This document shows, one piece after another, positions 1 through 64,000 of a DNA stretch of 64,000 nt. Each line of letters begins with the position of its first letter. Position 1 is the first letter of the stretch. Source of the DNA: an uncultured Pseudomonadota bacterium (GTDB lineage: Bacteria; SAR324; JACQKK01); the NCBI GenBank assembly GCA_964583525.1, contig CAZOXD010000001.1, positions 47,572-111,571 of the forward strand, given 5' to 3'. The notes under the pieces were generated by a model. That model ran no database searches, was not told the DNA's origin, and saw only the letters and a list, made by a program, of their open reading frames with translations. A program made the translations under genes and the position numbers.

Positions 1-2275
1 TAGCGGTGAGGCCCAGCCGCAGGGCGCCCGCATCCACTTCTTCCGCGGGGGGCAGGGGCTCGCCTTCCAACGCCGTGGTGAACCAGCGCTCGGCGAGGGC
101 GATCACGTTATCGATGCCCCCATCCATCTGGACGCTGGCCCAGCCCAGCCGGTCCGTGTCGAGGCCCTCTCCCTCCAGGTAGAGCCGCATGGCGTCGTTG
201 TGGGTTTGCTCGCAGCCATGCTCCAGCAACAGGCCCCGCTTCACCATGGGATGATCCAGATGACCGAGGAGAGTGCGCAGGAACAATTGGGTGGAATATC
301 CCGGAGCGGCCCCGCACCCCTCCGTGTGCACCAGGGCCACGTACCGGGAGACGGAAGCCCGGGCGGTTTTCTCCGCGTTGAGCTTGTCGGCGATCATCCG
401 CGCCACCTGCGCCGAACAGAGGCTGGTGGGAACGATCAACCCCACCTGATCGCTGGCGTGGCCCTTGTCCGTCCGGTAGGCGGACACACGGGCTGCACCG
501 CCATTCCCGTCCGATTGCCCGGAAACGGGATGAACCGGCAAAGGATTTCCTGAAGGCTGGGGGGCGTCCCGGATGGCCCGCAGGTTGCTTTCACTATCGC
601 CTTCGCCCGTCTGGCGCCAATCCCGCCAGATGGATACCTGGGAATGCCCGGCCTGCTCGCCCAGGCTGGCTCTTCCCGAGGCGATTTCCAAGGTGAGTTC
701 AAAGGTTTCCCGGCCCAACTCCTCCATGGGCACGCCGTCCTGAAAACGGCCCGCGTTCACGTCCATTTCGTTGGCCATCATCTCCCAGCGCCCGGTGGTG
801 GTAACGAATTTCAAAGTGGGAACGAAGGGAAAGTTGGTGATGGAACCATTGCCCGTGACGAACAGGATCACGTTGGAACCGCTGGCCACCTGCCCGGCGA
901 TGCTTTCCAGGTCGTTGCCCGGGGAATCCATGAAGTAATACCCCGGCTCCTGCATGGGAGCGGCGTAGTCGATCACGTGGTCCAGGCGCACCTCGGGATC
1001 CTTCTTGCGGGCCGCGCCGATGGATTTCAGGACGATGTTGTAAAGGCCGCGGTACTGGTTGCCGCCGGATGGATTGCCCTCGGCCGAATGGCCATGCCAG
1101 CGCGCCCGCTCCTTGAAGGTCTCGATCTTGGCGAGGAAGGCGCGGGCCGTGTCCAGGTCGCGCACGTTTTCCAGCACGTAGGGTTCCGCCCCGATCAACT
1201 CGTCGGTCTCGGCCAGATTCGCCGCGCCGCCATTGCGAATCACCTCCTTGGCGACCCACCCGGCCAGGGGATTTCCCGAAATGCCGGAGAAGGCGTCCGA
1301 CCCTCCACATTGCAAGGCCAGCTTCAGGTGCGAAACCGGCTCCTCCGTTCGCACGAATTCGTTGACCACGGGCAGCCAGAGGTCGATCGTTTCCTCCGCC
1401 CGGACCAACTCGGACGCGAACTCCCCTTGTATATCGCAGAAGCTGTGGGTCACGTCCTGGAGGGGATACCCGTGTTCCGTCATGAATTGGCGCAACATCC
1501 CGTTCCCCGCCCGCACGGGGCGCCCTGCGCCTTTTTCCGAATCGGCTGGATGTGCATCACCATACTGTGCAGGGTCCACAGCCAGCACGGCCCCGGTATT
1601 GGGATGCACCATGAACCCGGACAGGGTGCGCAGGAGGAAGTCCAGGTTGTTGGGCGGGGCCTCCCCTCCGCCCTCGGTATGGGTTACCGCCACCACGCCA
1701 TCCACGTTGGGATAGGCCCCCAGGCGGCCTTCGAAGCGCGCCGCCAACGCCCGGGCAAACCCGGAACCGAGGGAGGTGGTGCCCAGCACCAGGATGAAGT
1801 TGCGGGTGCCCACCCCCCGTTCGCCACCGCGGCGAAATCCCTGGAAGGTGCGCGGCTGGGCGTGGCGCTCCACCTGGCGTCCGGCACGGAACCCGGCGGC
1901 ATCCAATTCATAGACGCGCAGGTTGTCCCGGAAATTCGGCTCGGCGGGTAGTTCGAAGTCGAGGGTACGATGCTTGAGGGAGGCGAGGATTTTCTCGTTG
2001 CACACGTATTCCCCAGGCTCCAGCGCCCGCAGGGAATACCCGAAGGGGAGCCCCCAGGACAGCAGGGGCGCCTCCGCCGGGATGGGTGCGTGGACGAATC
2101 GATGTCCTTCCATCACGGTATGGGAAAGCGTGATTTCACCCCCCGCGCCCTCCTCACCCATAGTGGGATCGAGGGAGATGCGCGTGCCGGCCTCCAGCCT
2201 GCGGGTGGCGATGGCCACGTTGTCGGCGGGCATGGGAATCCGGCCCGCCTGATCGAATGGAATCGAGTTGGACAT
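1..2275 (-). CDS. Altronate/galactarate dehydratase family protein (UxaA/GarD-like, SAF + GD_AH_C domains), runs off the window edge; unusually long (>750 aa) with a second partial UxaA-like segment at its C-terminal side
   Basis: Manual minus-strand translation from ATG at 2275 gives MSNSIPFDQAGRIPMPADNVAIATRRLEAG... with UxaA-like motifs (LKLALQCGGSDAFSGISGNPLAGWVAKE, HTEGCG). No stop before position 1, which is why it is absent from the ORF track. Confidence 0.65.
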   Translation of the reverse strand, partial: MSNSIPFDQAGRIPMPADNVAIATRRLEAGTRISLDPTMGEEGAGGEITLSHTVMEGHRFVHAPIPAEAPLLSWGLPFGYSLRALEPGEYVCNEKILASLKHRTLDFELPAEPNFRDNLRVYELDAAGFRAGRQVERHAQPRTFQGFRRGGERGVGTRNFILVLGTTSLGSGFARALAARFEGRLGAYPNVDGVVAVTHTEGGGEAPPNNLDFLLRTLSGFMVHPNTGAVLAVDPAQYGDAHPADSEKGAGRPVRAGNGMLRQFMTEHGYPLQDVTHSFCDIQGEFASELVRAEETIDLWLPVVNEFVRTEEPVSHLKLALQCGGSDAFSGISGNPLAGWVAKEVIRNGGAANLAETDELIGAEPYVLENVRDLDTARAFLAKIETFKERARWHGHSAEGNPSGGNQYRGLYNIVLKSIGAARKKDPEVRLDHVIDYAAPMQEPGYYFMDSPGNDLESIAGQVASGSNVILFVTGNGSITNFPFVPTLKFVTTTGRWEMMANEMDVNAGRFQDGVPMEELGRETFELTLEIASGRASLGEQAGHSQVSIWRDWRQTGEGDSESNLRAIRDAPQPSGNPLPVHPVSGQSDGNGGAARVSAYRTDKGHASDQVGLIVPTSLCSAQVARMIADKLNAEKTARASVSRYVALVHTEGCGAAPGYSTQLFLRTLLGHLDHPMVKRGLLLEHGCEQTHNDAMRLYLEGEGLDTDRLGWASVQMDGGIDNVIALAERWFTTALEGEPLPPAEEVDAGALRLGLTA

Positions 2276-2516
2276 GGGTCATGGTACCAGGGATGAACAC
2301 AGCATTGAAAACGAGTCCATTGCGGGGATTGATCCGCCATTGCCGGCCCGCCGTTCCAACCCCCGCAGGTGCGTTCCCGCCTGAAATGATGGACGGGGAA
2401 TGCGGCGCTCCGCAGGTGGAAAGGGATTAATTTACCAGCAAGGAACGGAAAAATCAGCGGAATTTTCTATGGAATTTTCTGTGGAAATGCCCGGGCGTTC
2501 TTTCCGGTTCCGTCCT

Positions 2517-3701
2517 CTATGGATCGGGAGGAAAGCCGGTGATGCTATTCGTGGTGGAAACCGGCACCAGGGTGGATTCAACGGCCATGGTTTCAACGGT
2601 CGTGGACTCAACGGATGCGGATTCCACGGCGGTGGATTCCACAACCATGGCGACGCGGCGTCTTTTCCGCTTGCGGGGAGTGGACAGGCGGAAGGCGATT
2701 TCGAACATGGTGCGGACGTAATTATCCGAGTGGTTGTATTCCCACACGGCGCGCCACTTTTCACGCAAGGAAGCCTCCGGCGTCCAGCCATGGGAGCGCA
2801 GATAATTCCCCACGCTGGCCATGGCATCGGAGAGATTGTCGAGGTCCACCCGTTCATCGCCGTTGCCGTCCACGGCCCAGCTCAAATAGCTGGAGGGTAG
2901 AAATTGTGGAATCCCCATCGCACCGGCGTAGGAACCCCGCAGGTGGTAGAGCCGATCCGGATTCTCCTGGTACATGGAGAGCACCGCCACCAGTTCCGTG
3001 AGGGCGAAGTCGGCTTTTTTCATCAGCCGCCCAGCCAGCCATTCCTTCTCGATTTCCGGGTGCCGCACCTTGAGCAGTTGGTAATGGCGCTCCACGGCCT
3101 CGGGATGAGCCTCCACGGCCAGGGTGGTGAACACTTCCAGCACCCGGTAGGGAAGCTTCACCCCGCCGAAGCGGGTTTCCACCAGCAGGATGGCCGTGAC
3201 GATCTCGTTGGGAACGCCGTAGACCCGCTCAATTTCCTTGAGTTCGGTGAAGTGCCTGCGCCGGAACTTCCGCGCGATGTGGATGGCGTAGGAGGTCGTG
3301 AACTGGGAATAGATGCGTTCGGAATCCGGGTTCATGGCGTTGAAGGCGATTACGCGGTCCATTTTCCGGAGACGCTGGTCGTAAAACACTTTTTCGATCC
3401 GTCCGCGGTCGAATCCGAATTGTTCCAGGTGATCGATGAGGGGTTCCAACTCGGCGCTGGTAAACTCCTGCTGACCGGAATGGGTGCGCGATTTCGCTGT
3501 GTTCTCAGTTGGGAAAACTCCGCCGGGCAGGGCGAAAGCCCATCCAGCCAGCAGGGCTGCAAGCACCAGCGCGGTCCGCAGGGAGCGCGGCTGCGCCTGT
3601 TTGCACCGCAACGCCAAGCGGTAGCGGCTGTCTGCAGCAGGCAGGAATACAGGCAGGCCCCCCGCGATGTTCCATGTTCCTTTTGTTCCGGATAGCGCCA
3701 T
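2517..3701 (-). CDS. Lytic murein transglycosylase B family protein (MltB-like) with a low-complexity VEST-repeat C-terminal tail
   Basis: ORF-track protein contains an MltB-like core (GSYAGAMGIPQFLPSSY, AVDGNGDERVDL) and an N-terminal hydrophobic signal-like segment. Start is uncertain (3701 or 3734). Confidence 0.7.
   Translation of the reverse strand: MALSGTKGTWNIAGGLPVFLPAADSRYRLALRCKQAQPRSLRTALVLAALLAGWAFALPGGVFPTENTAKSRTHSGQQEFTSAELEPLIDHLEQFGFDRGRIEKVFYDQRLRKMDRVIAFNAMNPDSERIYSQFTTSYAIHIARKFRRRHFTELKEIERVYGVPNEIVTAILLVETRFGGVKLPYRVLEVFTTLAVEAHPEAVERHYQLLKVRHPEIEKEWLAGRLMKKADFALTELVAVLSMYQENPDRLYHLRGSYAGAMGIPQFLPSSYLSWAVDGNGDERVDLDNLSDAMASVGNYLRSHGWTPEASLREKWRAVWEYNHSDNYVRTMFEIAFRLSTPRKRKRRRVAMVVESTAVESASVESTTVETMAVESTLVPVSTTNSITGFPPDP
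2559..2648. repeat. ~6 copies of a 15-bp tandem repeat (gtggattcaacggcc-like) encoding VESTA/VESTT pentapeptide repeats at the C-terminus of the MltB-like protein
   Basis: Direct reading of the sequence; coordinates approximate. Confidence 0.5.
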
Positions 3702-3889
3702 GATCCCACCGGATTGTTTCGCTTCCCCTCCCAAACGGCGCCGGGATCGGCCTTCCGATGGGAGAAGCAGCCATGGTAACGGCTATTTGACGTGAATTCA
3801 AAAGCCGCACCAGGAACAGGGGCGAAACATTGTGGGTACAGGGCGGGATCAGAGGGGGAGGGAGGAAAATCCATCCGCCACCTCCTGGC

Positions 3890-4165
3890 TCACCCTCCTT
3901 CCACGGCGGTGATCAGCATCAATTCGTCGGCGGATTTCAGGGGGGTGCGCAATCCTTCCAGGCGGCGCACGTCCTCCCCGTTGCGGAACAGCACCAGTTG
4001 ATCGTTGAAGACCCCCTCGGATTTCCAGACCAGCGCTTCCAGGGGCGGATACCGCCGGGTAAGATCCTGCAAGGCCTCGCCAATGGTGGCGCCCTCCACT
4101 TCCACCTCGGCCGTGCCGCCGATGCGGTCCGCCAGCAGATTGGCCAAGGAAAGGCGGAGGGTCAT
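3890..4165 (-). CDS. MoaD/ThiS-family sulfur-carrier-like small protein (C-terminal GG)
   Basis: 91 aa, ends ...AVEGG; ubiquitin-like carrier pattern; sits beside the AOR gene. Confidence 0.6.
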   Translation of the reverse strand: MTLRLSLANLLADRIGGTAEVEVEGATIGEALQDLTRRYPPLEALVWKSEGVFNDQLVLFRNGEDVRRLEGLRTPLKSADELMLITAVEGG

Positions 4166-4383
4166 GGGGGGGATACTTCCACGAACTCCGTATGCGAAGA
4201 GGGTTCAGGAATGCGAAGCCCATCTTCTTTCATTCCATCCAGGTGGATATCAATTGCTTCCCGAATCAATGATTTCACTTCATCCAGTGATTCGCCGACA
4301 GCGACACATCCCGGCAAATCAGGGACATACGCCCCAAAACTGGTTTCTCCCTTTTCGTATACGACCAAGTATTTCATGATCAA
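4162..4383 (-). CDS. hicB: HicB-family antitoxin (type II toxin-antitoxin)
   Basis: 73 aa: MKYLVVYEKGETSFGAYVPDLPGCVAVGESLDEVKSLIREAIDIHL matches the HicB/UPF0150 fold signature; overlaps the start of the upstream hicA-like gene. Confidence 0.7.
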   Translation of the reverse strand: MIMKYLVVYEKGETSFGAYVPDLPGCVAVGESLDEVKSLIREAIDIHLDGMKEDGLRIPEPSSHTEFVEVSPP

Positions 4384-4571
4384 GGGGCCTCGAGCCGTGC
4401 TTGTTTCATGATTTGATGTAATGTCCCTTTTGGAACATCAATCCCGTTTTTTCCAGCGACCGTAATTTTACCTGATTTTTCAGCATGTTTAAAATGTCTG
4501 TGACTTCCTTTCATGGATACCATGATCCACCCGTCTAGTTCCAATAACCGAACAACCTCACGGACCTTCAT
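4380..4571 (-). CDS. hicA: HicA-family mRNA-interferase toxin
   Basis: Internal start MKVREVVRLLELDGW...KGSHRHFKH...GKITV...PKGTLHQIMKQA. Typical ~60-aa HicA (YcfA-like). Start chosen inside the longer track ORF 4380..4682. Confidence 0.65.
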   Translation of the reverse strand: MKVREVVRLLELDGWIMVSMKGSHRHFKHAEKSGKITVAGKNGIDVPKGTLHQIMKQARLEAP

Positions 4572-4716
4572 TGGTGTTGGCTCCCCAATATTTATGTACA
4601 GCCGTAAAATTAGTTGTGAGAAATGGACGCGGGATACCGCGCCCTTGGGGTTCGGGAGAAGGAAATTGAGGAGATCGGGCACGGCATACCGCGCCCGTAT
4701 GCTCCATTGGGAGGAT

Positions 4717-6543
4717 TCAGGAGGAAAGCGCCTCCATCTCCGGGCGGAAGACGGCCCACACCTTTTCCCTCAATTCCCCAAAAAACTCCGGGGTGAGGAA
4801 GTTGGGGGTGTCCAGGTTGGGATTGGGATCCTCGAACACCTGGGCGGGGAGGGTGTAGTCGGCGTCGCTGTAGCCCTGCTTTTTCTCCAGGGCCAACCCG
4901 CGCAGGAAGGCGCGCCGCACGGCGGCCAGCAGGTCTTCCTGGGAGACCTCCATTCCGGTGGCCCCCTTGAGCGCGGTGAGCGCCATCTGGTGGTTCATTC
5001 CGGCGAACTTGCAGGAGCCCAGCAGATCGTCCCGCACCTGGTAGAGCCCTTTTTGGGTGATGGCGTCCACCCAGTACTCCATGGAGGTGTCTCCCTGGAG
5101 CGCCAGCAGCATGAAGGTGGCCATGGTCATGTGCCCGCCCGCGATGGCCCAGGCATAGCCGGGATTGGTGTCGGGAACGTAGGCCGGCAGTTCCAGCCCC
5201 TTGACCTGCATGGCGTACCCCGGTTCCGAGAGGGAATTGGAGAGCCGCATCACGCCCCGCCCAATCTCTGGCAGTTCGCCCCGCCCGGTACGGTCGATCA
5301 GTTCCCGGATGGCGGCGTGCTGGCCAAAGGTGGCGCCGTTGAACAACGGCTTGTCCGGGTGGCGGGCGTTGTAGTCGCAAACATAGGAAATGGTGGCGCC
5401 CAGGGAGATGGAGTCCATCCCCAGGTTGTCCACCAGCCGGATCAGGTCGGCGGTATTGTCACCGCCCTGGATGCCCAGGTTGGTGGAGAGCAGGTTCACC
5501 GGCTCGTAATCGAACTTGGCCAGGAAGGCCCCGGCCTTGCCGTCCTCCCCCTTCTCGTAGACGTTCTTGTGGCAGTTGATGCCGCAGCGGAAGCAGCTTT
5601 CGGCCTTGATGACGTGGGTTTTTTCGATCTCGGGGCGGAACATCCGGGCGGCGGTTTCATCCCCCTTGGGGCGGAAGTTGTTTTCCGGGATCACGTGCAC
5701 CTTGTGCAGGGGCTCGTAGTTGGACCAGGTGCCGCCGGTGCCGCCCTTGTTCAGTTCGCGGAACTTGGCCGAGCCGGGCCCGGTGGAAATAGTGCGGTTG
5801 AGATCGCGCACCTCCGGCAGCAGCTTGCCGAGCTTGTCGGTGCTCTGGGCGACGATGGCGAAAAGGTTCTTGTATCCCATCATGCTGCCCATGCCGCCCC
5901 GGCCGGCGAAGCGGCATTTGTCATCCCCGGATTTAAGCTGAGTTTCGGTGCTCAGGGCCACCGCGGCATAGTAGACGTTCTCGTAGCGCTCCCCGGCGGT
6001 GCCGATCACGGCGAAGTGGGCGTCGGGGTACAGGTCACGCAGGTGCATGATCTTCTCGTGGGTGTCCAGTCCCGCCAGCGCGTCCGCCGGCTGCAACTCG
6101 GCGCGGGGGCCGTTTTCGCCTTCGGAGAACACCGCGTAAACCGGGGCTTGCGAGCGGCCTTCGAAAATGACCTCATCGATGCCGGTCCACTTCAGTTTGC
6201 TGCCGAACTTTCCGCTCCCAGCGGACCACATGGCCGCCGGCAGGCCCCGGGCAGAGGCCTTGAGGGGGCTATAGGCGGAAAAATAGGCGCGCAAACCCGT
6301 CATCACGTTGCTGCCGGTGAGCAGCCCCGTATTCACGATGAGGGGATTTTCCGGTACGTAGGCCTGGGCGATATCCCGCTGGGCGAGCAGTTGAAAGGAG
6401 CGCCCGAATCCGCCCAGCACGTCCTCCAGATTGGCGCAGGGAACTTCCTCGATCGTGGCGCTTCCCGTGGCCAGATCAACCGTGCAGCGGTTGTACAGGA
6501 CATCGGAGGGAGCGGGCGTGGGGGATTCGTTGGTCATGCGCAT
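4717..6543 (-). CDS. Aldehyde:ferredoxin oxidoreductase (tungsten-containing AOR family)
   Basis: AOR N- and C-domain motifs throughout (SGDDKCRFAGRGGMGSMMGYKNL, CFRCGINCHKNVYEKGEDGK). Start MRMTNESP placed at internal ATG 6543 (the track ORF extends to 6690 via a non-ATG start). Confidence 0.85.
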   Translation of the reverse strand: MRMTNESPTPAPSDVLYNRCTVDLATGSATIEEVPCANLEDVLGGFGRSFQLLAQRDIAQAYVPENPLIVNTGLLTGSNVMTGLRAYFSAYSPLKASARGLPAAMWSAGSGKFGSKLKWTGIDEVIFEGRSQAPVYAVFSEGENGPRAELQPADALAGLDTHEKIMHLRDLYPDAHFAVIGTAGERYENVYYAAVALSTETQLKSGDDKCRFAGRGGMGSMMGYKNLFAIVAQSTDKLGKLLPEVRDLNRTISTGPGSAKFRELNKGGTGGTWSNYEPLHKVHVIPENNFRPKGDETAARMFRPEIEKTHVIKAESCFRCGINCHKNVYEKGEDGKAGAFLAKFDYEPVNLLSTNLGIQGGDNTADLIRLVDNLGMDSISLGATISYVCDYNARHPDKPLFNGATFGQHAAIRELIDRTGRGELPEIGRGVMRLSNSLSEPGYAMQVKGLELPAYVPDTNPGYAWAIAGGHMTMATFMLLALQGDTSMEYWVDAITQKGLYQVRDDLLGSCKFAGMNHQMALTALKGATGMEVSQEDLLAAVRRAFLRGLALEKKQGYSDADYTLPAQVFEDPNPNLDTPNFLTPEFFGELREKVWAVFRPEMEALSS

Positions 6544-6903
6544 GAATACAACTCCAATGAAGAATCGAATGGGAAAGTCCGGCGGCCGGAATATCAAGGA
6601 ATGAACTTCCGGGGCGGCACCGGGAACCATGGAAGACTTTACGATAGGGTCCGTTGCTTTCAGGAAACCCCATCGGCGGGAAAACGGCAAGGGGGAGGGC
6701 CGGGAGGAAACAGCCCCGTTTGATAATCCGGTTACGGCGAAGGAACTTCAGCTCGCATTCATCCGATTCTTCTCTCTCCGCGGCAGGGCAAGCGCCTGCT
6801 GGCCTGGGGAGACCGAAACCAGTCACGCCGCTTTTCTAAGAAGAGCAAACCTGTTAGGAGATCAGAAAGAGCGGGTCCAACCTAAAATCCAGGTGCACCT
6901 TCC

Positions 6904-7317
6904 ATGGCTTCCACGTTTACTAAAATCATCCAGCGGGAAATTCCCGCGGAAATCGTTCATGAGGACGAGCACACCATCGCTTTTCTGGACATCAACCCCA
7001 AGGCGGAAGGACACACCCTGGTGCTGCCCAAGGTGGAGGTGGCGGCCTTCGACGATTTGCCGGCCGAGGCCCTCCATCGTCTGATGAACGCGGTGCAGGT
7101 GGTGGCGCGGGGCATCCAGGCGGCGATGGGGACCCCCCATTACAATCTGGACCTCAACAACGGCGCTCCCGCGGGCCAGGTGATATTCCATGTGCATTTT
7201 CACATCATCCCGCGCCGCCAGGGAGTGCCCATCGCCCGGCCTTCCCTCAATTTATCAGGGGAGCGGATGAAGGAGATCGCGGCGAAAATCCACGCGGCCA
7301 TTCAATCCGGGATGTAA
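6904..7317 (+). CDS. HIT-family (histidine triad) hydrolase
   Basis: 137 aa with FHVHFHIIP histidine-triad motif. Confidence 0.8.
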   Translation: MASTFTKIIQREIPAEIVHEDEHTIAFLDINPKAEGHTLVLPKVEVAAFDDLPAEALHRLMNAVQVVARGIQAAMGTPHYNLDLNNGAPAGQVIFHVHFHIIPRRQGVPIARPSLNLSGERMKEIAAKIHAAIQSGM

Positions 7318-7449
7318 CCCAGTGCTGCAAATTCCCCTCCATATTCGCGCAGGAATCCGCATCCCGCACCGGGATGATATCCCGGTGCGGAAGGGGGGAG
7401 GTTGGGAGGGGAAACGGCCCCCCATGGGAATAGTGCTTAATGGCAGAAC

Positions 7450-7532
7450 TTCGGGTCAGAAGTTATTGAGCTATATTCTTGTTTTGTAACATTAATAATA
7501 TCAGTTCCTATTGGGTGAGCTTCTGACCCGAA
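7450..7532. repeat. 13-bp perfect inverted repeat (ttcgggtcagaag / cttctgacccgaa) flanking a ~57-nt AT-rich spacer in the convergent HIT/GYD intergenic region
   Basis: Seen directly; possible bidirectional terminator or a small MITE-like or structured element; coordinates approximate. Confidence 0.5.
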
Positions 7533-7535
7533 ATA

Positions 7536-7829
7536 CTAGGGCAGCCCGGCAACGATTTCGCGGTACTCGTCTTCCGGGAAGGCGCGCAGGGATTCGGTGC
7601 GGACATTGCCTTGGGCCCCGATGGCCAGGGCCATTCTGGCGCCCGCCTTGTCGTCCGGCACCGTGCCGATGCTGATGGCGTCGAAGCGGCCCATGGTGAG
7701 ATAGAACGCCTGCAATTCCCCACCGATGGCCTTGTAGGCTTCCCTGGCGGCATCCAGCCGGGCGGGGCCTTCCTTGATGTTGGCGACTCCCTGTTGCGTG
7801 AAATTGATTAAAACGACGTAGGTTTGCAT
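7536..7829 (-). CDS. GYD-domain protein
   Basis: Internal start MQTYVVLINFTQQGVANIKEG...LTMGRFDAISIG; ~97 aa GYD-like. Confidence 0.55.
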   Translation of the reverse strand: MQTYVVLINFTQQGVANIKEGPARLDAAREAYKAIGGELQAFYLTMGRFDAISIGTVPDDKAGARMALAIGAQGNVRTESLRAFPEDEYREIVAGLP

Positions 7830-8178
7830 GAGAAATCTCCTTTCTGAACGGTGAAATCCCGGGAGTCCCAGAATCCCCAACCGGCGAGGCTATCAACTCC
7901 GGGATCGGCAGCCCCTTTGAGAAATTCAAGGGGTGAATGCAGGAAGACCTCTGCCTGATATGGAGGCAGACTGGCCCGATATTGGATTGGGATGAAGCCC
8001 AGGGGGATGAATTCCATGGCGAGCCTCCCGCGTGATTCCTCGTGCGCATGGATGCGCGGAATCGAAGGATGGCCTGCCTCCCTGCAGGGCCGGAGGGAGG
8101 ATCACGCTAACACAAATTATTGTTGGTGTGGAAGGGAATTCCCTTCCTTGATTTACAGCGGATTCGCCCTGAATTCGG

Positions 8179-9870
8179 TTACTCCAGCCCCGCCATTTCC
8201 CGCAGCAGGTTCCAGTTGGCCAAGCGGTCGGCCTGCGCCGCCAGCAGGGCTTCGGAGGGCTCCCCGTCCCGGGAGAACTGCTTGGCGAAGCGTCCCTCGC
8301 TGCGGGCGAATTCCACGAAGGTATAGGGCTCTTTGGTGGCCGGGTCGGGCGCCCAATCCTCGCTGAGGCCCGGGTTGCCCCGCAGGCTGAGGCGGTCGCG
8401 CAAGCGGGGCCCCTTGCGGGGGTCGTGAATCAGCATCGGAAATGCGCGGGACATCACCGCCCGGCGAGCCTGCGCCTGAGCCAGGTCGTCCGCCACGCCG
8501 TGTTCCGGCTGGCAGGTGGCGAACACGTTGACCACCGCCGGGCCGGGGTAGGAATTGGCCTCCCGGATGGCCTGGTAAAAGTGGTTGATATGCACCGTCG
8601 CCGTCTGGGCTACGTAGACGTCCGGGTGCATCATGGCGATGTTGGCCAACTCCTTGCGCCGCTCAACCTTGCCGGGAATCAGGCTCCCGTGGGGCGACAT
8701 TTTAGCGGCCTGGGAAGGCATGGATGCCGTGGACGCCTGCCCGCCGGTATTGGAATAGACCTGGGTATCGAGCACCAGCACCTTGATGTCCATTCCCGAA
8801 GCCAGCATCCGGCTCAGGGCCTGGAATCCGATATCGTACATGGCGCCATCCCCCCCCAGCACCCACAGCCGCTTGCGCTCCCACCCCTGTTGATCCCAGC
8901 GAGTGCGCACACCCATGGCCACCGTGGGGGCGTTTTCGAAGAGGGAATTGCTCCAGGTGACCCGGTAGGGATTGTAAGGGTAGGTGGAGCCGTAGACGGT
9001 GTTGCACCCCGTGGCGGCGATGATGCCGATCTCGTCCCGGGAATAGGCCTCCCCGGTGGCGGCCAGCATCATGCGGATGGCGGTAGTCTCCCCGCATCCC
9101 GCGCAGGATCCGGCCCCACCCACGTAAAGCAGGCAGGCATCCTCCTTGAGCATGGCATCCACGGGAAGCTTCTTTTCCAGGAATCGGGCGGGGGTTTCCG
9201 GTAGGGCCCGCATGTGTTCCGCCAGCGCGCGGTAACGGCCCAGCAGTTCCTCCTCCTTGGGTTCCATTGTCAGGGCGCCGTGACTCCCGCAGACTTCCAC
9301 GCATTCCCCGCACCCCTTGCATTTGGCGGGGTCCACGAAGATGGCGAACAATCCGCCGGCCGCCCCCTTTTTCTCCAGCAGGCCGTGGAATTTCTTGGTC
9401 TCGCACCAATGGGCGCGGAAAACGGCGCGTTCCACCTCGTCTCGGATGGCCTTTTCCTGTTCGGCCACGGCCTCCACTTCGGCCACTTTTCCCAGAATGG
9501 CCGTATCGGGGCAAGTGGTCACACATTCCATGCAGGCCACGCAATTTTCCGCAATGAGGCGGGGCAATTCCGGGGAAACATGGGAAAAATCCCGGAACAC
9601 TCCCGTACCCGGCGGAATGAGGGAGCGGGCGATTCCGGAATCAGCGGGGAGAGCCTCCGCCTTGCCCGAGGAATAGGCGCCGATCACCTGCTCGTTGAAC
9701 TGGCCCACGTACTCGTCCAGGTCCAACTCAAAGGAGGTGAACGCCCAGTGGGGACCGTGGGATTCCAGGGGCTGGTGGGCCTCCTTCATCAACGGCCCCT
9801 CCCCCTGCCCCGACGGGCGGCGGGAAGTAACGTGGGAAATGGTGGTTCGATCCTCTTCTGCGCGGGACAT
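8179..9870 (-). CDS. Pyruvate:ferredoxin (flavodoxin) oxidoreductase, C-terminal subunit (2x[4Fe-4S] ferredoxin domain + TPP-binding domain)
   Basis: CVACMECVTTCP and CKGCGECVEVCG ferredoxin motifs; GCAGCGET and GGDGAMYDIGFQ TPP motifs. Start MSRAEE at ATG ~9870, with GGAGGAG 6 nt upstream. Confidence 0.85.
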   Translation of the reverse strand: MSRAEEDRTTISHVTSRRPSGQGEGPLMKEAHQPLESHGPHWAFTSFELDLDEYVGQFNEQVIGAYSSGKAEALPADSGIARSLIPPGTGVFRDFSHVSPELPRLIAENCVACMECVTTCPDTAILGKVAEVEAVAEQEKAIRDEVERAVFRAHWCETKKFHGLLEKKGAAGGLFAIFVDPAKCKGCGECVEVCGSHGALTMEPKEEELLGRYRALAEHMRALPETPARFLEKKLPVDAMLKEDACLLYVGGAGSCAGCGETTAIRMMLAATGEAYSRDEIGIIAATGCNTVYGSTYPYNPYRVTWSNSLFENAPTVAMGVRTRWDQQGWERKRLWVLGGDGAMYDIGFQALSRMLASGMDIKVLVLDTQVYSNTGGQASTASMPSQAAKMSPHGSLIPGKVERRKELANIAMMHPDVYVAQTATVHINHFYQAIREANSYPGPAVVNVFATCQPEHGVADDLAQAQARRAVMSRAFPMLIHDPRKGPRLRDRLSLRGNPGLSEDWAPDPATKEPYTFVEFARSEGRFAKQFSRDGEPSEALLAAQADRLANWNLLREMAGLE

Positions 9871-9912
9871 GGACACTCCTCCCTGCTGTCGGTTTCAGCC
9901 TGCCGGGGCCTT

Positions 9913-12294
9913 TCAGGTCAGGCGCCCCGCGATCCTGGACAGATCCCCCATGGAGAGGATGCCGACGGGATGGCGGCGGTCCTCCGGCGATTCGGTCACC
10001 ACAAGCCGGTGCACCTGATGGGAGAGCATCTTGTTGACGGCCTCCTTGAGGGACTCCCCCGGCCAGGTGACGATCACGTCGCGTGTCATCAGGTGCCGGG
10101 GCAACAGGGCGGGCAACTCCATCCGCTCCACGGGGCTGAGCCGGGCGCGGGTCAAATCCGTGGTGGAAATGATGCCCTCCATTTCCTTGTTCTCGTTGGT
10201 GACCACCAGGGCGGAGACCTTCTGCTCGCTCATTTTCACCATCACTTCGGGGAGTGGTTGGTCCGCGCGGCATGTGATCACCCCCAGGTGCATGAACTCG
10301 CCCACGGTGTGGCCTGTAAAACGCTGCTGCTCCTCGTCCTCTGCCGCGGCCATCACGGATTGCGGAAGCTCCTTCACCTCGTGGAAGCCCCGTTGGACGC
10401 AACGCAGGTTGGCCATCACCACTTCCTCGGAGAGGCGGCCGAAGTATTTCCGCAGGGCCACTTCCGCCTGTTTCATCAACTCCTCGTCCTGCAGGTCTTG
10501 TTGTTCCCGGAAGGGCGCGCAGCGCAGGAAAACTCCCAGCAGGACGATTCCCTGCATGCGGATTTCCAGTTCCGGGAGGGGAGATTCCTGGCGTGCGATA
10601 CCGGCGGCATCCAGGTAGAACACCCGGGCCCCGGCCTGGCGCAGGCTTCTGCGGGAGGGCATGGGAAACTGCTTCCACAGCGCCGCCTCGCTTTCCGCCC
10701 CCTCCCCCGGCCACTGCACGAAGGCGATGCCCCGGTCACTCATTCCCTGGAACGGGTTGCCCATCTCCAGGGCGTTGATGGTGTTGATGGGCACGAATTC
10801 GGCGTGGTCCATCTCGCAGTGAGTGCGGATCGGGCTGTGGGCCAGGGTCAGGTAGTAATTGGTGGGCAGGCCCTTCTTCTCCGATCCGTAGCGGGGGTAG
10901 GCCTGCACGTGCAACCCGAACAATTCGGCGGATACGGTGGCGATCACCTTGTTGGTGGTCACCGATCCGAACCCCCCGATGGAATACCCACGCATGGAAA
11001 ACGCGCCCTCAGGGCGGAGATCGGGCGCTTCCGTGGCCTCCAGACTGGAGGGATGGGCGATGTTGAGGGTGAAAAAATCCTTCCGTCCTCCCTCCAGGGC
11101 CTCCACCAGCGCAATCAGGTCGGTGGTGCGCACGTCCCGGCTGCCCAGCCCGGCCGATCCGGAGAGAATTTCGGGAATCCGGTGGATCTGGGGATAGCCC
11201 GGGTGCCCGGTAAGCGCATCGAAAAACGAGGCCTTGAGTTCCGTGGTGAGCGGGTTGCTTTGGGCAATGGGATCGTCCATGCGCTCGATGACCGCCAAAG
11301 CCTTCACGTCCTTGAGCATTTCCACCAACTGGGGCCCGGGAAAAGGCCGAAAGGCCGTGGGGTGGACCACTCCGACCTTGATGCCCCGCTGCTCCCGCAG
11401 ATAATCGGCCACCACTTCCGCCGTTTCCGCGGTGCTGCCCAGCGCCACCAGGGCGTATTCCGCGCCGGCCATGCGATAGCCGTTGACCAGGCCATAGTGA
11501 CGCCCGGTGAGCCCGTGAAATTCTTCCATGGCCACTTCCAGCGCCATGGGCACTTGGCTGGTGTAGAAGCGCTGCGCGATCTTGCCCCGCATGTAGGCTT
11601 CCTGATTCTGCACCACGCCGGACATGATGCCATGCTCGGTATCGAATACGGGCCGCAGCCGCTCCCCGGGCGGTCCGATGTAACTGGCCATCAATTCCGG
11701 CTCGGGCAAGCGGATCGTCTCCAGGGTATGGGTGGTGAGGAACCCGTCCTGCACGTTCATGAAGGGGGTTTCCGTGGCCTCGGCGCAGCGCCGGGAAATC
11801 AGGCACAAGTCGGCGGCCTCCTGGGCGTTGCGGGCGAAGAGCATGCCCCACCCCACATCGGACACTCCCATCACGTCGTCATGGCCCGCATGGACGTTGA
11901 GCGCCTGGCTGGTCAAGGCCCGCGCGCCGATATTGAACACCACCGGAAGCCGCTTGCCGCTGATCACATAGAGTACTTCCTTCATCAGGATCAGGCCTTG
12001 GCCGGAGGTGAAGTTGGTCACACGGCCCCCGGCCAGGGCAAACCCCTCCGCGGCAGATGCTGAGGAATGTTCCGATTCGGCTTCCAGAAAGTGCAGGGTG
12101 TCTCCCCACAGGTTTTTCGCCCCGTTGGCGGCGGATTGGGCATATTGAACGCCCATGTTGGTGGAGGGTGTGATCGGAAAAGCGCAGGCGGCTTGGCTGA
12201 CGTGGGTTTCCACCCATACCACACCCCCAGTGCCATCGTCGGCCACCGGAATTCCGGGGAAGGGAGGCGGGGGCAGGTTGCGCTCTTCTTTCAT
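9913..12294 (-). CDS. Pyruvate:ferredoxin oxidoreductase, N-terminal subunit (domains I-IV) fused to a C-terminal CBS-domain pair
   Basis: PFOR domain I (AACAFPITPST...), transketolase-C-like domain II, domain III, then two CBS motifs (HTVGEFMHLGVITCRAD..., HLMTRDVIVTWPGESLKEAVNKMLSHQVHRLVVTE). Start MKEERNLPPPP chosen inside track ORF 9913..12345. Confidence 0.85.
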   Translation of the reverse strand: MKEERNLPPPPFPGIPVADDGTGGVVWVETHVSQAACAFPITPSTNMGVQYAQSAANGAKNLWGDTLHFLEAESEHSSASAAEGFALAGGRVTNFTSGQGLILMKEVLYVISGKRLPVVFNIGARALTSQALNVHAGHDDVMGVSDVGWGMLFARNAQEAADLCLISRRCAEATETPFMNVQDGFLTTHTLETIRLPEPELMASYIGPPGERLRPVFDTEHGIMSGVVQNQEAYMRGKIAQRFYTSQVPMALEVAMEEFHGLTGRHYGLVNGYRMAGAEYALVALGSTAETAEVVADYLREQRGIKVGVVHPTAFRPFPGPQLVEMLKDVKALAVIERMDDPIAQSNPLTTELKASFFDALTGHPGYPQIHRIPEILSGSAGLGSRDVRTTDLIALVEALEGGRKDFFTLNIAHPSSLEATEAPDLRPEGAFSMRGYSIGGFGSVTTNKVIATVSAELFGLHVQAYPRYGSEKKGLPTNYYLTLAHSPIRTHCEMDHAEFVPINTINALEMGNPFQGMSDRGIAFVQWPGEGAESEAALWKQFPMPSRRSLRQAGARVFYLDAAGIARQESPLPELEIRMQGIVLLGVFLRCAPFREQQDLQDEELMKQAEVALRKYFGRLSEEVVMANLRCVQRGFHEVKELPQSVMAAAEDEEQQRFTGHTVGEFMHLGVITCRADQPLPEVMVKMSEQKVSALVVTNENKEMEGIISTTDLTRARLSPVERMELPALLPRHLMTRDVIVTWPGESLKEAVNKMLSHQVHRLVVTESPEDRRHPVGILSMGDLSRIAGRLT

Positions 12295-12548
12295 GGACGA
12301 ATCCGCTGCGGAGAGTGATCCCGGGAGTCCAGGATTTCGCCCCATGCTAACCGGGGAAAACCGGTTCTGCCTTGATATACATCAAGTTGGACAGAGGCGC
12401 CGTCCACCCCCCGTGAATCCCGGATCGGCTCCCTGGGACGGAGCGAATGAACCGGGATATACCAAATTTCCGAAATCCTCCCTCAAGCATGCCAAAGATT
12501 TAAGCCTATTTGTCAGAAAAGGTCTTTCTCAAATCCCCTCGGATGTGA

Positions 12549-12704
12549 TCAGCAACTCGGTGACTTTCCCCCGTTTTTTCGGCTTCTTGGCGGCCGTGTA
12601 GGTGGTTTGCACCTCCTCGATCCGGAATCCGGAGAAGATCTCCCGCACTTCCGGGAGGATTCCGCGCAGATCCCTGAACTCCTCCCTTGCGCCCCCTCCC
12701 CTTC
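12549..12704 (-). pseudogene. Start-less C-terminal gene fragment (…EEFRDLRGILPEVREIFSGFRIEEVQTTYTAAKKPKKRGKVTELLITSEGI*) in the long non-coding stretch upstream of PFOR
   Basis: Manual translation gives a protein-like 50-aa reading frame bounded upstream by TAG with no plausible start. Could be a gene remnant at the prophage left junction. Not in the ORF track. Confidence 0.2.
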
Positions 12705-12932
12705 GAGCGTACTATCGAAATACCGCACACAACGCGGTGAAAGGAGGTGCGGCTTGACCAAGCTATTGATGCACCTCCCGTGAGTTGGAAGCCGTGAAAG
12801 TCGGCAATGACACCCGTAGCCTGAAAGCGTCAGCACCTCGTGCATTTTTGGTGGAGGGAGCCAAGCGTTTCCAGCCGCGCCCGGGAATTTGAAATAGGCG
12901 CCATCGCTGTACCACAACAGCGGTGAGAGGCT

Positions 12933-12966
12933 AAAAAAGCCCCGGTGAATAGCCGGGGCTTTTTCT
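12933..12966. terminator. Bidirectional rho-independent terminator (aaaaaa-gccccgg-tgaata-ccggggc-ttttt) downstream of the lipoprotein gene that closes the late arm
   Basis: Perfect 7-bp GC stem with an A-run upstream and a T-run downstream; read directly. Coordinates +/-2. Confidence 0.7.
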
Positions 12967-12985
12967 TGCGCTCCTCCCCTCCCTC

Positions 12986-13471
12986 CTATTCCACCAGCGT
13001 AAAGTAGACCACCGCGTCGCCGATCAGGGTCGCTCCATCGGCCTCGTAGAGCGATGCGGTCAGGGTGCGCGGGCCCAGGGGCATGTCACTGCATTGGCCT
13101 CCCACGGTGATCTCGAAGGCGTCCCCCGCCGCCACTGTGTAGGGCTGCACGGGCATGATCTCCCAGGTGTCCGCGCCGGCGCAGCCCGCATCGAATATCA
13201 TCCCGATCTGCACGTCCACGTCGAAGTCCAGGGGATTGCTGGCCTGGGTGGTGCCGTTGATGAGGATGCCCCGCGAGACATCCCCCAGCACGATCTCGAT
13301 GGTTTGCGTGGACATTCCTGCCAGGGCCGGGCAGTAGCCTCCCGCCCCCTCGTTGGCCACTTCCGCGCAGGTGATCCGCACCTCCCCGCCTCCGCTCCCT
13401 CCATCCCCTCCGCAGGCCGCCAGCAGCAGCGCCAGCAGGCCCGTCAGGGCCAGGATTCCCTGTTTTTTCAT
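12986..13471 (-). CDS. Lipoprotein (signal peptide + lipobox LLAAC), last gene of the prophage late arm
   Basis: MKKQGILALTGLLALLLAACGG...; AAGGAG RBS upstream; followed by a terminator. Confidence 0.7.
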   Translation of the reverse strand: MKKQGILALTGLLALLLAACGGDGGSGGGEVRITCAEVANEGAGGYCPALAGMSTQTIEIVLGDVSRGILINGTTQASNPLDFDVDVQIGMIFDAGCAGADTWEIMPVQPYTVAAGDAFEITVGGQCSDMPLGPRTLTASLYEADGATLIGDAVVYFTLVE

Positions 13472-13560
13472 GGCATCTCCTTGTATTTACGAGTTGGAGT
13501 GAATCTCCTTATTCTGCCATTCGTTGCCGGCTTGCGGATACCCTTCCTTGCGCCGTGTTC

Positions 13561-14448
13561 TCAGGCGCTGTTTTTCCAGCGCCCCTCCACGGTCATCACG
13601 CCGGCAGGCCCGGAGCGCGGCAGGGCCACGTTGTCCAGCCGCAACCAGTCCTCGTGCAGCAGCTCGTTGATGGATTCCCCCGCCTCGTGCAGTTCCAGCA
13701 GCAGCGCGGTCAGCGGCGCGACGGGATCCAGCAGCGCGACGGTCTTGCCGGTCAGGTCGTTTCCGATGAATGGGTGGGGAATCAGCCCCATGTCGGCCTG
13801 CTTGAGGGCTTGGGTGATCTCGATCTCGGCGTATTGCGGTTTCTCCAGCGCCTCCAGGTAAGCCGCGATCTCCCCGGGCGTGGCCGTCTCCGGGTCGGGC
13901 CGCGGAACGGACACAAGTTCAGTGCGGAAGGCCCGTCCCCCTTCACGACGCGTGGGCATTATTCTGGTGGGGCCGTTGAGCGCCCACGGCGGCTCCGGAG
14001 CGCAGTACACCGCCTCGATTTCGCCCAAGGAGTTCACCAGCGCGAAGATGAAAAGCGGAACCTCCCCGTCCCCAATATCGTAGGGCGGCGAGGCCTGGAT
14101 ATAGAGCTGCTGGGCGTAGACGGTGTTGGTAGTGGCATTGTAAAGGCCGATGATGGTGGCGTAGGAGGTCGTCAGGCTTCCAGCGCCCTGTCTTACGATT
14201 TGGGCGTCGGCAGCCCCCGCCACATTTTTTTTGACCTGCGGATAAAACCCGTACTCTCCACCAGGAAGGGTCAGGTTGGCAGAGCTACTTGTCGACACCT
14301 CCCCCGTGGCCGTGCTCAATCCAGCTTGCACCACGTTCGGCGCCCCGGAATCACCGTTGGCCAGGGCTGTCAGGTTATCGAAGAGCTGCGTCATCTTGAG
14401 GGATGTGAGCTTGCTCCCGAAGGCGAAACTGAGCGCTGTCCAGGCCAT
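13561..14448 (-). CDS. Phage distal tail / fibre-like hypothetical protein
   Basis: 295-aa ORF at the distal end of the tail module; identified by position only. Confidence 0.45.
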   Translation of the reverse strand: MAWTALSFAFGSKLTSLKMTQLFDNLTALANGDSGAPNVVQAGLSTATGEVSTSSSANLTLPGGEYGFYPQVKKNVAGAADAQIVRQGAGSLTTSYATIIGLYNATTNTVYAQQLYIQASPPYDIGDGEVPLFIFALVNSLGEIEAVYCAPEPPWALNGPTRIMPTRREGGRAFRTELVSVPRPDPETATPGEIAAYLEALEKPQYAEIEITQALKQADMGLIPHPFIGNDLTGKTVALLDPVAPLTALLLELHEAGESINELLHEDWLRLDNVALPRSGPAGVMTVEGRWKNSA

Positions 14449-14660
14449 TATTCACCTCCCTGGGCGTATTTCCGTTTTCTCCGATCGATAAAAGCCGCTG
14501 CCACCCCCAAATCCTCCGGACACAGGGTGGGGTTTTCCGCGCCATCCAGCGCGATCCCCCGCAGTTCGCCCCAGCCCGGGAATCCCGCGTCCGGCTGCTT
14601 TTCCTTTTCCTCTTCGCCGCAAACGTCGCAGCGGATCGTTCTCAATATCGGCATTCCCAC
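14448..14660 (-). CDS. Small Cys-containing hypothetical phage protein
   Basis: 70 aa with CDVCGEE...C; fills the gap between tail genes. Confidence 0.35.
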   Translation of the reverse strand: MGMPILRTIRCDVCGEEEKEKQPDAGFPGWGELRGIALDGAENPTLCPEDLGVAAAFIDRRKRKYAQGGE

Positions 14661-14745
14661 CTCCTGTTGGTTGTTTTGCAGTTCCTATCCGCGTTTATCG
14701 GCGTTCATCGGCGGTTCTAATGCTGTTGTTTTTCGCAGTTTCAAT

Positions 14746-15939
14746 TCACAGGAGCCGCCCCGGCCCGTCGTCCAGAATCCCGAACAAGTCGTCGTCCAGG
14801 ATGAAGTCCTGATAGATCTGCGAGCCGTCCACCTGGATCGCCGAGCGGCCCCGATCCAGGTCGATCTCGTAGCCCATCACCCGCCAGGTGAAGGATGAGT
14901 TCACCCCGAGGTACCCGTCCACGATGCGCACCGTCTCCCCGATCTGCCGGGCCAGCGGCGTCAGCGCGCCCTCGATGCGGTATTTCTCGTAGGGGCTTGA
15001 AGCGAAGTCCACCAGCCGCTCGGCCAGGTTCTGCGCGGTGGCGCTGCTCACGTACCAGATGCTCTCGTCGCGCTCCACCTCCTCGCGCAGCCCGAAGGAG
15101 TTCACGGATGCGATATTGACGCCGAAGGTGGCGATGGTGTGATAACGCGAATCCACGTCGTAGGCGGCATAGACCCACTGCTTGTTGACTATCGCCTGAT
15201 CGTCGATCTCCAGCGTGATCCCCATGGCTGTGTCGTCGTCGATCAGCGTCTCGTGGGAATCGGCCTCGGCGAAGCGGAAGAACCCCAGCTTGTTGTTCTC
15301 CACAAAGATGGCTGAATTGGTGACCCGCCCCAGCCGCCGCAGGGCGTCGTTGACCTTCACCCCGTCGAAGCGCGCCTTCATGAAGACGTTGTCGCCGCTC
15401 CACACCCCGGCCCATGTCTCGAAGCTGGGGTAATCGATGTCCTCGTTGGCCGCGTCGCGGGAATCCACCAGGCCCCCATAGCAGGTGACCAGCGTCCAGG
15501 CGATCTCGGAGGGCAGGTAATCGGTATCGGTGAAGGTCACCGGCTCGTCCGAGGTGCCCACCACGGCTTCGGCGAAGTCCTTGATCTTGTCCAGCATCTG
15601 CAGGTTGACCAGCCCGCGCGAGTATTTCACCTTGTCCACCCGCCCCGTGAAGACGTCGATCAGCTCGTCCCCGGAATCGGGGTGCGTGAACCCGATGCTT
15701 ACCTTGCACTCGCTGCGCAGGTGGGTCTTGTCGTCCTTGAAAAAATTGATCTCCTGATCCTCGTTGCTCAGGTCGATCGACAACGCCACGGGCCGGATAT
15801 CGTTCCAACTGCGGGCCAGCCGCGGCCAGCGCAGCACCCGGCCGGAATAATCCGAATCCCCGATGGTGAAGACCCGCTTGGGCGCAGAGGTCTTCTCCGC
15901 CGTCTGATCCACAAACCACGATGTCACCTGGTAGGCCAT
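14746..15939 (-). CDS. Phage tail protein (distal tail / tip candidate)
   Basis: 397-aa ORF downstream of tape measure and the 117-aa gene; positional assignment. Confidence 0.5.
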   Translation of the reverse strand: MAYQVTSWFVDQTAEKTSAPKRVFTIGDSDYSGRVLRWPRLARSWNDIRPVALSIDLSNEDQEINFFKDDKTHLRSECKVSIGFTHPDSGDELIDVFTGRVDKVKYSRGLVNLQMLDKIKDFAEAVVGTSDEPVTFTDTDYLPSEIAWTLVTCYGGLVDSRDAANEDIDYPSFETWAGVWSGDNVFMKARFDGVKVNDALRRLGRVTNSAIFVENNKLGFFRFAEADSHETLIDDDTAMGITLEIDDQAIVNKQWVYAAYDVDSRYHTIATFGVNIASVNSFGLREEVERDESIWYVSSATAQNLAERLVDFASSPYEKYRIEGALTPLARQIGETVRIVDGYLGVNSSFTWRVMGYEIDLDRGRSAIQVDGSQIYQDFILDDDLFGILDDGPGRLL

Positions 15940-15950
15940 ATTTTAATATC

Positions 15951-16016
15951 CGGGCGGGCTTGCCCGCCTCCTGCCCTCCCCTCTCCGTTTGCGGAGAGGG
16001 GCAGGGGGGTGAGGTT
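15951..16016. repeat. Conserved structured intergenic element, copy A (gggcttgccc hairpin + cccctctcc-gtttgc-ggagagggg hairpin + ggggggtgaggtt)
   Basis: Near-identical to a second copy at 21620-21683; both sit in ~75-nt intercistronic gaps of the late operon. Read directly. Confidence 0.6.
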
Positions 16017-16368
16017 AGTACGTCTCCAGCTCGATCACGCCCTCGTAGAGATCGTCATGGGGCTTGATGAAGCGCCCGAAAGGCAGCCGCGAATTGACGA
16101 TCTGCACCGAGTTCACCGTGGCGTCGGAGGTGTTCATGAAGAGCAGCTTGGTGTTGGAGTCCCACCAGGAATTGACCGCCCAGGCGTCCGCCGAATCGAT
16201 GAAGCGCGCCGTGAACTTCCAGCGCTCGTAGCCGCCCCAGCGGTAGCGGAACATCGCTCCGGAGCGCACCCGGTGGGCGTCCTCCACCTTCACGTTCTCC
16301 TGCAAGAAATCCCATTCGGGCTCGAAGCTCACCGAATTGGCGCTGTCCACAAAGAGATCCCAGGGCAT
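16015..16368 (-). CDS. Hypothetical phage tail-associated protein
   Basis: 117-aa ORF immediately downstream of tape measure. Confidence 0.45.
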   Translation of the reverse strand: MPWDLFVDSANSVSFEPEWDFLQENVKVEDAHRVRSGAMFRYRWGGYERWKFTARFIDSADAWAVNSWWDSNTKLLFMNTSDATVNSVQIVNSRLPFGRFIKPHDDLYEGVIELETY

Positions 16369-16369
16369 C

Positions 16370-18352
16370 TCAGACCCCTCCCCGGCCGCGCTGGGCGAAG
16401 TTGGGCCTCACGCCGCTGCGATCCAGGTTGTCCAGCGCCTTGATGATGGGCCCGGCCACGATCTCGCGCATGTCGCGGTCGTCCATCCGCATCAGGGTGT
16501 CGAAGTTGGTGGCGTTCTCCAGAATGTGGACGTTGAGGTTTTCAACGGTGATGGATGAGCCTCCCCCGCCCCCCTGTCCCCGCAGGAAGGCCGTCAAGTC
16601 CCGGTTTTGCAGGGGGGAGAGCACCCTTTCCCCCTGTTGCAGCAGGAAGGTCTGCTCGGCGGGCACGCTGGTCAATCCTCCATGCGCCGCGGGCGGCTTC
16701 TGCTTGGAGATCATCGCCGCGTTGGCCAGGCCCTGCGCCACGGCCGCGGCCGCCAGCACGTAGCTCAGCGGGGGCGGCGCGCTCGCCAGCGCCTTGGTGG
16801 CCGCCAGATAGGTGGCGATGATGGTCTGCCCGTAGGCCAGCGCCTTGTAGAGCTTGAAGGTCTTGGCCCCGCTCACCCGCGCCAGCGCCGCGAAGCCCCG
16901 CAGCGCCGTCTGGCTCTGCGCCAGCCGCGCATCCAGCGCCGCTTTTTCGATCTCCAGGATGGCCCGGTTGTGATCCTCGATGACGGCCTGTTCCAGGGAG
17001 TGGTTGCCCGCCGCCGTTTCCATGCGGCGCTGGAACTGCTCGTTTTCCAATACGAGCCGCCGATCGAAGTCCGTGACCATGTTCTCGAAGGCGATCTGGC
17101 GCATCAGGTCTTGTTGCTCCAGGTTGCGCTGCGCCGCAGCGGCTTCCATGGCTTCCACGAACCCGGCGAATTCGCCTTGTTTCGCCAGGACTTCATTCTG
17201 GTATTGCTCCAGCCGGGCCAAGCGGGAATCGTTGGCCTGCTGCTCGATGAGGGCGGCTAAGTGCGCGAAACTGGATGCCTCGGCGGCCAGTTCCGCATTG
17301 GTCTGGGCGGTGGCGGCGATCCTGGCGCGCTCGGCATCCACCCAGGACTGCACCCGCTCTTCGGCCACCCGCACCTCATGGGCGAGCAGCCCGTCCGCCA
17401 TTTTCTGTTGCGCCTCCAGCGCCGCCTTGCTGACGAGCGTGACCTGCGCCTGTTTGGCCGCGACCGCCCCCAGCGTTCCCCCAAAGTCGCTGTAGGCCAT
17501 GTCCGCTTCCCGCGTGGCCTGGGCGTTCTCGCGCAGGGTATCAATCCCGGCCCGCATCAGCCGGTAGGCCGCCGCGGTGGGGGGAAACCATTTCAGCCAG
17601 GCGTCCAGCCAGGACAGGATTTCATCCCGGTGCTCGCGGTAGAGGAACACGCCGTCCTCCATCACCTTGAAAAGCTCGGTGAGGGCGGGAATCACCTCGT
17701 CCGCTGTCTCCTTGCTCAACCCCCCCAGGGCGCTGTTGAGGCCCAGCAGGGCGTCGTTGAAGCGCGACGCGGCCTCGGCGTCGTCGGTGCCGATGACGAT
17801 TCCCAGCCGTTCGGCTTCCTCCCCCGCCTTTTTGAAGCCCGCCGCGCCTTGCGTCATGGTCTGCAAGAGCGCCACGCCCTCGGAATCGAACAGCTTGAAG
17901 GCCAGGCGCACCTTGTCGCTGTTGCTTTCCACGCCGTGCAGGGCCTCGGCGAAGGTGCGCAATTGCTCGTCGGGGGTCATCCGGCCCAGCTTCTCCGCGT
18001 CCAGGCCCAGCTCCCGGATGGCGTCCTTGGCCTCGCCGGTGCCCACGGCGGCCTCCCCCACGCGGCGCGTCATGCGCTGCAGGGCCATGTCCAGCGTAGC
18101 CGTGGCCACCCCGGAAAGCCGGGCCTGGAAGTGCAGCTTGCTCAGCTCCTCGGTGGTCAGCCCCAAGCGCTGCGAGGTCTTCAGCGCGGCGTCCTCGGAC
18201 TTGGCGAACCTGTTGGCGAGAGCGAACACAGCCGCACCCGCCGCCGTGGCCGCGGCCGCTACCAGCGTGATCTGCCCGCGCAGGCCCGAGAAGCCTTTGG
18301 AGAACTCGTCGCGCGCCCGCAGCGAGAATTCGATTGTGTTGCCCAGCGCCAT
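16370..18352 (-). CDS. Tail tape measure protein
   Basis: 660 aa, Ala/Gln-rich coiled-coil repeats (LEQQDLMRQIAFENM...) and a hydrophobic C-terminal region; sits after the chaperone and frameshift pair. Confidence 0.8.
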   Translation of the reverse strand: MALGNTIEFSLRARDEFSKGFSGLRGQITLVAAAATAAGAAVFALANRFAKSEDAALKTSQRLGLTTEELSKLHFQARLSGVATATLDMALQRMTRRVGEAAVGTGEAKDAIRELGLDAEKLGRMTPDEQLRTFAEALHGVESNSDKVRLAFKLFDSEGVALLQTMTQGAAGFKKAGEEAERLGIVIGTDDAEAASRFNDALLGLNSALGGLSKETADEVIPALTELFKVMEDGVFLYREHRDEILSWLDAWLKWFPPTAAAYRLMRAGIDTLRENAQATREADMAYSDFGGTLGAVAAKQAQVTLVSKAALEAQQKMADGLLAHEVRVAEERVQSWVDAERARIAATAQTNAELAAEASSFAHLAALIEQQANDSRLARLEQYQNEVLAKQGEFAGFVEAMEAAAAQRNLEQQDLMRQIAFENMVTDFDRRLVLENEQFQRRMETAAGNHSLEQAVIEDHNRAILEIEKAALDARLAQSQTALRGFAALARVSGAKTFKLYKALAYGQTIIATYLAATKALASAPPPLSYVLAAAAVAQGLANAAMISKQKPPAAHGGLTSVPAEQTFLLQQGERVLSPLQNRDLTAFLRGQGGGGGSSITVENLNVHILENATNFDTLMRMDDRDMREIVAGPIIKALDNLDRSGVRPNFAQRGRGGV

Positions 18353-18933
18353 CTACTTCCTCTCCTTGGAGACCTGATCGGAGATCAGACCGAACATTTC
18401 CACCGTGAGATTTTCCTGCGCCGGATACCCGCCCGGCACGGGCCAGTCGTTGCGCGTCATGCTTCCGCCGTCTCCGGGGGAGTGGCAGTGCCGCCAGGCA
18501 TCCCACCAGACTGCGAAGGGGTGTCCTCCAACGACGATTCGCTCCTTTTGCCGGAGTCCGCCGCAGACTCTTGCGACAGCGTTGCGGACTTTTTTGCCGT
18601 TTCATCCCCCAACAACGATTCCTCGATCAGCAGGGCTCCCATTTTGTCGACGAGGTTGTTGAAGTAGGAATGCGTCAGCATCTGATCCAGCGTGGCTTCC
18701 CGGCCGCCGATGGTCAGCCCGTGGAATTCCGTCACATAATCAGGGAGGATCGCCGCGACTCCCTGCACCGAATCCAGGAACACCTGGTACACGCTTTGCC
18801 CCTCCTCCCTCACCAGTCCCATGGATGGGGCCAGCTTGATCTGATCGGCCCGCGTGAGGCGCTTCATGCGCCCGGTGACCACGTCCCCGTCGAACTCGAT
18901 CCGAAACTCGAAGTCCGGTGTGAATGCGCTCAT
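18353..18933 (-). CDS. Predicted -1 frameshift fusion product of the tail chaperone (GT-like), extended ~80 aa and stopping exactly at the tape-measure start
   Basis: -1 frame downstream of A_AAA_AAG reads VRNAVARVCGG...MTRNDWPVPGGYPAQENLTVEMFGLISDQVSKERK* and ends with TAG immediately before the ATG of the tape measure (manual translation). Confidence 0.45.
18457..18933 (-). CDS. Tail assembly chaperone (G-like) ending in a low-complexity tail that contains the slippery site
   Basis: 158 aa between the tail tube and tape measure; contains ...ETAKKSATLSQ... encoded by gca aaa aag. Confidence 0.55.
   Translation of the reverse strand: MSAFTPDFEFRIEFDGDVVTGRMKRLTRADQIKLAPSMGLVREEGQSVYQVFLDSVQGVAAILPDYVTEFHGLTIGGREATLDQMLTHSYFNNLVDKMGALLIEESLLGDETAKKSATLSQESAADSGKRSESSLEDTPSQSGGMPGGTATPPETAEA
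18589..18595 (-). other. Canonical -1 programmed ribosomal frameshift heptamer A_AAA_AAG in the tail chaperone gene
   Basis: Minus-strand gca aaa aag (plus strand ctttttt g) in the zero frame; position fixed from track coordinates (K114-K115 of the 158-aa ORF). Confidence 0.55.
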
Positions 18934-18979
18934 CGTTCCTCACTGTAATTGAGGGTGAAATATTGCACGGTCTGTTGCG

Positions 18980-19945
18980 TCAATACGCGGCCTGTGCGTT
19001 GCCCAGGATCACCTGCAGGCCCGTGGCCGAGTTGACCGAGTAGACCCCGGCCGCCGAGATCGAGACCTCCATTTCGCCCGGCCCGCCCGCCAGCGGCTTG
19101 AACTCTTTGTAGCGCAGCAGCGGCGCCTTGATGGTGCAGATCTCGTTGTAGCCGCTCTGCACCGCGGTGGAGCCCTCGAAGTGGAGGATCAATTCGCGCT
19201 CGGCCTGGGTGAGAAACTGCTGGTACTCGTCCTGATCGTCGAACTTGAGCGTCCCGTCGATGCTGATGGCCCGGGAGCCCGTGCGCTTGACCCGGCTGGG
19301 CACCTTGGAATTATTGAGGGTGTGCATCGCTTCGAGCTGTTCCTCGATCTTCACGGTGAACTGGGTGAACTGATCCACCGCCGCGCCGCCCAGTTGGGAA
19401 GATCCCTGATCCCACGTCCAGAGCTTGTTGGTGGGGTAGCTGGCCGCCGCCGCCACCACCTGGGAGTAGGCCCCGCCCACGATGCCCAGCTTGGCCTTGA
19501 GCAGCTCCCCCGCGCTGATGTTCAGCTCCAGCGAGGCCCCCACCAGATCCTGGTAGAGGAAGGCGCTGCCGGCGTCGTCCATGTATTTTTGCAGCGTGAA
19601 GGGGTTGCCCGCGGACAGCTTGTCGAAGTCGCTCGTCCTCGGCTCGAAGGTGTGGGTGTAGAGCGCGTCGGAGGTGACCGTGGCGGGCGGCCCCAGCACC
19701 GCTTTCAGCAAAACGCCCAGGGAAACCGGGTCGGCTTCCATCTCGATCTCCCCGGGGATGGAGGTGGGCCCCTCGTAATAGTCCCCCTCGTCGAAGATGC
19801 CCCGCATGCCCTGCGCCACCAGGGGCGGCTTCTCAATCCCCACGCCCTCGCTCAGGGCGGGCAGCCAGAAGTAGCTGTCCTGATTGAGCGTCCCGTAGCT
19901 GTTCTGGAAGCTCAGCCCCAGCCTGAAGTTCTGTCCGTAGCTCAT
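18980..19945 (-). CDS. Major tail (tube) protein
   Basis: 321-aa ORF immediately upstream of the chaperone and frameshift pair; no sheath gene present, so a siphovirus-type tail. Confidence 0.6.
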   Translation of the reverse strand: MSYGQNFRLGLSFQNSYGTLNQDSYFWLPALSEGVGIEKPPLVAQGMRGIFDEGDYYEGPTSIPGEIEMEADPVSLGVLLKAVLGPPATVTSDALYTHTFEPRTSDFDKLSAGNPFTLQKYMDDAGSAFLYQDLVGASLELNISAGELLKAKLGIVGGAYSQVVAAAASYPTNKLWTWDQGSSQLGGAAVDQFTQFTVKIEEQLEAMHTLNNSKVPSRVKRTGSRAISIDGTLKFDDQDEYQQFLTQAERELILHFEGSTAVQSGYNEICTIKAPLLRYKEFKPLAGGPGEMEVSISAAGVYSVNSATGLQVILGNAQAAY

Positions 19946-20151
19946 GTTGCCTCCTCGTTATCCGCCTGCGTTTTGGACTGCGCTTTGCCGGGCTTTTGCG
20001 CCAGGCGTTGCTCTATATAATTGTCGGCCAGTTCCACCGGCAGGGTTTTCTTTTCGCCGGGCCGGGCCATGCCATGGCCGGGAATGAACTTCTCCTCGCC
20101 CGTCCAGACGATTTCCCGCGTCATGCGGGGCGCTCCGATCTTTTCGCTCAT
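19942..20151 (-). CDS. Small hypothetical head-tail protein
   Basis: Internal start MSEKIGAPRMTREIVWTGEEKF... inside track ORF 19942..20466; 4-nt overlap with the neighbouring gene. Confidence 0.4.
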   Translation of the reverse strand: MSEKIGAPRMTREIVWTGEEKFIPGHGMARPGEKKTLPVELADNYIEQRLAQKPGKAQSKTQADNEEAT

Positions 20152-20600
20152 GCCGTCCTCTTCTCGCATTGAATGGAAATCATGGAGTACTGCACCCGCA
20201 GCGTCTCCGAATCGAACTCGTTGAAGCCGTCCTCCACGGTCAGCCCGGTCACCTGATCCACCGTGCCGCCCAGGGTGAAGTCGGTTTTGAGGGCGTTCAG
20301 CACGTCGGTCTCGTACTCGCAGAGCAGATCCTCGGCGTCCGCGCCGTCCTTGTAGCTGGCCGCCAGCACGATCACCCGGAAGACCAGCTCGCCCTTCAGG
20401 TTGCGCCCGCCGCTGGCGATGGTGGCCGGATCGTACTCGACGCCATCGCGGTAGACCCCGATCCACGGCGCGGCCTCGGGGTTCATCTCCGCGAAGTTGG
20501 CCCGCTCCACCTGGTAGGGCTTTCCGTCGTCCGTGGCCGGGGGAAGCTGATCCTCCAGCAGGGCCACGATGGCCTTGGTGATATCGGCCCGGTTGATCAT
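20148..20600 (-). CDS. Phage head-tail joining / tail completion hypothetical protein
   Basis: 150-aa ORF in the connector block; translational coupling overlaps on both sides. Confidence 0.45.
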   Translation of the reverse strand: MINRADITKAIVALLEDQLPPATDDGKPYQVERANFAEMNPEAAPWIGVYRDGVEYDPATIASGGRNLKGELVFRVIVLAASYKDGADAEDLLCEYETDVLNALKTDFTLGGTVDQVTGLTVEDGFNEFDSETLRVQYSMISIQCEKRTA

Positions 20601-21139
20601 ATGCGCTTCCCGATCGGTTTCATGGCGTGCAGCCCCTTGCGCAGGTTGCGCTCGAAAATTTTCCGGATATCGTTGCGCACCTCGCTGTGTTTGGGCAGCA
20701 GCCGCCGTTCGGGCAGATCGCCCAGCCCCTCATGGTGGGCCTCGGCGTAATCCAGGTCGGAGCCGATGCCCGCGTTATTGGCCGTGGCGAAGGGGACAAA
20801 GCTGAGGCGCAGCCGCCCGGTGTCCTGCAAAATCTTGAAGCGCGCGGCAGCCAGCGGCACGGCGCCGCCGAAGCCCCGCACGTTGCGGACGCCCCGGAAG
20901 TTCCCGCCGCGCAGGTTCTTGCGAATGCGCCCCAGCACCGTCGCCGGCGCCAGCGGCTCCCAGCCGCCCACGTTCCCGCCCTCGGAGCGGAAGTTCTTCT
21001 GCACCCACCTGTCCAGGAACACCGCCGCCTGCTTGTAGCTGGTGTTTACCCAACTGCGCTTGAGCCCCTTGAGCGCCTTGTCCGTGCGCGCTTTGAGCAC
21101 GGCGGCGGGGGGATCCATCTTCATTTCAATGCGGGGCAT
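20597..21139 (-). CDS. Phage virion morphogenesis (head-tail) family protein
   Basis: 180 aa, ...WEPLAPATVLGRIRKNLRGGNF...AARFKILQDTGRLRLSFVP..., resembles the virion morphogenesis/gpS-like family. Confidence 0.45.
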   Translation of the reverse strand: MPRIEMKMDPPAAVLKARTDKALKGLKRSWVNTSYKQAAVFLDRWVQKNFRSEGGNVGGWEPLAPATVLGRIRKNLRGGNFRGVRNVRGFGGAVPLAAARFKILQDTGRLRLSFVPFATANNAGIGSDLDYAEAHHEGLGDLPERRLLPKHSEVRNDIRKIFERNLRKGLHAMKPIGKRI

Positions 21140-21147
21140 GGCTGCTC

Positions 21148-21606
21148 CTAATCACGCGCGTTCTCCTCGTCGTTGACCATGTCCGAGTCCACCCGGAAGG
21201 CCAGGGTGTCGCCGTGGCCGAAGATGGGGTGGTAGTTCGCCGTGTTGGAGAAGGCCGCCCCGCCGCCTCCGGAGGCCGCCAGTTGGGTGCCGTCGTCGAG
21301 CACCATCACTTCGCGCCCGGCGATCAGGGCCTCGATGCGGGCCTCGATGGCGTCCTGTATCGCCTTGGCCTTTTTGCCGTCGTGGGGTCTCTGCCAGCGG
21401 GCGTAGACCAGATCGACGGTCAGATCCTTGGCGGTGAGGTTGGTGGGCGTAAAGGGCGCGGTGAAGTACGCGCCCAGCTTGGCGTCCAGCTCCAGCTCGG
21501 CCGGGGCGATCCAGGCGGAGTCCACCCGCGCCGCGTCGGAATCCACCCGGCTCAGGGACGGATAACGCGCCAGCACGTCCGCGCTCCAGCTTGCGTAGGT
21601 TCCCAT
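21148..21606 (-). CDS. Head-tail connector protein (Mu gp36/DUF1320-like candidate)
   Basis: 152-aa ORF first after the GT gene in the connector block. Confidence 0.4.
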   Translation of the reverse strand: MGTYASWSADVLARYPSLSRVDSDAARVDSAWIAPAELELDAKLGAYFTAPFTPTNLTAKDLTVDLVYARWQRPHDGKKAKAIQDAIEARIEALIAGREVMVLDDGTQLAASGGGGAAFSNTANYHPIFGHGDTLAFRVDSDMVNDEENARD

Positions 21607-21619
21607 GGCTCAATTTCCG

Positions 21620-21683
21620 CGCGGGCAAGCCCGCGTCCAGCCCTCCCCTCTCCCGTTTGCGGAGAGGGGTTGGGGGTGAGGTT
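21620..21683. repeat. Conserved structured intergenic element, copy B (gggcaagccc hairpin + cccctctccc-gtttgc-ggagagggg hairpin + gggggtgaggtt)
   Basis: Matches copy A at ~55 of 63 positions; sits between the GT gene stop and the connector gene start. Confidence 0.6.
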
Positions 21684-24600
21684 TCACCAATACTTTCCGC
21701 CCAGATCGGCGGTCTTGTTTTCAATGGCCTTGCGCGCCAGCAGTTGCAGGTCTTCCACGCTGGCGAAGTACCCCTCCACCGCCGAGACGTCCGCGGGCTT
21801 GCCGTTGAACTGCATGGCCGCGTCCACCCCGAAGGCCGCCTCGAAGCCCTCCCCCAGCACCCGCGCGTGGTTGGAGTAGAACTCCACGGCGTCCTTGGCC
21901 CAGCGCACAAAGCCGCCCTCGGCCAGTTCGCGCCACAGGGCGATGCCCTCCCGGGCCCGCTCCATGACGGCCTCGGTGATCACCATCCCGTTGCGCTGCA
22001 GCTCGTAGCGGTTCACGTGCTCCAACTCGCGGATCCACAGAAACTTGGCCAGGTTGCGCTCGGGATACTTCTCGCGGTCGCGGATGAAGAGCGGGTGATT
22101 GCGCTGAAAGCGCTTGAGGCGGGTGGACTCGTCGTCGTAGCCGTCGTGGGCCACGGTGATCTCCGGAGGCAGCGCCATCGCCCAGCCCTGGCCCTCGTTC
22201 AAGCCCGTCTCCGGGTGCTCGTGCACCATCCCGATGAAGCGCATGCCGATGTGGTTGCGGAATATCTTGGCCGGCAGGTCGATCTTGTCGATGCCCAGCG
22301 GCTCGAAGCCATAGTGCACCTGGCGCATGGCGTAGGCGTTGAATTGGTTGGGGCGCAGGTAGAGCGCCAGGGTTTCCGCCCCGTGCAGCACCTCGTCGTG
22401 ATCGAGCCAGAGAATCCACTGGCAGGACGCCCGCTCCACCGTGGCGTTGCGGGCCTCGTCGAAGCCCACCTCCAGCGGAGACTTGCCGGGGAAGATCCGC
22501 ACGGCGATATCCGGGTAGTCCTCCACAAAGGCGTGGATCACATCCTCCGTGCGATCGCTCGTCGTCTCGTCCAGGGCGATCACCAGCTCGTCGATGATGG
22601 GCGCCGCGCTATCCAGGCAGCGCCGCAGCCGCGCCTCGCCGTCTTTCACGATCATGGCCAGGGTCACGGTCTCGCGCGGGGCCTGCACGGAGAACTTGCG
22701 GGCCATGTCGATGGCGCGGCTGCCTTCCGTGGGCTTGGCGTAGTGGGTGACAAAGCTCCCCAGCGCCTCCCCCCGCGCGGTCTGGCCCGCCGAGGTCATC
22801 ACGATCCCGAAATCCGGGTGATGGCCGAACATCTCGAACAGGTCGGCGCGCTCCAGGTGGTGCAGGTGCGCCCGCCAGGGATGGTGCTGGCGGTACTTCT
22901 GCCCTTCCCAGGGCCCGAAGGGCGTGGTGATCACCATCCGCCCGCCTTCCTTCAGGGACTCGGCCAGCCTGTCGGCCAGGGCGCCCGGATCGTTGACGTG
23001 CTCCAGCACCTCGGCGGCGATGATCAGGTCGAAGGGATCGGCTAAATACCGCATGGGTACTTCATCGCCGAACAGGAACGCCACATTCTTCACATCGTCT
23101 TTTTCCCTCCAGGCCTTGGCCTTCTCGATGTTGGAGGCCACCAGGTCGATCCCGATGAACTCCAGCTTGGGGAAGCGCTTGGCCAGGTTGATGGTGTAAT
23201 GGCCGTGGGCGCAGCCGTAGTCCAGCACCCGCGCTCCCTCGGGCAACTGCCCCACGTGGCGGGCCACCGTCTCGTAGCGGGCGTTGCCGTCCAGTTCCTC
23301 CGGCCCGTACTCCATCCCGCGCTCCGCCTCGTAGCGGTAATAAGCCGCGTAGTGCCCGGCGAAGGTCTCCTCCCGCGCGAAGGCGTAGCACTCGTCCAGG
23401 TCGGCCTCGATCCTGGCGGCCACGGGATGTCCGCCCCAGTGCGGGCTATCCTTCAGGTCATTCGGCGTGGCTTTGATGGCGCGTTCCAACACCTTGATGT
23501 CTGAGAGCCGGTGCAGGTGCTTGCCCACGGCCACGGAGTTGGAGGTCTTAGCGGCGAGGATCTCCGCCACCGTTTCCTCGAAGACGTCCGCCGAGGTTTC
23601 CCAGGTGTGGGGGAAATGCCGGGGGACGCTCATCCCGGGCGAGGTCAGGGCAATCTGTTCCATGAACGCGTCGATGTCCGGCCCGCCGTTCTTCAAGGGA
23701 ATCAGCCCCGCGCCGTCGTACTCGTCCACCGTATCGGGCAGCGCCCCCACGTCCGAGGCGATGATAGGCAGCCCGGCCGCCATCGCTTCCATGGCGGAGA
23801 TGCAACTGGTTTCCTCGAAGTCCGATGGGTAGACCCAGGCGTCGGCGCAGCGCTGCACGCCGGCCAGTTCGGCCTTGGTGAGATAGCCCAGGGCGGTGCA
23901 GTTGGGCAGCGCCTCGATACGGCCCCACAACTCGCGGTAGAGAGGCGCCATCTCGGGCGTGGTGTTGTCGTAGCCGCAGACAAACAGGTGGTAGCGCGGG
24001 GCATCCGGACTCATGGACTCGCTGCACGCCAGGCGCTCCATGATGCCGTCCGGGGCCACCAGGTGTTCCAGGCCGCGCTCCGGACGCGAGACGTAGATCA
24101 GCTTGACCACGTCCCCGCCGCCGCCATGGTGCAGCTTGACCAGATCGCGCATCCGCTCGGCGATGTTATTGGTGCCGGACTCGATCTTGCCCTCGTAGAG
24201 CGCCGGGTCGATCCCGTTGGGGAGCGGCTTGACGATTTCCGGGCGCACGCCCCAGGCCTCGGCCACCTGCAGGCCGTGCCAGGCCGACACCGGGAGCAGC
24301 GCGTCCACGTTCCAGAGCGATTGCGCGGCCAGGGAGCGCAGGCGTTTCCGCGCCAGGTCGTGCAGCCAGAGCAGGTTGCACTTGGAATTCCAGGCGAAGG
24401 CGAACCCCAGCGGGTTGCGCTGGATGACGATCGCGTCGTTTTGCAGGTAGCGGGCCCGGTAGTGAAAGGCCTCGCCCAGCGGCTTCTCGGGGCTGACCGC
24501 GCCGTGATACACGTAGGTCACGCCATCCCAGCGGCCTTGATCGCGGCTGCTGGTGAACACGGTCACGTTGTGATCCCGCGCCACCAGTTCCCGCGCCAGG

Positions 24601-24692
24601 TAGTAGGCCGCCGACTCCGATCCGCCCAGCGACTGCTGGGCAATCGTCTCTCCGTTGAAGGGCATCCCGCCCGCATGAATCGTGATGAACAT
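21684..24692 (-). CDS. Three-domain glycosyltransferase-methyltransferase: GT4 (group 1) glycosyltransferase + class I SAM-dependent methyltransferase + GT2 glycosyltransferase, ~1003 aa, embedded in the phage structural module
   Basis: GT4 N-terminus (MFITIHAGG...GGSESAAYYLARELVARDHNVTVF); MT motif (VLDYGCAHGHYTINLA...FDLIIAAEVLEHV); GT2 (LAMIVKDGEARLRRCLDSAAPIIDELVIALDETTSD...WILWLDHDE). Start chosen at the internal Met of track ORF 21684..24767. Confidence 0.75.
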   Translation of the reverse strand: MFITIHAGGMPFNGETIAQQSLGGSESAAYYLARELVARDHNVTVFTSSRDQGRWDGVTYVYHGAVSPEKPLGEAFHYRARYLQNDAIVIQRNPLGFAFAWNSKCNLLWLHDLARKRLRSLAAQSLWNVDALLPVSAWHGLQVAEAWGVRPEIVKPLPNGIDPALYEGKIESGTNNIAERMRDLVKLHHGGGGDVVKLIYVSRPERGLEHLVAPDGIMERLACSESMSPDAPRYHLFVCGYDNTTPEMAPLYRELWGRIEALPNCTALGYLTKAELAGVQRCADAWVYPSDFEETSCISAMEAMAAGLPIIASDVGALPDTVDEYDGAGLIPLKNGGPDIDAFMEQIALTSPGMSVPRHFPHTWETSADVFEETVAEILAAKTSNSVAVGKHLHRLSDIKVLERAIKATPNDLKDSPHWGGHPVAARIEADLDECYAFAREETFAGHYAAYYRYEAERGMEYGPEELDGNARYETVARHVGQLPEGARVLDYGCAHGHYTINLAKRFPKLEFIGIDLVASNIEKAKAWREKDDVKNVAFLFGDEVPMRYLADPFDLIIAAEVLEHVNDPGALADRLAESLKEGGRMVITTPFGPWEGQKYRQHHPWRAHLHHLERADLFEMFGHHPDFGIVMTSAGQTARGEALGSFVTHYAKPTEGSRAIDMARKFSVQAPRETVTLAMIVKDGEARLRRCLDSAAPIIDELVIALDETTSDRTEDVIHAFVEDYPDIAVRIFPGKSPLEVGFDEARNATVERASCQWILWLDHDEVLHGAETLALYLRPNQFNAYAMRQVHYGFEPLGIDKIDLPAKIFRNHIGMRFIGMVHEHPETGLNEGQGWAMALPPEITVAHDGYDDESTRLKRFQRNHPLFIRDREKYPERNLAKFLWIRELEHVNRYELQRNGMVITEAVMERAREGIALWRELAEGGFVRWAKDAVEFYSNHARVLGEGFEAAFGVDAAMQFNGKPADVSAVEGYFASVEDLQLLARKAIENKTADLGGKYW

Positions 24693-24806
24693 CTTCCCTG
24701 ATGCTCCCGGTTTGGGCCGCCTCCCCATTGACAGGATAGGCGACGAATTAGATAATTTTCTTAGCATTCAAGCCAAGGATGGCTCCCTCATTGGAAAGGA
24801 TTCCTC

Positions 24807-25025
24807 ATGCTGAAAATGCCCTCGAAATCCATTGCTGTTGGTGTCACGTTTACGGTTGCCGGCTTCTCGCTCGGCACCCTCGCCTCCTTGAACGGCCGTG
24901 AAGATTGCGATCCCATCCACAACCTCTGCGATGCTAAATCCCGTATGGATTATTCGATCCATAGGGATCGGGCCGCGGAGTTTTGGGATACTTCGGCGTT
25001 CGCAGTTTTCACCCCCTTTAAATAG
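24807..25025 (+). CDS. Putative moron: small membrane protein on the opposite strand in a lower-GC islet
   Basis: 72 aa with a hydrophobic segment IAVGVTFTVAGFSLGTLASL; opposite orientation to the late operon. Confidence 0.3.
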   Translation: MLKMPSKSIAVGVTFTVAGFSLGTLASLNGREDCDPIHNLCDAKSRMDYSIHRDRAAEFWDTSAFAVFTPFK

Positions 25026-25034
25026 CCTCGGCTC

Positions 25035-25511
25035 TCAAGCCTGCGCCTTGGGGGAGATTTCCTCCCAGACGGCGTCGCGTTCCTCCGCCGTCACGGGCGG
25101 CGAGAGCGAGGTGAGCGCGTTGATGCGGGCCACGTCGGGCTTGCCGTCCTTGCCGAAGCCCTCCCCGCCCGCCAGCATCTGCGCGATGGAGATGGCGATG
25201 GAGCCGAGGCGCTGGGCGGCGTCGCGATCGGTGACAGCATCGTCTCGAACCAATGAGATTTTCTCCAAACGCTTATTCAAGCCGTCCATTCCTTTCACGG
25301 CCTCCTTGCGTTCGGCGCGCAACCTGGTCAGCTCGTACTTCTCCTTCCCGGAAAGGGGCGCGCCTTTCGCCGCGTTGAGGTTACGCGCCTGCTCGGCGGT
25401 AAGTTTGGCGGGCAGCAGCCGCTCGCCGGTGAAGCCGAAATCGGCCGGGTTTTCCTTCAGCGCCCTCAAGGCCGCTTTCCGGTTCGGATCCTTCCAGTGC
25501 GGTGTCAACAT
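25035..25511 (-). CDS. Hypothetical phage head protein
   Basis: 158-aa ORF between the major capsid and GT genes. Confidence 0.45.
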   Translation of the reverse strand: MLTPHWKDPNRKAALRALKENPADFGFTGERLLPAKLTAEQARNLNAAKGAPLSGKEKYELTRLRAERKEAVKGMDGLNKRLEKISLVRDDAVTDRDAAQRLGSIAISIAQMLAGGEGFGKDGKPDVARINALTSLSPPVTAEERDAVWEEISPKAQA

Positions 25512-25575
25512 TTCACTTGCTCCGGTGATGGAAGCGGGCTCCGGTAATATGAGCGGGCCCGCTCCCGGGTTAGGG

Positions 25576-26538
25576 TCAAGAGCTCGACGTGGTGTTGGTG
25601 ACCAGGGCGATCAGAGGCTGGGAGACGATCTTCTCGTCCTGGTAATAGCCCACCTCCACCTCGTCGCAGTGGCGGCGAGTATCGTAGGGGTGGCGCTCCA
25701 CCTGCCGGTTGGGAAGCCCGGGGGCGGCCCAGCGGAAGCGGTAGCCCGCGCTCGGGGTCTGCGTGGAAGGCGCGTCCGGCGCGTAATACAACGCCACGTG
25801 ATCGGCCCAGATGCGATCCAGGCTCATGGCGATCGCTTCTTCGGCCGTGTTCTTGTAGGCCCCGCCCACGATGATCTCCATTTCCAGCACCGCCTCGGCC
25901 TGCTGCACACTGGGGTAGATTCCACCCCCCGTCACGTTGGGGTTGGTGGACTTGTCGATCACGGATGCGTTGCGGCGGAAGTTCCGCCAGGCTAGGCCGG
26001 AGAAGACCGCCTTGTTGGGGCGGTAGCCCGTGGCGTCCTCCACCTGATCGATCTTGGTGAGCAGGTCGTTGATGGGATCGGAGTTGCTGAAGTCCGACCA
26101 GGCCGACCCCACCGCCGCATAGGTGCCCACATTGGCGAGGGTCAACATCAGGGCGGCCACGCGGATTTCCTCGTCCAGCGCCAGACCGTCCATCACCCGG
26201 TTGACCCGCCCTTCCTCGAACTGCTGGATGAAGATGGGATCCATGTTGGCCCGGTCTTCGATGGTCACATCGGCCTTCAGCGCGTAGTTATCGCAGTGGA
26301 AGCCGTCCGAGGAGACGCGCGAATGGATCTTGTTGGCCTCGCCGCCACGGGAGCGGCGGGTGTTTTCCTGGCGGAACAAGTCCGCCTGCTCGAAGATCAC
26401 GTACTTGTCGGTCTGCTTGGGCACCGTCACCAGCGGGAAAACCCGGTCGGCGATAAAGCCCATGGGCCGATAGTTGATCGCGATTTGCGAGAGGTGCTGG
26501 TCGATGTGCAGCTCCCGTCCAGTTCCGTATGCTGACAT
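25576..26538 (-). CDS. Major capsid protein (DUF2184/E-like family candidate)
   Basis: 320 aa following protease/scaffold and DUF2190 genes; paralogous to 51653..52660 (shared motifs NYRP.GFIADR.FP, FIQQFEEGR, W.RNFRRN..VIDK.TNP.V.GGG.YPS, PYDTRRH). Confidence 0.65.
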   Translation of the reverse strand: MSAYGTGRELHIDQHLSQIAINYRPMGFIADRVFPLVTVPKQTDKYVIFEQADLFRQENTRRSRGGEANKIHSRVSSDGFHCDNYALKADVTIEDRANMDPIFIQQFEEGRVNRVMDGLALDEEIRVAALMLTLANVGTYAAVGSAWSDFSNSDPINDLLTKIDQVEDATGYRPNKAVFSGLAWRNFRRNASVIDKSTNPNVTGGGIYPSVQQAEAVLEMEIIVGGAYKNTAEEAIAMSLDRIWADHVALYYAPDAPSTQTPSAGYRFRWAAPGLPNRQVERHPYDTRRHCDEVEVGYYQDEKIVSQPLIALVTNTTSSS

Positions 26539-26939
26539 TATGCCACCTCCCCTGAGTCGCCCATATAGGCTACGGTTGCGAAATTGAAGGCCCCGGTGCC
26601 CACGGCGCCGGAACCCACGGCGGTATCCAGGCAGCGTCCCACCACGTAGGAGCCGCTGTTGGCCTCGATCATGTAGCCCGAGGTGGTCACCGTGAGGCGC
26701 TTGCCCTTGGCGACGGCCGCGCCGGCCGTGAACTTCATGATACCGGCGTAGCCGAGGGTGATGTGCTCGCCGTTCTTGCCGCCGTAGAGCAGCAGGCCTC
26801 CGGCCTCGCGGCCGTTGGCGGCGGGCTTCCCGTCATCCAGGGCGATGGCCTTGAAGATGTCGCCGCTGCCCGGGGTCAGGTCGTTCACGTCCTCCCCGGC
26901 CGCCATCGTGTGGGTGAAAAATCTTCCTTCGACGCTCAT
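26538..26939 (-). CDS. DUF2190-like phage head protein (decoration/accessory)
   Basis: 133 aa, Gly/Ala-rich, located between protease/scaffold and capsid, as is typical for DUF2190. Confidence 0.45.
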   Translation of the reverse strand: MSVEGRFFTHTMAAGEDVNDLTPGSGDIFKAIALDDGKPAANGREAGGLLLYGGKNGEHITLGYAGIMKFTAGAAVAKGKRLTVTTSGYMIEANSGSYVVGRCLDTAVGSGAVGTGAFNFATVAYMGDSGEVA

Positions 26940-26941
26940 GA

Positions 26942-28270
26942 TCAGGCCCTCCCGTCAGAGATGTTGGCGGTGTAGCCCCGGTATTCCCGGGCCAGTTGCG
27001 GGTTGGCCCGCATCACCAGTTGCGATGCCTTGGAGTAGGAAATGTCCTTCTCCGCCATCAGGGCGTTGGCCTTCTCGGCCAGCTCGTCCGAGGCGTCGCG
27101 GGTGGCGTCGTAATCCTGGCCTCCCCGATCCTCGCTGAGACCCTGCTCGCCTCCGGGCTTGCGCTTGCCCCCGGCGTTGGCGAAGGTCTTCACCTCCTCA
27201 ACGTCGATGGTCTCCACCCGGGCGTCGTCGGCCAGGCCGATCGCCTTGGAGAACGCCTCGCGCTGCGCAGGGATAATGCTCCCGGCCTTGACGCCTTCCT
27301 CCAGGGCGGCCTCGACCTCGGCCCGTTTGGCCACGATGGCCTGTTTCTTTTCGGCTTCCACGCGCTCGCTTTCCTTGCGCGCGAACTCCGTGGTTTTGGC
27401 CTGTTCCTCCTCCAGCTTGCGCTGGGATTCGGCCAGTTGCGCCTTCAGAGCTTCTTCGCTCATCTCGATATCTCCTTCGTTGTTGTTGGTTTTCGCGGAA
27501 AATTCCTCGTTGTAATCGAGGGCCTCGATCTCCCAATTGGGCAAGACCTCGTCGGCCTTTTCCATGCCCTGCTCCGCGATGATCCATTCCCGGATCCCGC
27601 GCAGCACGCGCATCAGCGCATCGGTCTGCCCGTTGGAGAGCGCGAGGCGGATCTGCTCGGCTGGCTTCTTCCCGGTGATGCCCGCCGCGTGGGCGAGTTT
27701 CCCGAGAGGAAGCTCTTTTATCGCAAACAGCCGATCGAGCAGTTTTCCCGCGTCTGCTTCCGGTTTGTTGGTTTTCACATCGCCCTCCAGGGGCTTGTGG
27801 TTGATCGCGGTGAAGACCATCCTCCGACCCCCGGCAGGCCCGGTTTGCGAAAGATATTCGGTCAGATCCGCGAGGTTGTTGACCGCGGGCAATGTGGCCC
27901 CCAATAGGGCCACGCCCGACAGCACGTACTTGTAATCCTGTCCCTTATGCCGCGCGTCCATATCCAACTCCACTGACACGGTGCGGTAGGCGCGGCTGGC
28001 GATGGCGTCCCCCACCACGTCGGGGAGATCGATAAAGTGGGCCAGCAGCTTCTCGCCTTCCACCCACACCTTGTCGACCCACCCCAGGGCCGGCATGCCG
28101 TCCGTGAGCGGTTGATCCTCATCGTGGCCCAGCTTCAAGGGCACCTTTCGGACTTCCTTCAGCGCCTCGAAGTTGGCCGCGATGGCCTCCAGGTCTTCCA
28201 CGGTGAACGGGTAGCCGTTCCAGGTGCCCACCGCGAAGATCTCCGCGTCCTGCTCATGCGTGAATTTCAT
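26942..28270 (-). CDS. Mu I-like prohead protease fused to scaffold (coiled-coil C-terminal half)
   Basis: N-terminal MKFTHEQDAEIFAVGTWNGYPFTVEDLEAIAANFEALK resembles Mu-like prophage I protein; C-terminal EEALKAQLAESQRKLEEEQAK coiled coil. Confidence 0.65.
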   Translation of the reverse strand: MKFTHEQDAEIFAVGTWNGYPFTVEDLEAIAANFEALKEVRKVPLKLGHDEDQPLTDGMPALGWVDKVWVEGEKLLAHFIDLPDVVGDAIASRAYRTVSVELDMDARHKGQDYKYVLSGVALLGATLPAVNNLADLTEYLSQTGPAGGRRMVFTAINHKPLEGDVKTNKPEADAGKLLDRLFAIKELPLGKLAHAAGITGKKPAEQIRLALSNGQTDALMRVLRGIREWIIAEQGMEKADEVLPNWEIEALDYNEEFSAKTNNNEGDIEMSEEALKAQLAESQRKLEEEQAKTTEFARKESERVEAEKKQAIVAKRAEVEAALEEGVKAGSIIPAQREAFSKAIGLADDARVETIDVEEVKTFANAGGKRKPGGEQGLSEDRGGQDYDATRDASDELAEKANALMAEKDISYSKASQLVMRANPQLAREYRGYTANISDGRA

Positions 28271-28382
28271 TTTCCGTTCTCCGTTCTCTCCAGTTTGCTT
28301 CCACCCGGTGCAGCCATAGCGCCGCGATGCCCAGCGCCACCAGGGCCGCTCCCGTCATCGCGATGCGCAGGGCCAGATACAT
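28254..28382 (-). CDS. Possible small membrane protein in the portal/scaffold gap
   Basis: MYLALRIAMTGAALVALGIAALWLHRV...; fills the 119-nt gap; low confidence. Confidence 0.25.
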   Translation of the reverse strand: MYLALRIAMTGAALVALGIAALWLHRVEANWRERRTENEIHA

Positions 28383-28389
28383 ATCGGGC

Positions 28390-30741
28390 TCATCCAAATC
28401 CGTCCTGGGGTTCGACCGCGGGGCCGTCGCTGGCTTCCCAGGCATCGTCCCGGGTCACCGCGATCAGCACCGAGCGGCATTGAAAGTGATTGGGCGGGCG
28501 GTAGTTGGGGCGGCCCGTCCAATATTCCGAGTCCATCTCGTAAACCTTGCCGTCCAGCTCGCGGCAGATGGCCGTGGTGCGGCCGTCGAGGATGGCCGAG
28601 TATTCCTGGGCTTCCACGTACCCCTCCAGTTCCGGATCGGCGAAGAAGGAGTAACGCGCCTCGTTGACGGCCTCGAAGAGATTGGTGCGCACCACGTTCA
28701 CCAGCCGGGCGTCGGGGTTGACGGTCTCCAGCACGCGGCGCAGGCGTTCGCGGGCGGGCTCGTCCAGGTCGTCGGCGATCGCCTCCTGCGCTTCCGCGCC
28801 CAGCATCCCTTTCCGGGAAAGCTCGGTGTAGATCTCCTCCACCATTTCCTCGGTGGTAGCCGTGGTCTTGATGCCCTTGGAGAGGATGTTCCTGATGGTG
28901 GCCAGGGCGTCCTCGCTCAGCTTGCCGGCCATGGCGAAGCTCTTGGAATCGAAGAACGCCGCCGCCGCATCCTCGATGCCGGCCATATCGATGCGCTGGG
29001 CGAACTCCGCTCCGCGCCGGGCCTTGGCGATCTCGTCCCGGGCGTGGCGCCGGCCCAGCCCCCAGCCCTCTTCCAGCATCTGGCGCAGTCCCTTGCGGAG
29101 CCGGGTCACGTCCTTGGCGGCGAAGCTCAACGCGCCTATGGCTTCCACGTCTCCATCGATCTGTCCCAGCTGCTTCCCGCGCACGATGGCCGCCAGGGCG
29201 ATCACGGCCCGGCCCATGGCGGCGCTGGCGGCATCGACGCCCGTTGCCTCCAGATCCCCCGCTCGCTTATCGATCACGGCGAAGTCCACCCGCCGCGCCG
29301 CCCGCGTGAACGCCCGCGCGTTGATGTTGGAAAGCGCGGCCCGGGAAAGCCCGCTGATGGTGATGTTGGCCTGGGCGCTGACGGACTCCTCGCCGGGGGC
29401 GTCCGCGGGCGGCTCCACCTCCGGCCCTTCGGAGCCCGGCGCTTCCGGAGCCGCGCCGCCCGGCTGCTGGCCGGGCCCTTGGGGGCTCACCTTGAGGGGC
29501 TCGCCGCGGGGCGGGAAACCCATCATATCGCGCAGGTGCTCCTCGTCGGTGTCGGACGGAACCACCGATCCGGCGGCGACAGCGTCCTTCCAGGATTTGA
29601 TGAGGCGCTCCAGCAGTTCCACCGAGGCAGGCTTGAACTTGAACTTGGGATAGATCCCGTCTCCCCAGTTGAGATCCCCCAGATCGCGCCAAAGCTGCTC
29701 GTCCAGGGTTTCCTCCAGCCGCCCGGCGTCGGCTTCCAGGCTCATCAGGAAGGCTTCCAGTTGGGTCTGGCTCTGGGAATAGCTGCCCGTCTGCCCCTGC
29801 TCGCTCAGGCCCAGCAGGTTGGGCACCAGCAGCGCCTTGCCGATGCCCTTGTCGCAGCGGGCGATGCGCTCGTCGTAGGCCACCTTGGTCTGGGGGTGTT
29901 TGGTTTCCAGGTCGATCCCGTTGGGGAGCAGCAGCCAGGTCTTGCTGTTGATGTTGGCCATCATCTCCTTCAACGTAGCCAACTCCGCGCTGCCTTCGGT
30001 GATGTTGCGGCTGCCATCGGGCTTGAGGATGATAAACCCGGCCGCGTGACGCTCCATCCAGATATTCCAGAACTTGATCACCATGTCCTTGGAGAACCAG
30101 TCCCGGTAGGCCTCGCGCAGTTCGCTCTGGCCGTAGTGCTCGTCGATGTCCGGATTCTGCACGTAATGGATGAAGCGGGCCGCATCGATCTCGATCTCCT
30201 GGCCGCCCACCCGCTGCACGATCTTCTCGATGTTGCCGTGCTTGTCGGTGTGGAACTGGAAGGTGTGCGCCGGCCGGGCCTTGAGCCGTTCCAGGCCCCA
30301 CCAGGTCTTGCCCTCGTGCTCGATTTGTCCGTAGACCTTCTCTGTCAGCGAGAAACCGTTGATCATCCCGGCCATCACGCCGTTGAGGGCGTCGCGGAAG
30401 CTGCCCTTCATCTCCGACACGATGCGCTCGCAGATCGCGATGCGGCGCTCGCTCTCCTCCTCGCCCAGGGCCTCGTCGTCCAGTTGGAAAAACCAGCTCC
30501 GCGCCGTGATGGCGTCGCGCCGGAACTTGACCACCGCCTTCACCTGCTCGTCCAGCATCATTTTGCGGTAGATGGCTGCGCCCTTGCGCCCGATCAGGTC
30601 GTCCGGGTTGTACTTGGGGAAGTCCCGTGCGGAGTAGATGCGGCTGTCCGCCCAGGCCACCTCGCCCATGGGCGGCGCTTCGGGCTTTTCCGTTGCGAAG
30701 AAACCCCGCACTCCGCTGGCGATGCTCCGCAGGGCGCTCAT
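28390..30741 (-). CDS. Portal protein (DUF935, Mu gp29-like) fused to Mu F-like head morphogenesis domain
   Basis: N-terminal DUF935-like region; C-terminal SAILDGRTTAICRELDGKVYEMDSEYWTGRPNYRPPNHFQCRS matches the Mu F / SPP1 gp7 family. Confidence 0.75.
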   Translation of the reverse strand: MSALRSIASGVRGFFATEKPEAPPMGEVAWADSRIYSARDFPKYNPDDLIGRKGAAIYRKMMLDEQVKAVVKFRRDAITARSWFFQLDDEALGEEESERRIAICERIVSEMKGSFRDALNGVMAGMINGFSLTEKVYGQIEHEGKTWWGLERLKARPAHTFQFHTDKHGNIEKIVQRVGGQEIEIDAARFIHYVQNPDIDEHYGQSELREAYRDWFSKDMVIKFWNIWMERHAAGFIILKPDGSRNITEGSAELATLKEMMANINSKTWLLLPNGIDLETKHPQTKVAYDERIARCDKGIGKALLVPNLLGLSEQGQTGSYSQSQTQLEAFLMSLEADAGRLEETLDEQLWRDLGDLNWGDGIYPKFKFKPASVELLERLIKSWKDAVAAGSVVPSDTDEEHLRDMMGFPPRGEPLKVSPQGPGQQPGGAAPEAPGSEGPEVEPPADAPGEESVSAQANITISGLSRAALSNINARAFTRAARRVDFAVIDKRAGDLEATGVDAASAAMGRAVIALAAIVRGKQLGQIDGDVEAIGALSFAAKDVTRLRKGLRQMLEEGWGLGRRHARDEIAKARRGAEFAQRIDMAGIEDAAAAFFDSKSFAMAGKLSEDALATIRNILSKGIKTTATTEEMVEEIYTELSRKGMLGAEAQEAIADDLDEPARERLRRVLETVNPDARLVNVVRTNLFEAVNEARYSFFADPELEGYVEAQEYSAILDGRTTAICRELDGKVYEMDSEYWTGRPNYRPPNHFQCRSVLIAVTRDDAWEASDGPAVEPQDGFG

Positions 30742-31043
30742 GATTCCCTCCGCTTGGCGGTGAAGGGAACCTTCCAAAAGCCGTCCCGCCCGCTGCTGGC
30801 CACGACTGTGATCTCGGCGGTGTACTCGGCGTCCTCCGTGGTGGACAAGGCCTTGTCCACGGTGGCGCGGTAGACCCCGTCCGACCCGGCGACGTAATCC
30901 ATGGCGAGAGGGAAGGTGACTCCGCTCACTTCATTCTCATTGGCGTCCTTGATAGTCACCGTGACCGTGGCGTTGTTGATGGGCCCGTCCCTGTCCCAGA
31001 TGGCCAGCTCGGCCTCGTTGTCGTTGAGATGAAACCAGGCCAT
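30738..31043 (-). CDS. Small hypothetical head protein (Ig-like beta-rich)
   Basis: Internal start MAWFHLNDNEAELAIWDRD...; ATGA overlap with the portal start. Confidence 0.4.
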   Translation of the reverse strand: MAWFHLNDNEAELAIWDRDGPINNATVTVTIKDANENEVSGVTFPLAMDYVAGSDGVYRATVDKALSTTEDAEYTAEITVVASSGRDGFWKVPFTAKRRES

Positions 31044-31044
31044 G

Positions 31045-32433
31045 TCAGCCCCCCACCCTGGCGCGGCCGCCAAGCACCGGGTGCAGATCGGGGCGCCCCT
31101 CCACGGCCGGCCGGAAGACCGCCCGGCCATCGATCACGGGATGTAGGGAGATGTCCGCGTAGATGGGGAGGCCCGCCGCCGCGCCACTCTCAGCTTCCAC
31201 CGTGGGCGCCAGTCCGGTCAGCGTGAACGTGCCCAGAGGCGGGGCCACCGATGCCCCGGCCGCCACGGCAGGAGTCTGTCCGGACAGCGCGAACGTCCCC
31301 AGGGGCGGAGCCACCGACGCGCCGGCCGCCACGACCGGAGCTTGCCCGGACAGCGTGAACGTGCCCAGGGGCGGGGCGACGGAAGCGCCACCGGCCACGG
31401 CCGGAACCTGGCCCGCCAGCGCGAAAGTCCCCAAAGGCGGCGCGACGCTGGCGCCGCTGGCGACGGCTGGAACCTGGCCGGCCAGGGTGAACGTGCCCAG
31501 TGGCACGGCGATGTCCACGCCCGCCGCTGTGTCGATGGTTGGAGCGAATCCTGTCAGGGAGAATGTGCCCAGGGGGGCATCGACCTTGGCGCCGGTTCCC
31601 ACTGCCGGAACCTGCCCGGTCAACGCGAATGTTCCCAACGGCGGGGCGACGCTTGCGCCGGCCGCCACGGCTGGAACCTGCCCGGTCAATGCGAAGGAAC
31701 CGGCCGGCACTGTCACGCCGGCACCGGAGGCCACGGCCGGAACCTGTCCGGCCAGGGTGAACGTGCCCAAGGGAACCGCCACCTCCGCGCCCGAGGCGGT
31801 TTCGATGGTGGGAGCGAAACCCGTCAGGGAAAACGTGCCCAGCGGCGGGGCGACGCTCGCGCCCCCGGCCACGGCGGGAACCTGCCCGGCCAGCGCGAAG
31901 CTGCCCGCGGGTGCATCCACCTTGGCGCCGGTGCCCACTGCGGGAGTCTGCCCGGCCAGCGTGAAGGTGCCCAGGGGAGGGGCCACCGATGCGCCACTGG
32001 CGACGTCCGGCACTTGGCCGGCCAGCGTGAACGTGCCCAGGGGGACGGCGATGTCCACGCCACCGCCGCTGACTGTCACGACCTGTGTACCGGTCAAATC
32101 CTCCGCACCGCCATCGTTGTTATCGATGGTTTTGATTCGGATGTAATAGGTGCCGGCCGTGTTTGCTGTGACCGTTTTTGTCTTGGCGGTAGAATCGCCA
32201 ATCCCCAGTACGGGATTCGGGGTGGGCGTCGTCAGCGCTGCCCCGGTAGAGGGGATGTCAACATAGTTCGCGGGCGAGTCTCCATTTCCTTCATCCCACT
32301 GCCAATGCATGTCGTAATCAAGCCCGCCATGCAAACCTTCGGTGATTTGGGCGCCGAACAAAAAAGTATCTGACTCGGCGGGTGCGGGATCGCTGAGCGG
32401 TTGAGTAATCGCAACTGATGAAACGATGGCCAT
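31045..32433 (-). CDS. Repeat-containing virion protein: N-terminal Ig-like region plus ~13 tandem 22-aa repeats (consensus GASVAPPLGTFTLAGQVPAVA)
   Basis: Protein from the ORF track shows near-perfect 22-aa periodicity; located between the terminase block and portal. Confidence 0.6.
   Translation of the reverse strand: MAIVSSVAITQPLSDPAPAESDTFLFGAQITEGLHGGLDYDMHWQWDEGNGDSPANYVDIPSTGAALTTPTPNPVLGIGDSTAKTKTVTANTAGTYYIRIKTIDNNDGGAEDLTGTQVVTVSGGGVDIAVPLGTFTLAGQVPDVASGASVAPPLGTFTLAGQTPAVGTGAKVDAPAGSFALAGQVPAVAGGASVAPPLGTFSLTGFAPTIETASGAEVAVPLGTFTLAGQVPAVASGAGVTVPAGSFALTGQVPAVAAGASVAPPLGTFALTGQVPAVGTGAKVDAPLGTFSLTGFAPTIDTAAGVDIAVPLGTFTLAGQVPAVASGASVAPPLGTFALAGQVPAVAGGASVAPPLGTFTLSGQAPVVAAGASVAPPLGTFALSGQTPAVAAGASVAPPLGTFTLTGLAPTVEAESGAAAGLPIYADISLHPVIDGRAVFRPAVEGRPDLHPVLGGRARVGG
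31176..32061. repeat. ~13 x 66-bp tandem repeat array (coding, inside 31045..32433)
   Basis: Derived from protein periodicity; long antisense ORFs in this region (31163..32146, 31342..32373) are artefacts of the repeat. Confidence 0.6.
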
Positions 32434-32799
32434 CTAGACCTCCTCAACTTTCAAGCAGCACCTTTTCGCACCCTGCGCCCAGCGCTCGTTGACAAAGTCC
32501 ACGTCCAATTGCTGTTTAGGCCACGCCGCGCAGGACATGGGCTTGCAGGCCATCCCCCGTTCCGCTTGAAACATGCAGCGCAGATCATCTGTTAAAAACT
32601 CGCACCGCTGGCCGTTCACCCCCTTCCAGTTGATCTTGACGCAGCACAAGGCCCCGCAGATTTCGGTGGGGCAGCGCAGACCGCCGTTTCCATCGTCCAC
32701 GTATCCAGTCACCTGGTAGGATTTCCCATCGCGTCCGATAAACTTCTCGATGCGCCAGTCCTCGGTGCGGAAGGTGATAAATGAATATTGGCCGGGCAT
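32434..32799 (-). CDS. Cysteine-rich small protein (C-x3-C-x3-CC ... C ... C ... C), putative metal-binding
   Basis: Internal start MPGQYSFITFRTEDW...; CPTEICGALCCVKINWKGVNGQRCEF... Confidence 0.4.
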   Translation of the reverse strand: MPGQYSFITFRTEDWRIEKFIGRDGKSYQVTGYVDDGNGGLRCPTEICGALCCVKINWKGVNGQRCEFLTDDLRCMFQAERGMACKPMSCAAWPKQQLDVDFVNERWAQGAKRCCLKVEEV

Positions 32800-33248
32800 C
32801 AGGTCACCGTGAAAATTCCCGAGCCGTTGTAGGTGATCTGGAAGTTGGTGCCGTCGCCCGCGCTTTCCGCCGCGCCGAAGTCGATGGAACACATCAGCAG
32901 ATCGGCGGAGGGCACGGTGGAGTCCTCGTCGTAGATCACCGCGTCGGTACAGTCGCCGGAGGTGGAAATCGGCCCGCCCGAGGCCGTCCAGACGCTGTCG
33001 GCCGCGTCGAAGGTGACCACTCCGCCCGATTCCACCCAGGTCACCGAGGCCAGGGTCTCCAAGCCCTGGGTGTAGCCGTTGCCCGTGGGAATCTCGTTGG
33101 CGGCGATCTGCGACTTGTTTGTGTTGCCGGGGGTGAAGGCGTGGGTGGAGTTCATCAGGATGACGTCCCAGACATCGGTGTCAAAATCCATCCCGCCGTC
33201 GCACGCGAATTCCATGAACTGGTTGTAGAAATTGATCGTGACCGCCAT
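32799..33248 (-). CDS. Acidic hypothetical phage protein
   Basis: Internal start MAVTINFYNQFMEF... Confidence 0.4.
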   Translation of the reverse strand: MAVTINFYNQFMEFACDGGMDFDTDVWDVILMNSTHAFTPGNTNKSQIAANEIPTGNGYTQGLETLASVTWVESGGVVTFDAADSVWTASGGPISTSGDCTDAVIYDEDSTVPSADLLMCSIDFGAAESAGDGTNFQITYNGSGIFTVT

Positions 33249-33249
33249 T

Positions 33250-33549
33250 TCAGGCCTCCTTCCGTTGCCTGGGTTTACCAACCGGCACGGCGATGCCGGC
33301 GCCCAGCGGCAACCCGTTGGGCGGCTTTTCCATCCCGTAGGTTTTCAGGTTGGCCAGGCTGGTCTGGAACTCCGCCAGCTTCTCCTTCCAGCGCGGGGCC
33401 TTGGGATGGCCCGGATGCGCCTTGAGGTTGGCCTTGAGCTTTTTCACGTTGGGCAGGATGCGATCCACCCGTCCCACGATGCGCGCGGCTTTGAGATCGG
33501 TGGGGTCGGCCTCGTGCATCTTGCGGGCCGCCGCGATGATGTCGGTCAT
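33250..33549 (-). CDS. Small basic hypothetical protein
   Basis: 99-aa ORF in the translationally coupled series. Confidence 0.35.
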   Translation of the reverse strand: MTDIIAAARKMHEADPTDLKAARIVGRVDRILPNVKKLKANLKAHPGHPKAPRWKEKLAEFQTSLANLKTYGMEKPPNGLPLGAGIAVPVGKPRQRKEA

Positions 33550-33866
33550 GTCAGTCTCCGGTGGTTCGGTTGGGCGCTTCCATTGGCGCCGTTGCCTTTC
33601 GGCAGCGGATCACTCCTGCCCGCCATCAGCGCCCGGTCGTCGACCTGGAAGAGCTTTTTGCAGGTAAGGCATTCCAGATTGGTGAGCTTGGCCGCGCCGT
33701 GGCTGACCAGCCGGACATGGGCGCGGAAGGCCATCATCCCGCACCGGTCGCAGCGGATGAGCTTCTCCCCCGCGCTGGGCACGATGATCTGCGGCGTCAT
33801 CCGCAGCGGCGTCTTCTTCGACGGAATGATGAGCGGGCTCTTCCTGAGCCTGTTGCGTTTCGGCAT
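33546..33866 (-). CDS. Small zinc-finger-like protein (CxxC...CxxC)
   Basis: ...IRCDRCGMMAF...LECLTCKKLF... Confidence 0.4.
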   Translation of the reverse strand: MPKRNRLRKSPLIIPSKKTPLRMTPQIIVPSAGEKLIRCDRCGMMAFRAHVRLVSHGAAKLTNLECLTCKKLFQVDDRALMAGRSDPLPKGNGANGSAQPNHRRLT

Positions 33867-33879
33867 CCCTGCCTCCTCC

Positions 33880-35427
33880 TCAAGTCAACCCGGCATCGTA
33901 GCCGGCGTTCTCGGATTCGCCCCCGGCCACGGGGACGGCGATGCCCAGCAGCGAGTCGATCAGCCGCCAGGCGTTTTCGGCGGCGTCCGGGCCGTCCAGG
34001 TTGCCACGCTGGGGGAAGAACACGTGCTGATCCACAAGCCTGTCCTGGTCTGAATCGCCTTGGATGAAATGGACGGCGCCGCGCTCCCAGGCGGCGGTCA
34101 TGCGCATGATGCGCACGTCCTTGGGGATCAGGTTCACCACCTGTTGACCCAGGGCTTCCACGGGCAGCCCCCGCGCGGCGCGGGCCTGCTCCAACGGGAA
34201 CTCGAACAACTCCTGGAACCCGTTGGCCTCGTAACCGGAAACCCAGATCCAATGACCGCGCCCCATCACCGCCTCGACCTGGTTGAAGTACTCCGCCACC
34301 TGCTCGGTGGGGGAAGCCGTGCGCGAGAGGAACGCCTTCAGGCAGAAACGGTGTCCCAGTTCGGGATCGAGGGCCCAGGTTTCGATGGCCTTCCAGTCGC
34401 CGCCGCCCTGCTTGCGGGAGATGGCCGGATCCCAATAGACGGCGATCAGCAACGGGCGGTGCTCAAGCTGCTCGCGGCGGTAGTGGCGCACCCACTCGCG
34501 GCGGAAGGCGCTGTCCTTGTTGACCGCGATGAGGAGATATTCCAGGTTGAAGTCGTCCGGCTCGTCAGCCAGTTCCTCGCGCTTGGCGGCGATGAAGGCC
34601 GCGTCGAAGCGCACGGGATCGGTGGGGTTGCCGTCGCTGTCCGCGATGGGATGGATGAACTTGGCCCAGGCCTTGCTCTGGCTGCGTTCCAGGCGCGAGA
34701 TGGCGCAGTCCTCGGTCAGGCGGGTGCCGATGGCGATCAGCTTGTAGCCGGTCTTGCGCATGGCGGGGATGATCTTGCGGCGGATGTCGGTCAGGAGTTT
34801 GGTGATCGTGTCGGGATTGCGGGCGTCCTGGTCGTCCTGGAAGTCGTCCAGCTTCCACCTGTCCGGACGCCGGTTGTGAACAACGGAGCGCAGACCGCGC
34901 AGGCCGGAGGCCACCGAGTGACCCATCACCTCCGCGCCGTTGCGCAAGACAAAGTGGGAGCGCCCCCACACCGGGCCGAAGGCCAGATCGCCGTAGTCCT
35001 GGCGCAGGCGGGCGTTGGCCTCGAACTCAAGGCGCACCTGCAGCGTGGTGGGGTAGGTCTGGGGATCGGTCTTGGAGGTGAGCACGGTGAAGTCCGAATC
35101 GCCGGTGCACAGCTCGCGCACGGTCTCGGCGTAGGTTTCCCGGGTGGACTTGCCCCGGCCGCGGTGCTCCACGTCCAGCACCAGGCGCTTGGAATCGCGC
35201 ACCTCCGCCCAGCGGTCGTCGATTTCCGTGAACGGCTCGTCGAAGAGGTGCGGGAAGTAGTGCTTGAAGAACCAGAAGCGGTCGGCCTTGCCGCGCCGCT
35301 TGCGCTCCGCGATGGCCGCGTCCGAGCCGTCCGGCAGTTCGCTGGTGGCTTCGGCGATCAGGCGCCGGTGCTCGGCCTCCAGCTTGTCCAGCTCGCGGTT
35401 GAGCTGCCGGTCGGTGAGGTCAGGCAA
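33880..35427 (-). CDS. Terminase large subunit
   Basis: 515 aa; N-terminal ATPase-like region (LVLDVEHRGRGKSTRETYAETV) and C-terminal nuclease-like region; sits after TerS. Confidence 0.75.
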   Translation of the reverse strand: MPDLTDRQLNRELDKLEAEHRRLIAEATSELPDGSDAAIAERKRRGKADRFWFFKHYFPHLFDEPFTEIDDRWAEVRDSKRLVLDVEHRGRGKSTRETYAETVRELCTGDSDFTVLTSKTDPQTYPTTLQVRLEFEANARLRQDYGDLAFGPVWGRSHFVLRNGAEVMGHSVASGLRGLRSVVHNRRPDRWKLDDFQDDQDARNPDTITKLLTDIRRKIIPAMRKTGYKLIAIGTRLTEDCAISRLERSQSKAWAKFIHPIADSDGNPTDPVRFDAAFIAAKREELADEPDDFNLEYLLIAVNKDSAFRREWVRHYRREQLEHRPLLIAVYWDPAISRKQGGGDWKAIETWALDPELGHRFCLKAFLSRTASPTEQVAEYFNQVEAVMGRGHWIWVSGYEANGFQELFEFPLEQARAARGLPVEALGQQVVNLIPKDVRIMRMTAAWERGAVHFIQGDSDQDRLVDQHVFFPQRGNLDGPDAAENAWRLIDSLLGIAVPVAGGESENAGYDAGLT

Positions 35428-35647
35428 GAGGAATCTCCGTTACGCTGGTCTTGAGGTGAGCCTCCAAATACTCATGGAATTCCTTTGATCCGAGAAGATT
35501 GAAGACCGCCTCACGCACCGCGTGTGAAAACCCGGCAACGCCCTCCTGAAGGTTCGGCCCTATCAGGGCGCACCATTGATCCCCTTCTATAGAAACCTTG
35601 ATGTTGAATCCCAGTTTTTCCACCTGCTGTTCGCTGAGGTCAGCCAC
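35420..35647 (-). CDS. Small hypothetical protein
   Basis: 75 aa between TerS and TerL. Confidence 0.35.
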   Translation of the reverse strand: MADLSEQQVEKLGFNIKVSIEGDQWCALIGPNLQEGVAGFSHAVREAVFNLLGSKEFHEYLEAHLKTSVTEIPLA

Positions 35648-36110
35648 GCGAGATCTCCATGGTGAAAGCCTTGAGGTGCTCGGTCATCAGGGCGTGGGCC
35701 TCCGGGTTGACGCGCTTGAGGAAATCCATCAGCTCGCGGGTGTAGCGCAGGGCCAGGCGCTTGTAGTCGATGTCCTTTTGCAGCTTGCGCACGCGCTCGG
35801 CGGTTTCCAGCAATTGATTCAACTCCTTGCGGCGGTCGGTGATCCCCTCCAGGTTTTCCGGCTCCACCTTGTTCAGCGATTTCGCCAGGTTGTTGATCTG
35901 GCTCTGCACGGCGGCATAGATGCCGTGGTAGCCCCGGGCGGACTGCTTGCGCGCCTCGTCCCAGTCGAACCAGTCCCGCCAGCGGCGCAGGGTCGTCGGC
36001 GAGATTCCGCAGGCCGCGCAGATCTCCTTTTCGGAAGCCTGGGCCTGCACCCACATTTCCCCGGCGACCTGCCCCTGCCAGCTGTCACGCTTGATGGCCC
36101 GCTTGCTCAC
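35640..36110 (-). CDS. Terminase small subunit / HTH DNA-binding protein
   Basis: 156 aa with HTH (CAACGISPTTLRRWRDWF) directly upstream of TerL. Confidence 0.5.
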   Translation of the reverse strand: MSKRAIKRDSWQGQVAGEMWVQAQASEKEICAACGISPTTLRRWRDWFDWDEARKQSARGYHGIYAAVQSQINNLAKSLNKVEPENLEGITDRRKELNQLLETAERVRKLQKDIDYKRLALRYTRELMDFLKRVNPEAHALMTEHLKAFTMEISRG

Positions 36111-36221
36111 GCTAAAACCCCGTCCGAATGCCGTCCGAATGGCCCGTCAATCGCTTGGCCGGGCTCATGGCGGGCCACCCCGCGCATCCGGGCCGGATCG
36201 CCGCGCAGGGACGCGCTGCGC

Positions 36222-36686
36222 TCAATCCGCCGTCCCCGCTTTCAGGGAGACGCTGGGCGCGCTGTCCTTCATGTCGCCCAGACGGCGCAGGGTGGCGTCG
36301 TCCATATGGTTCTTGACTTCTTTCTGGATCGGCGACGCGCTGAACTTGAAGAAGTCCGCCAGATCCAGCCGCTCGTTTTCCTCCAGGAACTTGTGCAGCG
36401 CGGCCGAGTCGGTGAACTTGTCTTTTAGCGCGAAGGAGCGCCCGCCCAGGGTGACCGCGATCGCGCCGGCCGCGTTGAGCACGCTGTAGGTTTCATGGAG
36501 TCCGTGCTTCGCTTCCAGCGCCGGGCGCAGCCTCTCGAATCTTTCGATGACTTGCGCGCGCATCTCCCCCAGATTCTGCTGCGCTTTCACGTACTCCCCG
36601 GCGCACTGGAGCAGGCCCTCCAGTTCCTGGGTCTTCTTTTCGCCCATCTTGAGCGGCGTCTCCACGCTTCCCTGCTTGATTTTCAT
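36222..36686 (-). CDS. Hypothetical phage protein
   Basis: Internal start MKIKQGSVETPLKMGEKKTQ... Confidence 0.4.
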   Translation of the reverse strand: MKIKQGSVETPLKMGEKKTQELEGLLQCAGEYVKAQQNLGEMRAQVIERFERLRPALEAKHGLHETYSVLNAAGAIAVTLGGRSFALKDKFTDSAALHKFLEENERLDLADFFKFSASPIQKEVKNHMDDATLRRLGDMKDSAPSVSLKAGTAD

Positions 36687-36693
36687 CGGTTCC

Positions 36694-36936
36694 TCACGTT
36701 GTGATTTTCGAGGGTTCGGGTTGGGGCGGGGCTTGTTCGGGCCCACCCGGCTCTATTGGTCGGGCGCAGGTCACCATGGCGGCCGGGTAGATTCTCTCGC
36801 TCCAGGAAATCACCTCCATGGAATGAGAGAGGGTGGCCTGGGGATGAGAACGCTTGCACATTTTCTCCAGCGCCTCCGGCTCCGGCGCTCCCGTGAAGGC
36901 CGTCAACCAAATCGTCCAGATCAGGATCACGTCCAT
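36694..36936 (-). CDS. Small membrane protein with N-terminal TM segment (lysis-associated candidate)
   Basis: MDVILIWTIWLTAFTG...; fits exactly in the gap between neighbouring genes. Confidence 0.3.
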   Translation of the reverse strand: MDVILIWTIWLTAFTGAPEPEALEKMCKRSHPQATLSHSMEVISWSERIYPAAMVTCARPIEPGGPEQAPPQPEPSKITT

Positions 36937-36938
36937 TT

Positions 36939-37193
36939 CTACCCTCCCGTTCCCAGTAGTGATTTCAGCCAGCCCAGCGCCAGGGCCAGCGCCGCCCAGA
37001 ACATCGCGCCGATTGTCCAGATGATGATGGTCTTCTTCTCCAGCGAGCGCAGGCGCTGCTCGTGATCGGTGTCGATGCGGTCGGTGGATTCCTTGGCGGC
37101 CTTGGCGTAGGCCTTGGTTTCGGCCATGTCGGCAACCAACTGGCTCCAATCGCGCTGCGATACGTAAACCTGCTGGCCCTTGCTTACGCCCAT
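36939..37193 (-). CDS. Small protein with C-terminal TM segment (spanin-like/lysis accessory candidate)
   Basis: 84 aa, ...TIIIWTIGAMFWAALALALGWL..., immediately downstream of the endolysin. Confidence 0.4.
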   Translation of the reverse strand: MGVSKGQQVYVSQRDWSQLVADMAETKAYAKAAKESTDRIDTDHEQRLRSLEKKTIIIWTIGAMFWAALALALGWLKSLLGTGG

Positions 37194-37209
37194 CGCGGAA
37201 CCCTTCCGT

Positions 37210-37785
37210 TCAAAACCACGGCTTGAGGAAGCCCTTGATTTTCATCGAGGCCCAGGCCGGCGATTTGACGTAGCGGATCTTCTCGTAGACGCCGTCGCCC
37301 TCGCGCACCACGTGCTTGCCGGGGCCGGTGTTGCCCTCGACGGTGCCCATCTTCACGCCGCCCTCCAGGATTTCCGTGACGATGCCGACGTGCCCGCGCG
37401 AGGTGGCCCGGCCGTCCTTGTGGTATTGCCACAAGACCAGGCAGCCCGGCTCCGGCGCGGCGATGCGCGCCTTTTTGGGGGACTTGTTCCAGACGGTCAG
37501 CACGTGTTCGCTGGCATAAAGCCGCGCTTCGGGCGAGCCGCCGATGGCCAGGCCCAGCCTGTCCACCTGCTCGATGCAGAACCAGGCGAAGGACGCGCAC
37601 CACGGCTCGCCTTGGGCGCGGCCGTCCACGGCCTTTTGGAAACGCTCCACCGCCTGGCCGCGGTTGTCGCCGCCGCGCTCGGAGAAGCCGATCCATTCCC
37701 TGGCGAAGAAGATCAGCGCGTCGGGCTTGCGGTGATCGGGCAGCGCCACATCGAAGATGCCCGGATCCGGGATCGTCGGGGCCAA
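37210..37785 (-). CDS. CHAP-domain peptidoglycan hydrolase (endolysin)
   Basis: Catalytic Cys (EPWCASFAWFC) and His (GHVGIVTEI) motifs; downstream of the holin. Confidence 0.7.
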   Translation of the reverse strand: MAPTIPDPGIFDVALPDHRKPDALIFFAREWIGFSERGGDNRGQAVERFQKAVDGRAQGEPWCASFAWFCIEQVDRLGLAIGGSPEARLYASEHVLTVWNKSPKKARIAAPEPGCLVLWQYHKDGRATSRGHVGIVTEILEGGVKMGTVEGNTGPGKHVVREGDGVYEKIRYVKSPAWASMKIKGFLKPWF

Positions 37786-37788
37786 CGT

Positions 37789-37974
37789 TCAGCCCCGGTT
37801 CTTGCCTAAGTCCGCCAGGCCCTGGCCCAGCACGTAGGTTCCCAGCGGGCCGATGATCATCAGCACGGTTTCCAACGGGATCCCCCAGCCGAAGACGGCG
37901 TTGAGGGCGGGGACGGCCGCCGAGACAAAGGCGACGATCCACTTCTTGGATTTCCAGAAAGGTTTCTCGCTCAC
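37789..37974 (-). CDS. Holin-like small membrane protein
   Basis: 61 aa with two hydrophobic segments; first gene of the lysis cassette. Confidence 0.5.
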   Translation of the reverse strand: MSEKPFWKSKKWIVAFVSAAVPALNAVFGWGIPLETVLMIIGPLGTYVLGQGLADLGKNRG

Positions 37975-38009
37975 GTTTCCGCTCCTGGCGTTGGTTCGCT
38001 AGACGAACG

Positions 38010-38060
38010 GGGGCCATTATATATCCCCGCCCGGGAGGGATAAGCGTGAACGGCCAGCGT
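38010..38060 (-). promoter_or_regulatory. Candidate late promoter (TATAAT -10 box, weak -35) upstream of the holin gene, preceded by a near-palindrome tccccgcccgggaggga
   Basis: Read directly from the 220-nt intergenic region; activator-dependent late promoters typically lack a good -35. Confidence 0.3.
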
Positions 38061-38196
38061 GCGGAATTGAAGGGGGGTTGCGGGCTGCCGCGTCAAACGT
38101 GCGCGGGCGGTCTGTGCGGGAAGTGCGGGGCGCGGGACGCGCCGGAGAGAATTACACCCTAGCGGGGAGGGGGAGGGGTGTCAATGGGATGGGATT

Positions 38197-38643
38197 TCAA
38201 CCATAAGGTGTAAGGCCGCTCGCTGTTCTTGAAGACTGATTTTTACAGTGAGGGCAGGCCCAAATTAGATGCCCAAATGCTTGCAATTCAGAACTGTCTT
38301 TGTTCCGGGTTGGAGTCAATCTTATTGCCAGGTTGTGGGCATTCCAGCATGCGGAACAGTAGCGCCCTTCACTGGGATCCTCCTTGCCCTTGAGAAAATA
38401 GGAATGCTCCACGGGATCGAACTCCAGTTCCTCCTTGAGTTCCAGGGCACTTTCCAGGTCGCGGATTTTCTCCTCGGCTTCCACCAGTTGCACACGGATC
38501 TCAGCATAGTTAGAGATCACCTCGGCTAGGTGCGCCTGGAGTTCGGCGTTTTCGAGGGTCTTGGCAATATCCCTTGCGGCCTTGATCAACTCGTAGCTGG
38601 ATTTCACGGCCGCCAGGGCGCCGGTTATTTCCGCTATGGCCAT
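38197..38643 (-). CDS. Coiled-coil protein with C-terminal zinc ribbon (CxxC...CxxC)
   Basis: 148 aa; sits directly after the immunity gene. Confidence 0.45.
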   Translation of the reverse strand: MAIAEITGALAAVKSSYELIKAARDIAKTLENAELQAHLAEVISNYAEIRVQLVEAEEKIRDLESALELKEELEFDPVEHSYFLKGKEDPSEGRYCSACWNAHNLAIRLTPTRNKDSSELQAFGHLIWACPHCKNQSSRTASGLTPYG

Positions 38644-38659
38644 GGGTGTGCTCGCTTTT

Positions 38660-38986
38660 TCAGGTCAGAATTCCCAGGTAGAAAAGCAACGCGTAGATCG
38701 CCGCCAACAATCCCAGCGCCCCGGCCGTGATGAGGAGACGGCCCCCCGCCGTGAGGCCCTTGATCTGAAAAGGGGAGGGCTTGCCGGGGACGTGCTCGGG
38801 CCGGCCGGAAGTGTCCACCTTGGTTAGCGCCCAGATCAGCGCCACGGCCCAGCCGAGGAACGTCCAGCCCAGCAGCACATTCACCGCCACGATGGCCAGG
38901 GTTTGGTGATGGCGGCGGGAACCGGCGACGACCGAGGGCACGATGTAGAGCGCCAGGCCAAGGCCCGATAGTATGATCAGTTCCAT
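38660..38986 (-). CDS. Superinfection immunity protein (Sim/Imm family, PF14373-like)
   Basis: Motif LLGWTFLGWAVALIWAL typical of this family; adjacent to the repressor. Confidence 0.6.
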   Translation of the reverse strand: MELIILSGLGLALYIVPSVVAGSRRHHQTLAIVAVNVLLGWTFLGWAVALIWALTKVDTSGRPEHVPGKPSPFQIKGLTAGGRLLITAGALGLLAAIYALLFYLGILT

Positions 38987-38995
38987 GCTCCGCCC

Positions 38996-39439
38996 CTACT
39001 CTCCCGGCTCCTTGCCCCCGTTGGCCACCCCGTCATAGCCGAACGGCTCCGGCTTGGGTTCCTTCACTTTGGCCTCCGCCTCGGCCAGCTTGTATTTTCC
39101 CACCTGGTTCCGAAGTTTGATGTTTTCCTGCGTTAGCTTATCCAGGTGATCGTTGAGGCGGGAAATGTCGGCCTTGTATTCCTTGACGATCCCCAGCACC
39201 GCGCTTTCCTCCAGCATCGCACCCGGCCCGCTGAAGATATTCCCTTCCCCCGTCTCAAGCCAATGCCGCTCGATCTTGAACACGCAGCTGATGGCCGTGA
39301 GCAGGAGGGGTGAAGTGTTGCCGCCTTTGAGCAACCGGCTCACATGAGTCGGCGTGACCCCCAGCCTTTCAGCAAAAACATTCTGCCTTAATCCGAGTAC
39401 GGACAAAAGAATTTCCAGGCGTTTCGGGAAGTTTTTCAT
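38996..39439 (-). CDS. XRE-family HTH repressor (prophage c/CI-like)
   Basis: HTH LGLRQNVFAERLGVTPTHVSRLLKGG; divergent from the ner/cro-like gene. Confidence 0.7.
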   Translation of the reverse strand: MKNFPKRLEILLSVLGLRQNVFAERLGVTPTHVSRLLKGGNTSPLLLTAISCVFKIERHWLETGEGNIFSGPGAMLEESAVLGIVKEYKADISRLNDHLDKLTQENIKLRNQVGKYKLAEAEAKVKEPKPEPFGYDGVANGGKEPGE

Positions 39440-39566
39440 GATAAATTCGCTTCAGGTGATTTTACGCTTGACATAAATAACCTGAAGTCATTATTCTGTT
39501 CTTCCGTGACGGATCGGGAGTCGTTTTCATTCCCGGTTAATCTTCATACCTACCATTCGTAGAGCC
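39440..39566. promoter_or_regulatory. Divergent switch region with 8-bp inverted repeat cttcaggt...acctgaag (~22 bp apart) overlapping a TTGACA -35 element
   Basis: Read directly; candidate operator for the repressor/Ner. Confidence 0.4.
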
Positions 39567-39809
39567 ATGACCGAAAACAAAATCAGCCACATGGAACGCT
39601 CCCGGCGCATCCGCAAGCACAAGCTGCAGGCGCTGCTGGTGGAAAATGACATCGGCCTCTCCGAGATCGCCGCCGCCACCGGCCTGGAACGCGAAACGGT
39701 GCTCAAGGTGGTGGCCGGCCATCGCAACTCTCCCCTGGTCGCCGATTTCCTTTCCGGCCGCCTCGGGCCTCCTTTCGAGCGGATCTGGTATGAGGCCCCC
39801 GCAGCGTAG
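39567..39809 (+). CDS. Ner-like (Mu Ner/Nlp family) DNA-binding protein, cro analogue
   Basis: 80 aa; ...ERETVLKVVAGHRNSPLVADFLSGRLGPPFERIWYEAPA resembles the Ner C-terminal consensus (PWVIWPSRY). Confidence 0.65.
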   Translation: MTENKISHMERSRRIRKHKLQALLVENDIGLSEIAAATGLERETVLKVVAGHRNSPLVADFLSGRLGPPFERIWYEAPAA

Positions 39810-39891
39810 ATCGCAGCGCGGGACACAGGGGCGCGTCTACCCTTCCTGACGCGTCTCACTCGGGAAGCATCACCGATCGCAGGGGGCCGGC

Positions 39892-40923
39892 ATGAACGGG
39901 AAATTCGGAAGAACCATCACCATCGCCGTACCGCTCATCATCCTCAGCCTGGGGATGTACATTCTCCAGTTCCACGCCATCGCATTCTGGACGGGGCGCT
40001 TCGGCGTCCTCACCGGCTGGGCCGTCTCCCTCACCCTGGAGGGCGGCGCGCTCTGGCTGTGGTGGAAGCCCCGGGCGGGGTGGCGCTTCCTGGGCGGAAT
40101 CGCCACCCTCGTCCTGCTGGCCGGGCCGCTCTACGTGACCGGCCAGCCGTTGCTGGAGGAAATGGCGGAAGGGGATTCCCGGGGAAAACGGCTTTTGGCG
40201 TTGGAGGCGCGGATCGCCACCCTGGGCGCGGAGAAGACCGGGCTGCTGGAGGTGATCGTCGGGCAGCAGCGGCGGGGCTGGCAGGGTCTGCTGGAGGATG
40301 TGAACGGGAAGCTGGACTCCGCCGCGGATGAACGCTCCCGGCTGCTGCTGCCCGCGGCCCGGATGGACTGGGAGGCGCGGGGTCTGATCGCCATGAACCT
40401 GGCCGCGCTGGCGCTGGCCCAGGCCTTCAACGTGCTGGCGATCCTCTTCCTCTCCACGGCTTTCCGTACCGGTACAGTACCGGTTCGGAATACCGGTACA
40501 GCCGATTCCGAACCAGCGGTACAACCCAGGTACTCCGCGGCTTCGCCACCTGTACCACCTGTACCGGTACAACCCGCGGTTTCATTACCGCACCCCGCCC
40601 CCGAACCTGCGCGAGCGCCCCCTGCCGCGCCGGTTCACCCCGGAGCGCCCGGCCTTGGCGATAGGCCGGGCCGCTCCCTTTCCGCCGATTTCTGCAAGCC
40701 CGACTTGTTCACCCTGCGCCGCCTCCAGGATGCGGTTTCCAAACAGGTGGAAAGCCTGGGCGGGGTCAATAAATTCTGCGCCCGGCACCAGGTCAACAAG
40801 CCGGATTATTCCAAGCTGATGCAACACGAGGAGCGCGTGAAAAACGGGGGCGATCTGATCAGCCTGCGCAAGTTCAACGAGTGGCGGGAGAAGTTCCTGC
40901 CCGAAAACGTCAAGGAGGCGTAA
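39892..40923 (+). CDS. Membrane protein (3-4 TM) with Pro-rich linker and C-terminal soluble domain; hypothetical
   Basis: 343-aa ORF from the track. Confidence 0.5.
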   Translation: MNGKFGRTITIAVPLIILSLGMYILQFHAIAFWTGRFGVLTGWAVSLTLEGGALWLWWKPRAGWRFLGGIATLVLLAGPLYVTGQPLLEEMAEGDSRGKRLLALEARIATLGAEKTGLLEVIVGQQRRGWQGLLEDVNGKLDSAADERSRLLLPAARMDWEARGLIAMNLAALALAQAFNVLAILFLSTAFRTGTVPVRNTGTADSEPAVQPRYSAASPPVPPVPVQPAVSLPHPAPEPARAPPAAPVHPGAPGLGDRPGRSLSADFCKPDLFTLRRLQDAVSKQVESLGGVNKFCARHQVNKPDYSKLMQHEERVKNGGDLISLRKFNEWREKFLPENVKEA

Positions 40924-40926
40924 ACC

Positions 40927-41457
40927 ATGAGCGAGAATCCCATGCAATTGAATACAACCCGCTTCGGAACTATCGGGATCAATGACGGCCAGATGCTGAC
41001 TTTCGGAGACGGATTGCTAGGTTTCCCCGAACACACCCGTTACGCATTGATTGAGGCCGAGATCGGCGATCCCTTCCTGTTGTTGAGATCGTTGGTCGAT
41101 AAGTCCGTCAGATTCCTGGTGATCGAACCATCGCATTTCTTCCCCTCCTACTATTTCACGGTAAAGAAGGCGCAGATCAAGGCATTGGATACCGACGATG
41201 TCGATGATCTCCAGGTGCTCGTCCTAGTGACCATAGCCCCCAACATCCTGGACGTTACCGCCAATCTGCTGGGGCCGATCGTCTTCAACAAGAAAAACCG
41301 CATCGGCATGCAGATATTGCTCGACGATTTCAATTTAAGCACTCGGGAGCCTCTCTTCAATGACCGGCCGGATAACGAGGCCGAAGCAGTCGGCATGGTG
41401 ACTCGGGAAAACCGCACAGCCTCCGCGCGCGCAGCCATCCACGGTCTGGAGGCCTAG
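40927..41457 (+). CDS. fliW: FliW-like protein (flagellar assembly factor / CsrA antagonist family) with a ~30-aa C-terminal extension
   Basis: TRFGTIGINDGQMLTFGDGLLGFPEH..LIE......FLLLRSLVDKSVRFLVIEPSHFFPSYYF...LVLVTIAPNI..VTANLLGPIVFN follows the FliW consensus along the whole core. Confidence 0.7.
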   Translation: MSENPMQLNTTRFGTIGINDGQMLTFGDGLLGFPEHTRYALIEAEIGDPFLLLRSLVDKSVRFLVIEPSHFFPSYYFTVKKAQIKALDTDDVDDLQVLVLVTIAPNILDVTANLLGPIVFNKKNRIGMQILLDDFNLSTREPLFNDRPDNEAEAVGMVTRENRTASARAAIHGLEA

Positions 41458-41460
41458 CCG

Positions 41461-41742
41461 ATGAGCGCCAGGCAAAAGTGCTGCCACGTCTGCGCGAGCC
41501 ATTGCTTCATGATTTACGAGAGCGGCGGGGATCTCTTTCTGCGCTGCGCCAATTGCCACGTGGTGCAGGAGAGGCAGCCCAGGCAGGCCCCGGCCGGAAC
41601 GCTCGTGCCCATCGAGGACGCCGCCAACCTGAACTGGCTGCCCATGCCCGCGCGCACCGAACGTCTGCTGACGGCCGCGTTCGAGACGGCCAGCGAGCAG
41701 TTGGACGATTACTTCCAATCCCATCCGGAGAAGCTGACGTGA
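41461..41742 (+). CDS. Small zinc-finger protein (CCHVC...CANCH)
   Basis: 93 aa. Confidence 0.45.
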   Translation: MSARQKCCHVCASHCFMIYESGGDLFLRCANCHVVQERQPRQAPAGTLVPIEDAANLNWLPMPARTERLLTAAFETASEQLDDYFQSHPEKLT

Positions 41743-42335
41743 GCATCGGCGACGGACGCCACAAGCTGGCCACGCGGGAGGAACGCGAGATTCACGGCGC
41801 GATCCTGCGGGAAACCCGCGCCCTGTGCGAGCGCTGGGCCGCGCGGCGGCTGGCGGATATCGAGGAGGCCGAGGGGATCGCGGTCAACAAGACCGTGGCC
41901 CTGGACGAGCTGGCCGAAGCCCTGGGCATGAGCCGCCGCCAGCTCTCCGCTTACGGTTCTGACGTGCCCATCACCCTCGCCAAGGCCGTGCGGCTCTCCC
42001 AGGTCTCCGGCGATCCGGCCCTGCTGCACCTGTTCGCCCGCTACCTGGGGGCGCTGGCCGTGCGCATTCCCCGCCCGGAAGAGATCGCAGGCCTGGCCGA
42101 AGTCAACGCCGAACTGTTCGCCAACTCGAAGGAGGCCGTCGAGTTCCAGGGCGCGGCCCTGGCCATGGGCGGGGAGGAATACGGCCCGGACGATCACGCC
42201 ATCACCAGCAAGGAGGGCCTGGAGGACATGGAGCAGTCCGTGCGCCTGATCCTGGCGTCTTCCCTGAAAGCCACCGGCAAGGCCGAACTCCCCGCCGCGC
42301 TGCACCTGACCCGATCCAATGGAGGAAACCAATGA
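41739..42335 (+). CDS. HTH-containing phage regulatory protein (hypothetical)
   Basis: GTG start overlapping the previous stop (GTGA); ...KTVALDELAEALGMSRRQLSAYG... HTH. Confidence 0.45.
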   Translation: MSIGDGRHKLATREEREIHGAILRETRALCERWAARRLADIEEAEGIAVNKTVALDELAEALGMSRRQLSAYGSDVPITLAKAVRLSQVSGDPALLHLFARYLGALAVRIPRPEEIAGLAEVNAELFANSKEAVEFQGAALAMGGEEYGPDDHAITSKEGLEDMEQSVRLILASSLKATGKAELPAALHLTRSNGGNQ

Positions 42336-43555
42336 ACAACCCTGAATCCCTCGTCCCCGCGCTGTACAAAGCGCCGGACGCAGATCACGCCGCCAAGCTG
42401 CTGGAAAGCCTGGAACTGGAGGAACTCAAACCCATCGCCCGCGAGGTGTGCGGGATGCGCCGTTTTAACGGCAAGGCCACCGCCGAGGGACTGCGCTTCA
42501 ACATCCTCCGCCAACTGGAAGCCCGCGCCGCCAGCGTGGTCACGCCGGTGACCATCGGGGACACCATCACCGACGCCGACTCGGGCGAGGAAGTGATCAT
42601 CTCCGAGGACTTCCAGGCCCAGGTGATGGAGATCAACCACCGCCTGATGCAGGCCCAGTTCTCGATCCAGAAAGGGATGGTGGATGTCTGCCGGGCCGTC
42701 AAGGATTTCCGGGACGCCAAGGGCTACCTGCTCTCCGGCTATCACTCCTTCAAGGCCTATTGCGACGCGGGCGAACTGCGGGTGATGGGGGAAACCAAGT
42801 CCCGCGCCTGGGCCTACAACATGATCGCCTTCATCGAAAAGCTGGGGGGGAAGGTTGTCCAACGCGCTGGACAACTTCCGCAACGCGACCTTCTCCGTTT
42901 GACCATGATCCTGGGAGAGCCGGGGATGGAGGACACCCTGGAAGAACTGCAATCCAAGGGGCGGCTCCGCTACATCGGGGACGATGGCCAGGAGGTGGTG
43001 CTGCAGCTCCCCAAGAGCGCCGAGGACACCGAGGGTTGGAAGACCTACCTGGAATTCGCCGAGCGGGAACGCCGCCGCAACCGGCGCCAGGTCAACGAGC
43101 TGTCCGACGAGATGCTGCTGGCCCGCGAAGAGCACGAGAAGGAAATCCAGGCTCTGCGGGATCGCATCGCGGAACTGGAAGGGCGCACGGACGAGGAGAT
43201 CGCCGCGCTGCTGGAAAAAGAGGAACTCACCCCGCAAGAGGCGGCCACGCTCAAGAACGATCTGCGCAACATCCGGGCGGATCGCGCCTCCCTGGAATCC
43301 CGCAACGGCGATCTCAGCGAACGGCTGGAACGCTACCACCGCGAGGGCGTGGACATGGGCGGCCTGGAGAAGGTGCGCAAGACCTGCGCCGAGTTCCGCG
43401 GCAAGGTTTCCGATGCCATCGAACTGATCTCCCCGCTGCTGCCCCATGCCGGCGACCTGAGCGATCTGGCCGTGCAGGAAATCCTGGAGGCCATCTACGG
43501 CGAAAACAACAAGCTGGGCGTTCTCTCCAGCCGCTTCGACGAGGCCGGAGAATGA
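42332..43555 (+). CDS. Hypothetical early protein with C-terminal coiled coil
   Basis: 407-aa ORF; ATGA-type overlaps on both sides. Confidence 0.55.
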   Translation: MNNPESLVPALYKAPDADHAAKLLESLELEELKPIAREVCGMRRFNGKATAEGLRFNILRQLEARAASVVTPVTIGDTITDADSGEEVIISEDFQAQVMEINHRLMQAQFSIQKGMVDVCRAVKDFRDAKGYLLSGYHSFKAYCDAGELRVMGETKSRAWAYNMIAFIEKLGGKVVQRAGQLPQRDLLRLTMILGEPGMEDTLEELQSKGRLRYIGDDGQEVVLQLPKSAEDTEGWKTYLEFAERERRRNRRQVNELSDEMLLAREEHEKEIQALRDRIAELEGRTDEEIAALLEKEELTPQEAATLKNDLRNIRADRASLESRNGDLSERLERYHREGVDMGGLEKVRKTCAEFRGKVSDAIELISPLLPHAGDLSDLAVQEILEAIYGENNKLGVLSSRFDEAGE

Positions 43556-43818
43556 GTCCAGAGCGCACATTCGATGAATTGAAGGAATTGAAACACCGCA
43601 ACATGGTGTGGGGATACCTTATTTTGGATGGGAAGCAGCATGCCAGCGTCTGGTGTCATTCCGGGCAGAGGCAGGTGATTGACGATTCGGATATCGGAGC
43701 AGACGGCGCCGCTCATTTTAAATGCAAATGCACATACGACATTGAATGCGGCCTCGAGGGAACGATCCTGCTCCATGGCTGGGATCCCGGGCACATCAAC
43801 GGGGGACGGGCCGCATGA
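43552..43818 (+). CDS. Small hypothetical protein (lower GC)
   Basis: 88 aa by manual translation, MSPERTFDELKELKHRNMVWGYLILDGKQHASVW... Confidence 0.4.
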   Translation: MSPERTFDELKELKHRNMVWGYLILDGKQHASVWCHSGQRQVIDDSDIGADGAAHFKCKCTYDIECGLEGTILLHGWDPGHINGGRAA

Positions 43819-44186
43819 CCGATCAAAAATACATCGGATTTCTCGAATCCAGGAACGCCTGTTTGCACACGACCGTTGTGCGCCTACTGGCTGTCATGGA
43901 GAAAAGCGGAGCTGGCGATATCCATTGGATAAAAACCGGAGAAAGAATTCAGGAAACCGCCGCACAAGGAACCTCTGAAGCCACAGCCGAACGATTTATC
44001 AAGTGTTTTGGTGAGATGTCGGAAGTGACAGATGCCGCAAAGGCGTTTCTAACAACCGGAACGCCGGAGACAAAGAGCGCATTGCAAAAAAAACTGGCGA
44101 TATATGAACGGGGAGAAAACCGCCGCACCCGCAATATTCAGGCCTTGGCTAAGAAAGGCGAACCCTGGTGGGACGCGAAGCCATGA
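43815..44186 (+). CDS. Small hypothetical protein
   Basis: Internal start MTDQKYIGFLESRNA... Confidence 0.4.
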   Translation: MTDQKYIGFLESRNACLHTTVVRLLAVMEKSGAGDIHWIKTGERIQETAAQGTSEATAERFIKCFGEMSEVTDAAKAFLTTGTPETKSALQKKLAIYERGENRRTRNIQALAKKGEPWWDAKP

Positions 44187-45838
44187 CCGACCCTATCCAC
44201 ACCCTCTATCTGGACACCCTGGGCGCGGACAAGGCCGCCCGCAAGGCCGCCGTCGCGGAGACCGCCGCGCGGCTGGGCCTCCAGTCCGACACTGTGCGCA
44301 AGAAGCTGGACAAACTGGGCCGCGCCCGCTCAGAGCCCCGCGCGCGCGCAACCGATCCCGAGTTGGAAGCAGCCGTAAATATCGTGTGGGAATTCAAGCT
44401 GACCCCGGACGGGCCCATCGCCACCGAAGCCGCGCTGCAACTGGCGATCAGCGAGGGCAGGCTGTTCAAGGCCTGGCCGGTGGGTTCCCTCAACGCCGCC
44501 GCCAAGCGGCTCGGCCTGAGCGAACAGGCCGCCTACTGCCGGCGCATGGAAGCTCCCCACGCCAACCGCACCCACCGCGTGGACGCTTCCGGTTCGCGTC
44601 ACTTCCAGGTAGTGGAGGATGCCGGGGACGGGGACTGGCTGCTCCGGGTCTGCCGGGCCGAGCAGCGCAACAAGCGCTGGCGCGGGGAGGATGCCAGCAA
44701 CCTGCTCTGGATCGTGACGGTCATCGACGACTATTCGCGCGTTTTCAACGTGGGCTACCAGGTGGCTCCGGGGGAAAGCGCGGCCATGATCCAACGCTTC
44801 CTGGTGGAAACCTGGCGCGACGCCCAGCCGCGCGGCCTGCCCGAGGTGCTGATCGCGGACAACGGATCGTTCGCCAAGGAGACCTCCTCCAAGGCGCTGC
44901 TGGCCTTCTTCGACATCCAACTGATCACCGGCCAGCCCTACAATTCCCAGCGCAACGGGCGGGTGGAGCGGCCCATCCGCACCATCAAGGAGGGCTTCGA
45001 GCGCCCCATGCTGGCCACCCATGACCTGGGATCGATCGTGCGGCTCTCGCAACTCAAGGAAGAGTTGAAGGTTTTCATCGCAGGAGTGAACGGGAGCCGC
45101 CATCCCATCAGGCGCGACCGCACAAAGCGCGAGGACTGGGAGCGCGGGATGGCCTTCCGAGAGTTGCGCGAGTGCCCCCAGGACGCGCTCCACTACGCCA
45201 CCTGGCGCGAGCAGCGCACCGTCACGGCCGAGGGCGCCGTCCAGCACAAGAACAAGCTGCTGGAAATCGTGGATCTCCCCTACGGTCTGCGCGGCCGCAA
45301 GATTACGCTCTGTTACAACGCCTCCGGAGAAATCATCGCCGAGCACGAGGGCGCGCGCTACGCCGTGCGCGGCTTTGTCCCGGTGACCCTGGGCGGCTAC
45401 GAGAGCCAAGCCCATACCGGGCGCGGCGATCCGCCCTCCAAAGCCGCCGCCGCCAAGGCCGAGGCCCGCCAGAAGACGGGCGTGGGCTTCCATGCGCCGG
45501 AGCGCCAAGCCGCCATCAAAGCGGCCGGCGAGCAGCCCCATGCCCCGGGCGAGCAGGCGCTCCCCGGCGCGGGCGCGCGGGTGATTACACCGCCGCCGCG
45601 CATCCGGGACGCGGTGCAGGTAATATCCGGCAAAACCGATCCCTTCCAGATCGCGTCCGACCGCTACAAAACCGTGGACGAGGCCGTCGCGGCGGTGCAG
45701 GAAATCGTCGGCAAGCCCAGCCACGTCTGGCTCAACAAGGAGCAGCGCCAAACGCTGGAGAAGATTCTGCGCGGCTTCGATCTGGATCGCCGCAAAACCG
45801 CCGCGCTGGCCGATCGACTGCGCCAGCAAAGCGCGTGA
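44183..45838 (+). CDS. Mu-like DDE transposase (MuA/rve-family integrase core)
   Basis: ...WIVTVIDDYSRVFNVGYQVAPGES...VLIADNGSFAKE...GQPYNSQRNGRVERPIRTIK... DDE triad with N-terminal DNA-binding region. Confidence 0.8.
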   Translation: MTDPIHTLYLDTLGADKAARKAAVAETAARLGLQSDTVRKKLDKLGRARSEPRARATDPELEAAVNIVWEFKLTPDGPIATEAALQLAISEGRLFKAWPVGSLNAAAKRLGLSEQAAYCRRMEAPHANRTHRVDASGSRHFQVVEDAGDGDWLLRVCRAEQRNKRWRGEDASNLLWIVTVIDDYSRVFNVGYQVAPGESAAMIQRFLVETWRDAQPRGLPEVLIADNGSFAKETSSKALLAFFDIQLITGQPYNSQRNGRVERPIRTIKEGFERPMLATHDLGSIVRLSQLKEELKVFIAGVNGSRHPIRRDRTKREDWERGMAFRELRECPQDALHYATWREQRTVTAEGAVQHKNKLLEIVDLPYGLRGRKITLCYNASGEIIAEHEGARYAVRGFVPVTLGGYESQAHTGRGDPPSKAAAAKAEARQKTGVGFHAPERQAAIKAAGEQPHAPGEQALPGAGARVITPPPRIRDAVQVISGKTDPFQIASDRYKTVDEAVAAVQEIVGKPSHVWLNKEQRQTLEKILRGFDLDRRKTAALADRLRQQSA

Positions 45839-45850
45839 GAGGGCAGAGAA

Positions 45851-46030
45851 ATGAAACACCTGTTGAAAAAACGGACACCGATTCACATAAAGCATCTCCG
45901 AGCTGCCGCCAAAGCGTTCGAGGAAATGATCGATCTTGGGGAGGAATTCCGGGGATCGGGGACAGACAGTGATCAGCGGTACCGCCTGATGAAAGAGCTC
46001 AGGGAATTCGCGGCTTGGCTTGAGGGATGA
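45851..46030 (+). CDS. Small hypothetical protein (59 aa)
   Basis: Manual ORF MKHLLKKRTPIHIKHLRAAAKAFEEMIDLGEEF...; below the track size cutoff. Confidence 0.35.
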   Translation: MKHLLKKRTPIHIKHLRAAAKAFEEMIDLGEEFRGSGTDSDQRYRLMKELREFAAWLEG

Positions 46031-46050
46031 TTGAACGGAGAGAGCAACCC

Positions 46051-46167
46051 ATGATCTTCACTATCATCGTGCTGGCCGGGTTTCTCGCGGCCGGAATCGT
46101 CCTGGGCTGGCTGGTGAAACACGCCGTCAAAGCCACGGTGGAAATCTTCTCGCAGTTCAACCGCTGA
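46051..46167 (+). CDS. Small membrane peptide (38 aa)
   Basis: MIFTIIVLAGFLAAGIVLGWLVKH...; GGAGAGAG RBS. Confidence 0.35.
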   Translation: MIFTIIVLAGFLAAGIVLGWLVKHAVKATVEIFSQFNR

Positions 46168-46188
46168 AACCAGGGAAAGGAGAAAGCG

Positions 46189-46362
46189 ATGCGCGCATTG
46201 ATCTTGATCGAGGACGACGGCAAGGGCGGGGTCAACCTGGAAATAGGGGTCACCACTATCGACTATGACCCCGAAAGCCCCGCGCTGCTGGTGCACCGCG
46301 AACTGGTGGATCGGGCCTTGGAACTGACATCCAAACCCAAACCGGGAAAGGAGCAGGGATGA
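46189..46362 (+). CDS. Small hypothetical protein (57 aa)
   Basis: MRALILIEDDGKGGVNLEIGVTT...; strong RBS GGAAAGGAGAAAG; ATGA overlap with the next gene. Confidence 0.4.
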   Translation: MRALILIEDDGKGGVNLEIGVTTIDYDPESPALLVHRELVDRALELTSKPKPGKEQG

Positions 46363-46811
46363 GTATTCCAAGCGAACATTTTGAAAATGCTTTTCGCGGC
46401 GGCGGCGGGATCAGGGCCGAATGTGATTTTTGTGGGCGAGTCCATTTTACAACGCTTCCATTCGCAGGGGATTGGGAGGAAGGAGAATTTGAAAGCCTCA
46501 TTGAAAGAGCAGAAAACAACCCCGATCAATACATCGCAGAAGGCCGATACGATTCAATAACATATGGAACCCTGGCGGGGCGCACCTATGTTCTTGATTG
46601 CCCATGCGTCGAGGAAAAGGTGCTCCCTTATGAGAACTTCATTTGGAACTACAGGCACCAGATTCTTTCCTACCACCAAATGAGAACGAAGTCGGAGCGA
46701 GATGAAGCCGAGCGTAACCATGAAGAGGTGAGCGACCAATACAAACCTTGGTGTGCCCCAACAACCCGCCAACAGGAAATAAACAGAGCCAGATCAAGGA
46801 TGCTCTCATGA
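46359..46811 (+). CDS. Cys-containing hypothetical protein (lower GC)
   Basis: 150-aa ORF; CDFCGRVHF...LDCPC. Confidence 0.45.
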   Translation: MSIPSEHFENAFRGGGGIRAECDFCGRVHFTTLPFAGDWEEGEFESLIERAENNPDQYIAEGRYDSITYGTLAGRTYVLDCPCVEEKVLPYENFIWNYRHQILSYHQMRTKSERDEAERNHEEVSDQYKPWCAPTTRQQEINRARSRMLS

Positions 46812-47746
46812 CCCCCACCAAGCCCGAAATGCTGGAGTTCCTGGGGCTGGCCCGGGATCCCTTCGCCAAGCTGCGCGAGGCGGGGGACGTCTGGCCAAGC
46901 GTGACGTTGCGCTCGGCGCGGCACCTGGTGGACTACGCGCTCTCGCATTCCGAAATGGTGGCCATGCTGGGGGGCTTCGGGGTGGGCAAGACCACCCTCC
47001 TCCACGCCGCCCTGGAGTCGGTCGAGCAAGGGCCCGGAGAAACCATCGCCATTCACGTGGCTGGCTCCAAGGACACCCTGCGCATCTCGGCCGTGGTGGA
47101 GGAGATGCTGCGCGGGCTGGGCAACGACCGCCTCCCGCAGAGCGAGACCGCCCGCCGCCGGATGCTGAAAGCGGCGCTGGTGGGCGCCTTCGGCCAAGAC
47201 AAGCGGATCGTGCTGGTGATCGACGAGGCCCACCGCATGAAGGGCATCACGCTGAAAGCGCTCAAGGAACTCCACGAGCAGAGCCGCCACGCCTGGCGCG
47301 AGGCGACCTTCGCCATTCTGCTGGCCGGGCACCGGCAACTGACCGCCCTGGCCCATTTCGAGGCGCGGGACTTCCTGGCGCGGCTGGAGTCCCACAACAT
47401 TCTGCACCTGAGCGCCCTCAGCGCCGGGGAAGCCGCCATGTACATCTGCCACCGGCTGGACGCCGCGGGCGCTCCGCAACTGCTGGAGATGGACACGCTG
47501 GAACTCCTGGCGCGGCGCGGGACGCCGCTGGAGATCAACCGCACCATGTGGCGGATCTTCGAGGCGGCGTACCTGAAGAACGTGAAACCGATCACGCCGG
47601 AGCTGGTGCGGGCCGTGCTGCCCACGCCCCCGGCCCCGCCGGACGCAAGCGCCGGAAACATCGACGACCTATTGAAGGGTCTGAGCGAACCGAACGGAGG
47701 CAGGGATGCCGCAAGCAGCAACATCAGAACCGCCCATGGTGAGTGA
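46808..47746 (+). CDS. MuB-like AAA+ ATPase (transposition target DNA activator), paralog 1
   Basis: Walker A GGFGVGKTT, Walker B VLVIDEAH; conserved N-terminus (MLEFLGL..DPF..L, DYALSHSEMVA). Confidence 0.7.
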   Translation: MTPTKPEMLEFLGLARDPFAKLREAGDVWPSVTLRSARHLVDYALSHSEMVAMLGGFGVGKTTLLHAALESVEQGPGETIAIHVAGSKDTLRISAVVEEMLRGLGNDRLPQSETARRRMLKAALVGAFGQDKRIVLVIDEAHRMKGITLKALKELHEQSRHAWREATFAILLAGHRQLTALAHFEARDFLARLESHNILHLSALSAGEAAMYICHRLDAAGAPQLLEMDTLELLARRGTPLEINRTMWRIFEAAYLKNVKPITPELVRAVLPTPPAPPDASAGNIDDLLKGLSEPNGGRDAASSNIRTAHGE

Positions 47747-47975
47747 GGCGGAATCGATTTTGGACGACGTGCGGGAGCTTCTGGCGATGATCCCGGAGAT
47801 GGAAGCCACGCGGAAGGTATTCGGCAAAAGGCTGGCGGACACCCTGGAGAAGATGCGCGTCTTCAACCACCAACACGCGGCGCACCTCCCGCCCGGCACG
47901 GTGCGGCTGCTGGAAGACATCTACGGCCAGGTGGAATCCTACGCCGGGGTGATCAAGCGCGAGTTGCGCCAATGA
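47706..47975 (+). CDS. Small hypothetical protein
   Basis: 89 aa; GGAGG RBS; overlaps the end of MuB paralog 1. Confidence 0.35.
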   Translation: MPQAATSEPPMVSEAESILDDVRELLAMIPEMEATRKVFGKRLADTLEKMRVFNHQHAAHLPPGTVRLLEDIYGQVESYAGVIKRELRQ

Positions 47976-48219
47976 TTGCCGGAGCGCTCCCGGCCGGGCT
48001 GATTAAACCCCGGCGCCCGCGGGAGGAGCGGCGCGTGTTTGCCAACGGCACGTCATATCCAGCCGCTCCTGGGCGCCGGAATAGGAATCGCCCGCGGGAC
48101 TCATAACCCCGCAAAGGGCCTGCGGTTTCTGTTGATTGCCGGAGGCCTCCGGTTCGACTCCGGGGCCCGGGCGGGAGCGCACTTTTTCCAACGCTGGATG
48201 AGCAACGAGGAGACACCTC

Positions 48220-49245
48220 ATGAACCCACTAATGCCGGAAATCCTGGAGCACTTCGGACTGGAGCGCAACCCGTTCGGGAAGCTGGCCGGTGATGGGGAA
48301 TTCTACGCCTCGCCGGAATTCCGCAGAGCCTACGCCACGGTGGACTACGCGCTCTCGCATTCCGAAATGGTGGCCATCGTGGGGGACGTGGGCTCGGGCA
48401 AGTCCGAGGCCATGGTGGCCGTGAAGGAGCATCTCAAGGCGCGGCCCGAAGCCCCGGTGAACTTCATCGAGGTGCTGCACCCGGACAAGGGGACGATGAA
48501 GATCGGCTCGGTGCTCGAAGCCTTCATCCAGATGCTGGAGATCGCGCGGCCCGGGCAATCCCAGCAGCGGCGGGCCTGGCACGTCAAGTTCGCAATCCAG
48601 GAGCGCTGGCGCCAGGGCGAGCGCTTCATTCTGATCATCGACGAGGCGCACCGGCTCAGCGGGCCGTTCCTGAAATCGCTCAAGGAGTTGCACGAGCAGA
48701 CCCGCTTCGGCCACATGGCAGCCCTGATCGGGATCGTGCTGCTGGGGCACGAGAGCCTGCTGAGCAATTACCAAAAGGTGGCGTCGGACGTGTACCAGCG
48801 CCTGGACGCCGGGCACGTCTGCACGATGGGGAGCATGACCCCGCTGGAAATCGATGAATACATCGCGCATCGGGTTGCGGCGGTCAACGGGAACGGCCTG
48901 TTCGACGGCGAGGCCCGCCGCGCGGTGGGGCGGCTGGCGTCATCGCCGTTGGGCGCGAACCGCATCTGCGCCAAGCTGCTGGCCACGGCCTACACGCGCG
49001 GCCAGGACGCCGTGACCCTGGAGGAAGTCTACGCCGCCTACGACCGCCGCGCTTTGGCCGACCTGCTGGGGCTGAGCGCTCCGGCCATCGCCGGGCGGGC
49101 CGGGATCGGCCGCAGCACGGTGCACGACGTGTTCGATGGGCGCGGCAAGGGGAGCGCCGCCAAGGTGGATGCCGTGTTGCGTGAGGCCATGAGCGCGGCC
49201 GGGCAGCAGGAAGCGGATCGGCAATCAGAAGCGAAGGAGGCGTGA
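48220..49245 (+). CDS. MuB-like AAA+ ATPase, paralog 2
   Basis: Walker A GDVGSGKSE, Walker B ILIIDEAH; same conserved N-terminal motifs as paralog 1 (ILEHFGLERNPF, DYALSHSEMVA). Confidence 0.7.
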   Translation: MNPLMPEILEHFGLERNPFGKLAGDGEFYASPEFRRAYATVDYALSHSEMVAIVGDVGSGKSEAMVAVKEHLKARPEAPVNFIEVLHPDKGTMKIGSVLEAFIQMLEIARPGQSQQRRAWHVKFAIQERWRQGERFILIIDEAHRLSGPFLKSLKELHEQTRFGHMAALIGIVLLGHESLLSNYQKVASDVYQRLDAGHVCTMGSMTPLEIDEYIAHRVAAVNGNGLFDGEARRAVGRLASSPLGANRICAKLLATAYTRGQDAVTLEEVYAAYDRRALADLLGLSAPAIAGRAGIGRSTVHDVFDGRGKGSAAKVDAVLREAMSAAGQQEADRQSEAKEA

Positions 49246-49246
49246 G

Positions 49247-49654
49247 ATGGATGCCGGCGAAATTTTGTTGCTGCTGCGGCATTGCAAATTGGCGTTCGAC
49301 CGAGGCTGGGAGGATCTCTGCGCCAACGGGCTGTCGATCCGTGAATCGCACACGCTCCTGCTCGTTGAGAAGGATCCCGGAATGCGGGTGGGACAAATCC
49401 GGGATGCGATCGACGTCCACAAGAACCACGCAACGCGTATCGTCAACACCCTGGAGGCGTCGGGGCTGGTGCGGAGGGAAAGAGAAAACTCGCGACATTG
49501 CCGGGTTCTTATCACTCCTGCCGGGCGGAGCAAGGTCAAGACGATCCGGGAAAACCTGAACCGTTTGGCCTCGTATTACTGGGGCGATCTGCCGGCCGCG
49601 GATCTGGAAGCGATGGAGCGGGTCGTCAACCATCTGCTGGAGCGCAGCCGATGA
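49247..49654 (+). CDS. MarR-family transcriptional regulator
   Basis: 135 aa with winged-helix region (ESHTLLLVEKDPGMRVGQIRDAIDVHKNHATRIVNTLEASGLV). Confidence 0.6.
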   Translation: MDAGEILLLLRHCKLAFDRGWEDLCANGLSIRESHTLLLVEKDPGMRVGQIRDAIDVHKNHATRIVNTLEASGLVRRERENSRHCRVLITPAGRSKVKTIRENLNRLASYYWGDLPAADLEAMERVVNHLLERSR

Positions 49655-50148
49655 AGCCCGGAGATCCCATCGGAAAGCAGAAGATCAAGCTGCTGCACGT
49701 GCTGTTCGCCAAGTTCGACCCGGACGCCGTGGAGGCCATCCGGGACGGCATCGCCGAGGTTACCGGGGACACCTCCACCCTTTCCCTCAACGAGGCGCAG
49801 GCCTGGGAAGTCATCAACGGACTTTGCCGCGAGTTGCGCCAGAACAATCCCGCGCCGATCTGCGTGGTCTGGTGCGAGGGCTACACCATGGGGCGGCTGC
49901 CCAGGGGCGGCATCGATTGGGAGACGCGGATTCCCAGCCAGGCGCAGATCTGGGGGATTCACAAGCTGATGCGCGGCGCCGGAGTGCTGGACGGCCAGGC
50001 CTTCCTGGCGGCGCGGTTCCCGAAGATCGTCCCGGACGGAGTGATCCGCACCGCGCGGGAGGCGTGGCAGGTCTCCAAAAGCCTGCGGGCGATGGGAGCC
50101 AACCGAACTGAACCGCGCCAGGGAGGCGCGGCCGCAATGGGAGCCTGA
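49651..50148 (+). CDS. GemA-like (Mu gp16/DUF1018) regulatory protein
   Basis: Internal start MKPGDPIGKQKIKLLHVLFAKF...; family placement approximate. Confidence 0.45.
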   Translation: MKPGDPIGKQKIKLLHVLFAKFDPDAVEAIRDGIAEVTGDTSTLSLNEAQAWEVINGLCRELRQNNPAPICVVWCEGYTMGRLPRGGIDWETRIPSQAQIWGIHKLMRGAGVLDGQAFLAARFPKIVPDGVIRTAREAWQVSKSLRAMGANRTEPRQGGAAAMGA

Positions 50149-50456
50149 TGGAAAATAAGCGCAAGGAAGCGCGGCGAACCGTGACCGTGCAGGTGGCCGC
50201 GGACATGCTTCACGCATCGGAGGATACCGTGCGGCGGCTGGTCAAGGCCGATCAGATCGAGGCCTACCGGCGCGGCAAGCGGATCATCCTGCTGTATTGG
50301 GATTCGGTGGAAGCGTTCATCGAATCCGAGAAGTCCATCGGCCCTTACGATCACGAGCTGCGCGGCGACAAGGCCGAGGCCCGGCGCCGCGAAATCCGCA
50401 CCCGGCGCGCCGAGCTGGAAGCGCGGCAACTGGGACTTTTGGGGGACGAGGCATGA
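50148..50456 (+). CDS. Excisionase-type HTH DNA-binding protein (at the position of Mu Mor)
   Basis: HTH TVQVAADMLHASEDTVRRLVKADQIEAYRRGKRI. Confidence 0.45.
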   Translation: MENKRKEARRTVTVQVAADMLHASEDTVRRLVKADQIEAYRRGKRIILLYWDSVEAFIESEKSIGPYDHELRGDKAEARRREIRTRRAELEARQLGLLGDEA

Positions 50457-50833
50457 CGGAAGCTGCGTCCATCGAGATTTGCACGAGATGCCCGCTGCCA
50501 GAATGCGACGAGGAAAGCGCGGTATGCCCCTTCTACGGCAACGACGGGGTTGCACAACATCCTAATGAACGGAAGCGGAAGCAAAACAGCGAGTACTTGC
50601 GCAGGCGTCGGGCCAATGACCCGGCCTTCCGGGAACGGAGGCGGAAGCAAAACAGCGAGTACGTGCGCAGGCGCTACGCTGAAGACCTGGCCTTCCGGGA
50701 ACGGAGGCGGAAGCAAAACAGCGAGTACATGCGCAGGCGCTACGCTGAAGACATGGCTTTCCGGGAACGTCATCGAGAGTACTGCCGGGATTACCGGCGC
50801 AGGCGCCGGGCCGCCGCGAAGGAGAAGGCATGA
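50453..50833 (+). CDS. Small protein with N-terminal Cys4 zinc finger and three 22-aa basic tandem repeats (RRRKQNSEYxRRRYAEDxAFRE)
   Basis: Manual start at ATG 50453; the repeats are exact at the DNA level with 66-bp period. Confidence 0.5.
   Translation: MTEAASIEICTRCPLPECDEESAVCPFYGNDGVAQHPNERKRKQNSEYLRRRRANDPAFRERRRKQNSEYVRRRYAEDLAFRERRRKQNSEYMRRRYAEDMAFRERHREYCRDYRRRRRAAAKEKA
50571..50768. repeat. 3 x 66-bp tandem repeat (coding)
   Basis: ggaRgcggaagcaaaacagcgagtac... repeated at 50571, 50637, 50703; coordinates +/-2. Confidence 0.6.
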
Positions 50834-51150
50834 ACGGCTTCTGCCACACCTGCGGCTACACGCTGCGCAAGGTGGCCAACGGCTCGCTGGAGTGGTGCAC
50901 GTTTTGCGGAAAGGTCGCCCCGGCGTTCCCCTTCGACCCCGACGAGGAAGAGGTGAAGGAAGTGCGCAGGGAATGGGAAAAACAGGGCGGAAAGATCGTC
51001 CGCCTCCCCTACGACGGGGACTGGATTCCGGATGTGGCGGTGGAAGCCACCGCCGATACGATCTTCGCCACCCTGCTGGAAGCGAGGCAGGTGGTTTATC
51101 TGTATCAGGGCCGGAAGAAGCTGAACCTGAAAACCAGGAGGAAGCCATGA
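50830..51150 (+). CDS. Zinc-ribbon small protein
   Basis: MNGFCHTCGY...WCTFCGK; 106 aa. Confidence 0.5.
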   Translation: MNGFCHTCGYTLRKVANGSLEWCTFCGKVAPAFPFDPDEEEVKEVRREWEKQGGKIVRLPYDGDWIPDVAVEATADTIFATLLEARQVVYLYQGRKKLNLKTRRKP

Positions 51151-51323
51151 ACTGGGAAGGAATCGCGCTGGTGATGGGCTGCCTGGCCGCACTGGCGGCA
51201 TGGAAAGCCTGGAAGGCCGGCAAGGAACTGCGGGCCGAGCGGGAGCGGATGGCCCGCAACCTTCAACCAACAATCGACCGCCAGGGCACCGTGCCCTGGG
51301 GCAACGACGAGGTGGCGAACTAA
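51147..51323 (+). CDS. Small membrane protein (58 aa)
   Basis: MNWEGIALVMGCLAALAAWKAWKAG...; AGGAGG RBS. Confidence 0.4.
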   Translation: MNWEGIALVMGCLAALAAWKAWKAGKELRAERERMARNLQPTIDRQGTVPWGNDEVAN

Positions 51324-51532
51324 TTGGTGAGCCAGTCCCCGAAAATCGGGCTTATTGCTGCAAAAGCCGAAACCTCCTGCTCCGCGTTTGGAACATGGAG
51401 CGGGGTGTAGGTCTCGTGGCGCGTGTGCGGCTGCTCCGCAATCACCTCATGCCTCTGGTGTTCGCCCGAAGAAGCGGCAGCCAATAGCGCGAGAACTACT
51501 ATTGTAGTGATGGTTTTTTTGTCGAGAAACAT
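51320..51532 (-). CDS. Putative moron: small secreted/membrane protein in an AT-rich islet, opposite strand
   Basis: 70 aa with N-terminal hydrophobic segment TITTIVVLALLAAASSG; the islet 51330-51650 is markedly AT-rich relative to its surroundings. Confidence 0.35.
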   Translation of the reverse strand: MFLDKKTITTIVVLALLAAASSGEHQRHEVIAEQPHTRHETYTPLHVPNAEQEVSAFAAISPIFGDWLTN

Positions 51533-51652
51533 AAGCCTTCCGTGGCTAGAGGTGAATTCATTTTCACTGCAATAAGGGTCTCAAACAACTATTTTTTTGT
51601 CAACGCCGGAGTGCCGGTGATGGAGCAGTAAACCCCAACCAAGGATGATGCG

Positions 51653-52660
51653 ATGAACGCCATGGAAGGCTTGAAGCAAAATCCATCGCGGCTGCTGGCC
51701 GAGCGGGCAGCGGAGAAAATGCAGGAGCTGGGTCTCTCCTACAACGAGGCCGCTGAATATGTGCTGATGACCAACCCGGGGCTAGCGAAGCGCTACCAAG
51801 AGTTCACGCTTGAAGGGCCACCGCCACCGCCTGATTGTCCCATCGATCACCATCTTTCCCGGGCGGCCAACAACTACCGGCCGGCCGGATTCATCGCGGA
51901 CAGGATTTTCCCCACGGCCCCTTGCAGGGAAGAAGACGGGGAGATGTACCACGCCATGGCTGACGTGACGCTGGAAGGAAGGGGCAGCGCCAATCCGTGT
52001 TTCATTCAGCAATTCGAGGAAGGGCGGACACACAGGACGCTGGACTCGCTCTACCTGGATTGGGAACAGCGGATGGGGAGGATGTTGCTCGCTCCCGAGA
52101 GCAGGATTCCCGTGCGGACGCCGTTCTATCCCTGGAGCATTTATGCCGAGGATACGCCCCTCGATGATATTTACGAGGCGATGGCCGAAGTGGAAAACGC
52201 CACCGGAAAGGAAGCCAACCGGATCCTGTTTTCCGGCACGGCCTGGCGGCACTTCCGGCGCAATCAGAAGGTGATCGACAAAGCCACCAATCCTCACGTG
52301 AGCGGGGGCGGTTTGTATCCATCGACCCACCAGATAGAAGCCCTGCTGGGGCTGCAGGTGCTGGTGGGGAACGCTTGGTACAACGCCGCCGAGGAAGCCA
52401 TGCCTTTGAACCTGACTCAAGTCTGGGGCGCGGGAGTGCTGGTGTACCGGGCCGCGGAACGGAGCAACATTCAGGAACCGTCCTTGGGCTGGAATCTGCG
52501 CTGGACGCCGCCCGGAATGAGCGGGCCGTGGGTGGTGAAGCGTATGCCTTACGACACGCGGCGGCATCTTTCGGAGATCCTTGTAGCCTGCCGGGGCGGG
52601 GAGATGCTGAGCAAGCCGGCGCTGGGCTGCCTGATTCCCAACGTAGTGGAGGCGCCATGA
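51653..52660 (+). CDS. Second major-capsid-like paralog (same family as 25576..26538) with a ~50-aa N-terminal extension, located in the early arm
   Basis: Shares motifs with the late-arm capsid gene (ANNYRPAGFIADRIFP, CFIQQFEEGR, WRHFRRNQKVIDKATNPHVSGGGLYPS, MPYDTRRH). Confidence 0.6.
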   Translation: MNAMEGLKQNPSRLLAERAAEKMQELGLSYNEAAEYVLMTNPGLAKRYQEFTLEGPPPPPDCPIDHHLSRAANNYRPAGFIADRIFPTAPCREEDGEMYHAMADVTLEGRGSANPCFIQQFEEGRTHRTLDSLYLDWEQRMGRMLLAPESRIPVRTPFYPWSIYAEDTPLDDIYEAMAEVENATGKEANRILFSGTAWRHFRRNQKVIDKATNPHVSGGGLYPSTHQIEALLGLQVLVGNAWYNAAEEAMPLNLTQVWGAGVLVYRAAERSNIQEPSLGWNLRWTPPGMSGPWVVKRMPYDTRRHLSEILVACRGGEMLSKPALGCLIPNVVEAP

Positions 52661-53034
52661 AAACCCTATCGATTCAACAGCCGTGGGCGTGGGCGATCCT
52701 CCATGCGGGCAAGGACGTGGAAAACCGCAGATGGAGAACCACCTACCGCGGGCCGCTGCTGATTCACGCGGGGAAGTCGTTTGACCTGGACGGATTTGGT
52801 GAATTGGTGCATTTGCGCCCCGATTCACACATCCCTCCCTCCAGCCACTTCCCCCGGAGCGGCATCGTGGGGCGGGTAGAGTTGGTGGACATCGTTCACG
52901 TGGACACACTGCCCAGCAACCCCTGGGCGTTCGGGCCGTGGTGCTGGCTGTTGAAGCATCCCCAGCCACTGCCCCTCAAGCTCTGCAAGGGGCAGTTGGT
53001 GTTGTTCGAGATCGACTACGAGGCCCTGCCATGA
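52657..53034 (+). CDS. ASCH-domain protein
   Basis: MKTLSIQQPWAWAILHAGKDVENRRW... typical ASCH N-terminus; ATGA overlap with the previous gene. Confidence 0.6.
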   Translation: MKTLSIQQPWAWAILHAGKDVENRRWRTTYRGPLLIHAGKSFDLDGFGELVHLRPDSHIPPSSHFPRSGIVGRVELVDIVHVDTLPSNPWAFGPWCWLLKHPQPLPLKLCKGQLVLFEIDYEALP

Positions 53035-53882
53035 ACCCCATCCCCGACAACGTGTATTTCCACTGCGTGGCGCTGAGCACGCCGAAGATGGCGGTGTCCC
53101 TCTGCCGCGCCAACCGGGCCAAGCCGGAGGGGTTGAAGGTGAAGGGAGCCTACATCGAAGGCGGGGTTCCAAAGCCCATGGCCTGCCGGATTTGCACCCT
53201 CTTCGGCGACCTGGAAGCGGGGCATATCCCCACCATGACTCTGGATGAAGCGAAGCGGGACGTGAAGGCGCAGCCTCCGGAGCCGGTGCAGGCAGCGCCC
53301 CCGGTGGAGCGCCCGCTGGTCAAATCACCGGAAGGCCGGGTGCATGAAGCCGATCTTGAACCCAAACAACCACCCAAGGAGCAGCCCATGGAAGGCGAAA
53401 AGAAGATCAGCAAGGCCCAGCAGATCCGGGACTGGTTGGGCGAACACGGCCCGGCGGCCTGCGCCGAGGTAGCCGACGCGCTGGGAATGGAGAAGAAAAA
53501 CACGGCGGCCCAACTATCGGGGATGATTGCCCATGGATTGGTGGAGAAATCCATCGGAGAGGACAACATCAATCTCTACTCCCTGGCAGACGGAAACCAG
53601 GCTCCACCGGCGCCGGAGAAGGAGGAACCCGAACAGAGCAACGTCCTGCCGCTGCGGCCTCTGGACGCGCCGGCGCCGGAAAAGCCGGGGCAACCGGTGA
53701 AGCAGATCCACCGCTCCCTGCCGGAAGAGTTGGGGCTGAGCCTGGAATGCGGGCTGCGTGATTCCCTGGACGACCTGCGCAGACATCTGGCCTGGGAGAA
53801 CGACGGGTTGGGACTGGCGTTGCTGAAAAAACACGAGATCAGCGGCGAAGTCCTGAAACTATTCCTGGAGAGGCGGCGATGA
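53031..53882 (+). CDS. Hypothetical protein with central winged-helix-like region (position of Mu late activator C)
   Basis: 283 aa; ...ISKAQQIRDWLGEHGPAACAEVADALGMEKKNTAAQLSGMIAHGLVEK... Confidence 0.4.
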   Translation: MNPIPDNVYFHCVALSTPKMAVSLCRANRAKPEGLKVKGAYIEGGVPKPMACRICTLFGDLEAGHIPTMTLDEAKRDVKAQPPEPVQAAPPVERPLVKSPEGRVHEADLEPKQPPKEQPMEGEKKISKAQQIRDWLGEHGPAACAEVADALGMEKKNTAAQLSGMIAHGLVEKSIGEDNINLYSLADGNQAPPAPEKEEPEQSNVLPLRPLDAPAPEKPGQPVKQIHRSLPEELGLSLECGLRDSLDDLRRHLAWENDGLGLALLKKHEISGEVLKLFLERRR

Positions 53883-54394
53883 AGATGCCCGAATTTCCCC
53901 CCTGGCAATGGCTGGCCTGGTTTCTCGCGGGGCTGGGCATTGCGCTGGCGGGAGCGGCGTTTCAAGCCCGGGCGCACACCCCGCAGCCGGTGAAACCGGC
54001 GCAGGTACGCGAGGCGGCGTGGGAGTTCGAGGTGCCGCTGGAGATGCTGCTGGCCGTGTGGGAGGAGGAATGCCAGTACCGCCCCACCTGCCCGCGCGGC
54101 CCGGCCGGAGAGTGGGGGCCGTTCCAGATCATGCGCATCGCCGCGGTAGATGCGGGCTGCGCCTGGGAATGGCGCGGCGGGCCGGGCAACGCCCGCTGCG
54201 CCGCCAAAATCCTGGCCCGGGCCTGGCAGCGCTGCGCCTGGCGGCGGCGGGGGGCATTCTCTCGCTACAATCTGCCCGCGGCCCGCTGCCGCGCCACGGC
54301 CTACGCCTGGCGCGTCGAGCAGCGCATGATAGCCCTGCAACGCCAGGCCGCGCACAACCGGGAAATCGAACTGCTGGAAGGGAGGGGAGGGTGA
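53879..54394 (+). CDS. SLT-domain lytic transglycosylase (Mu-lys-like lysozyme) with N-terminal membrane anchor
   Basis: ...EFEVPLEMLLAVWEEECQYRP...GEWGPFQIMRIA... SLT-like catalytic region. Confidence 0.5.
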   Translation: MKMPEFPPWQWLAWFLAGLGIALAGAAFQARAHTPQPVKPAQVREAAWEFEVPLEMLLAVWEEECQYRPTCPRGPAGEWGPFQIMRIAAVDAGCAWEWRGGPGNARCAAKILARAWQRCAWRRRGAFSRYNLPAARCRATAYAWRVEQRMIALQRQAAHNREIELLEGRGG

Positions 54395-54702
54395 TGGGCG
54401 AATTTAACGATGTCGTGAAGGCGGTCACGGACTGGGGAGCAAAGACCTTCGGGGATCACCGGAGGTCAAAGGTTCCTGGCATTCTGAAGCACCTGGAGGA
54501 GGAAATTGAGGAACTGCTCGAGGATCCTGACAGCGCTGAAGAGCAGGCGGACTGCTTGATGCTGATATTCCAGTTGTCCCGCGCCACAGGAGTTGATCTG
54601 GAGAAGGCGGTGCTCGATAAACTGGAAATCAACAAACGCCGGAAATGGGCGCGTATTCCGGGCGTCGGATACAGTAAGCACGTTGAGGAAGGGAGGGGAT
54701 GA
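54394..54702 (+). CDS. MazG-like nucleoside triphosphate pyrophosphohydrolase
   Basis: ~102 aa; ...FGDHRRSKVPGILKHLEEEIEELLEDPDSAEEQADCLMLIFQL... MazG EExxE-type helix pair. Confidence 0.5.
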   Translation: MGEFNDVVKAVTDWGAKTFGDHRRSKVPGILKHLEEEIEELLEDPDSAEEQADCLMLIFQLSRATGVDLEKAVLDKLEINKRRKWARIPGVGYSKHVEEGRG

Positions 54703-55232
54703 TGGAACAACAATCTTTATTGCCGGATGATCCCCCAGAAATAACGGGCCGAGCTTATTTCAGCGATTGCGGCCAATACCGCTATATGCTGACTCGGGAT
54801 TGGGCTCATGAAAAAGGAACAGCGGTTTTTATCATGCTGAATCCGAGCACCGCCGATGAAAAAGAGGACGATCCCACCATTCGGCGGTGCATTGGATTCG
54901 CAAAGCGGTGGGGGTACGGGCGGATCGAAGTTGTAAATCTATTCGCCTGGAGGGCCACAAATCCCGCTGATTTAAAGAAAGCACTCGACCCGATTGGAGT
55001 GAAAAACGATGCTCATATATTCGATGCCTGCGACTTTACCGGGCCTGTGATTGGCGGAATCGTGATAGCGGCTTGGGGGGCGCATGGCGGCTGGAATAAT
55101 CGGGATAACCAGGTTTTGGGAATGCTGGCGCAGCATGACTTCCCTGTTCATTATTTAACCCTAACCAAAGACGGGAAGCCGCGGCACCCGCTCTATCTCA
55201 AAAACGATCTCACCCCAATCCCATGGATCTGA
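54699..55232 (+). CDS. DUF1643-family protein
   Basis: ...YRYMLTRDW......VFIMLNPSTADEKEDDPTIRRCIGFAKRWGYGRIEVVNLFAWRATNP... family-typical motifs; lower GC. Confidence 0.55.
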   Translation: MMEQQSLLPDDPPEITGRAYFSDCGQYRYMLTRDWAHEKGTAVFIMLNPSTADEKEDDPTIRRCIGFAKRWGYGRIEVVNLFAWRATNPADLKKALDPIGVKNDAHIFDACDFTGPVIGGIVIAAWGAHGGWNNRDNQVLGMLAQHDFPVHYLTLTKDGKPRHPLYLKNDLTPIPWI

Positions 55233-55233
55233 C

Positions 55234-56127
55234 GTGACCGAGAACACCTCCATCGGTTGGACGGATCACACCTTCAACGCTTGGTTGGGCTGCACCCGCT
55301 TTGGCCCCGGCTGCCATAATTGCTACGCGGAGAAATGGGCCAAGCGCTCGGGCTTGGTCACCTGGGGTAAAGGCCAGCCGCGCCGCCTGACCACGGATGC
55401 CAACTGGGCCATGCCGCACCGGTGGAATGCGCGGGCGCAGGACAACGGCCGGCCGGAGTGGGTCTTCTGCGGGAGCCTGATGGATTGGGCGGATCGGGAA
55501 GTCCCGGACGCCTGGCGCACACGCCTCTTCGCGCTGATCCGGGGGACGCCCTGGCTGCGCTGGCAACTGCTCAGCAAGCGCGTGGAGGAGATCGCGCGTT
55601 GCCTGCCGGAGGACTGGGGACGCGGCTACCCGAACGTGGCCCTGGGCATGACGGCTGTCAATAACGACGAGTTGGATAGGGATGCCTGGCGGTTCCTGAA
55701 GATACCGGTGCTCTGGCACTTCCTCTCCTACGAGCCGGGCTTGGAGGGGGTGGATCTGCGGCGCTGGCTGCTTTGTTTTTGCTGCCTGGACAGGTTGAAA
55801 TATCGAGGGCCTGATTGGGTCTGCACCAAGTGCGGGCACACCGATCAGAACGTGGGCTGCGGTATATTCGACCAAGTTATCATCGGCGGGGAGAGCGGAG
55901 GCGGGCGTAAGGCGCGGGCCTTCGATCCGGACTGGGCGCGGCGGGCAGTGGCCGATTGCCGGGATGCGGGCGTGAAGGTGTACGTCAAGCAGATGGGCTC
56001 GGTGTGGGCGCGGGAAAACAAGGCGGAGAACCGCAAGGGCGAAGACCCCGCCGAATGGCCGGATGACCTTCGCGTTCAGGAAAGACTGGAGGACGCGAGC
56101 CGAACTGCCTTAACAGCGGGCTCGTAG
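55234..56127 (+). CDS. Phage Gp37/Gp68-family protein (DUF5131)
   Basis: N-terminal IGWTDHTFNAWLGCTRFGPGCHNCYAEKWAKR matches the family signature; GTG start. Confidence 0.65.
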   Translation: MTENTSIGWTDHTFNAWLGCTRFGPGCHNCYAEKWAKRSGLVTWGKGQPRRLTTDANWAMPHRWNARAQDNGRPEWVFCGSLMDWADREVPDAWRTRLFALIRGTPWLRWQLLSKRVEEIARCLPEDWGRGYPNVALGMTAVNNDELDRDAWRFLKIPVLWHFLSYEPGLEGVDLRRWLLCFCCLDRLKYRGPDWVCTKCGHTDQNVGCGIFDQVIIGGESGGGRKARAFDPDWARRAVADCRDAGVKVYVKQMGSVWARENKAENRKGEDPAEWPDDLRVQERLEDASRTALTAGS

Positions 56128-56542
56128 TACTCATTCCCCCACTCATCCACCTACCACCATCTTTTTCTGATAGGCCATAAGCCAGTCACAGGAATAGCAG
56201 TTTGGCATGTTTGAAGGGTTTCCCCGGAAATTCCTGACAGGGAGCACAGGGGGGGGATCGAACAGAAACCCATAGAAAATCGACCCCATGATGCCGGCCC
56301 AATCCAGCCGGGATTGTGGCGTGATTGACACGCCCCGGCCGGGAACTGACCTGAGAAAACCAGCCCGGAGACCCTCCCAGGGAACCCAATTGCAAATCTA
56401 AATCTTTGGAATCAATGATGATTATGATCGGAATCACATTGGGGTCAACCTTTTGCATTCAGGGAGGAAGTATCGTGCTTTTGCAGCGATGGAAGGTTAT
56501 TTCGAATTGGAAATTCGTGAATTTGTCAACATTGAGGTGACC

Positions 56543-57250
56543 ATGAAATATCTCGTCCTTTTTCTTTCCGCCACATTGCTGTTGGTTGCAGGGTGCGCCA
56601 AGGATCGCGCGCCGAAAACCGGCGAGGCGCCCAGCAAACTGGCCGGCGTGAACGATCCCAACGGAGGCTGGTCCGTTCCTCCCGGACAATCCGAGGTAAC
56701 GGATCCCGGGTACAAGCCGGCTGAAGAGGGGGAGTTGAATCCTTATGAGCGGCCACAGAACCGCACAACCCCGGGGGCCAGCCGTGAAAACGGTGATGCC
56801 GTCAGCCGGATCAAGGAAGCGCAGGTAAAACCCCTGGTGCCGGCCTTTCCCGCACGGATGCGCCAGGAGCGGGTCAACGCCCTGCGCAGGATTCACTTCG
56901 GATTCGATAGATGGGATCTCAGCGATGCGGCCAAGGCCATCCTGAATGAAAACGCCCGCTGGCTCAAGGCCAATCCGGATGTGCGGGTACGCATCGAAGG
57001 GCATACCGACGAACGCGGTACCGGAGAATACAATCTGGCCCTGGGAGAACGGCGTGCCTTGAAGGTACGCGGGTATCTCATTTTCAAGGGGATCCCAGCC
57101 GAAAATCTGAAAACGGCCAGTTTTGGCGAGGAAATGCCCCTGGCCCCCGCCGCCGGCGAGGGCGCCTGGTCCATCAACCGGCGGGCCGAATTTAGCCGCG
57201 TGAAAAAGCCGAAGGTCTCCCGGATCGGCACCGGGCACTCTTCAGGCTGA
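56543..57250 (+). CDS. pal: Peptidoglycan-associated lipoprotein / OmpA-family lipoprotein
   Basis: Lipobox LVAGC; OmpA-like C-terminal domain (RIEGHTDERGTGEYNLALGERRA...NRRAEF). Confidence 0.7.
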   Translation: MKYLVLFLSATLLLVAGCAKDRAPKTGEAPSKLAGVNDPNGGWSVPPGQSEVTDPGYKPAEEGELNPYERPQNRTTPGASRENGDAVSRIKEAQVKPLVPAFPARMRQERVNALRRIHFGFDRWDLSDAAKAILNENARWLKANPDVRVRIEGHTDERGTGEYNLALGERRALKVRGYLIFKGIPAENLKTASFGEEMPLAPAAGEGAWSINRRAEFSRVKKPKVSRIGTGHSSG

Positions 57251-57556
57251 TCCCCGCTGCCCCGGCCTCCCTGCCGGCGCCTGCAATCGGATCCCATGGG
57301 AATGGGGCATCCGGGAAGGATGCCCCGCCCCCGGCTTGACTCTCCCCCGGTACTCGCTCGTTCCTTCCTTTCCCGCCTTCACGGACGGGGAAATCTACAG
57401 CCCGTCCACCAGTCCGGCCTTGGGTTCCCTCCCTGGAATTTCCGTCCGAATTCAGCGGTTCCAGCAGAATACAATAATATTGTAATTATCTGTTATAACT
57501 AATATAAAATATTTTAAAGAATTTATTAACGCAGAAGATGGTACTCGAAGCCGTTT

Positions 57557-59020
57557 TTACTGGAGCCGGGCCAGTTTCGCCTGAAGGGAACGGGCATTAG
57601 CCAGGTCTTTCCGGGCCTGAGGATGTTTGGGGTCCAGACGCAGTACCCGATCCCATTCCCGGATCGCGCCTTCCAGGTCTTCCTCCAGGAAGAGGGTCAC
57701 ACCCGTGATGTAGTGGACCTCGGCCTGTTGGTCCTTCAGTTTGCTCCGCACCCGCGCGAGGATCTTTTTGGTATCCTTGTATCCCGGCTCCACCCGGGAG
57801 AGGTATTTCATGGAGGCGATGTAATCCTTTTTCCGGTTTTGTAGTTTTCCTTCGGCATAATGGGATTTGTTGAACATCTCCCGCACCCTGGGATTGGCTG
57901 GGTCTTCCTCCAACGCCGATTCGGCGGCAATGGCGGCCTTGGCGAAATTCTTCTTTTTGTAGAGACCCTCGGCCTTCTTGATACTCCGGGCCGATTCCTG
58001 CTGGTCGTATTCCTTTTCCTGGGCTTGCGGCCCCGCGGACTCCTGCAACACGGCATCCGCACCGGTGCTTGTCCGAACCGCAGCAGCCCCTTGCGCCTTC
58101 GCAATCAGGGAGGATTTCGGTTGCGATTTGCTGGCGGGTTTCTTTTTCCGGGGCGTGGATTTTTTAACGGATGTTCGCTTTTTGGTTTTTGATTTGTCGG
58201 ATTCACCGGCTTTGCCGGGTTTGCCGGTTTTAATGGTAGCCGCCTTGGGTTCGGAGGCGCCCGGCTCTTCTTCGGGGATCACACCCACCATGATCGGCAA
58301 TCGAATGACCTCCCCCGGTTGCAGGGATCGCCGGCCCTTGGATTTGCCGAAGTAATCCACCAGGAAGGCCAGATCGGGGTCACCGTAGGTTTTCCGGGCG
58401 ATTTTACGGGCGGTGTCTCCCTTGCGCACCTTGTAATTCCGCAGGCTGCGGGAATTGAGGGTCTCCTTGACCATGACCAGGGATGCCTTGTGCTCCGGGT
58501 CGTAACTGAGGGTGCGCAGATATTCCTTGAAGGCCAGGCTGTAGGCCTTTTTTTTCAGGTATTTCCGGGCCTGCTGGAAATGACGGGTGGATCTTTTCCG
58601 GTTGTCGGAGCGTATGGCCTGGATCCGCATGCGGGCCTCGGCATCCCCTGATTTGAGGCTGGCCACTGCTTCCCACCGCACCAGGGCTCTCCCCCAGTTC
58701 TTGGCCTTGTCGTCGGCCTTGGCCAGGCGGCGGAAGCGCTCGCTGAGTCCGGAAAAGGGATCGCGGGGAATCTTCACCCGCAGGCGGGGAGGGGGTGGGG
58801 GCGAAGAGTGGCGCGATGCCAGCAAAATCCCCCCTCCCCGCAAATACCCCGGGGGGCTCGATTGGGATGATTCTCCCCGTTCCCCCGCCAGCGCGCCGTT
58901 CCAGGAAAGGCCGGTCAGGGGCAGGACGGCGAGCACAGAGAAAATGAGCAGCGAAAGAAGGCCCGCACCCCGAATTCCGGGATGGACGATTTCCGAATAT
59001 TTCCAGGGACGGCGGGTCAT
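57557..59020 (-). CDS. LysM-domain and TPR-like repeat protein with Lys-rich linker
   Basis: LysM (YKVRKGDTARKIARKTYGDPDLAFLVDYF) and C-terminal TPR-like helices. Confidence 0.55.
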   Translation of the reverse strand: MTRRPWKYSEIVHPGIRGAGLLSLLIFSVLAVLPLTGLSWNGALAGERGESSQSSPPGYLRGGGILLASRHSSPPPPPRLRVKIPRDPFSGLSERFRRLAKADDKAKNWGRALVRWEAVASLKSGDAEARMRIQAIRSDNRKRSTRHFQQARKYLKKKAYSLAFKEYLRTLSYDPEHKASLVMVKETLNSRSLRNYKVRKGDTARKIARKTYGDPDLAFLVDYFGKSKGRRSLQPGEVIRLPIMVGVIPEEEPGASEPKAATIKTGKPGKAGESDKSKTKKRTSVKKSTPRKKKPASKSQPKSSLIAKAQGAAAVRTSTGADAVLQESAGPQAQEKEYDQQESARSIKKAEGLYKKKNFAKAAIAAESALEEDPANPRVREMFNKSHYAEGKLQNRKKDYIASMKYLSRVEPGYKDTKKILARVRSKLKDQQAEVHYITGVTLFLEEDLEGAIREWDRVLRLDPKHPQARKDLANARSLQAKLARLQ

Positions 59021-60339
59021 CTCATAGTCCTGGAATTGTAGGTGGAAAGATTTTTGGCGAACTCCTTGAGAGAATATTCACCGTACACCATGGAGCGGAG
59101 CACCCTGTAATTGGAGATGAAGAAGGGGTTGGAGCCTCTCCGCACCGTAAAAGCAGCCCTGTACCCGAGTTTTTCGGCCAGGGCGGTGACCAGATGATTG
59201 GTCTCCCCGTAGGGGTAGGCCAGGAACTGGCATTTCTTGCCGATCTTTTTCTGGATCAAGACGCGGGAATCCTGCAATTCCTTCTCCACGATCTTGAAGT
59301 ATGCCTGGATGGTTTCGCCGGGTTGCATTTTCAGGCTGCGATGGGACCGCGAGTGGCACTGCACGTCGATCACCCCGCTCTTCTCGATTTTCCGCACCTG
59401 TTTCCAGGAGAGGGAGCGCTTCGCCGTTTCCACCAGGTCGGTATAGAGAAACAAGGTGGCCTTGAAACCGAACCGCTTCAGGATGGGCAGGGCGATATCG
59501 TAAGTGGAACGCCAGCCATCGTCGAAGGTGAGGACGACGGATTTTTCCGGTACCTGCCCCTCGAATTCCATGAATCGGACAAACTCTTCCAGGGAAATCA
59601 CCTGATAGCGATTGCGCTTCAGGTAGGCCATTTGCAGTTCGAAATCGGTCGCCATCACCGCCATCCGGGAGGCTTTGATCCGCGACAGGCGGTGGTAGGT
59701 GAGGATGGGGACAGTGCGGAAGCCGCGGTAGGTGAGGCTGCCCGGCTCGAAGACCTTGCGTGGAATCAATACGGCCCTGAAGGGCACGAGCGTAGGCAGA
59801 TCGTTGAACTCCTTGATGATCCACCCTTTCCCGGGGTCCTTCAGGTGCTGCTTGGCCAGGGATTCGAAGGTGTCGTGAATTCTGGGTACCACCCCCAGAA
59901 AGTTGCGGTAGCGCCGCACCTTGTAATCATAGGGGACATCGGCAACGACGGGGTAGATGTTGCGTTCGTTGCCCCGTCCGTCCAGGGCGATCAGATAGTA
60001 ATAATAGGTTTTACCGTTCCGCAAACCCTTGTGTATATAGGATGTCCCCCGGATTCCCTTGATCGGGTTCTTCCGGGCCGTGGCGATATCCGGGGACTGG
60101 GACCAGAAAAGCGTGTAGGATTTGGCGATGGAAAGGGACTGCCATTTGAGGTGAATTTTTCCCTTCACAGCCCAGGTACTAAATTCCGCCTGGGGTTTGG
60201 CGCTCCTTTTGGGGGTCCAGGGTTGCCCCTCCTTGGTGGGGCCGTCGGCGGAGGCGCATCCTTCCAGGATGAATAACAGCGCCACCGCAAGAGAGAACCA
60301 TGATAATTTGGACGGCATGGGACGGTTTCGTGGGATCAT
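59017..60339 (-). CDS. Polysaccharide deacetylase (NodB homology domain) with N-terminal FN3-like region
   Basis: VVLTFDDGWRSTYDIALPILKRFGFKATLFLY NodB motif; signal peptide. Confidence 0.7.
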   Translation of the reverse strand: MIPRNRPMPSKLSWFSLAVALLFILEGCASADGPTKEGQPWTPKRSAKPQAEFSTWAVKGKIHLKWQSLSIAKSYTLFWSQSPDIATARKNPIKGIRGTSYIHKGLRNGKTYYYYLIALDGRGNERNIYPVVADVPYDYKVRRYRNFLGVVPRIHDTFESLAKQHLKDPGKGWIIKEFNDLPTLVPFRAVLIPRKVFEPGSLTYRGFRTVPILTYHRLSRIKASRMAVMATDFELQMAYLKRNRYQVISLEEFVRFMEFEGQVPEKSVVLTFDDGWRSTYDIALPILKRFGFKATLFLYTDLVETAKRSLSWKQVRKIEKSGVIDVQCHSRSHRSLKMQPGETIQAYFKIVEKELQDSRVLIQKKIGKKCQFLAYPYGETNHLVTALAEKLGYRAAFTVRRGSNPFFISNYRVLRSMVYGEYSLKEFAKNLSTYNSRTMR

Positions 60340-62042
60340 GACTTGGACTTTCCTTTCCCGGATTTTTTCTCGCCGATATTGAATCCCATCACCTTGTACA
60401 CCTTGAGCGCCTCGCTTTTTCCCTTCACCTTTTGGGGGGGAAGGGCATGCACCTTCAGGCCGTTGCCCATGGCATCGAGCACCGACTGACTGATTACCGT
60501 TTCGCCGGAGCCCGCCAGACCGTTGATGCGGGAAGCCACGTTCACGCTGTCGCCAATGACGGTATATTCGATTTTGTCCTGGGAACCGATGTTCCCCGAG
60601 ACGACGGGCCCGGCGTTGATCCCGATGCCGACCTGGTTCAACACACCCTTCTTGTTCTTCCTCCCCGCTTCCGCAAATTCCACCTGCATTGCCATCGCGG
60701 CGCGCACCGCCTTTTCCGCATGGTCCTTGCTGTGGATGGGGACGCCGAAAACTCCCATTACCGCATCCCCGATAAACTTGTCCACATAACCGCCTTCCTC
60801 TTGAATATGGCGGGTGGCGATGTCGAAGTATTCATTGAGCGCCTCCACGACGGCTTCAGGCTTACGGCCTTCGGAATAGGAGGTAAACCCGCGGATGTCG
60901 GTGAAGAGCACCGAGGCGTTGCTGAGGCGTCCCTTCAGCCATGCGTTTTCCGGATCGGCCATGATCATGTCCAGCACTTCCGACCCCACGTACTTGCCGA
61001 AGGATTCCTGCATGAGTGCTTTTTTCAGCAATTCCCCGGACATGAAATTGAACGCGCTGGCCAGATCCCCCAACTCGTCGTTGCGGATTTTTTTGATCTT
61101 GAAGCGCAGATTGCCCAGGCCGATTTCCTGCGTGGCCATCACAAGATCGTAGATGGGCCTGGAAAAATTGGCGCCCATGAAAAGCGATACCATCACCCCA
61201 AGGATGATTACCAGCAGGCTCAACAGGATGATGTATATGGTTTCCCGAAGGATCTGTTCGTTAATGAAGTCCAGCGAAACGCCCACGCTGACGCTCCCCA
61301 GGTTCTTCTTCCGGAAGGTAATTTTGGTTGCGAGTTCCAGAATCTCCTTTTCCTCCGGATCGAAATAGCTGAAGTGAGAGATTTTCCCTTCCTTCACCAC
61401 CGGCGTTTTTCGTGTGAATTTCTCCCGTTTGCGCCGGATTTTGGATGGATCGGTATGGGCCTGCACCCTCCCTTTGCGATCAATGATGAGGGCGTACTCG
61501 ACCCCCTCGATACGGGAGGTCTCCTTGACCAGGGTGTTGAGTTGGAGAACGCTTTCGTTGAGCAGCGGAATGCGCGCGTTGTTGGCAATGTAGTTGAGGC
61601 TCACCTTTCCCATCTTCACGGTCTGGTCGTACAATTGCTCCCGCTGGCGGCCGAGAATCACAAAACTTAGCGTGAGAATGGTGAACCAAATGATGAAGAT
61701 CACCCCGATGGATAGCTTGGTTTTGATGGACAGGCGGAATCCAAAGCGCTTTTCGTCCGATTTTAATCCCCGGGTGCGAAGGTAGTTGTCCAAATCGTCG
61801 TCCAGGGAGGTCAGGCTCGATCCGTAGCGATGGTTGAACGCCGCCACGATATCCGCTTCGGTGGTGATTCCCATTTCCACCAGGGTGTGGCCAAGGCTGA
61901 GTTTGTTTTTGCGTTGCTGGCCGAGCGCCTTCCGGAGTTCTTTTTTGCTGAGAACCTTTTCTTCGAGCAGCACTTGCCCCAACTTCATGTGCTGGCGGGG
62001 CCGCGTTCCCGTGGATGGTTTTGATTTTTTGGATTTGGCCAT
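60336..62042 (-). CDS. Membrane-anchored class III adenylate/guanylate cyclase with N-terminal MshEN-like (T2SSE_N) domain and HAMP domain
   Basis: N-terminal KLGQVLLEEKVLSKKELRKALGQQ fits the 24-residue MshEN c-di-GMP-binding motif; TM segment; HAMP; cyclase core (FTDIRGFTSYSE...GDAVMGVFG). Confidence 0.7.
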   Translation of the reverse strand: MAKSKKSKPSTGTRPRQHMKLGQVLLEEKVLSKKELRKALGQQRKNKLSLGHTLVEMGITTEADIVAAFNHRYGSSLTSLDDDLDNYLRTRGLKSDEKRFGFRLSIKTKLSIGVIFIIWFTILTLSFVILGRQREQLYDQTVKMGKVSLNYIANNARIPLLNESVLQLNTLVKETSRIEGVEYALIIDRKGRVQAHTDPSKIRRKREKFTRKTPVVKEGKISHFSYFDPEEKEILELATKITFRKKNLGSVSVGVSLDFINEQILRETIYIILLSLLVIILGVMVSLFMGANFSRPIYDLVMATQEIGLGNLRFKIKKIRNDELGDLASAFNFMSGELLKKALMQESFGKYVGSEVLDMIMADPENAWLKGRLSNASVLFTDIRGFTSYSEGRKPEAVVEALNEYFDIATRHIQEEGGYVDKFIGDAVMGVFGVPIHSKDHAEKAVRAAMAMQVEFAEAGRKNKKGVLNQVGIGINAGPVVSGNIGSQDKIEYTVIGDSVNVASRINGLAGSGETVISQSVLDAMGNGLKVHALPPQKVKGKSEALKVYKVMGFNIGEKKSGKGKSKS

Positions 62043-62477
62043 GATTTTTCCTTGCCGGCCTCGCCTGAAATGCTACTCCGTTGCGGTGGATTTCCGAAGC
62101 GAGAGGAGGGGGGACCTTATCGCTGGAAACTCGCTAATGGACAACGAATTGACAATAGTCTCCCCGGCAGATTTGCCTGATTCGCCGGGAGCCGGATTTG
62201 AGGATGTCTGGGAATGGGTCGATTTGAATCGAATCTGTCATTCCAAGCGACAAAACGAACCTGGATTCCCTCCTCCTATCCCGTATTCGGATACAATACT
62301 GGTTTGAGAAGCATACCCAAACTTCTTGTGGGAGTCACCTCCCCCATAGAACTTGGCGTCGGAATTTCGTATCTTAAGAGCTGATAATATTTATGTTAAA
62401 TAACAATAAGATAGCATGACAACTCCTGACGCGAGGTTCTGCCATTTAGCACTTGGGCGGGACACCACCGGCCGCAG

Positions 62478-62520
62478 GTTGACAGGTCAATGATATTGAC
62501 AGGCCGGTGATATTGACATG
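62478..62520. promoter_or_regulatory. Palindrome TTGAC-AG-GTCAA followed by two direct repeats TGATATTGACA upstream of the thiolase-like gene
   Basis: Read directly in the AT-richer upstream region; candidate operator/promoter elements. Confidence 0.3.
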
Positions 62521-62650
62521 GGAAGGGCGGCTTCGTTATGGTTGCACAGTCGGCGATGATTATATCCTGCAATATCAGTTGTTTATCCAGAATGCCCGGC
62601 CCGGATTCCTTCCGGGCGGTTCCCGTTCAACCTCCGTTCAAGGCGCAACC

Positions 62651-63817
62651 ATGAGCTCCCGGCAGCCGGTCATCGTCAGCGTGGCCGATATCCCTCTGGA
62701 AAACGGGATGGTGACCCGGGGGGAAAACGTGCTGGAACTCCAAGCCCGCGCCGCCAAGGCCGCCCTGGAGGAAGCCGGCCTGACCCTCAAGAACGTGGAC
62801 GGGCTGCTGACGGCGGGCAGTTGGGGCATCCCCGGTCCCGGCAACATGATGACCCTTACCGTGAGCGAATACCTGGGCATCCAGCCCACGTTCATGGATG
62901 GCACCCAAATCGGGGGTTCCTCCTTCGAGGCCCATGCGGCTCATGCGGCCCTGGCCCTCCAGGCCGGATTTTGCACCGTGGCCCTGATCACGTACGGCAG
63001 CACCCAACGCTCCCTGCGCGAGCGTTCCATGGGTGCCCGGGGGCCGGGCCTGACGCTCCAGTTCGAGTCGCCCTACGGCCTGCCGAATCCGGTGGGGGCC
63101 TACGCCATGGCGGCCATGCGGCATATGCACCAGTACGGCACCAGCTCGGAGCAGTTGGCCGAAATCGCCGTGGCCACCCGCAAATGGGCCGCGCTCAACC
63201 CGGCGGCCACCATGCGCGATCCGATCACGGTGGAGGACGTGCTGGAAAGCCCAATGATCGCCGAGCCGCTGCACCTGCTGGACTGTTGCCTGATCACCGA
63301 TGGCGGCGGAGCGATGGTGATGACCACGGTCGAGCGTGCGAGGGACCTGAAGAAGCCGCCGCTGCATGTGCGCGGATACGGGGAGACCCTCACCCATGCC
63401 ACCATCTCCTCCATGCCGGACCTCACCCTCACCGGGGCGGCCACCAGCGGCCGGCGCGCCATGGAAATGGCCGGGGTCACCCATGGAGAGATCGACGTGG
63501 TGGAAATCTACGATTCGTTCACCATTACCGTGCTGCTGACCCTGGAGGCCCTGGGATTCTGCGGGAGGGGGGAAGGCGGCGCCTTCGTCTCCGGGCAACG
63601 CACGGTCCCCGGCGGGGACTTCCCCTTGAACACCAACGGCGGCGGGCTCTCCTGCTACCATCCGGGAATGTATGGGCTGTTCCTGCTGATCGAGGCGGCC
63701 CGCCAACTGTGGGGGGAATGCGGGGACCGTCAGGTGCCCGATGCCCGCATCGCCCTGGCCCACGGGACGGGCGGGGTGCTTTCCAGCTCCGTCACCTGCA
63801 TCCTCTCCCGGGAGTAA
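62651..63817 (+). CDS. Thiolase-like protein (SCP-x / nonspecific lipid-transfer-type thiolase family)
   Basis: Internal start MSSRQPVIVSVADIPL...; thiolase-fold motifs; followed by a DUF35-type partner. Confidence 0.65.
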   Translation: MSSRQPVIVSVADIPLENGMVTRGENVLELQARAAKAALEEAGLTLKNVDGLLTAGSWGIPGPGNMMTLTVSEYLGIQPTFMDGTQIGGSSFEAHAAHAALALQAGFCTVALITYGSTQRSLRERSMGARGPGLTLQFESPYGLPNPVGAYAMAAMRHMHQYGTSSEQLAEIAVATRKWAALNPAATMRDPITVEDVLESPMIAEPLHLLDCCLITDGGGAMVMTTVERARDLKKPPLHVRGYGETLTHATISSMPDLTLTGAATSGRRAMEMAGVTHGEIDVVEIYDSFTITVLLTLEALGFCGRGEGGAFVSGQRTVPGGDFPLNTNGGGLSCYHPGMYGLFLLIEAARQLWGECGDRQVPDARIALAHGTGGVLSSSVTCILSRE

Positions 63818-63876
63818 GGCGGGAAACAGGTGGGGGCGCATTCATACATCAACCATCATCCGGAATCGATCGCGCC

Positions 63877-64000
63877 ATGAGTTACGAAAAACCATTGCCC
63901 GTGATGAACGAAGAGTCGCGCCCCTTCTGGGAGGCCTGCCGGGAGGGCCGGCTGATGTTGCAGCGCTGCGGCGATTGCGGCGGGTACGTGTACTATCCCC
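63877..64000 (+). CDS. DUF35 / OB-fold zinc-ribbon protein (thiolase partner), partial at window end
   Basis: MSYEKPLPVMNEESRPFWEACREGRLMLQRCGDCGGYVYYP. Confidence 0.55.
   Translation, partial: MSYEKPLPVMNEESRPFWEACREGRLMLQRCGDCGGYVYYP

Follow-up and report, generated by a model that had tools for sequence, protein, structure and literature searches.

A 22-residue repeat protein encoded between the terminase and portal genes of a Mu-like prophage, probably the rod of an accessory virion appendage

The 64,000-nt window analysed here carries a Mu-like siphovirus prophage in which a six-gene cassette, lying between the large terminase (TerL) and portal genes, encodes a 462-aa protein of 22-residue tandem repeats (REP). 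Probably, REP forms the rod of an accessory appendage of the virion, a self-contained structure whose genes make up a mobile cassette. A virion-module role for REP, as a fibre, decoration protein or adhesin, had been proposed from the sequence; it is broadly supported because translational coupling links REP to the genes on either side of it in the late operon, its family occurs in phage structural modules, and the fold predicted for its PHROG 644 partner matches gp31 of mycobacteriophage Bxb1. Each 22-residue unit would form one rung of a beta-solenoid, the 13 rungs giving a rod of ~6 nm, and the PHROG 644 protein (similar to the Bxb1 wing arm) and the Ig-like protein would tie this rod to the virion. 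By binding a host surface structure (polysaccharide or flagellum) weakly and reversibly, the appendage would raise adsorption efficiency, and its rod length and end domains may be swapped between phages, retuning binding. As to where it would be mounted, gene position argues for the head or neck, and the sole solved analogue is at the tail tip.

Table 1. Coordinates of REP, its parts and the surrounding genes in the window.
Feature	Position	Strand	Description
TerL (large terminase)	33880..35427	minus	phrog_38 E 2.7e-51; upstream cassette boundary
Two small cassette genes (99 aa, 106 aa)	33250..33866	minus	high GC3; called in source assembly
PHROG 644 protein	32799..33248	minus	149 aa; phrog_644 E 1.1e-18
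Cys-rich protein	32434..32799	minus	121 aa; C-x4-C-x3-CC ... C
REP (repeat protein)	31045..32433	minus	462 aa; ATG-to-stop ORF, same gene called in source assembly
REP N-terminal domain	32062..32433	minus	aa 1-124, ~125 aa; conserved domain
REP 22-aa array	31192..32061	minus	aa 125-414; 13 tandem units, four-unit (270 bp) super-repeat
REP C-terminal tail	31045..31191	minus	aa 415-462; motif ADI..(H/R)P.V...RPAVEG.PD..P.L.GG
Ig-like protein	30738..31043	minus	101 aa; weak Invasin_D3 (E 1.7e-4) and Big_1 matches
Portal (Mu type)-MuF fusion	28390..30777	minus	Portal_Mu E 1.2e-53, Phage_Mu_F E 5.9e-12; downstream cassette boundary

The REP ORF had been placed between terminase and portal by the sequence-only reading, and this was confirmed. 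Two plus-strand ORFs over the array (31163..32146 and 31342..32373) were rejected as shadow frames of the GC-rich repeats, the source assembly calling the minus-strand gene alone. In the order of transcription the cassette consists of two small genes, the PHROG 644 gene, the Cys-rich gene, REP and the Ig-like gene, so that only the Cys-rich gene separates the PHROG 644 gene from REP, all on the same strand. REP shows stop-start coupling on both sides within the late operon: its start is preceded by a GAGGAGG Shine-Dalgarno sequence and joined to the upstream gene by a TAGATG junction, and the ATG of the Ig-like gene lies one base past the REP stop codon. Among the smaller products, the 99-aa protein has a homologue (E 8.6e-11) whose gene directly precedes that of the PHROG 644 protein in a related locus, L004, the 106-aa protein gives a weak zinc-ribbon match, and the Cys-rich protein matched nothing in Pfam even at E 10. 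The tail-tip genes follow ~9-13 kb (eleven called genes) downstream of the cassette. The same prophage encodes a FliW homologue, and no tRNA or Rfam families were found in the window.

Comparison with one related phage (L007, 45% portal identity) shows the cassette to be an insertion, as TerL (8430..10004) abuts the portal gene (10001..12238) there. L007 is the only one of nine portal-relative loci with a readable terminase-portal junction, the other eight being too short upstream; searches with REP and the PHROG 644 protein in all nine found nothing, and a scan of the genome collection with the portal found no relative. As the product of an insertion, REP could be a moron expressed in the lysogen, a cell-surface adhesin or exclusion factor and no component of the virion. 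The atypically low GC3 of the N-terminal domain (0.60, versus 0.81 in the array) would also fit this. The moron reading is nevertheless highly improbable, given that no promoter or terminator signals above chance were found inside the cassette (and no promoter-like site on the REP strand), that REP is tightly coupled to its neighbours, that no signal peptide is visible by eye in its N-terminal sequence, and that its relatives are found in lytic-type viral contigs, inside structural modules.

The array had been described as ~13 near-perfect 22-aa (66-bp) repeats. The count of 13 holds, and the consensus motif (G-[TS]-F-x-L-x-G) is near that given before, but the units are far from perfect copies. 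Eleven are of 22 aa and two of 24 aa, and mean pairwise identity is 69% for both DNA (range 52-88%) and protein (range 45-95%). Tandem Repeats Finder (TRF) reported periods of 66, 132 and 270 bp in the REP gene with matches of 74-78%, the longest period reflecting the four-unit super-repeat; units 1, 5 and 9 are mutually alike, as are units 4, 8 and 13. Different codons are used at 49% of the residues conserved across units, and synonymous differences (mean pS 0.52) outweigh nonsynonymous ones (mean pN 0.21; pN/pS ~0.4), with pS exceeding pN in 76 of the 78 unit pairs. At a between-unit synonymous divergence of 0.52 the array is old and maintained by purifying selection on the protein, which contradicts the recent expansion first proposed. 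Since the longest exact repeated DNA word is 22 nt, the array is also a poor substrate for replication slippage, and the idea of a slippage hot-spot is weak. Long protein repeats have been taken to imply recent expansion and instability, and the REP array corrects this. A public contig (L098) is identical to the window base for base and is therefore no independent check on an assembly artefact; repeats as diverged as these are not prone to assembly collapse or expansion. The length variability proposed from the sequence holds between phages, in that related genes encode ~180 to >1290 aa at an unchanged 22-aa period; between lysogens it is a conjecture.

Searches with REP gave no match in Pfam, NCBIfam or PDB sequences, nor any PHROG function, and neither tblastn with REP nor megablast with the 11-kb region found anything among GenBank phages. 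Homologues (n = 148) were all matched via the array region, and the best self-period was 22 or 44 aa in 107 of the 120 examined (P0001-P0120). The family core is a tandem 22-aa unit, G-x-[FY]-x-L-x-G-Q-x-P, of which REP has 13. Family genes lie in phage structural modules: in a podovirus structural region, at the end of a structural block, just before an endolysin gene, downstream of a tail-fibre-like gene, or in a head module. Most members carry lectin-type domains (Laminin_G_3, F5/8 type C).

A PHROG 644 homologue was found 0-3 genes upstream of the REP-family gene in all five loci with enough flank (L002-L006), which represent four independent contexts, L003 being a duplicate of L002. Conversely, 57 of 80 loci fetched through the PHROG 644 protein gave a same-strand REP-family match, some of which may stem from non-repeat domains of the query set; ~45 of the 57 showed 20-24-aa periodicity, mostly of exactly 22 aa. 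Repeats at these loci were detected by phmmer against the 120 homologues together with an autocorrelation test. An HMM built from the window's 13 units alone was too narrow, no locus having at least three repeat units at its threshold, and a strict regular expression was dropped as it missed known positives. These sequence comparisons show the 22-residue period and the adjoining PHROG 644 gene as conserved features of a large unnamed phage family in which repeat number varies widely. The family is without a Pfam or PDB representative, yet tightly linked to PHROG 644, a group annotated as 'unknown function'.

The other parts of REP, its N-terminal domain and C-terminal tail, have relatives of their own. 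The N-terminal region had been called Ig-like; it is a real conserved domain, present in 83 cluster representatives and beginning at residue 1-6 in nearly all of them, but no tool showed an Ig-like character (no Pfam match, and AlphaFold pLDDT <50 over residues 1-93). Weak Ig-like matches were found for the gene that follows REP. In most of the longer proteins with a REP-type N-terminal domain, an array of 20-24-aa period follows it, and homologues of the Cys-rich protein are encoded directly upstream of N-domain genes in L104 (E 7e-26) and L105 (E 8e-43). The REP-like protein of L106 has a similar C-terminal tail, and homologues of the 101-aa Ig-like protein come next after the repeat proteins of L106 and L108. 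By gene neighbourhood, each part of REP has its own co-inherited partner: the array with PHROG 644, the N-terminal domain with the Cys-rich protein and the tail with the Ig-like protein (the last in two loci). Separate partners suggest a modular design, one that could serve host-range engineering.

MuF domains usually occur on proteins inside the capsid. In one family member (P0110), encoded between portal and protease, a repeat array at the N-terminus is fused to such a domain, and REP itself lies near the portal-MuF fusion of the window. REP could on these grounds be an internal capsid protein, packaged with the portal-MuF protein and ejected on infection. This too is very unlikely: the lectin-type domains of most family members are typical of external receptor-binding proteins, other members occupy tail-fibre-like positions, and the PHROG 644 partner resembles an external appendage protein.

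The AlphaFold model of REP has a mean pLDDT of 57.6. In the array (pLDDT 60-72) it shows regular beta structure of ~3 strands per unit, with one rung per repeat, and all Foldseek matches of the REP model were right-handed beta-helices, though weak (E 0.04-1, TM 0.2-0.33). The array is inferred to be a beta-solenoid with one rung per repeat, from a model of modest confidence in which a monomer cannot separate a single chain from an intertwined trimer. Right-handed parallel beta-helix rods (pectate-lyase/PbH1 coils, tailspikes and the passenger domains of AIDA, TibA and Ag43) resemble REP in that its repeat of ~22 residues has the length of one coil, with conserved Gly/Pro at the turns and alternating hydrophobic residues. 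Unlike those proteins, REP has no Pfam beta-helix or PbH1 match and its fold matches are not significant; it also lacks the catalytic or autotransporter domains of such enzymes and autotransporters, and its rungs are far more regular than those of the enzymes.

AIDA/TibA-type adhesins are glycosylated repeat proteins with a dedicated glycosyltransferase, and REP had been suggested as a substrate of the neighbouring glycosyltransferase (GT) enzyme. The TibA fold match is weak (E 0.06), and co-inheritance of REP and the GT was not seen. A GT4-methyltransferase-GT2 gene is conserved beside the major capsid gene in four related loci (L007, L009, L011 and L015), with no repeat-protein match in their available DNA, which spans the terminase-portal site in L007 and is cut or short upstream in the other three. 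The substrate proposal was rejected because this gene is kept in relatives in which REP was not found, and on co-occurrence it is unsupported.

The PHROG 644 protein was modelled with high confidence (AlphaFold pLDDT 93.6). Its top and only meaningful PDB match in Foldseek was Bxb1 gp31, the 'Tail wing arm' (9d93_Ra; E 0.012, probability 1.00, TMt 0.64), a single match, and at the sequence level hhalign gave marginal support for the same relationship (E 0.07 over 43 columns). Matches in BFVD included a virion structural protein of Agrobacterium phage 7-7-1 (E 8.7e-7) and 'tail collar fiber' proteins. Neither REP nor the PHROG 644 profile retrieved anything useful from PDB sequences; one weak match, to concanavalin A (E 0.006), was discarded, as the profile did not reproduce it.

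The Bxb1 tail wing consists of a base (gp30), an arm (gp31) and a brush (gp33; PDB 9d93). In both the wing and the REP system a small arm-like gene lies upstream, at a distance of 0-3 genes, of the gene for a distal protein of low complexity or repetitive sequence, and both are accessory elements of the structural region. Gly-rich brush-like proteins, as in Bxb1, occur in the same module in L005 and L106 and in the phiCbK-type gp074. REP might then be the distal element on an arm-like protein at the baseplate periphery, a tail-tip wing in the strict Bxb1 sense. The Bxb1 order of arm, small ORF, brush and integrase is mirrored by orf27-orf28-orf29-integrase of Gordonia phage GMA1 and by the arrangement in L004, and Sixama gp104 is annotated as a minor tail protein. 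A wing in this strict sense is unlikely, however: REP has 22-aa beta-type repeats and no Gly-rich domain like the brush of gp33, the cassette genes carry no Pfam domain of a wing-base (DD-carboxypeptidase) homologue, the sequence-level link to gp31 is marginal, and the cassette lies between terminase and portal, a long way from this phage's own tail-tip genes, whereas the Bxb1 wing genes stand at the end of the tail genes.

A location on the capsid or on a portal/neck collar, like that of the head filament of phiCbK, the capsid fibres of 7-7-1 or the collar fibres of GP4, from which the appendage would capture flagella or surface glycans ahead of the tail, is possible but somewhat doubtful. 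The cassette is inside the head-packaging module, distant from the tail-tip genes, and PHROG 644 homologues are found right after the major capsid gene in the satellite MiniFlayer, after the portal gene in L006, L029, L033 and L060, and after TerL in L034. In 7-7-1, gp011 has a PHROG 644-like fold and lies among the virion proteins gp009-gp012, and the FliW homologue of the prophage also counts in favour. Gene position is a weak guide, however, since the same pair occurs elsewhere after tail-fibre genes or beside lysis genes, and the only solved relative of the PHROG 644 protein is at the tail tip. A 13-rung solenoid would also be far shorter than known head filaments, and no sequence or fold similarity was found between REP and known head fibres or decoration proteins (phi29 gp8.5, T4 Hoc and the phiCbK candidate; Pfam, PHROG, NCBIfam, PDB and gp074).

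A close parallel on the head side is phiCbK. The gp073 protein of phiCbK-type phages is a PHROG 644 homologue (hhalign probability 97.8%, E 1.2e-12) encoded directly before gp074, the CcrMagneto counterpart of phiCbK gp76, as the PHROG 644 gene precedes the repeat gene in the REP system, and these genes are nearer to head genes than to tail genes. The C-terminal part of CcrMagneto gp074 has units of ~22-24 aa with a G-T-I-x-V pattern that recalls REP. Unlike REP, gp74-type proteins (gp074/gp76) reach ~2800 aa and contain a ConA-like lectin domain as well as Gly-rich domains. Phage phiCbK gp76 was put forward as a head-filament candidate as a hypothesis, the protein being undetected in virions (Gill et al. 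2012, PMC3556154), so that it has never been demonstrated as the filament. For 7-7-1, the 2025 cryo-EM paper (PMC12796354) states the capsid-fibre proteins as unknown, and term searches of it gave no mention of gp009-gp012.

Among the isolate-phage partners of PHROG 644 proteins, GMA1 orf28 alone is detectably similar to REP; phiCbK-type gp074, MiniFlayer gp8, Sixama gp105, 7-7-1 gp009 and gp010, and Bxb1 gp33 are not, and for gp074, gp8 and gp009 this counts against a head or neck location. Comparisons by hhalign of the PHROG 644 profile with the 124-aa protein of L104 and with the C-terminus of 7-7-1 gp011, and of the window's Ig-like protein with Gp77, gave no signal; these links are therefore positional or structural analogies only.

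A further comparison is with the podophage GP4, whose tail-fibre adapter is a 93-aa Ig-like collar protein (PMC11445570). The gene that follows the repeat gene in L004 encodes a 93-aa protein that matches PDB 8jou_D and Pfam Gp77, and from its length and Pfam name 8jou_D appears to be the GP4 adapter (collar fibres, PDB 8jou; Pfam Gp77 and Gp80). An adapter-like protein at this place favours mounting on a collar. The corresponding gene in the window, the last before the portal gene, encodes the 101-aa Ig-like protein, which by hhalign shows no relation to the Gp77-type adapter (it also has no Gp77 Pfam match); GP4 is moreover a podophage, whereas the phage here is a siphovirus.

Taken alone, REP would be one more uncharacterised phage fibre-like protein. 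Its linkage to PHROG 644 gives a handle by which hundreds of 'hypothetical' phage genes could be annotated as accessory appendage modules. In its broadest form, the preferred reading of REP as an appendage rod could be extended to a general, unrecognised 'plug-in' appendage system of tailed phages, made of a PHROG 644 adaptor and a downstream protein of ~22-aa period. The same system would build the flagellum-binding head filament of phiCbK (gp073 with gp074/gp76) and the capsid fibres of 7-7-1 (gp009-gp012), and the window cassette would represent a compact form of it, mounted on head or neck, in a prophage with a FliW homologue. So wide an extension is distinctly unlikely; the wider pattern does single out genes of phiCbK and 7-7-1 as candidates for their head fibres.

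The reading frame of REP, the 462-aa repeat protein, was recovered by ORF calling as the sequence-only reading had placed it. It is called identically in the public source assembly, but the contig of that assembly is identical in sequence to the window, so this is no independent check. A GAGGAGG sequence precedes the start codon, which abuts the stop of the upstream gene (TAGATG), and a single base lies between the REP stop and the start of the next gene. No promoter-like site was found on the coding strand of REP and terminator-like sites around it were not above chance, so the gene lies in a tightly coupled late operon. Two long antisense ORFs over the repeats (327 and 343 aa) were rejected as shadow frames of GC-rich periodic sequence; they are uncalled in the source assembly.

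The array occupies residues 125–414 and consists of 13 tandem units, of which eleven measure 22 aa and two 24 aa, in agreement with the earlier count of about 13 units of 22 aa, and each unit carries the core motif G-[TS]-F-x-L-x-G. TRF gave periods of 66, 132 and 270 bp, the last corresponding to a four-unit super-repeat (units 1, 5 and 9 are alike, as are units 4, 8 and 13). The sequence-only reading had described the copies as near-perfect, recently expanded and a site for replication slippage. The first description does not hold, as TRF matches are 74–78% and units share a mean pairwise identity of 69% in both DNA (range 52–88%) and protein (45–95%). Recent expansion is not supported, given a mean synonymous difference (pS) between units of 0.52, nor is slippage, the longest exact word shared within the array being 22 nt. 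Mean pN is 0.21, pS exceeds pN in 76 of 78 pairs, and different codons are used at about half of the conserved residues. Taken together, these values show the array to be old and maintained by selection on the protein, and a poor slippage substrate.

The surrounding element is a Mu-like transposable prophage within a bacterial chromosome, with genes for an rve transposase, a MuB-like AAA ATPase and a DUF1804 protein, and with host metabolic genes at both window ends. Flanking bacterial genes encode an aldehyde ferredoxin oxidoreductase, an adenylate cyclase with Cache and HAMP domains, and a thiolase. Genes for a tail terminator, a tube-like protein and a 660-aa tape measure protein, farther downstream of the capsid genes, identify the phage as a siphovirus. 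Upstream of the packaging genes, precomputed Pfam matches on the source contig place a CHAP-domain protein and a protein for superinfection immunity (Imm_superinfect).

Features of the prophage and of the REP cassette in the window
Feature	Position	Strand	Remark
Mu-like transposition genes and flanking bacterial genes	44168..47746 (+); 4717..6690 (-); 59017..63817		
FliW homologue	40927..41457	+	early region
CHAP-domain and Imm_superinfect proteins	37210..37785; 38660..38986	-	precomputed Pfam matches
TerL	33880..35427	-	
106-aa protein	33546..33866	-	
99-aa protein	33250..33549	-	
PHROG 644 protein	32799..33248	-	149 aa
Cys-rich 121-aa protein	32434..32799	-	
REP	31045..32433	-	462 aa
Repeat array of REP	31192..32061	-	13 units
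Antisense ORFs	31163..32146; 31342..32373	+	rejected
101-aa protein	30738..31043	-	weak Ig-like matches
Portal(Mu)-MuF fusion	28390..30777	-	
Protease, scaffold, major capsid protein	downstream of portal	-	
GT4-methyltransferase-GT2 protein	21684..24767	-	1027 aa

Nine related viral loci were found via the portal (39–47% identity); the fusion of Portal_Mu and a MuF-like minor head protein into one protein of 783–795 aa is common to these relatives. None of the nine has a match to REP or to the PHROG 644 protein, L007 alone spanning the terminase-portal site with a full upstream flank, and there TerL directly adjoins the portal. Relative to L007, the six genes between TerL and portal are therefore an inserted cassette.

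No match to REP was found in Pfam, NCBIfam, PDB sequences or GenBank phages. A large protein database contained 148 homologues, all matching through the repeat region (24–52% identity), and of the 120 listed, 74 had a best self-period of 22 aa and 33 one of 44 aa. Their non-repeat parts vary (Laminin_G_3, F5/8 type C, beta-sandwich, globular C-termini and, in one, MuF). Their genomic contexts are phage structural regions, with single cases directly ahead of an endolysin, among the structural genes of a podovirus, at the end of a structural block beside an integrase, between portal and protease, and, in a Devosia prophage, downstream of a DUF2793/Gly-rich fibre gene.

All homologue loci that reach far enough upstream encode a homologue of the PHROG 644 protein (annotated as 'unknown function'), placed 0–3 genes upstream of the repeat gene on the same strand. 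In the reverse direction, 80 viral loci were fetched with an alignment of PHROG 644 proteins, and 57 had a same-strand match to REP or its homologues, with clear 20–24-aa periodicity, mostly of exactly 22 aa, in about 45 of the matched ORFs. The matched genes mostly begin 0–2.5 kb downstream of the PHROG 644 gene and encode ~180 to >1290 aa, so that copy number, suspected earlier to vary between lysogens, differs widely between phages with the period conserved. Upstream neighbours in sampled loci were portals (three), tail-fibre or tail proteins (two), TerL (one) and a glycosyltransferase-like protein (one). The PHROG 644-repeat module is mobile and located at module boundaries.

The AlphaFold model of the PHROG 644 protein (37-sequence alignment, pLDDT 93.6) had one meaningful PDB match by Foldseek, 9d93_Ra (E 0.012, probability 1.00, TMt 0.64), confirmed as Bxb1 gp31, 'Tail wing arm'; sequence-profile comparison of the two was marginal (hhalign E 0.07). 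In Bxb1 the wing base gp30 is encoded first, followed by the arm gp31, a protein of 63 aa and gp33, the Gly-rich 'wing brush'. Among predicted viral structures, the best matches were uncharacterised proteins, including those of Mycobacterium phage Onyinye (E 1.7e-10) and Agrobacterium phage Atu_ph07. There was also a match to a virion 'structural protein' of 502 aa from Agrobacterium phage 7-7-1 (E 8.7e-7, TM 0.75), and there were weaker ones to 'tail collar fiber' proteins.

The N-terminal 125 aa of REP form a separate domain, present in 83 cluster representatives and starting at residue 1–6 in nearly all. Of the 55 proteins that exceed 230 aa, 41 continue after this domain with an array of 20–24-aa (or double) period, with unit sequences quite unlike those of REP. 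GC3 is 0.60 in this domain versus 0.81–0.86 elsewhere in the gene, which suggests a separate history. In both contigs inspected, the gene directly upstream encodes a homologue of the Cys-rich protein (E 8e-43 and 7e-26). The cysteine pattern of the latter (C-x4-C-x3-CC ... C-x-F-L ... C) has no Pfam match even at E 10; it is reminiscent of the metal-binding cysteine-cluster domain of YkgJ/FliB type ('CxxCxxCC').

Few homologues of the 101-aa Ig-like protein were found. One, in viral locus L106, follows a 268-aa REP-like protein with a similar C-tail (ADI..RPAVEG.PD..P.L.GG), in a module that also has a PHROG 644 homologue and three Gly-rich paralogues; another, in L108, follows a protein with a 20-aa repeat array. 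The L106 paralogues (1590..5530; 444, 431 and 433 aa) lie in tandem between the PHROG 644 homologue and the REP-like gene. Their N-terminal domain is conserved, and their C-terminal halves are extremely rich in Gly, akin to Bxb1 gp33 and phiCbK gp76. At the corresponding position in L004 is a 93-aa protein matching PDB 8jou_D and Pfam Gp77. Podophage GP4 has as its tail-fibre adapter an Ig-like protein of 93 aa, which surrounds the head-to-tail adaptor as a collar (PMC11445570), but hhalign found no sequence relation between the window protein and the Gp77-type protein, so this parallel is positional only.

The AlphaFold model of REP (31-sequence alignment) has a mean pLDDT of 57.6, below 50 at both ends and 60–72 in the array, where each unit is predicted to contribute about three short strands to a regular beta structure. 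Foldseek matches were all right-handed parallel beta-helix proteins (AlgE4/6, TibA, Ag43, tailspikes), none significant (best E 0.04). The canonical coil of this fold is 22 residues, and 13 rungs at a rise of 4.8 Å would give a rod of ~6 nm; the monomer model would also be compatible with an intertwined trimer. The evidence best fits a role of REP as the rod-forming subunit in an accessory appendage of the virion, with the mobile cassette coding for this appendage, in line with the earlier suggestion of a fibre or adhesin. A wing-arm-like adaptor (PHROG 644) would accompany the rod, with the Cys-rich protein as putative partner of the N-domain and the Ig-like protein of the C-tail. Lectin-type domains in family members and the roles of comparable appendages suggest an adhesive role. 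Gene position and several relatives point to the head or neck as its site; the only solved analogue, Bxb1 gp31, points to the tail tip. A repetitive fibre-like phage protein is not surprising in itself. The pattern at the level of the family appears not to have been described before: a 22-aa repeat family with no Pfam or PDB representative, tight PHROG 644 linkage and three-way modular partners.

By tblastn, PHROG 644 homologues occur in Gordonia phages GMA1 and Sixama, Mycobacterium phage WIVsmall, the satellite MiniFlayer and phiCbK-like Caulobacter phages; GMA1 orf28 is the only partner protein detectably similar to REP. In GMA1 the homologue (orf27) is followed by orf28 and then an integrase, Sixama gp104 is annotated as a minor tail protein, and MiniFlayer gp6 directly follows the capsid gene and precedes the 1376-aa gp8. 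CcrMagneto gp073 matches the PHROG 644 profile (probability 97.8%, E 1.2e-12) and lies directly ahead of gp074, the counterpart of phiCbK gp76, which was proposed as the head filament and was undetected in virions (Gill et al., PMC3556154). Phage 7-7-1 encodes four annotated virion proteins, gp012–gp009, between its small and large terminase genes (L103, 6334..10740): gp011 carries at its C-terminus a domain predicted to fold like the PHROG 644 protein, ~12 'GDWEYPxY' repeats occur in gp010, and gp009 ends in five ~22-aa units with the motif 'VAPMADA'. The 2025 cryo-EM paper on this phage (PMC12796354) leaves the capsid-fibre protein unidentified, and a term search of it found no mention of gp009–gp012. 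The link to the phiCbK and 7-7-1 head fibres is a lead and not a result.

The idea that REP is a substrate of the neighbouring glycosyltransferase is not supported. Downstream of the major capsid gene, and separated from it by ~0.8 kb that hold a single gene (158 aa), lies the GT4-SAM methyltransferase-GT2 fusion. It is kept just downstream of the capsid gene (38–46% identity) in L007, L009, L011 and L015, relatives with no REP match, of which L007 has a complete upstream flank. This decouples the enzyme from REP. Its conserved position beside the capsid gene may point to glycosylation of the virion (capsid).

The early region of the prophage also encodes a clear homologue of FliW (Pfam FliW, E 3.7e-34), an assembly factor that binds flagellin and antagonises CsrA. 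Its presence in a phage suggests that flagellar synthesis of the host is manipulated, and possibly that the lifestyle of the phage is tied to flagella.

Follow-up and report, generated by a model that had tools for sequence, protein, structure and literature searches.

The question raised by this locus is what a homolog of the flagellar assembly factor FliW does in the early region of a transposable phage. CsrA is among the most widespread bacterial post-transcriptional regulators, and FliW is its ancestral protein antagonist. To our knowledge, FliW has so far been known from chromosomes alone, as a gene linked to flagellar assembly, and our full-text searches of the literature gave no report of a phage or prophage FliW or of a phage-encoded CsrA antagonist. 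The homolog studied here occupies positions 40927..41457 (plus strand) of a 64,000-nucleotide stretch of metagenomic DNA, which was analysed as a whole and is called the window below. The gene encodes 176 aa, with an ATG start and a TAG stop. An in-frame alternative start at M6 (40942) corresponds to the start position of the FliWs of the SAR324 cluster.

A first-pass annotation, made from the DNA letters without database searches, described the product as a full-length FliW-like protein and proposed a Pfam search as a check. This search backs the assignment; the annotation had named a lack of profile support for the FliW fold as its refutation, and this did not occur. The FliW profile PF02623 scores 117.6 bits against a gathering cutoff of 25, and the whole of it (positions 1-122 of 122) is aligned to ORF residues 24-143, with about 30 residues left beyond the domain. 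With phmmer, the three solved FliW sequences are recovered from the PDB, 5dmb_A being at the top (E = 1.1e-19). The predicted fold agrees. An AlphaFold2 model made from an alignment of 22 sequences reaches a mean pLDDT of 80.8 and exceeds 90 across most of residues 21-140. Its Foldseek comparison with 5DMB_A, which is FliW in its complex with CsrA, gives a TM score of 0.90 and an rmsd of 2.0 Å at 31% identity. The top six Foldseek matches are all FliW (target-normalised TM 0.82-0.91), and the next one, a non-FliW protein, has E = 0.36. The residues Y75, N113, P117 and Q129 and the TANLxxP motif, invariant in a 50-sequence alignment of the family, are all kept. The ORF product is a genuine FliW-fold protein in both family and fold.

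Within the family the protein stands apart. Eight of the NCBIfam FliW models (NF009790-NF009801) match it, the best scoring 119.2 bits where the cutoff is 223, and all the equivalog cutoffs are missed, the closest at 112.8 against 130. Judged by these profiles, it is a FliW-family member outside every curated NCBIfam equivalog subgroup. An exhaustive HMMER search returned 3,396 FliW-like cluster representatives at E <= 0.001, and the phage FliW is a singleton in its 50% cluster. We note separately that tandem double-FliW proteins of 260-326 aa exist (P0215-P0217, P0223, P0229, P0230, P0233, P0240 and P0324).

The C-terminal extension pointed out in the first-pass annotation is present, with about 30 residues, but it is not specific to the phage, since the SAR324 FliWs have it. 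It corresponds to residues ~151-176 (41377..41454, plus strand) and is predicted, with low confidence, as a helix (DSSP residues 151-175, pLDDT 41-62 in the AlphaFold2 model). Over residues 148-174, 12-15 of 26 positions (46-58%) are identical to those of the SAR324 FliWs, i.e. the same level as in the core (50-58%). The extension is common to SAR324 FliWs and is therefore a trait of the clade rather than a phage addition. As chromosomal SAR324 FliWs carry the same extension, a phage innovation is ruled out.

The surroundings of fliW are those of a transposable prophage, which spans approximately 12400..56500. The minus strand carries its late and structural genes (12986-38986), the plus strand its early genes (39567-56127), and the two arms diverge from a central switch. 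PHROG matches on the minus strand identify the large terminase (33880..35427), the portal (28390..30777), the major capsid protein (25576-26538) and the tape-measure protein (16370..18352); a head protease, a CHAP endolysin and a minor tail match were also found there with PHROG and Pfam. The plus strand carries a Mu-type DDE transposase of the rve type (44183..45838; phrog_310, 8.7e-21; PF00665) and two genes for MuB-like AAA_22 ATPases (46808..47746 and 48220..49245; phrog_296, DNA transposition protein). Thus, both the rve transposase with a MuB-like ATPase beside a divergent repressor/Cro-type switch and the head and tail module of a tailed phage are present, as in a Mu-like element.

Genes of the host, an uncultured anaerobic bacterium, flank the prophage on both sides. 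To the left lie an aldehyde:ferredoxin oxidoreductase (AFOR) and a PFOR-like 2-oxoacid oxidoreductase; to the right, an OmpA/Pal-like lipoprotein, a TPR protein, a polysaccharide deacetylase, an adenylate cyclase and a thiolase. For the PFOR-like protein, the best matches that bear a name are at 66-69% and are labelled just 'bacterium' or 'Deltaproteobacteria bacterium'. The two end regions (12465-12496 and 56201-56232) form an imperfect inverted repeat of 32 bp, and the candidate termini TGCCAAA (12490) and TTTGGCA (56207) are within it. A 5-bp target duplication, sought at the prophage ends with 5'-TG...CA-3' termini, was not found, and a comparison with an empty site through the PFOR locus of a relative gave no conserved synteny. 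Three assemblies of the sample have breaks at 12363, 12417 and 12457, beside the left prophage end. The window comes from a metagenome assembly and two other assemblies are interrupted at the left junction of host and prophage, as might be expected if a fragment of a host fliW had been mis-joined into a phage contig. Nevertheless, we regard such an artefact as very improbable. The independent ENA assembly of the same sample contains a scaffold, scaffold_269, that matches the window without a difference over 20,531 bp with fliW at the centre, and fliW has phage genes on both sides, each 3 nt away and within one frame-packed operon.

The early arm begins at the switch. On its minus-strand side is an HTH_3 repressor (38996..39439; Pfam HTH_3, 30.2 bits; phrog_2328 transcriptional repressor, 1.4e-11), divergent from the early operon. 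Directly after it, on the same strand, a superinfection-immunity protein, Imm_superinfect (PF14373, 38660-38986), is encoded, which is presumably expressed in the lysogen. The first early gene (39567..39809, plus strand) encodes an 80-aa HTH protein analogous to Cro/Ner, with weak PHROG HTH matches. It has no match to a Ner-family Pfam profile; its sole Pfam match is a weak one to PF21716 (dnstrm_HI1420, E = 0.049), and its homolog in one of the related phages described below (L012) is HTH_31. This protein is Cro/Ner-like by position only. The second gene, p343 (39892..40923, plus strand), encodes 343 aa with a membrane N-terminus and without Pfam or PHROG matches, and it is directly 5' of fliW. 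Hence, of the first-pass placement of fliW directly downstream of the Ner-like gene, the early region stands and the adjacency does not: p343 is in between, and fliW is the third gene. The operon continues on the plus strand with p93 (41461..41742), a CxxC...CxxC protein directly 3' of fliW, then a Phage_CP76 (CII-like) regulator (41739..42335; Pfam, 28.2 bits) and a conserved 407-aa coiled-coil early protein, p407 (42332..43555).

The gene is tightly fitted into this operon. The p343 stop codon (40921-40923) is separated from the fliW ATG by 3 nt, and the same gap of 3 nt follows the fliW stop before p93. A Shine-Dalgarno sequence AAGGAGG (40912..40918, plus strand) lies within the end of p343, 8 nt 5' of the fliW ATG. 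A candidate early promoter, TTGACA-18-TATTCT (39468..39497, plus strand), is a sigma-70-like site by consensus match alone and the sole such site in 39300-44300; a candidate operator, a 13-nt inverted repeat at 39450..39487, overlaps its -35 hexamer. Around 40927-41457 we found no promoter-like and no plus-strand terminator-like site. A self-contained moron is thereby ruled out: the gene has neither promoter nor terminator of its own and only 3 nt to each neighbour. For the same reasons fliW would be made with the early operon, with which it appears from this layout to be co-transcribed, and in the lysogen it is presumably silent, as we infer from the operon layout.

Synteny with related phages, together with the PHROG and Pfam profiles, supports the phage early-region setting that the first-pass annotation had proposed. 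The transposase has ten database matches, itself included, and four contigs with relatives of 45-52% identity (L010-L013) were inspected, one of which belongs to a Candidatus Glassbacteria MAG. With tblastn, a shared order was seen: the repressor, followed by the small HTH gene, p343, (p93), CP76, p407, the transposase, MuB1, MuB2, MarR, p165 and HTH_17. Homologs of p343 and CP76 occur in all four; those of the repressor in L011 and L012, the small HTH gene at the same position in L011-L013, and p93 in L010 and L013. L011 also has Portal_Mu and Mu Gam. The MuB-like AAA_22 paralogs, one small gene apart, are both kept in 4/4 relatives; phages of this group thus seem to employ a transposition ATPase in duplicate. 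In IMG/VR, no close relatives of the transposase were confirmed. FliW gave no tblastn match in any of the four related phages. In L010 the p343 homolog (2..637) even overlaps the p93 homolog (634..927), and the slot of fliW is empty.

Where did the gene come from? A search of 5.8 billion proteins recovered the identical protein only as itself, on three contigs of one source. The next matches are 25 proteins of 167-168 aa with 51-57% identity, and those of them that are named are FliWs of the SAR324 cluster; the SAR324 matches cover 95% of the length. In a neighbour-joining tree the phage FliW is sister to the SAR324 group. In the six SAR324 contigs inspected (for P0017 and P0003) fliW is directly 3' of csrA, and the longer contigs have a flgK-flgL-csrA-fliW flagellar operon. 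The composition of the gene is also unusual for the prophage. Its GC of 0.540 is the minimum among prophage genes (mean 0.636, sd 0.031) and its GC3 is 0.718 versus 0.837 for the prophage. Both values are inside the range of the flanking host genes and near those of the SAR324 fliW (0.556 and 0.746). Because it is missing from four related phages, with an empty slot in L010, and has the lowest GC, fliW is a captured host gene. These sequence comparisons indicate that its origin is foreign and that the Mu-like phage took it from a SAR324-type csrA-fliW flagellar locus.

A captured gene may also be a recent passenger, gained by illegitimate recombination and without a selected function for the phage. 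The composition, still host-like and un-ameliorated, fits this explanation, as do the singleton status of the protein and its absence from the four relatives and from every phage catalogue searched. We consider it unlikely, however. The protein is 43-49% divergent from the nearest FliWs, yet it retains an intact ORF, all the family-invariant residues and the C-terminal appendage, and the 3-nt spacers and the consensus Shine-Dalgarno sequence fit fliW into the operon. Headful-packaged Mu-like genomes, moreover, have scant space for useless DNA. A fast-evolving or decaying copy was ruled out, as the phage FliW is nearer to 43 outgroup FliWs (mean identity 35.2%) than the SAR324 FliWs are (31.5-32%). 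With its intact ORF, strong Shine-Dalgarno sequence and an extension conserved as well as the core, the phage fliW gives no sign, at the sequence level, of decay or relaxed constraint.

The chromosomal linkage of the gene has been lost. tblastn with three CsrA queries and with the flagellin-family protein FlgL found neither csrA nor flagellin in the 64-kb window (best E = 0.19), in agreement with the first-pass observation that no such gene is nearby. Among the other FliW contexts that were opened, csrA is adjacent to fliW in 8/8. The gene is also rare on mobile elements. The phage FliW has no match among the PHROG families, no close relatives of it were found in GTDB genomes or IMG/VR, and an exact 41-mer of fliW is absent from the GTDB species representatives. 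Three scans of IMG/VR confirmed no FliW, where the two alignment-based ones used a single motif each, so that divergent FliWs could escape them. Against 50,697 phage records tblastn gave two matches, gut contigs filed as 'UNVERIFIED: Bacteriophage sp.' (MT836588.1, 3546-5810, and MT836129.1, 4702-6973; our L006 and L007). Both have flgL, fliW and csrA in a row, and with flgL and csrA adjoining fliW they were rejected as examples of a phage FliW; they look like fragments of bacterial flagellar operons filed as phage. Thus, no genuine FliW was found among PHROGs, the 50,697 phage records and IMG/VR. In PLSDB (72,556 plasmid records) there were three matches, on replicons of 0.41, 2.6 and 2.7 Mb, and they were rejected as small mobile plasmids on the grounds of replicon size.

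We then consider whether the phage FliW could still recognise CsrA. In a B. subtilis screen, FliW residues P26, F58, N108, A111 and Q124 were required for the binding of CsrA around N55, and A122 and K123 for its allosteric inhibition (bioRxiv 10.1101/2020.07.02.184341). These positions were transferred to the phage protein through the 5DMB alignment. F58 is conserved as F63, and N108 and Q124 correspond to N113 and Q129, both invariant in 50 FliWs. A111 is conservatively replaced by G116, the family consensus. P26 corresponds to L31, the usual state in this branch and the one that most proteobacterial-type FliWs have. Hence, four of the five residues of the N55-proximal set are conserved or conservative. 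In the allosteric pair, A122 corresponds to G127, again the family consensus, and K123 to M128, which is not conserved; SAR324 FliWs have T here, and other FliWs vary. In B. subtilis, the core-proximal K123 makes a salt bridge to CsrA D41 that antagonism requires; the phage protein has no such residue, and SAR324 CsrA has S41. With T at the K123 position and S41 in their CsrA, the salt bridge is therefore not a trait of the SAR324 clade. A change specific to the phage protein is R54, which is Q in 18 of 22 aligned FliWs. The CsrA adjoining the closest SAR324 FliW has 77 aa, N55 and a C-terminal extension. By these sequence features it is of the FliW-regulated type; it represents the partner in the donor clade, not one seen in the phage's own host.

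The same residues bear on another explanation, in which the FliW fold has been redeployed onto a new partner, either a phage protein or some other host protein with a CsrA-like C-terminal peptide. The loss of the csrA linkage would fit, together with the substitutions that the phage protein alone has at positions conserved or relevant to function (Q to R54, and M128) and the scores under all NCBIfam equivalog cutoffs. We find this quite unlikely, since the CsrA-contact cluster is kept and the SAR324 relatives lie farther from the family consensus than the phage FliW does. The window has no CsrA-like ORF, and p343 and p93 occur without fliW in related phages and so are not dedicated partners.

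We suggest that the phage FliW acts as a CsrA antagonist expressed early, a role that we favour with a probability of roughly 0.45. The phage context and the conserved contact residues are observed; the timing of expression, the binding to CsrA and the benefit to the phage we infer, and from a single instance. The first-pass suggestion that a phage copy could sequester host CsrA is thus plausible on the sequence. Against the CsrA model count M128 at the K123 position, R54, the sub-cutoff NCBIfam scores and the singleton status of the protein.

With infection or prophage induction, FliW would be produced together with the early operon. It would bind to the C-terminal extension of a FliW-type CsrA of the host and thereby inactivate it. 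The flagellin-FliW-CsrA circuit runs near 1:1:1 stoichiometry (PMC6529632; PMC6070490). Because of this balance, surplus FliW would lower the amount of free CsrA, either by direct binding or by displacing host FliW from flagellin. The translation repressed by CsrA would then be released as lytic growth begins. The released targets might include flagellin, other host mRNAs and possibly those mRNAs of the phage in which a GGA-rich ribosome-binding site looks like a CsrA site. In its strongest form, the proposal is that the stolen FliW is a dedicated anti-CsrA protein that switches off a global translational repressor of the host in the first minutes of lytic growth; this we put forward tentatively.

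FliW binds not only CsrA but also flagellin (PMC6070490), and the phage protein might instead be directed at the latter, retaining new flagellin in the cytoplasm or misdelivering it and so altering the flagellum, with consequences, for instance, for flagellotropic superinfection or for the motility of the infected cell. Phages do remodel host flagella by other means, e.g. with TldR-FliC_P (bioRxiv 10.1101/2025.07.22.666180), and the conserved, clade-specific C-terminal extension could make a lineage-specific flagellin contact. On the other hand, flagellin-bound FliW does not stop the FliS/FlhA-dependent export (PMC6070490). Surplus FliW should increase the synthesis of flagellin, not decrease it, lysogens would not be protected by an operon that should be off in them, and the window is without a flagellin gene or a flagellin-targeting element. 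A flagellin-directed role seems doubtful to us. The idea of the first-pass annotation that the phage suppresses a receptor was the weaker half of its functional proposal. It fits the circuit poorly, because more FliW should raise flagellin and because no expression of the operon is expected in a lysogen.

It is useful to compare the phage FliW, as the putative CsrA antagonist, with known systems. The SAR324 chromosomal FliW (P0017; GCA_022566195.1, JADFJL010000003.1) is like the phage copy in its length class and extension. However, it adjoins csrA in a flagellar locus, whereas the phage copy, controlled as a phage early gene, has neither csrA nor a flagellar gene beside it; the phage protein has the motif TANLLGP in place of TVNLQGP, and R54 and M128 are the states of the phage protein. 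The FliWs of B. subtilis and Geobacillus thermodenitrificans (5DMB, 5DMD, 5JAK) share the fold and the N55-proximal cluster (F58, N108, A/G111, Q124) with it. The phage protein differs from them in about 30 extra C-terminal residues, M for K123 and L for P26, and their genes form a fliW-csrA operon, unlike the phage copy in its phage early operon.

Of published ideas, two come nearest: CsrA paralogs on prophages or ICEs, and the flagellar remodelling by phage TldR-FliC_P. Prophage- and ICE-borne CsrA/Rsm paralogs are reportedly found in Pseudomonas, where, likewise, a part of the network on a mobile element could rewire the post-transcriptional control of the host. However, the Pseudomonas elements add an RNA-binding repressor, whereas the phage carries a protein antagonist, with the opposite effect on CsrA activity. 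CesT, a type III secretion chaperone of enteropathogenic E. coli, antagonises CsrA (cited in PMC7366521). It is likewise a protein antagonist of CsrA from a horizontally acquired element, but it has an unrelated fold and another binding mode and belongs to a pathogenicity island rather than to a phage lytic programme. With TldR-FliC_P, which carries out phage flagellar remodelling (bioRxiv 10.1101/2025.07.22.666180; PMC10705468), a temperate phage likewise interferes with the expression of host flagellin. That system is transcriptional, RNA-guided, expressed in the lysogen and equipped with its own flagellin, while the phage FliW would act post-transcriptionally, as a protein, early in the lytic cycle and without a flagellin gene.

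If the CsrA-antagonist role is true, this FliW would be the first protein antagonist of CsrA from a virus, and it would show for the first time that phages target the FliW-CsrA partner switch. CsrA would then join the global regulators that are neutralised by phages. A FliW under phage control would show that a single captured gene suffices for viruses to seize the switch. Also, a natural FliW uncoupled from csrA would help to study the control of the switch beyond flagellin.

Several further features of the prophage were seen in the course of the analysis. Together with L010-L013, it makes up a Mu-like phage family of uncultured sediment bacteria with a common early backbone. Within its head/tail block lies a gene (21684-24767, minus strand) for a fusion protein of 1027 aa that joins a GT4 glycosyltransferase to a SAM methyltransferase and a GT2 glycosyltransferase, which is an unusual cargo for a structural module. 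A second major-capsid-like gene (51653-52660, plus strand; phrog_1005, 1.3e-21, profile 103-314), without a Pfam match, is located in the early, right arm; the real capsid gene lies far away, at 25576-26538.

Follow-up and report, generated by a model that had tools for sequence, protein, structure and literature searches.

Two MuB-type ATPase genes, with a coupled small gene between them, in a B3-like transposable prophage

Phage Mu has a single B gene that adjoins its transposase gene (A, 1328-3319; B, 3358-4296), an adjacency from which the original prediction for the locus described here had started. MuB, TnsC, TniB and IstB are each one multi-tasking AAA+ switch, and how a single protein manages to capture targets, activate the transposase and confer immunity is under debate. 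In the present locus, the transposase gene is followed by small ORFs and then by two MuB-like genes, here called B1 and B2. We asked why the ATPase is present twice and whether both copies serve transposition.

The prophage and its early operon

The window, a stretch of 64,000 nucleotides from an uncultured Pseudomonadota bacterium, contains a ~44-kb B3-like (Mu/B3-like) transposable prophage that extends roughly from 12.4 to 56.3 kb; the host bacterium is uncultivated. Host genes at 8179-12345 lie outside the prophage, and an inverted repeat is located at 12465-12496 and 56201-56232. The repressor is encoded on the - strand and the early operon diverges from it, which is an arrangement like that of B3. 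The head genes are of Mu type (portal/gpF, protease, major head), and terminase and tape measure genes are also present. The ORFs predicted earlier are all present on the + strand, at the positions given for them (Table 1).

Table 1. Features of the transposase-B1-s-B2 region and its 3' flank (positions in the window)
Feature	Position	Strand	Remarks
DDE transposase A, 551 aa, Mu/B3-type	44183..45838	+	PHROG 310 'transposase' E 8.7e-21, residues 16-496
orf59, accessory ORF, 59 aa	45851..46030	+	upstream GAGAGGG, SD-like
orf38, hydrophobic (membrane-type) peptide, 38 aa	46051..46167	+	sequence MIFTIIVLAGFLAAGIVLGWLVKH...
orf57, small conserved early protein, 57 aa	46189..46362	+	counterparts in L002, L003
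orf150, 150 aa, Cys motifs CxxC...CxC	46359..46811	+	window-specific
B1, MuB-type AAA+ ATPase, 312 aa	46808..47746	+	AAA_22 E 3.3e-14
's', 89-aa ORF coupled translationally to B1	47706..47975	+	overlaps B1 end by 41 nt
Structured non-coding element between 's' and B2	47984..48180	+	MFE -130.7 kcal/mol, z -3.79
B2, MuB-type AAA+ ATPase with C-terminal XRE-type HTH, 341 aa	48220..49245	+	AAA_22 E 1.5e-13
MarR-family winged-helix protein	49247..49654	+	MarR_2 E 1.5e-8, MarR E 3.3e-8; directly 3' of B2
165-aa ORF and HTH_17 protein (102 aa)	49651..50456	+	close conserved block

The gene call of the source contig gives the same start for the transposase. Besides its PHROG match, the protein matched Pfam rve with E 1.4e-5, which is under the Pfam cut-off. 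It is 23-25% identical to transposase A of phiSHP3 and Lsp-JY19, and its orthologs in related loci show 45-54% identity. The transposase ATG is preceded by ccctggtgggacgcgaagcc, and this is the sole ORF of the set without an SD-like sequence. All seven remaining ORFs have SD-like purine-rich motifs 5-12 nt 5' of the start (GAGAGGG, GGAGAG, AAGGAG, AAGGAG, AAGGA, GGAGG and GAGGAG), including the four small ORFs of 59, 38, 57 and 150 aa for which ribosome-binding sites had been predicted.

The separation of the transposase gene from the first MuB-like gene by small ORFs, as originally described, is real and recurs in the relatives: four such ORFs are present in the window and one to three in related loci, and their presence is a trait of the lineage. 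For orf38, an alternative start at 46027 would give 46 aa, and in locus L003 the position is occupied by a hydrophobic ORF of 40 aa. orf57 is ~31% identical to a 59-aa ORF of L003 and a 57-aa ORF of L002, both equivalently placed, and the three have the pattern M..LILIEDN..G.V...PESPAL in common. orf59 has a GC3 of 0.60, compared with 0.86-0.89 in the core genes A, B1 and B2, and a comparison of the relatives' loci yielded no convincing ortholog; it is likely a recent acquisition. orf150, whose stop codon overlaps the start of B1 (ATGA), has a GC of 0.49 and a GC3 of 0.49, and its composition is therefore foreign. It had no match in Pfam, PHROG, NCBIfam or PADLOC and no ortholog in the relatives' loci.

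Downstream of the pair, a MarR match directly 3' of B2 was also obtained in L002, L004 and L017. L003 and L015 have an ORF of 135-137 aa without a MarR match at this position, and it is absent from L014. The 165-aa ORF (35-52% identity among loci) and the gene for the 102-aa protein, which was recorded as HTH_17 (PF12728), come after B2, and after the MarR-position ORF where there is one, in six of the seven loci compared. L017 has several further small ORFs in between in this stretch.

Two paralogs of one ATPase family

Over 273 residues, B1 and B2 share 36% identity (E 7e-47), and alignment of the B1 family with the B2 family by hhalign gave a probability of 100% and an E value of 1.3e-68 over the entire AAA+ module. 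This similarity is far above chance and, judged from sequence, makes the two true paralogs. Both scored above the AAA_22 cut-off of 27 bits, and both matched PHROG 296 (B1, E 2e-16; B2, E 2.9e-26) and TIGR03015 (63.5 and 60.2 bits for the two copies versus a cut-off of 324.5). B1 additionally matched PHROG 2630 (E 7.5e-20). They are one family, the ExeA-like AAA_22 'DNA transposition protein' of B3/BcepMu-type phages, and their models predict an initiator-clade AAA+ fold like that of MuB and TnsC. Family and fold are the same, and the result that would have refuted the original prediction, a different AAA+ family for one of them, was not obtained. Their designation as MuB-like paralogs stands: both are MuB-type transposition ATPases.

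The AF2 monomer models had a mean pLDDT of 87.9 for B1 (residues 297-312 disordered) and 87.0 for B2 (helical bundle at 276-324). With Foldseek, Cdc6/Orc1 came top for B1, the MuB filament 8xvb ranked sixth (E 1.9e-9, TMt 0.71) and TnsC 7m99 gave a TMt of 0.74. B2 matched Cdc6/Orc1 as well as TnsC (7m99 and 8fcu), and 8xvb was not among its best 50 Foldseek matches. By sequence profile, MuB 8xvb was the best PDB match across the AAA+ core of B1/B2, with E 1.1e-4 for B2 and 0.065 for B1.

The original prediction quoted the Walker A strings GGFGVGKTT and GDVGSGKSE correctly, but their divergence is not a functional one. Both fit GxxGxGK[ST], which is invariant in the B1 and B2 orthologs, as is Walker B (hhhhDEAH). 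The arginine aligned with the MuB arginine finger R224 is likewise invariant in both copies. P-loop, Walker B DEAH, arginine finger and basic loop are kept in both, and the Walker A differences are harmless. The basic loop at the MuB RRK position reads ARRR in B1, where it aligns with MuB R150-K152, and QRR, HRR or QKR in B2; its equivalence to the MuB loop is provisional because the alignment with Mu B is remote (~17% identity). At the sensor-II position (MuB R268), B1, B2 and the B3-type B proteins have Leu (motif P-L), and N271 alone is conserved of the sensor-II region. Because the sensor-II arginine is absent, the ATPase chemistry of B1 and B2 may differ from that of MuB. The roles of arginine finger, DNA loop and sensor-II were taken from the MuB cryo-EM paper (PMC11292022).

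At the N-terminus, both copies have an FGLxxxPF motif at residues 9-19 and no HTH. The main difference between them is at the C-terminus, where B2 has an XRE-type HTH and B1 a proline-rich disordered tail. The HTH of B2 itself gave a weak HTH_31 match (residues 280-320), and for both HTH_31 and HTH_3 the B2 ortholog of L017 exceeded the Pfam cut-off. The earlier reading of the locus had missed this difference.

The nearest relative with a single B gene, L011, bears on which form came first. Its B protein could be aligned end to end with B2 including the HTH (31% identity, E 4e-44), and with B1 over the AAA+ core only. Because this single B has the architecture of B2 and its gene directly follows the transposase gene, the HTH-bearing form is the ancestral transposition ATPase and no novelty. 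B2 thus retains the original architecture of AAA+ module plus C-terminal HTH, and B1 is the derived copy that lost the HTH.

Retention of both copies and the region between them

The order B1-s-B2 was found in all seven related loci with enough sequence (the window, L002, L003, L004, L014, L015 and L017), two of which had been found via the transposase and thus independently of B; the seven represent one narrow lineage. Identity among loci is 41-50% for B1, 43-49% for B2 and 52-54% for A, and by these values the two copies change at similar slow rates, slightly faster than the transposase. B was single-copy in 68/68 INPHARED phage records with a homolog and also in three IMG/VR relatives. A library of 1.84 billion representatives contained ~7 B1-type and ~5 B2-type sequences. 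The B1/B2 pair is a marker of a group of transposable phages that had not been described before. Members of this group are seldom met in public data and are linked to uncultivated bacteria; one relative lies in a Candidatus Glassbacteria MAG.

A phylogeny of the paralogs, proposed along with the copy-number comparison in the original prediction, placed B1 and B2 as sister clades within the phage B proteins. Neighbour-joining bootstrap values were 96-100% for the B1 clade and 94-98.5% for the B2 clade, and only 72-83% for the monophyly of B1+B2 with this distance method. The single-B L011 group was sister to B1+B2, followed by the B proteins of B3/BcepMu, and cellular ExeA was placed outside the phage-B grouping with 90% bootstrap. 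The sister relationship indicates that the duplication arose within this phage lineage. That both copies are equally conserved in 7/7 loci speaks for a need for each of them.

Phage genomes often contain tandem duplicates, and the second copy could be a redundant or decaying one without a distinct role. However, both copies are kept in every one of the seven loci, whose proteins are by now only 41-50% identical; the frames of both are intact, both have all motifs, equal rates of change and the GC3 of core genes, and each forms a well-supported clade. We therefore consider redundancy or decay very improbable. Even less credit can be given to an origin of the two ATPases from two nested mobile elements, or to an assembly artefact, as the foreign composition of orf150 and orf59 near B1 might suggest: the gene order B1-s-B2 is repeated across independent assemblies (ENA, Logan, JGI and an NCBI MAG), the prophage contains no second transposase and no internal transposon ends, and B1 and B2 are mutual closest relatives in the trees.

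The small gene s occupies the equivalent position in the window, L002, L003, L004, L014, L015/L016 and L017, with 20-38% identity. Its GGAGG SD and its ATG fall within the tail of B1 in every locus checked. The coupling signal GGAGGnnnGGATG is kept in the window, L002, L003 and L004, and L017 and L016 have a variant SD or spacing. Searches of Pfam, PHROG, PADLOC and NCBIfam gave no family match for the s protein, and it has no homology to the HTH of B2.

Between s and B2 lies a structured gap of 244 nt. None of 200 shuffles folded as well as the element located there, which was found in only two of the seven loci. Conserved blocks are common to the window and L004, and between these two, 12 pairs show compensatory changes, including four in the 9-bp closing stem. 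The element includes a hairpin that resembles a T-arm (CCGG/UUCGACU/CCGG), and its closing stem is followed by ACUUUUU; neither ARAGORN nor Rfam gave a match. It is possible that the element is an RNA. Its stem and U-run could also insulate the expression of B2.

Such an insulation would fit the idea that one copy has left transposition, i.e. that B2 regulates phage development as an ATP-dependent DNA-binding protein, or serves in immunity or anti-defence, and that B1 is the MuB equivalent, or the reverse. Repurposing of this kind had been suggested originally. B2 is parted from B1 by s in all loci and by the element in two, lies next to the MarR gene and just 5' of the conserved genes for the 165-aa and HTH_17 proteins, and differs from B1 by a whole DNA-binding domain. 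B1, moreover, has the stronger basic loop (ARRR, aligned with RRK of MuB) and the higher rank of MuB among its fold matches. On the other hand, the HTH-bearing form is the one found as the ancestral transposition ATPase in L011, the matches to MuB by sequence profile and to PHROG 296 are both better for B2, and the catalytic motifs are all kept in B1 and B2. PADLOC returned weak P-loop matches only, neither copy having a credible match to a defence family, and these and the other family searches revealed nothing specific to immunity, anti-defence or regulatory repurposing. A departure of one copy from transposition is thus doubtful in our view.

Divided labour and comparison with known systems

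Taken together, we favour the following explanation, with a rough probability of 0.55. The MuB-equivalent transposition ATPase of this lineage was duplicated once, B1, the coupled s and B2 have been retained as a fixed module since, and most likely both copies act in transposition with divided labour. The missing sensor-II arginine of both copies counts against it, the HTH of B2 and the neighbouring MarR gene would suit a regulatory function too, and the sample is small, with seven loci from one narrow lineage. B1, probably together with s, and B2 would both partner the DDE transposase and share out the known jobs of MuB, namely ATP-dependent coating and delivery of target DNA, transposase activation and target immunity. 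The HTH of B2 would provide an extra contact, to DNA or protein, and the two proteins may co-assemble on DNA. Only tentatively do we propose that B1, s and B2 constitute a three-part target-DNA activator, with the MuB activities split over co-assembling paralogs and with the HTH and s as adaptors. If true, this would be the first transposition system known to rely on a pair of AAA+ regulator paralogs, and it would amount to a MuB with naturally separated functions.

A lineage with an HTH-bearing copy, an HTH-less copy and a coupled small partner is a natural experiment on which activities require the HTH and on whether hetero-filaments form. The role of the HTH domain of MuB is explicitly unresolved (PMC11292022). 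The practical impact is modest, unless a two-ATPase system alters target choice.

TnsC resembles B1 and B2 in fold (7m99, TMt 0.62-0.74; also 7plh, 8fcu and 7rzy), and the TnsC/TniB proteins of Tn7-like and Tn5053-like transposons have a similar general role as AAA+ adaptors between target DNA and an rve-type transposase. However, Pfam TniB (PF05621) gave 17.8 bits for B2 versus a cut-off of 22.4 and no match for B1, and family searches of the neighbouring genes found no TniQ, TnsA or TnsD in the element. With similarity in fold alone, we rejected an assignment of B1/B2 to TniB/TnsC. In the papers searched, 'two TnsC' refers to protomers or rings every time and never to two genes. An assignment to cellular ExeA/GspA or to the PEP-CTERM ATPase was also rejected, given the TIGR03015 scores far under the cut-off, the location in a prophage early operon and the position of the ExeA clade outside; the ExeA proteins, like MuB and unlike B1/B2, have the sensor-II arginine.

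Orc1/Cdc6 proteins, the top fold matches, also have, C-terminal to the AAA+ lid, a helical domain that binds DNA, and a heterodimer on DNA (2qby) is among the matches. Past the AAA+ core, neither they nor the clamp loaders have sequence kinship with B1/B2, and their biology is different. Archaeal Orc1/Cdc6 pairs and clamp loaders are nevertheless precedents for paralogs that divide labour in one DNA-bound complex.

With MuB, B1 and B2 share the initiator-clade AAA+ fold, an alignable P-loop, Walker B, arginine finger and basic DNA loop, and the partnership with a DDE transposase in a transposable phage. They differ from it in lacking the N-terminal HTH and R268, and Phage-MuB_C (PF09077), which matched Mu B with E 4.9e-34, gave no match to either at E <= 0.01.

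The closest likeness is to the B proteins of B3, D3112 and BcepMu, which belong to PHROG 296 and share a tree clade with B1/B2; tblastn matched genes annotated as transposase B or DNA transposition protein in B3, PM105, BcepMu and phiSHP3. B3-type B would act like MuB, as annotation and D3112 genetics suggest. Like those of B1/B2, its gene lies 3' of the DDE transposase gene, within an early operon divergent from the repressor, and FGLxxxPF, Walker A/B, the arginine finger and the missing sensor-II arginine are common to all. The B proteins of B3, BcepMu, PM105 and phiSHP3 have ~105-140 extra N-terminal residues, HTH-like, which B1/B2 lack and which have no detectable similarity to the C-terminal HTH of B2. 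A and B abut or overlap in B3, BcepMu, phiSHP3, PM105 and Mae-JY22, whereas small ORFs intervene here. Finally, phages of the B3/D3112/BcepMu type have one B of ~390-445 aa and no second copy, whereas the present lineage has two, of 312 and 341 aa in the window, with a coupled small gene between them.

Layout of the A to B2 region and its prophage

An ORF scan, taken together with the gene calls of the source contig (ENA metagenome scaffold ZHAO22-1_SAMN11268109 scaffold_269), bore out the original prediction of a transposase gene followed by small ORFs and two ATPase genes (Table). Each ORF downstream of the DDE transposase gene A is preceded by a Shine-Dalgarno-like sequence. The two ATPases, B1 and B2, share 36% identity (E 7e-47).

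Table. Positions of features of the prophage and its borders within the window
Feature	Position	Strand	Length or remark
Host genes (2-oxoacid:ferredoxin oxidoreductase), end	12345
Inverted repeat, first arm	12465-12496
Glycosyltransferase/methyltransferase ORF	21684-24767	-	1027 aa
Major head gene (Mu-T-type)	25576-26538	-
Imm_superinfect gene	~38.6-39.0 kb	-	L001 441-767
Repressor gene	38996-39439	-
FliW-like gene	40927-41457	+	176 aa
DDE transposase A	44183-45838	+	551 aa
orf59	45851-46030	+	59 aa
orf38	46051-46167	+	38 aa
orf57	46189-46362	+	57 aa
orf150	46359-46811	+	150 aa
ATPase B1	46808-47746	+	312 aa
B1-'s' dual-coding segment	47690-47746	+
ORF 's'	47706-47975	+	89 aa, overlapping B1 end
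Non-coding gap	47976-48219		244 nt
Structured element	47984-48180	+	between 's' and B2
ATPase B2	48220-49245	+	341 aa
Second major-head-like gene	51653-52660	+
Pyrophosphohydrolase-like, DUF1643 and DUF5131 genes	~53.9-56.1 kb	+	L001 16175-17908
Inverted repeat, second arm	56201-56232
OmpA-family gene, start	56453

The region lies in the early operon of a ~44 kb prophage, with host genes ending before one border and an OmpA-family gene starting beyond the other. Just inside both borders is an imperfect inverted repeat (AATTTCC...CATGCCAAA), which may be a candidate pair of transposase-binding ends. The late genes, on the minus strand, encode the terminase large subunit, a Mu-type portal fused to a gpF-like domain, protease/scaffold, major head and tape measure. 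The repressor gene faces the plus-strand early operon, which includes a CII-like gene as well as the transposase. Transposase A shares only 23-25% identity with any deposited phage transposase.

Several other genes of the prophage were recorded. A second major-head-like gene inside the early operon is 40% identical to the true major head (E 2e-75), with a distinct ~60-aa N-terminus and ~39 internal residues missing; since the ORFs at this position in the related loci L002 and L004 are unrelated to it, it is specific to this phage. Another early-operon gene has a recorded Pfam match to FliW and no PHROG match. FliW is a flagellar assembly factor and CsrA antagonist, and is unusual cargo in a transposable phage. 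Amid the late genes is an ORF matching glycosyltransferase and methyltransferase, not structural, families, and a gene matching the Pfam superinfection-immunity family Imm_superinfect adjoins the repressor gene. The early operon carries at its distal end genes for a dATP/dGTP pyrophosphohydrolase-like protein, DUF1643 and DUF5131, which may form a DNA-modification or nucleotide-pool module; DUF5131 also occurs in L002, L004 and L015, in two cases adjoined by a D12-class methyltransferase gene. We withheld the name GemA from a conserved 165-aa ORF, which had no Pfam or NCBIfam match.

Family membership, active sites and C-termini of B1 and B2

Both ATPases passed the cut-off of Pfam AAA_22 and matched PHROG 296 ('DNA transposition protein'), and over the full module they matched the model TIGR03015 (ExeA-like) with near-equal scores, far under its cut-off. 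Their tblastn matches in deposited phages were the annotated transposase B proteins of B3, PM105, BcepMu, phiSHP3 and similar phages. The B1-family and B2-family profiles aligned with 100% probability (E 1.3e-68) over residues 1-264 of B1 and 2-271 of B2. Among PDB sequence-profile matches spanning the AAA+ core, MuB came first (B2 family, E 1.1e-4; B1 family, E 0.065). Confident AlphaFold2 models (mean pLDDT 87.9 for B1 and 87.0 for B2) were both placed by Foldseek in the AAA+ initiator clade, with Cdc6/Orc1 on top; the B1 model matched the MuB filament 8xvb (E 1.9e-9, TMt 0.71) and TnsC 7m99 (TMt 0.74), and the B2 model matched TnsC 7m99 and 8fcu. We conclude that the two are MuB-like paralogs of the same family, as originally predicted; profile searches assigned neither to a different AAA+ family.

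The original prediction also held that the Walker A sequences had diverged. The strings do differ [GKTT in B1, GK[ST][EDG] in B2], but each agrees with the P-loop consensus. We mapped the functional residues of MuB (PMC11292022) onto B1 and B2; these equivalences are provisional because the two align only remotely with Mu B. In both families the Walker A Lys/Thr, the Walker B DE and an arginine aligned with the finger R224 do not vary. Aligned with the DNA-binding loop R150-R151-K152 are ARRR in B1 and QRR, HRR or QKR in B2. The sensor-II arginine (R268) is missing from B1, B2 and B3-type B proteins alike.

The clear difference between B1 and B2 is the C-terminus. That of B2 is an XRE-type HTH, which gave a weak match in the window and passed the Pfam cut-offs in the ortholog from L017; residues 276-324 form a helical bundle in the AlphaFold2 model. 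B1 has a disordered tail rich in proline. The conserved 'GGxDA' of this tail was considered as a docking peptide and rejected, because the Shine-Dalgarno sequence (GGAGG) and ATG(CC) start of 's' give this motif when read in the frame of B1. The last B1 codons thus double as GGAGG and ATG of 's' in another frame, as they do in L002, L003, L004, L016 and L017 (all that were checked), and this dual coding explains both the conserved 'GGxDA' of B1 and the 'MP' with which most 's' proteins begin. A weaker motif, a 'D/E-x-LL' helix upstream of 'GGxDA', is left unaccounted for by dual coding. The coupling shows that 's' and B1 are produced together.

Copy number, duplication history and intervening sequences

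Related transposable phages carry either one or two copies. In a tblastn census, two B genes were present in seven loci: the window, L002, L003, L004 and L014, the last four having been found by B2 homolog searches, and L015 and L017, which came from a transposase-led search independent of B. The latter search also gave L016, which ends just past B1 and belongs with L015 to a MAG labelled Candidatus Glassbacteria (GCA_019456185.1). A single B gene was present in B3, BcepMu, phiSHP3, Mae-JY22, PM105 and the IMG/VR relatives L011-L013, and each of the 68 deposited phage records that matched B2 did so in a single place. The two-ATPase lineage is rare, and its B1 and B2 types occur at about the same frequency: when 1.84 billion representatives were searched by profile, which gave 138 hits at E <= 1e-30, only ~7 B1-type and ~5 B2-type proteins were found. 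Scans of GTDB genomes found no relative, those of metagenomes only L014, and those of IMG/VR only relatives with a single B, 29% identical.

Between two-copy loci, A is 52-54% identical, B1 41-50% and B2 43-49%; 's', found in all seven, is 23-38% identical and a MarR-like gene 24-36%. These conservation data argue against a redundant or decaying duplicate, and likewise against nested elements or an assembly artefact; we disfavour both explanations of the two copies.

Neighbour-joining trees (one with 300 bootstrap replicates, the other with 200 replicates and 70 sequences) recovered a B1 clade (96% and 100%, respectively), a B2 clade (94% and 98.5%) and the two together (72% and 83%). Their sister group consists of proteins present in single copy, in which a C-terminal HTH follows the AAA+ module; one such protein is the B of L011, encoded directly behind its transposase. 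The B3/BcepMu clade was next out and cellular ExeA lay outside. L011 B aligned with B2 end to end, including the HTH (31% identity, E 4e-44), and with B1 over the ATPase core only. Taken together, the trees and alignments indicate that the pair arose by duplication of a single B bearing a C-terminal HTH, that B2 kept the ancestral form and that B1 lost the HTH. No relic HTH was found in any frame of the B1-B2 interval. 's' had no family match. We rejected an origin of 's' as a split-off HTH domain of B1, given an hhalign probability of 0.1% and the lack of such a relic.

Relatives have one to three small ORFs between A and B1, including counterparts of orf57 and of the hydrophobic orf38. No orthologs of orf59 or orf150 were found in related loci. 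Their composition is foreign, with GC (0.53, GC3 0.60 for orf59; 0.49, GC3 0.49 for orf150) much lower than in the surrounding core genes (GC3 0.86-0.89 for A, B1 and B2), and the two look like a recent cargo acquisition. orf150 carries cysteine motifs (CxxC...CxC). We considered it as a TniQ-like selector and as the N-terminal domain that B lacks, and rejected both for its lack of orthologs in relatives, foreign GC and lack of a family match.

The structured element before B2 folds far better than shuffled sequences (MFE -130.7 kcal/mol, z -3.79) into a long closing stem and several hairpins, one T-arm-like (CCGG/UUCGACU/CCGG), followed by ACUUUUU. Conserved blocks are shared with L004 (~1732-1943), along with 12 compensatory pairs, of which the closing stem holds four. 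The remaining five two-copy loci lack the element, and viral contigs and phage genomes gave no match. ARAGORN recognized no tRNA or tmRNA in it, and no Rfam family matched below E 2. The element could be a small RNA or attenuator ahead of B2.

Roles of the two ATPases

B1 and B2 are MuB-type paralogs with different C-termini, predicted from their sequences to be ATPase-competent and probably DNA-binding, and they are co-inherited with the transposase. In MuB, two activities are separable: the monomer activates MuA, and the ATP-bound filament selects targets and confers immunity (PMC11292022). The work of transposition may be split between B1 and B2, and we put the probability that both serve transposition with divided labour at roughly 55%.

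The original prediction was confirmed as an observation and supported in part as an interpretation. It proposed that one copy may have been repurposed, for example as a target-immunity, anti-defence or regulatory factor. The HTH of B2 and the neighbouring MarR-like gene make a regulatory role conceivable; however, the HTH-bearing form is the ancestral one and adjoins the transposase in single-copy relatives, and we regard repurposing as the main rival explanation, though a less likely one. As for defence or anti-defence, PADLOC gave only weak P-loop matches (mad8, TRIP13), and this assignment was rejected.

Our literature searches turned up no transposition system reported to have two paralogous ATPase genes; in a survey of transposable prophages, only three protein families had frequent paralogs and the ATPase was not among them (PMC8705779). 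The phage in the window represents a lineage of transposable phages in which a MuB-type ATPase has been duplicated and its copies have differentiated. In Mu B and B3-type B proteins the HTH is N-terminal; B1 and B2 lack an N-terminal domain. We rejected the idea that the C-terminal HTH of B2 is the N-terminal HTH of B3-type proteins moved by circular permutation, as no similarity was detectable. The divergent arrangement of repressor and early operon is that of Pseudomonas phage B3 and differs from the layout of Mu.
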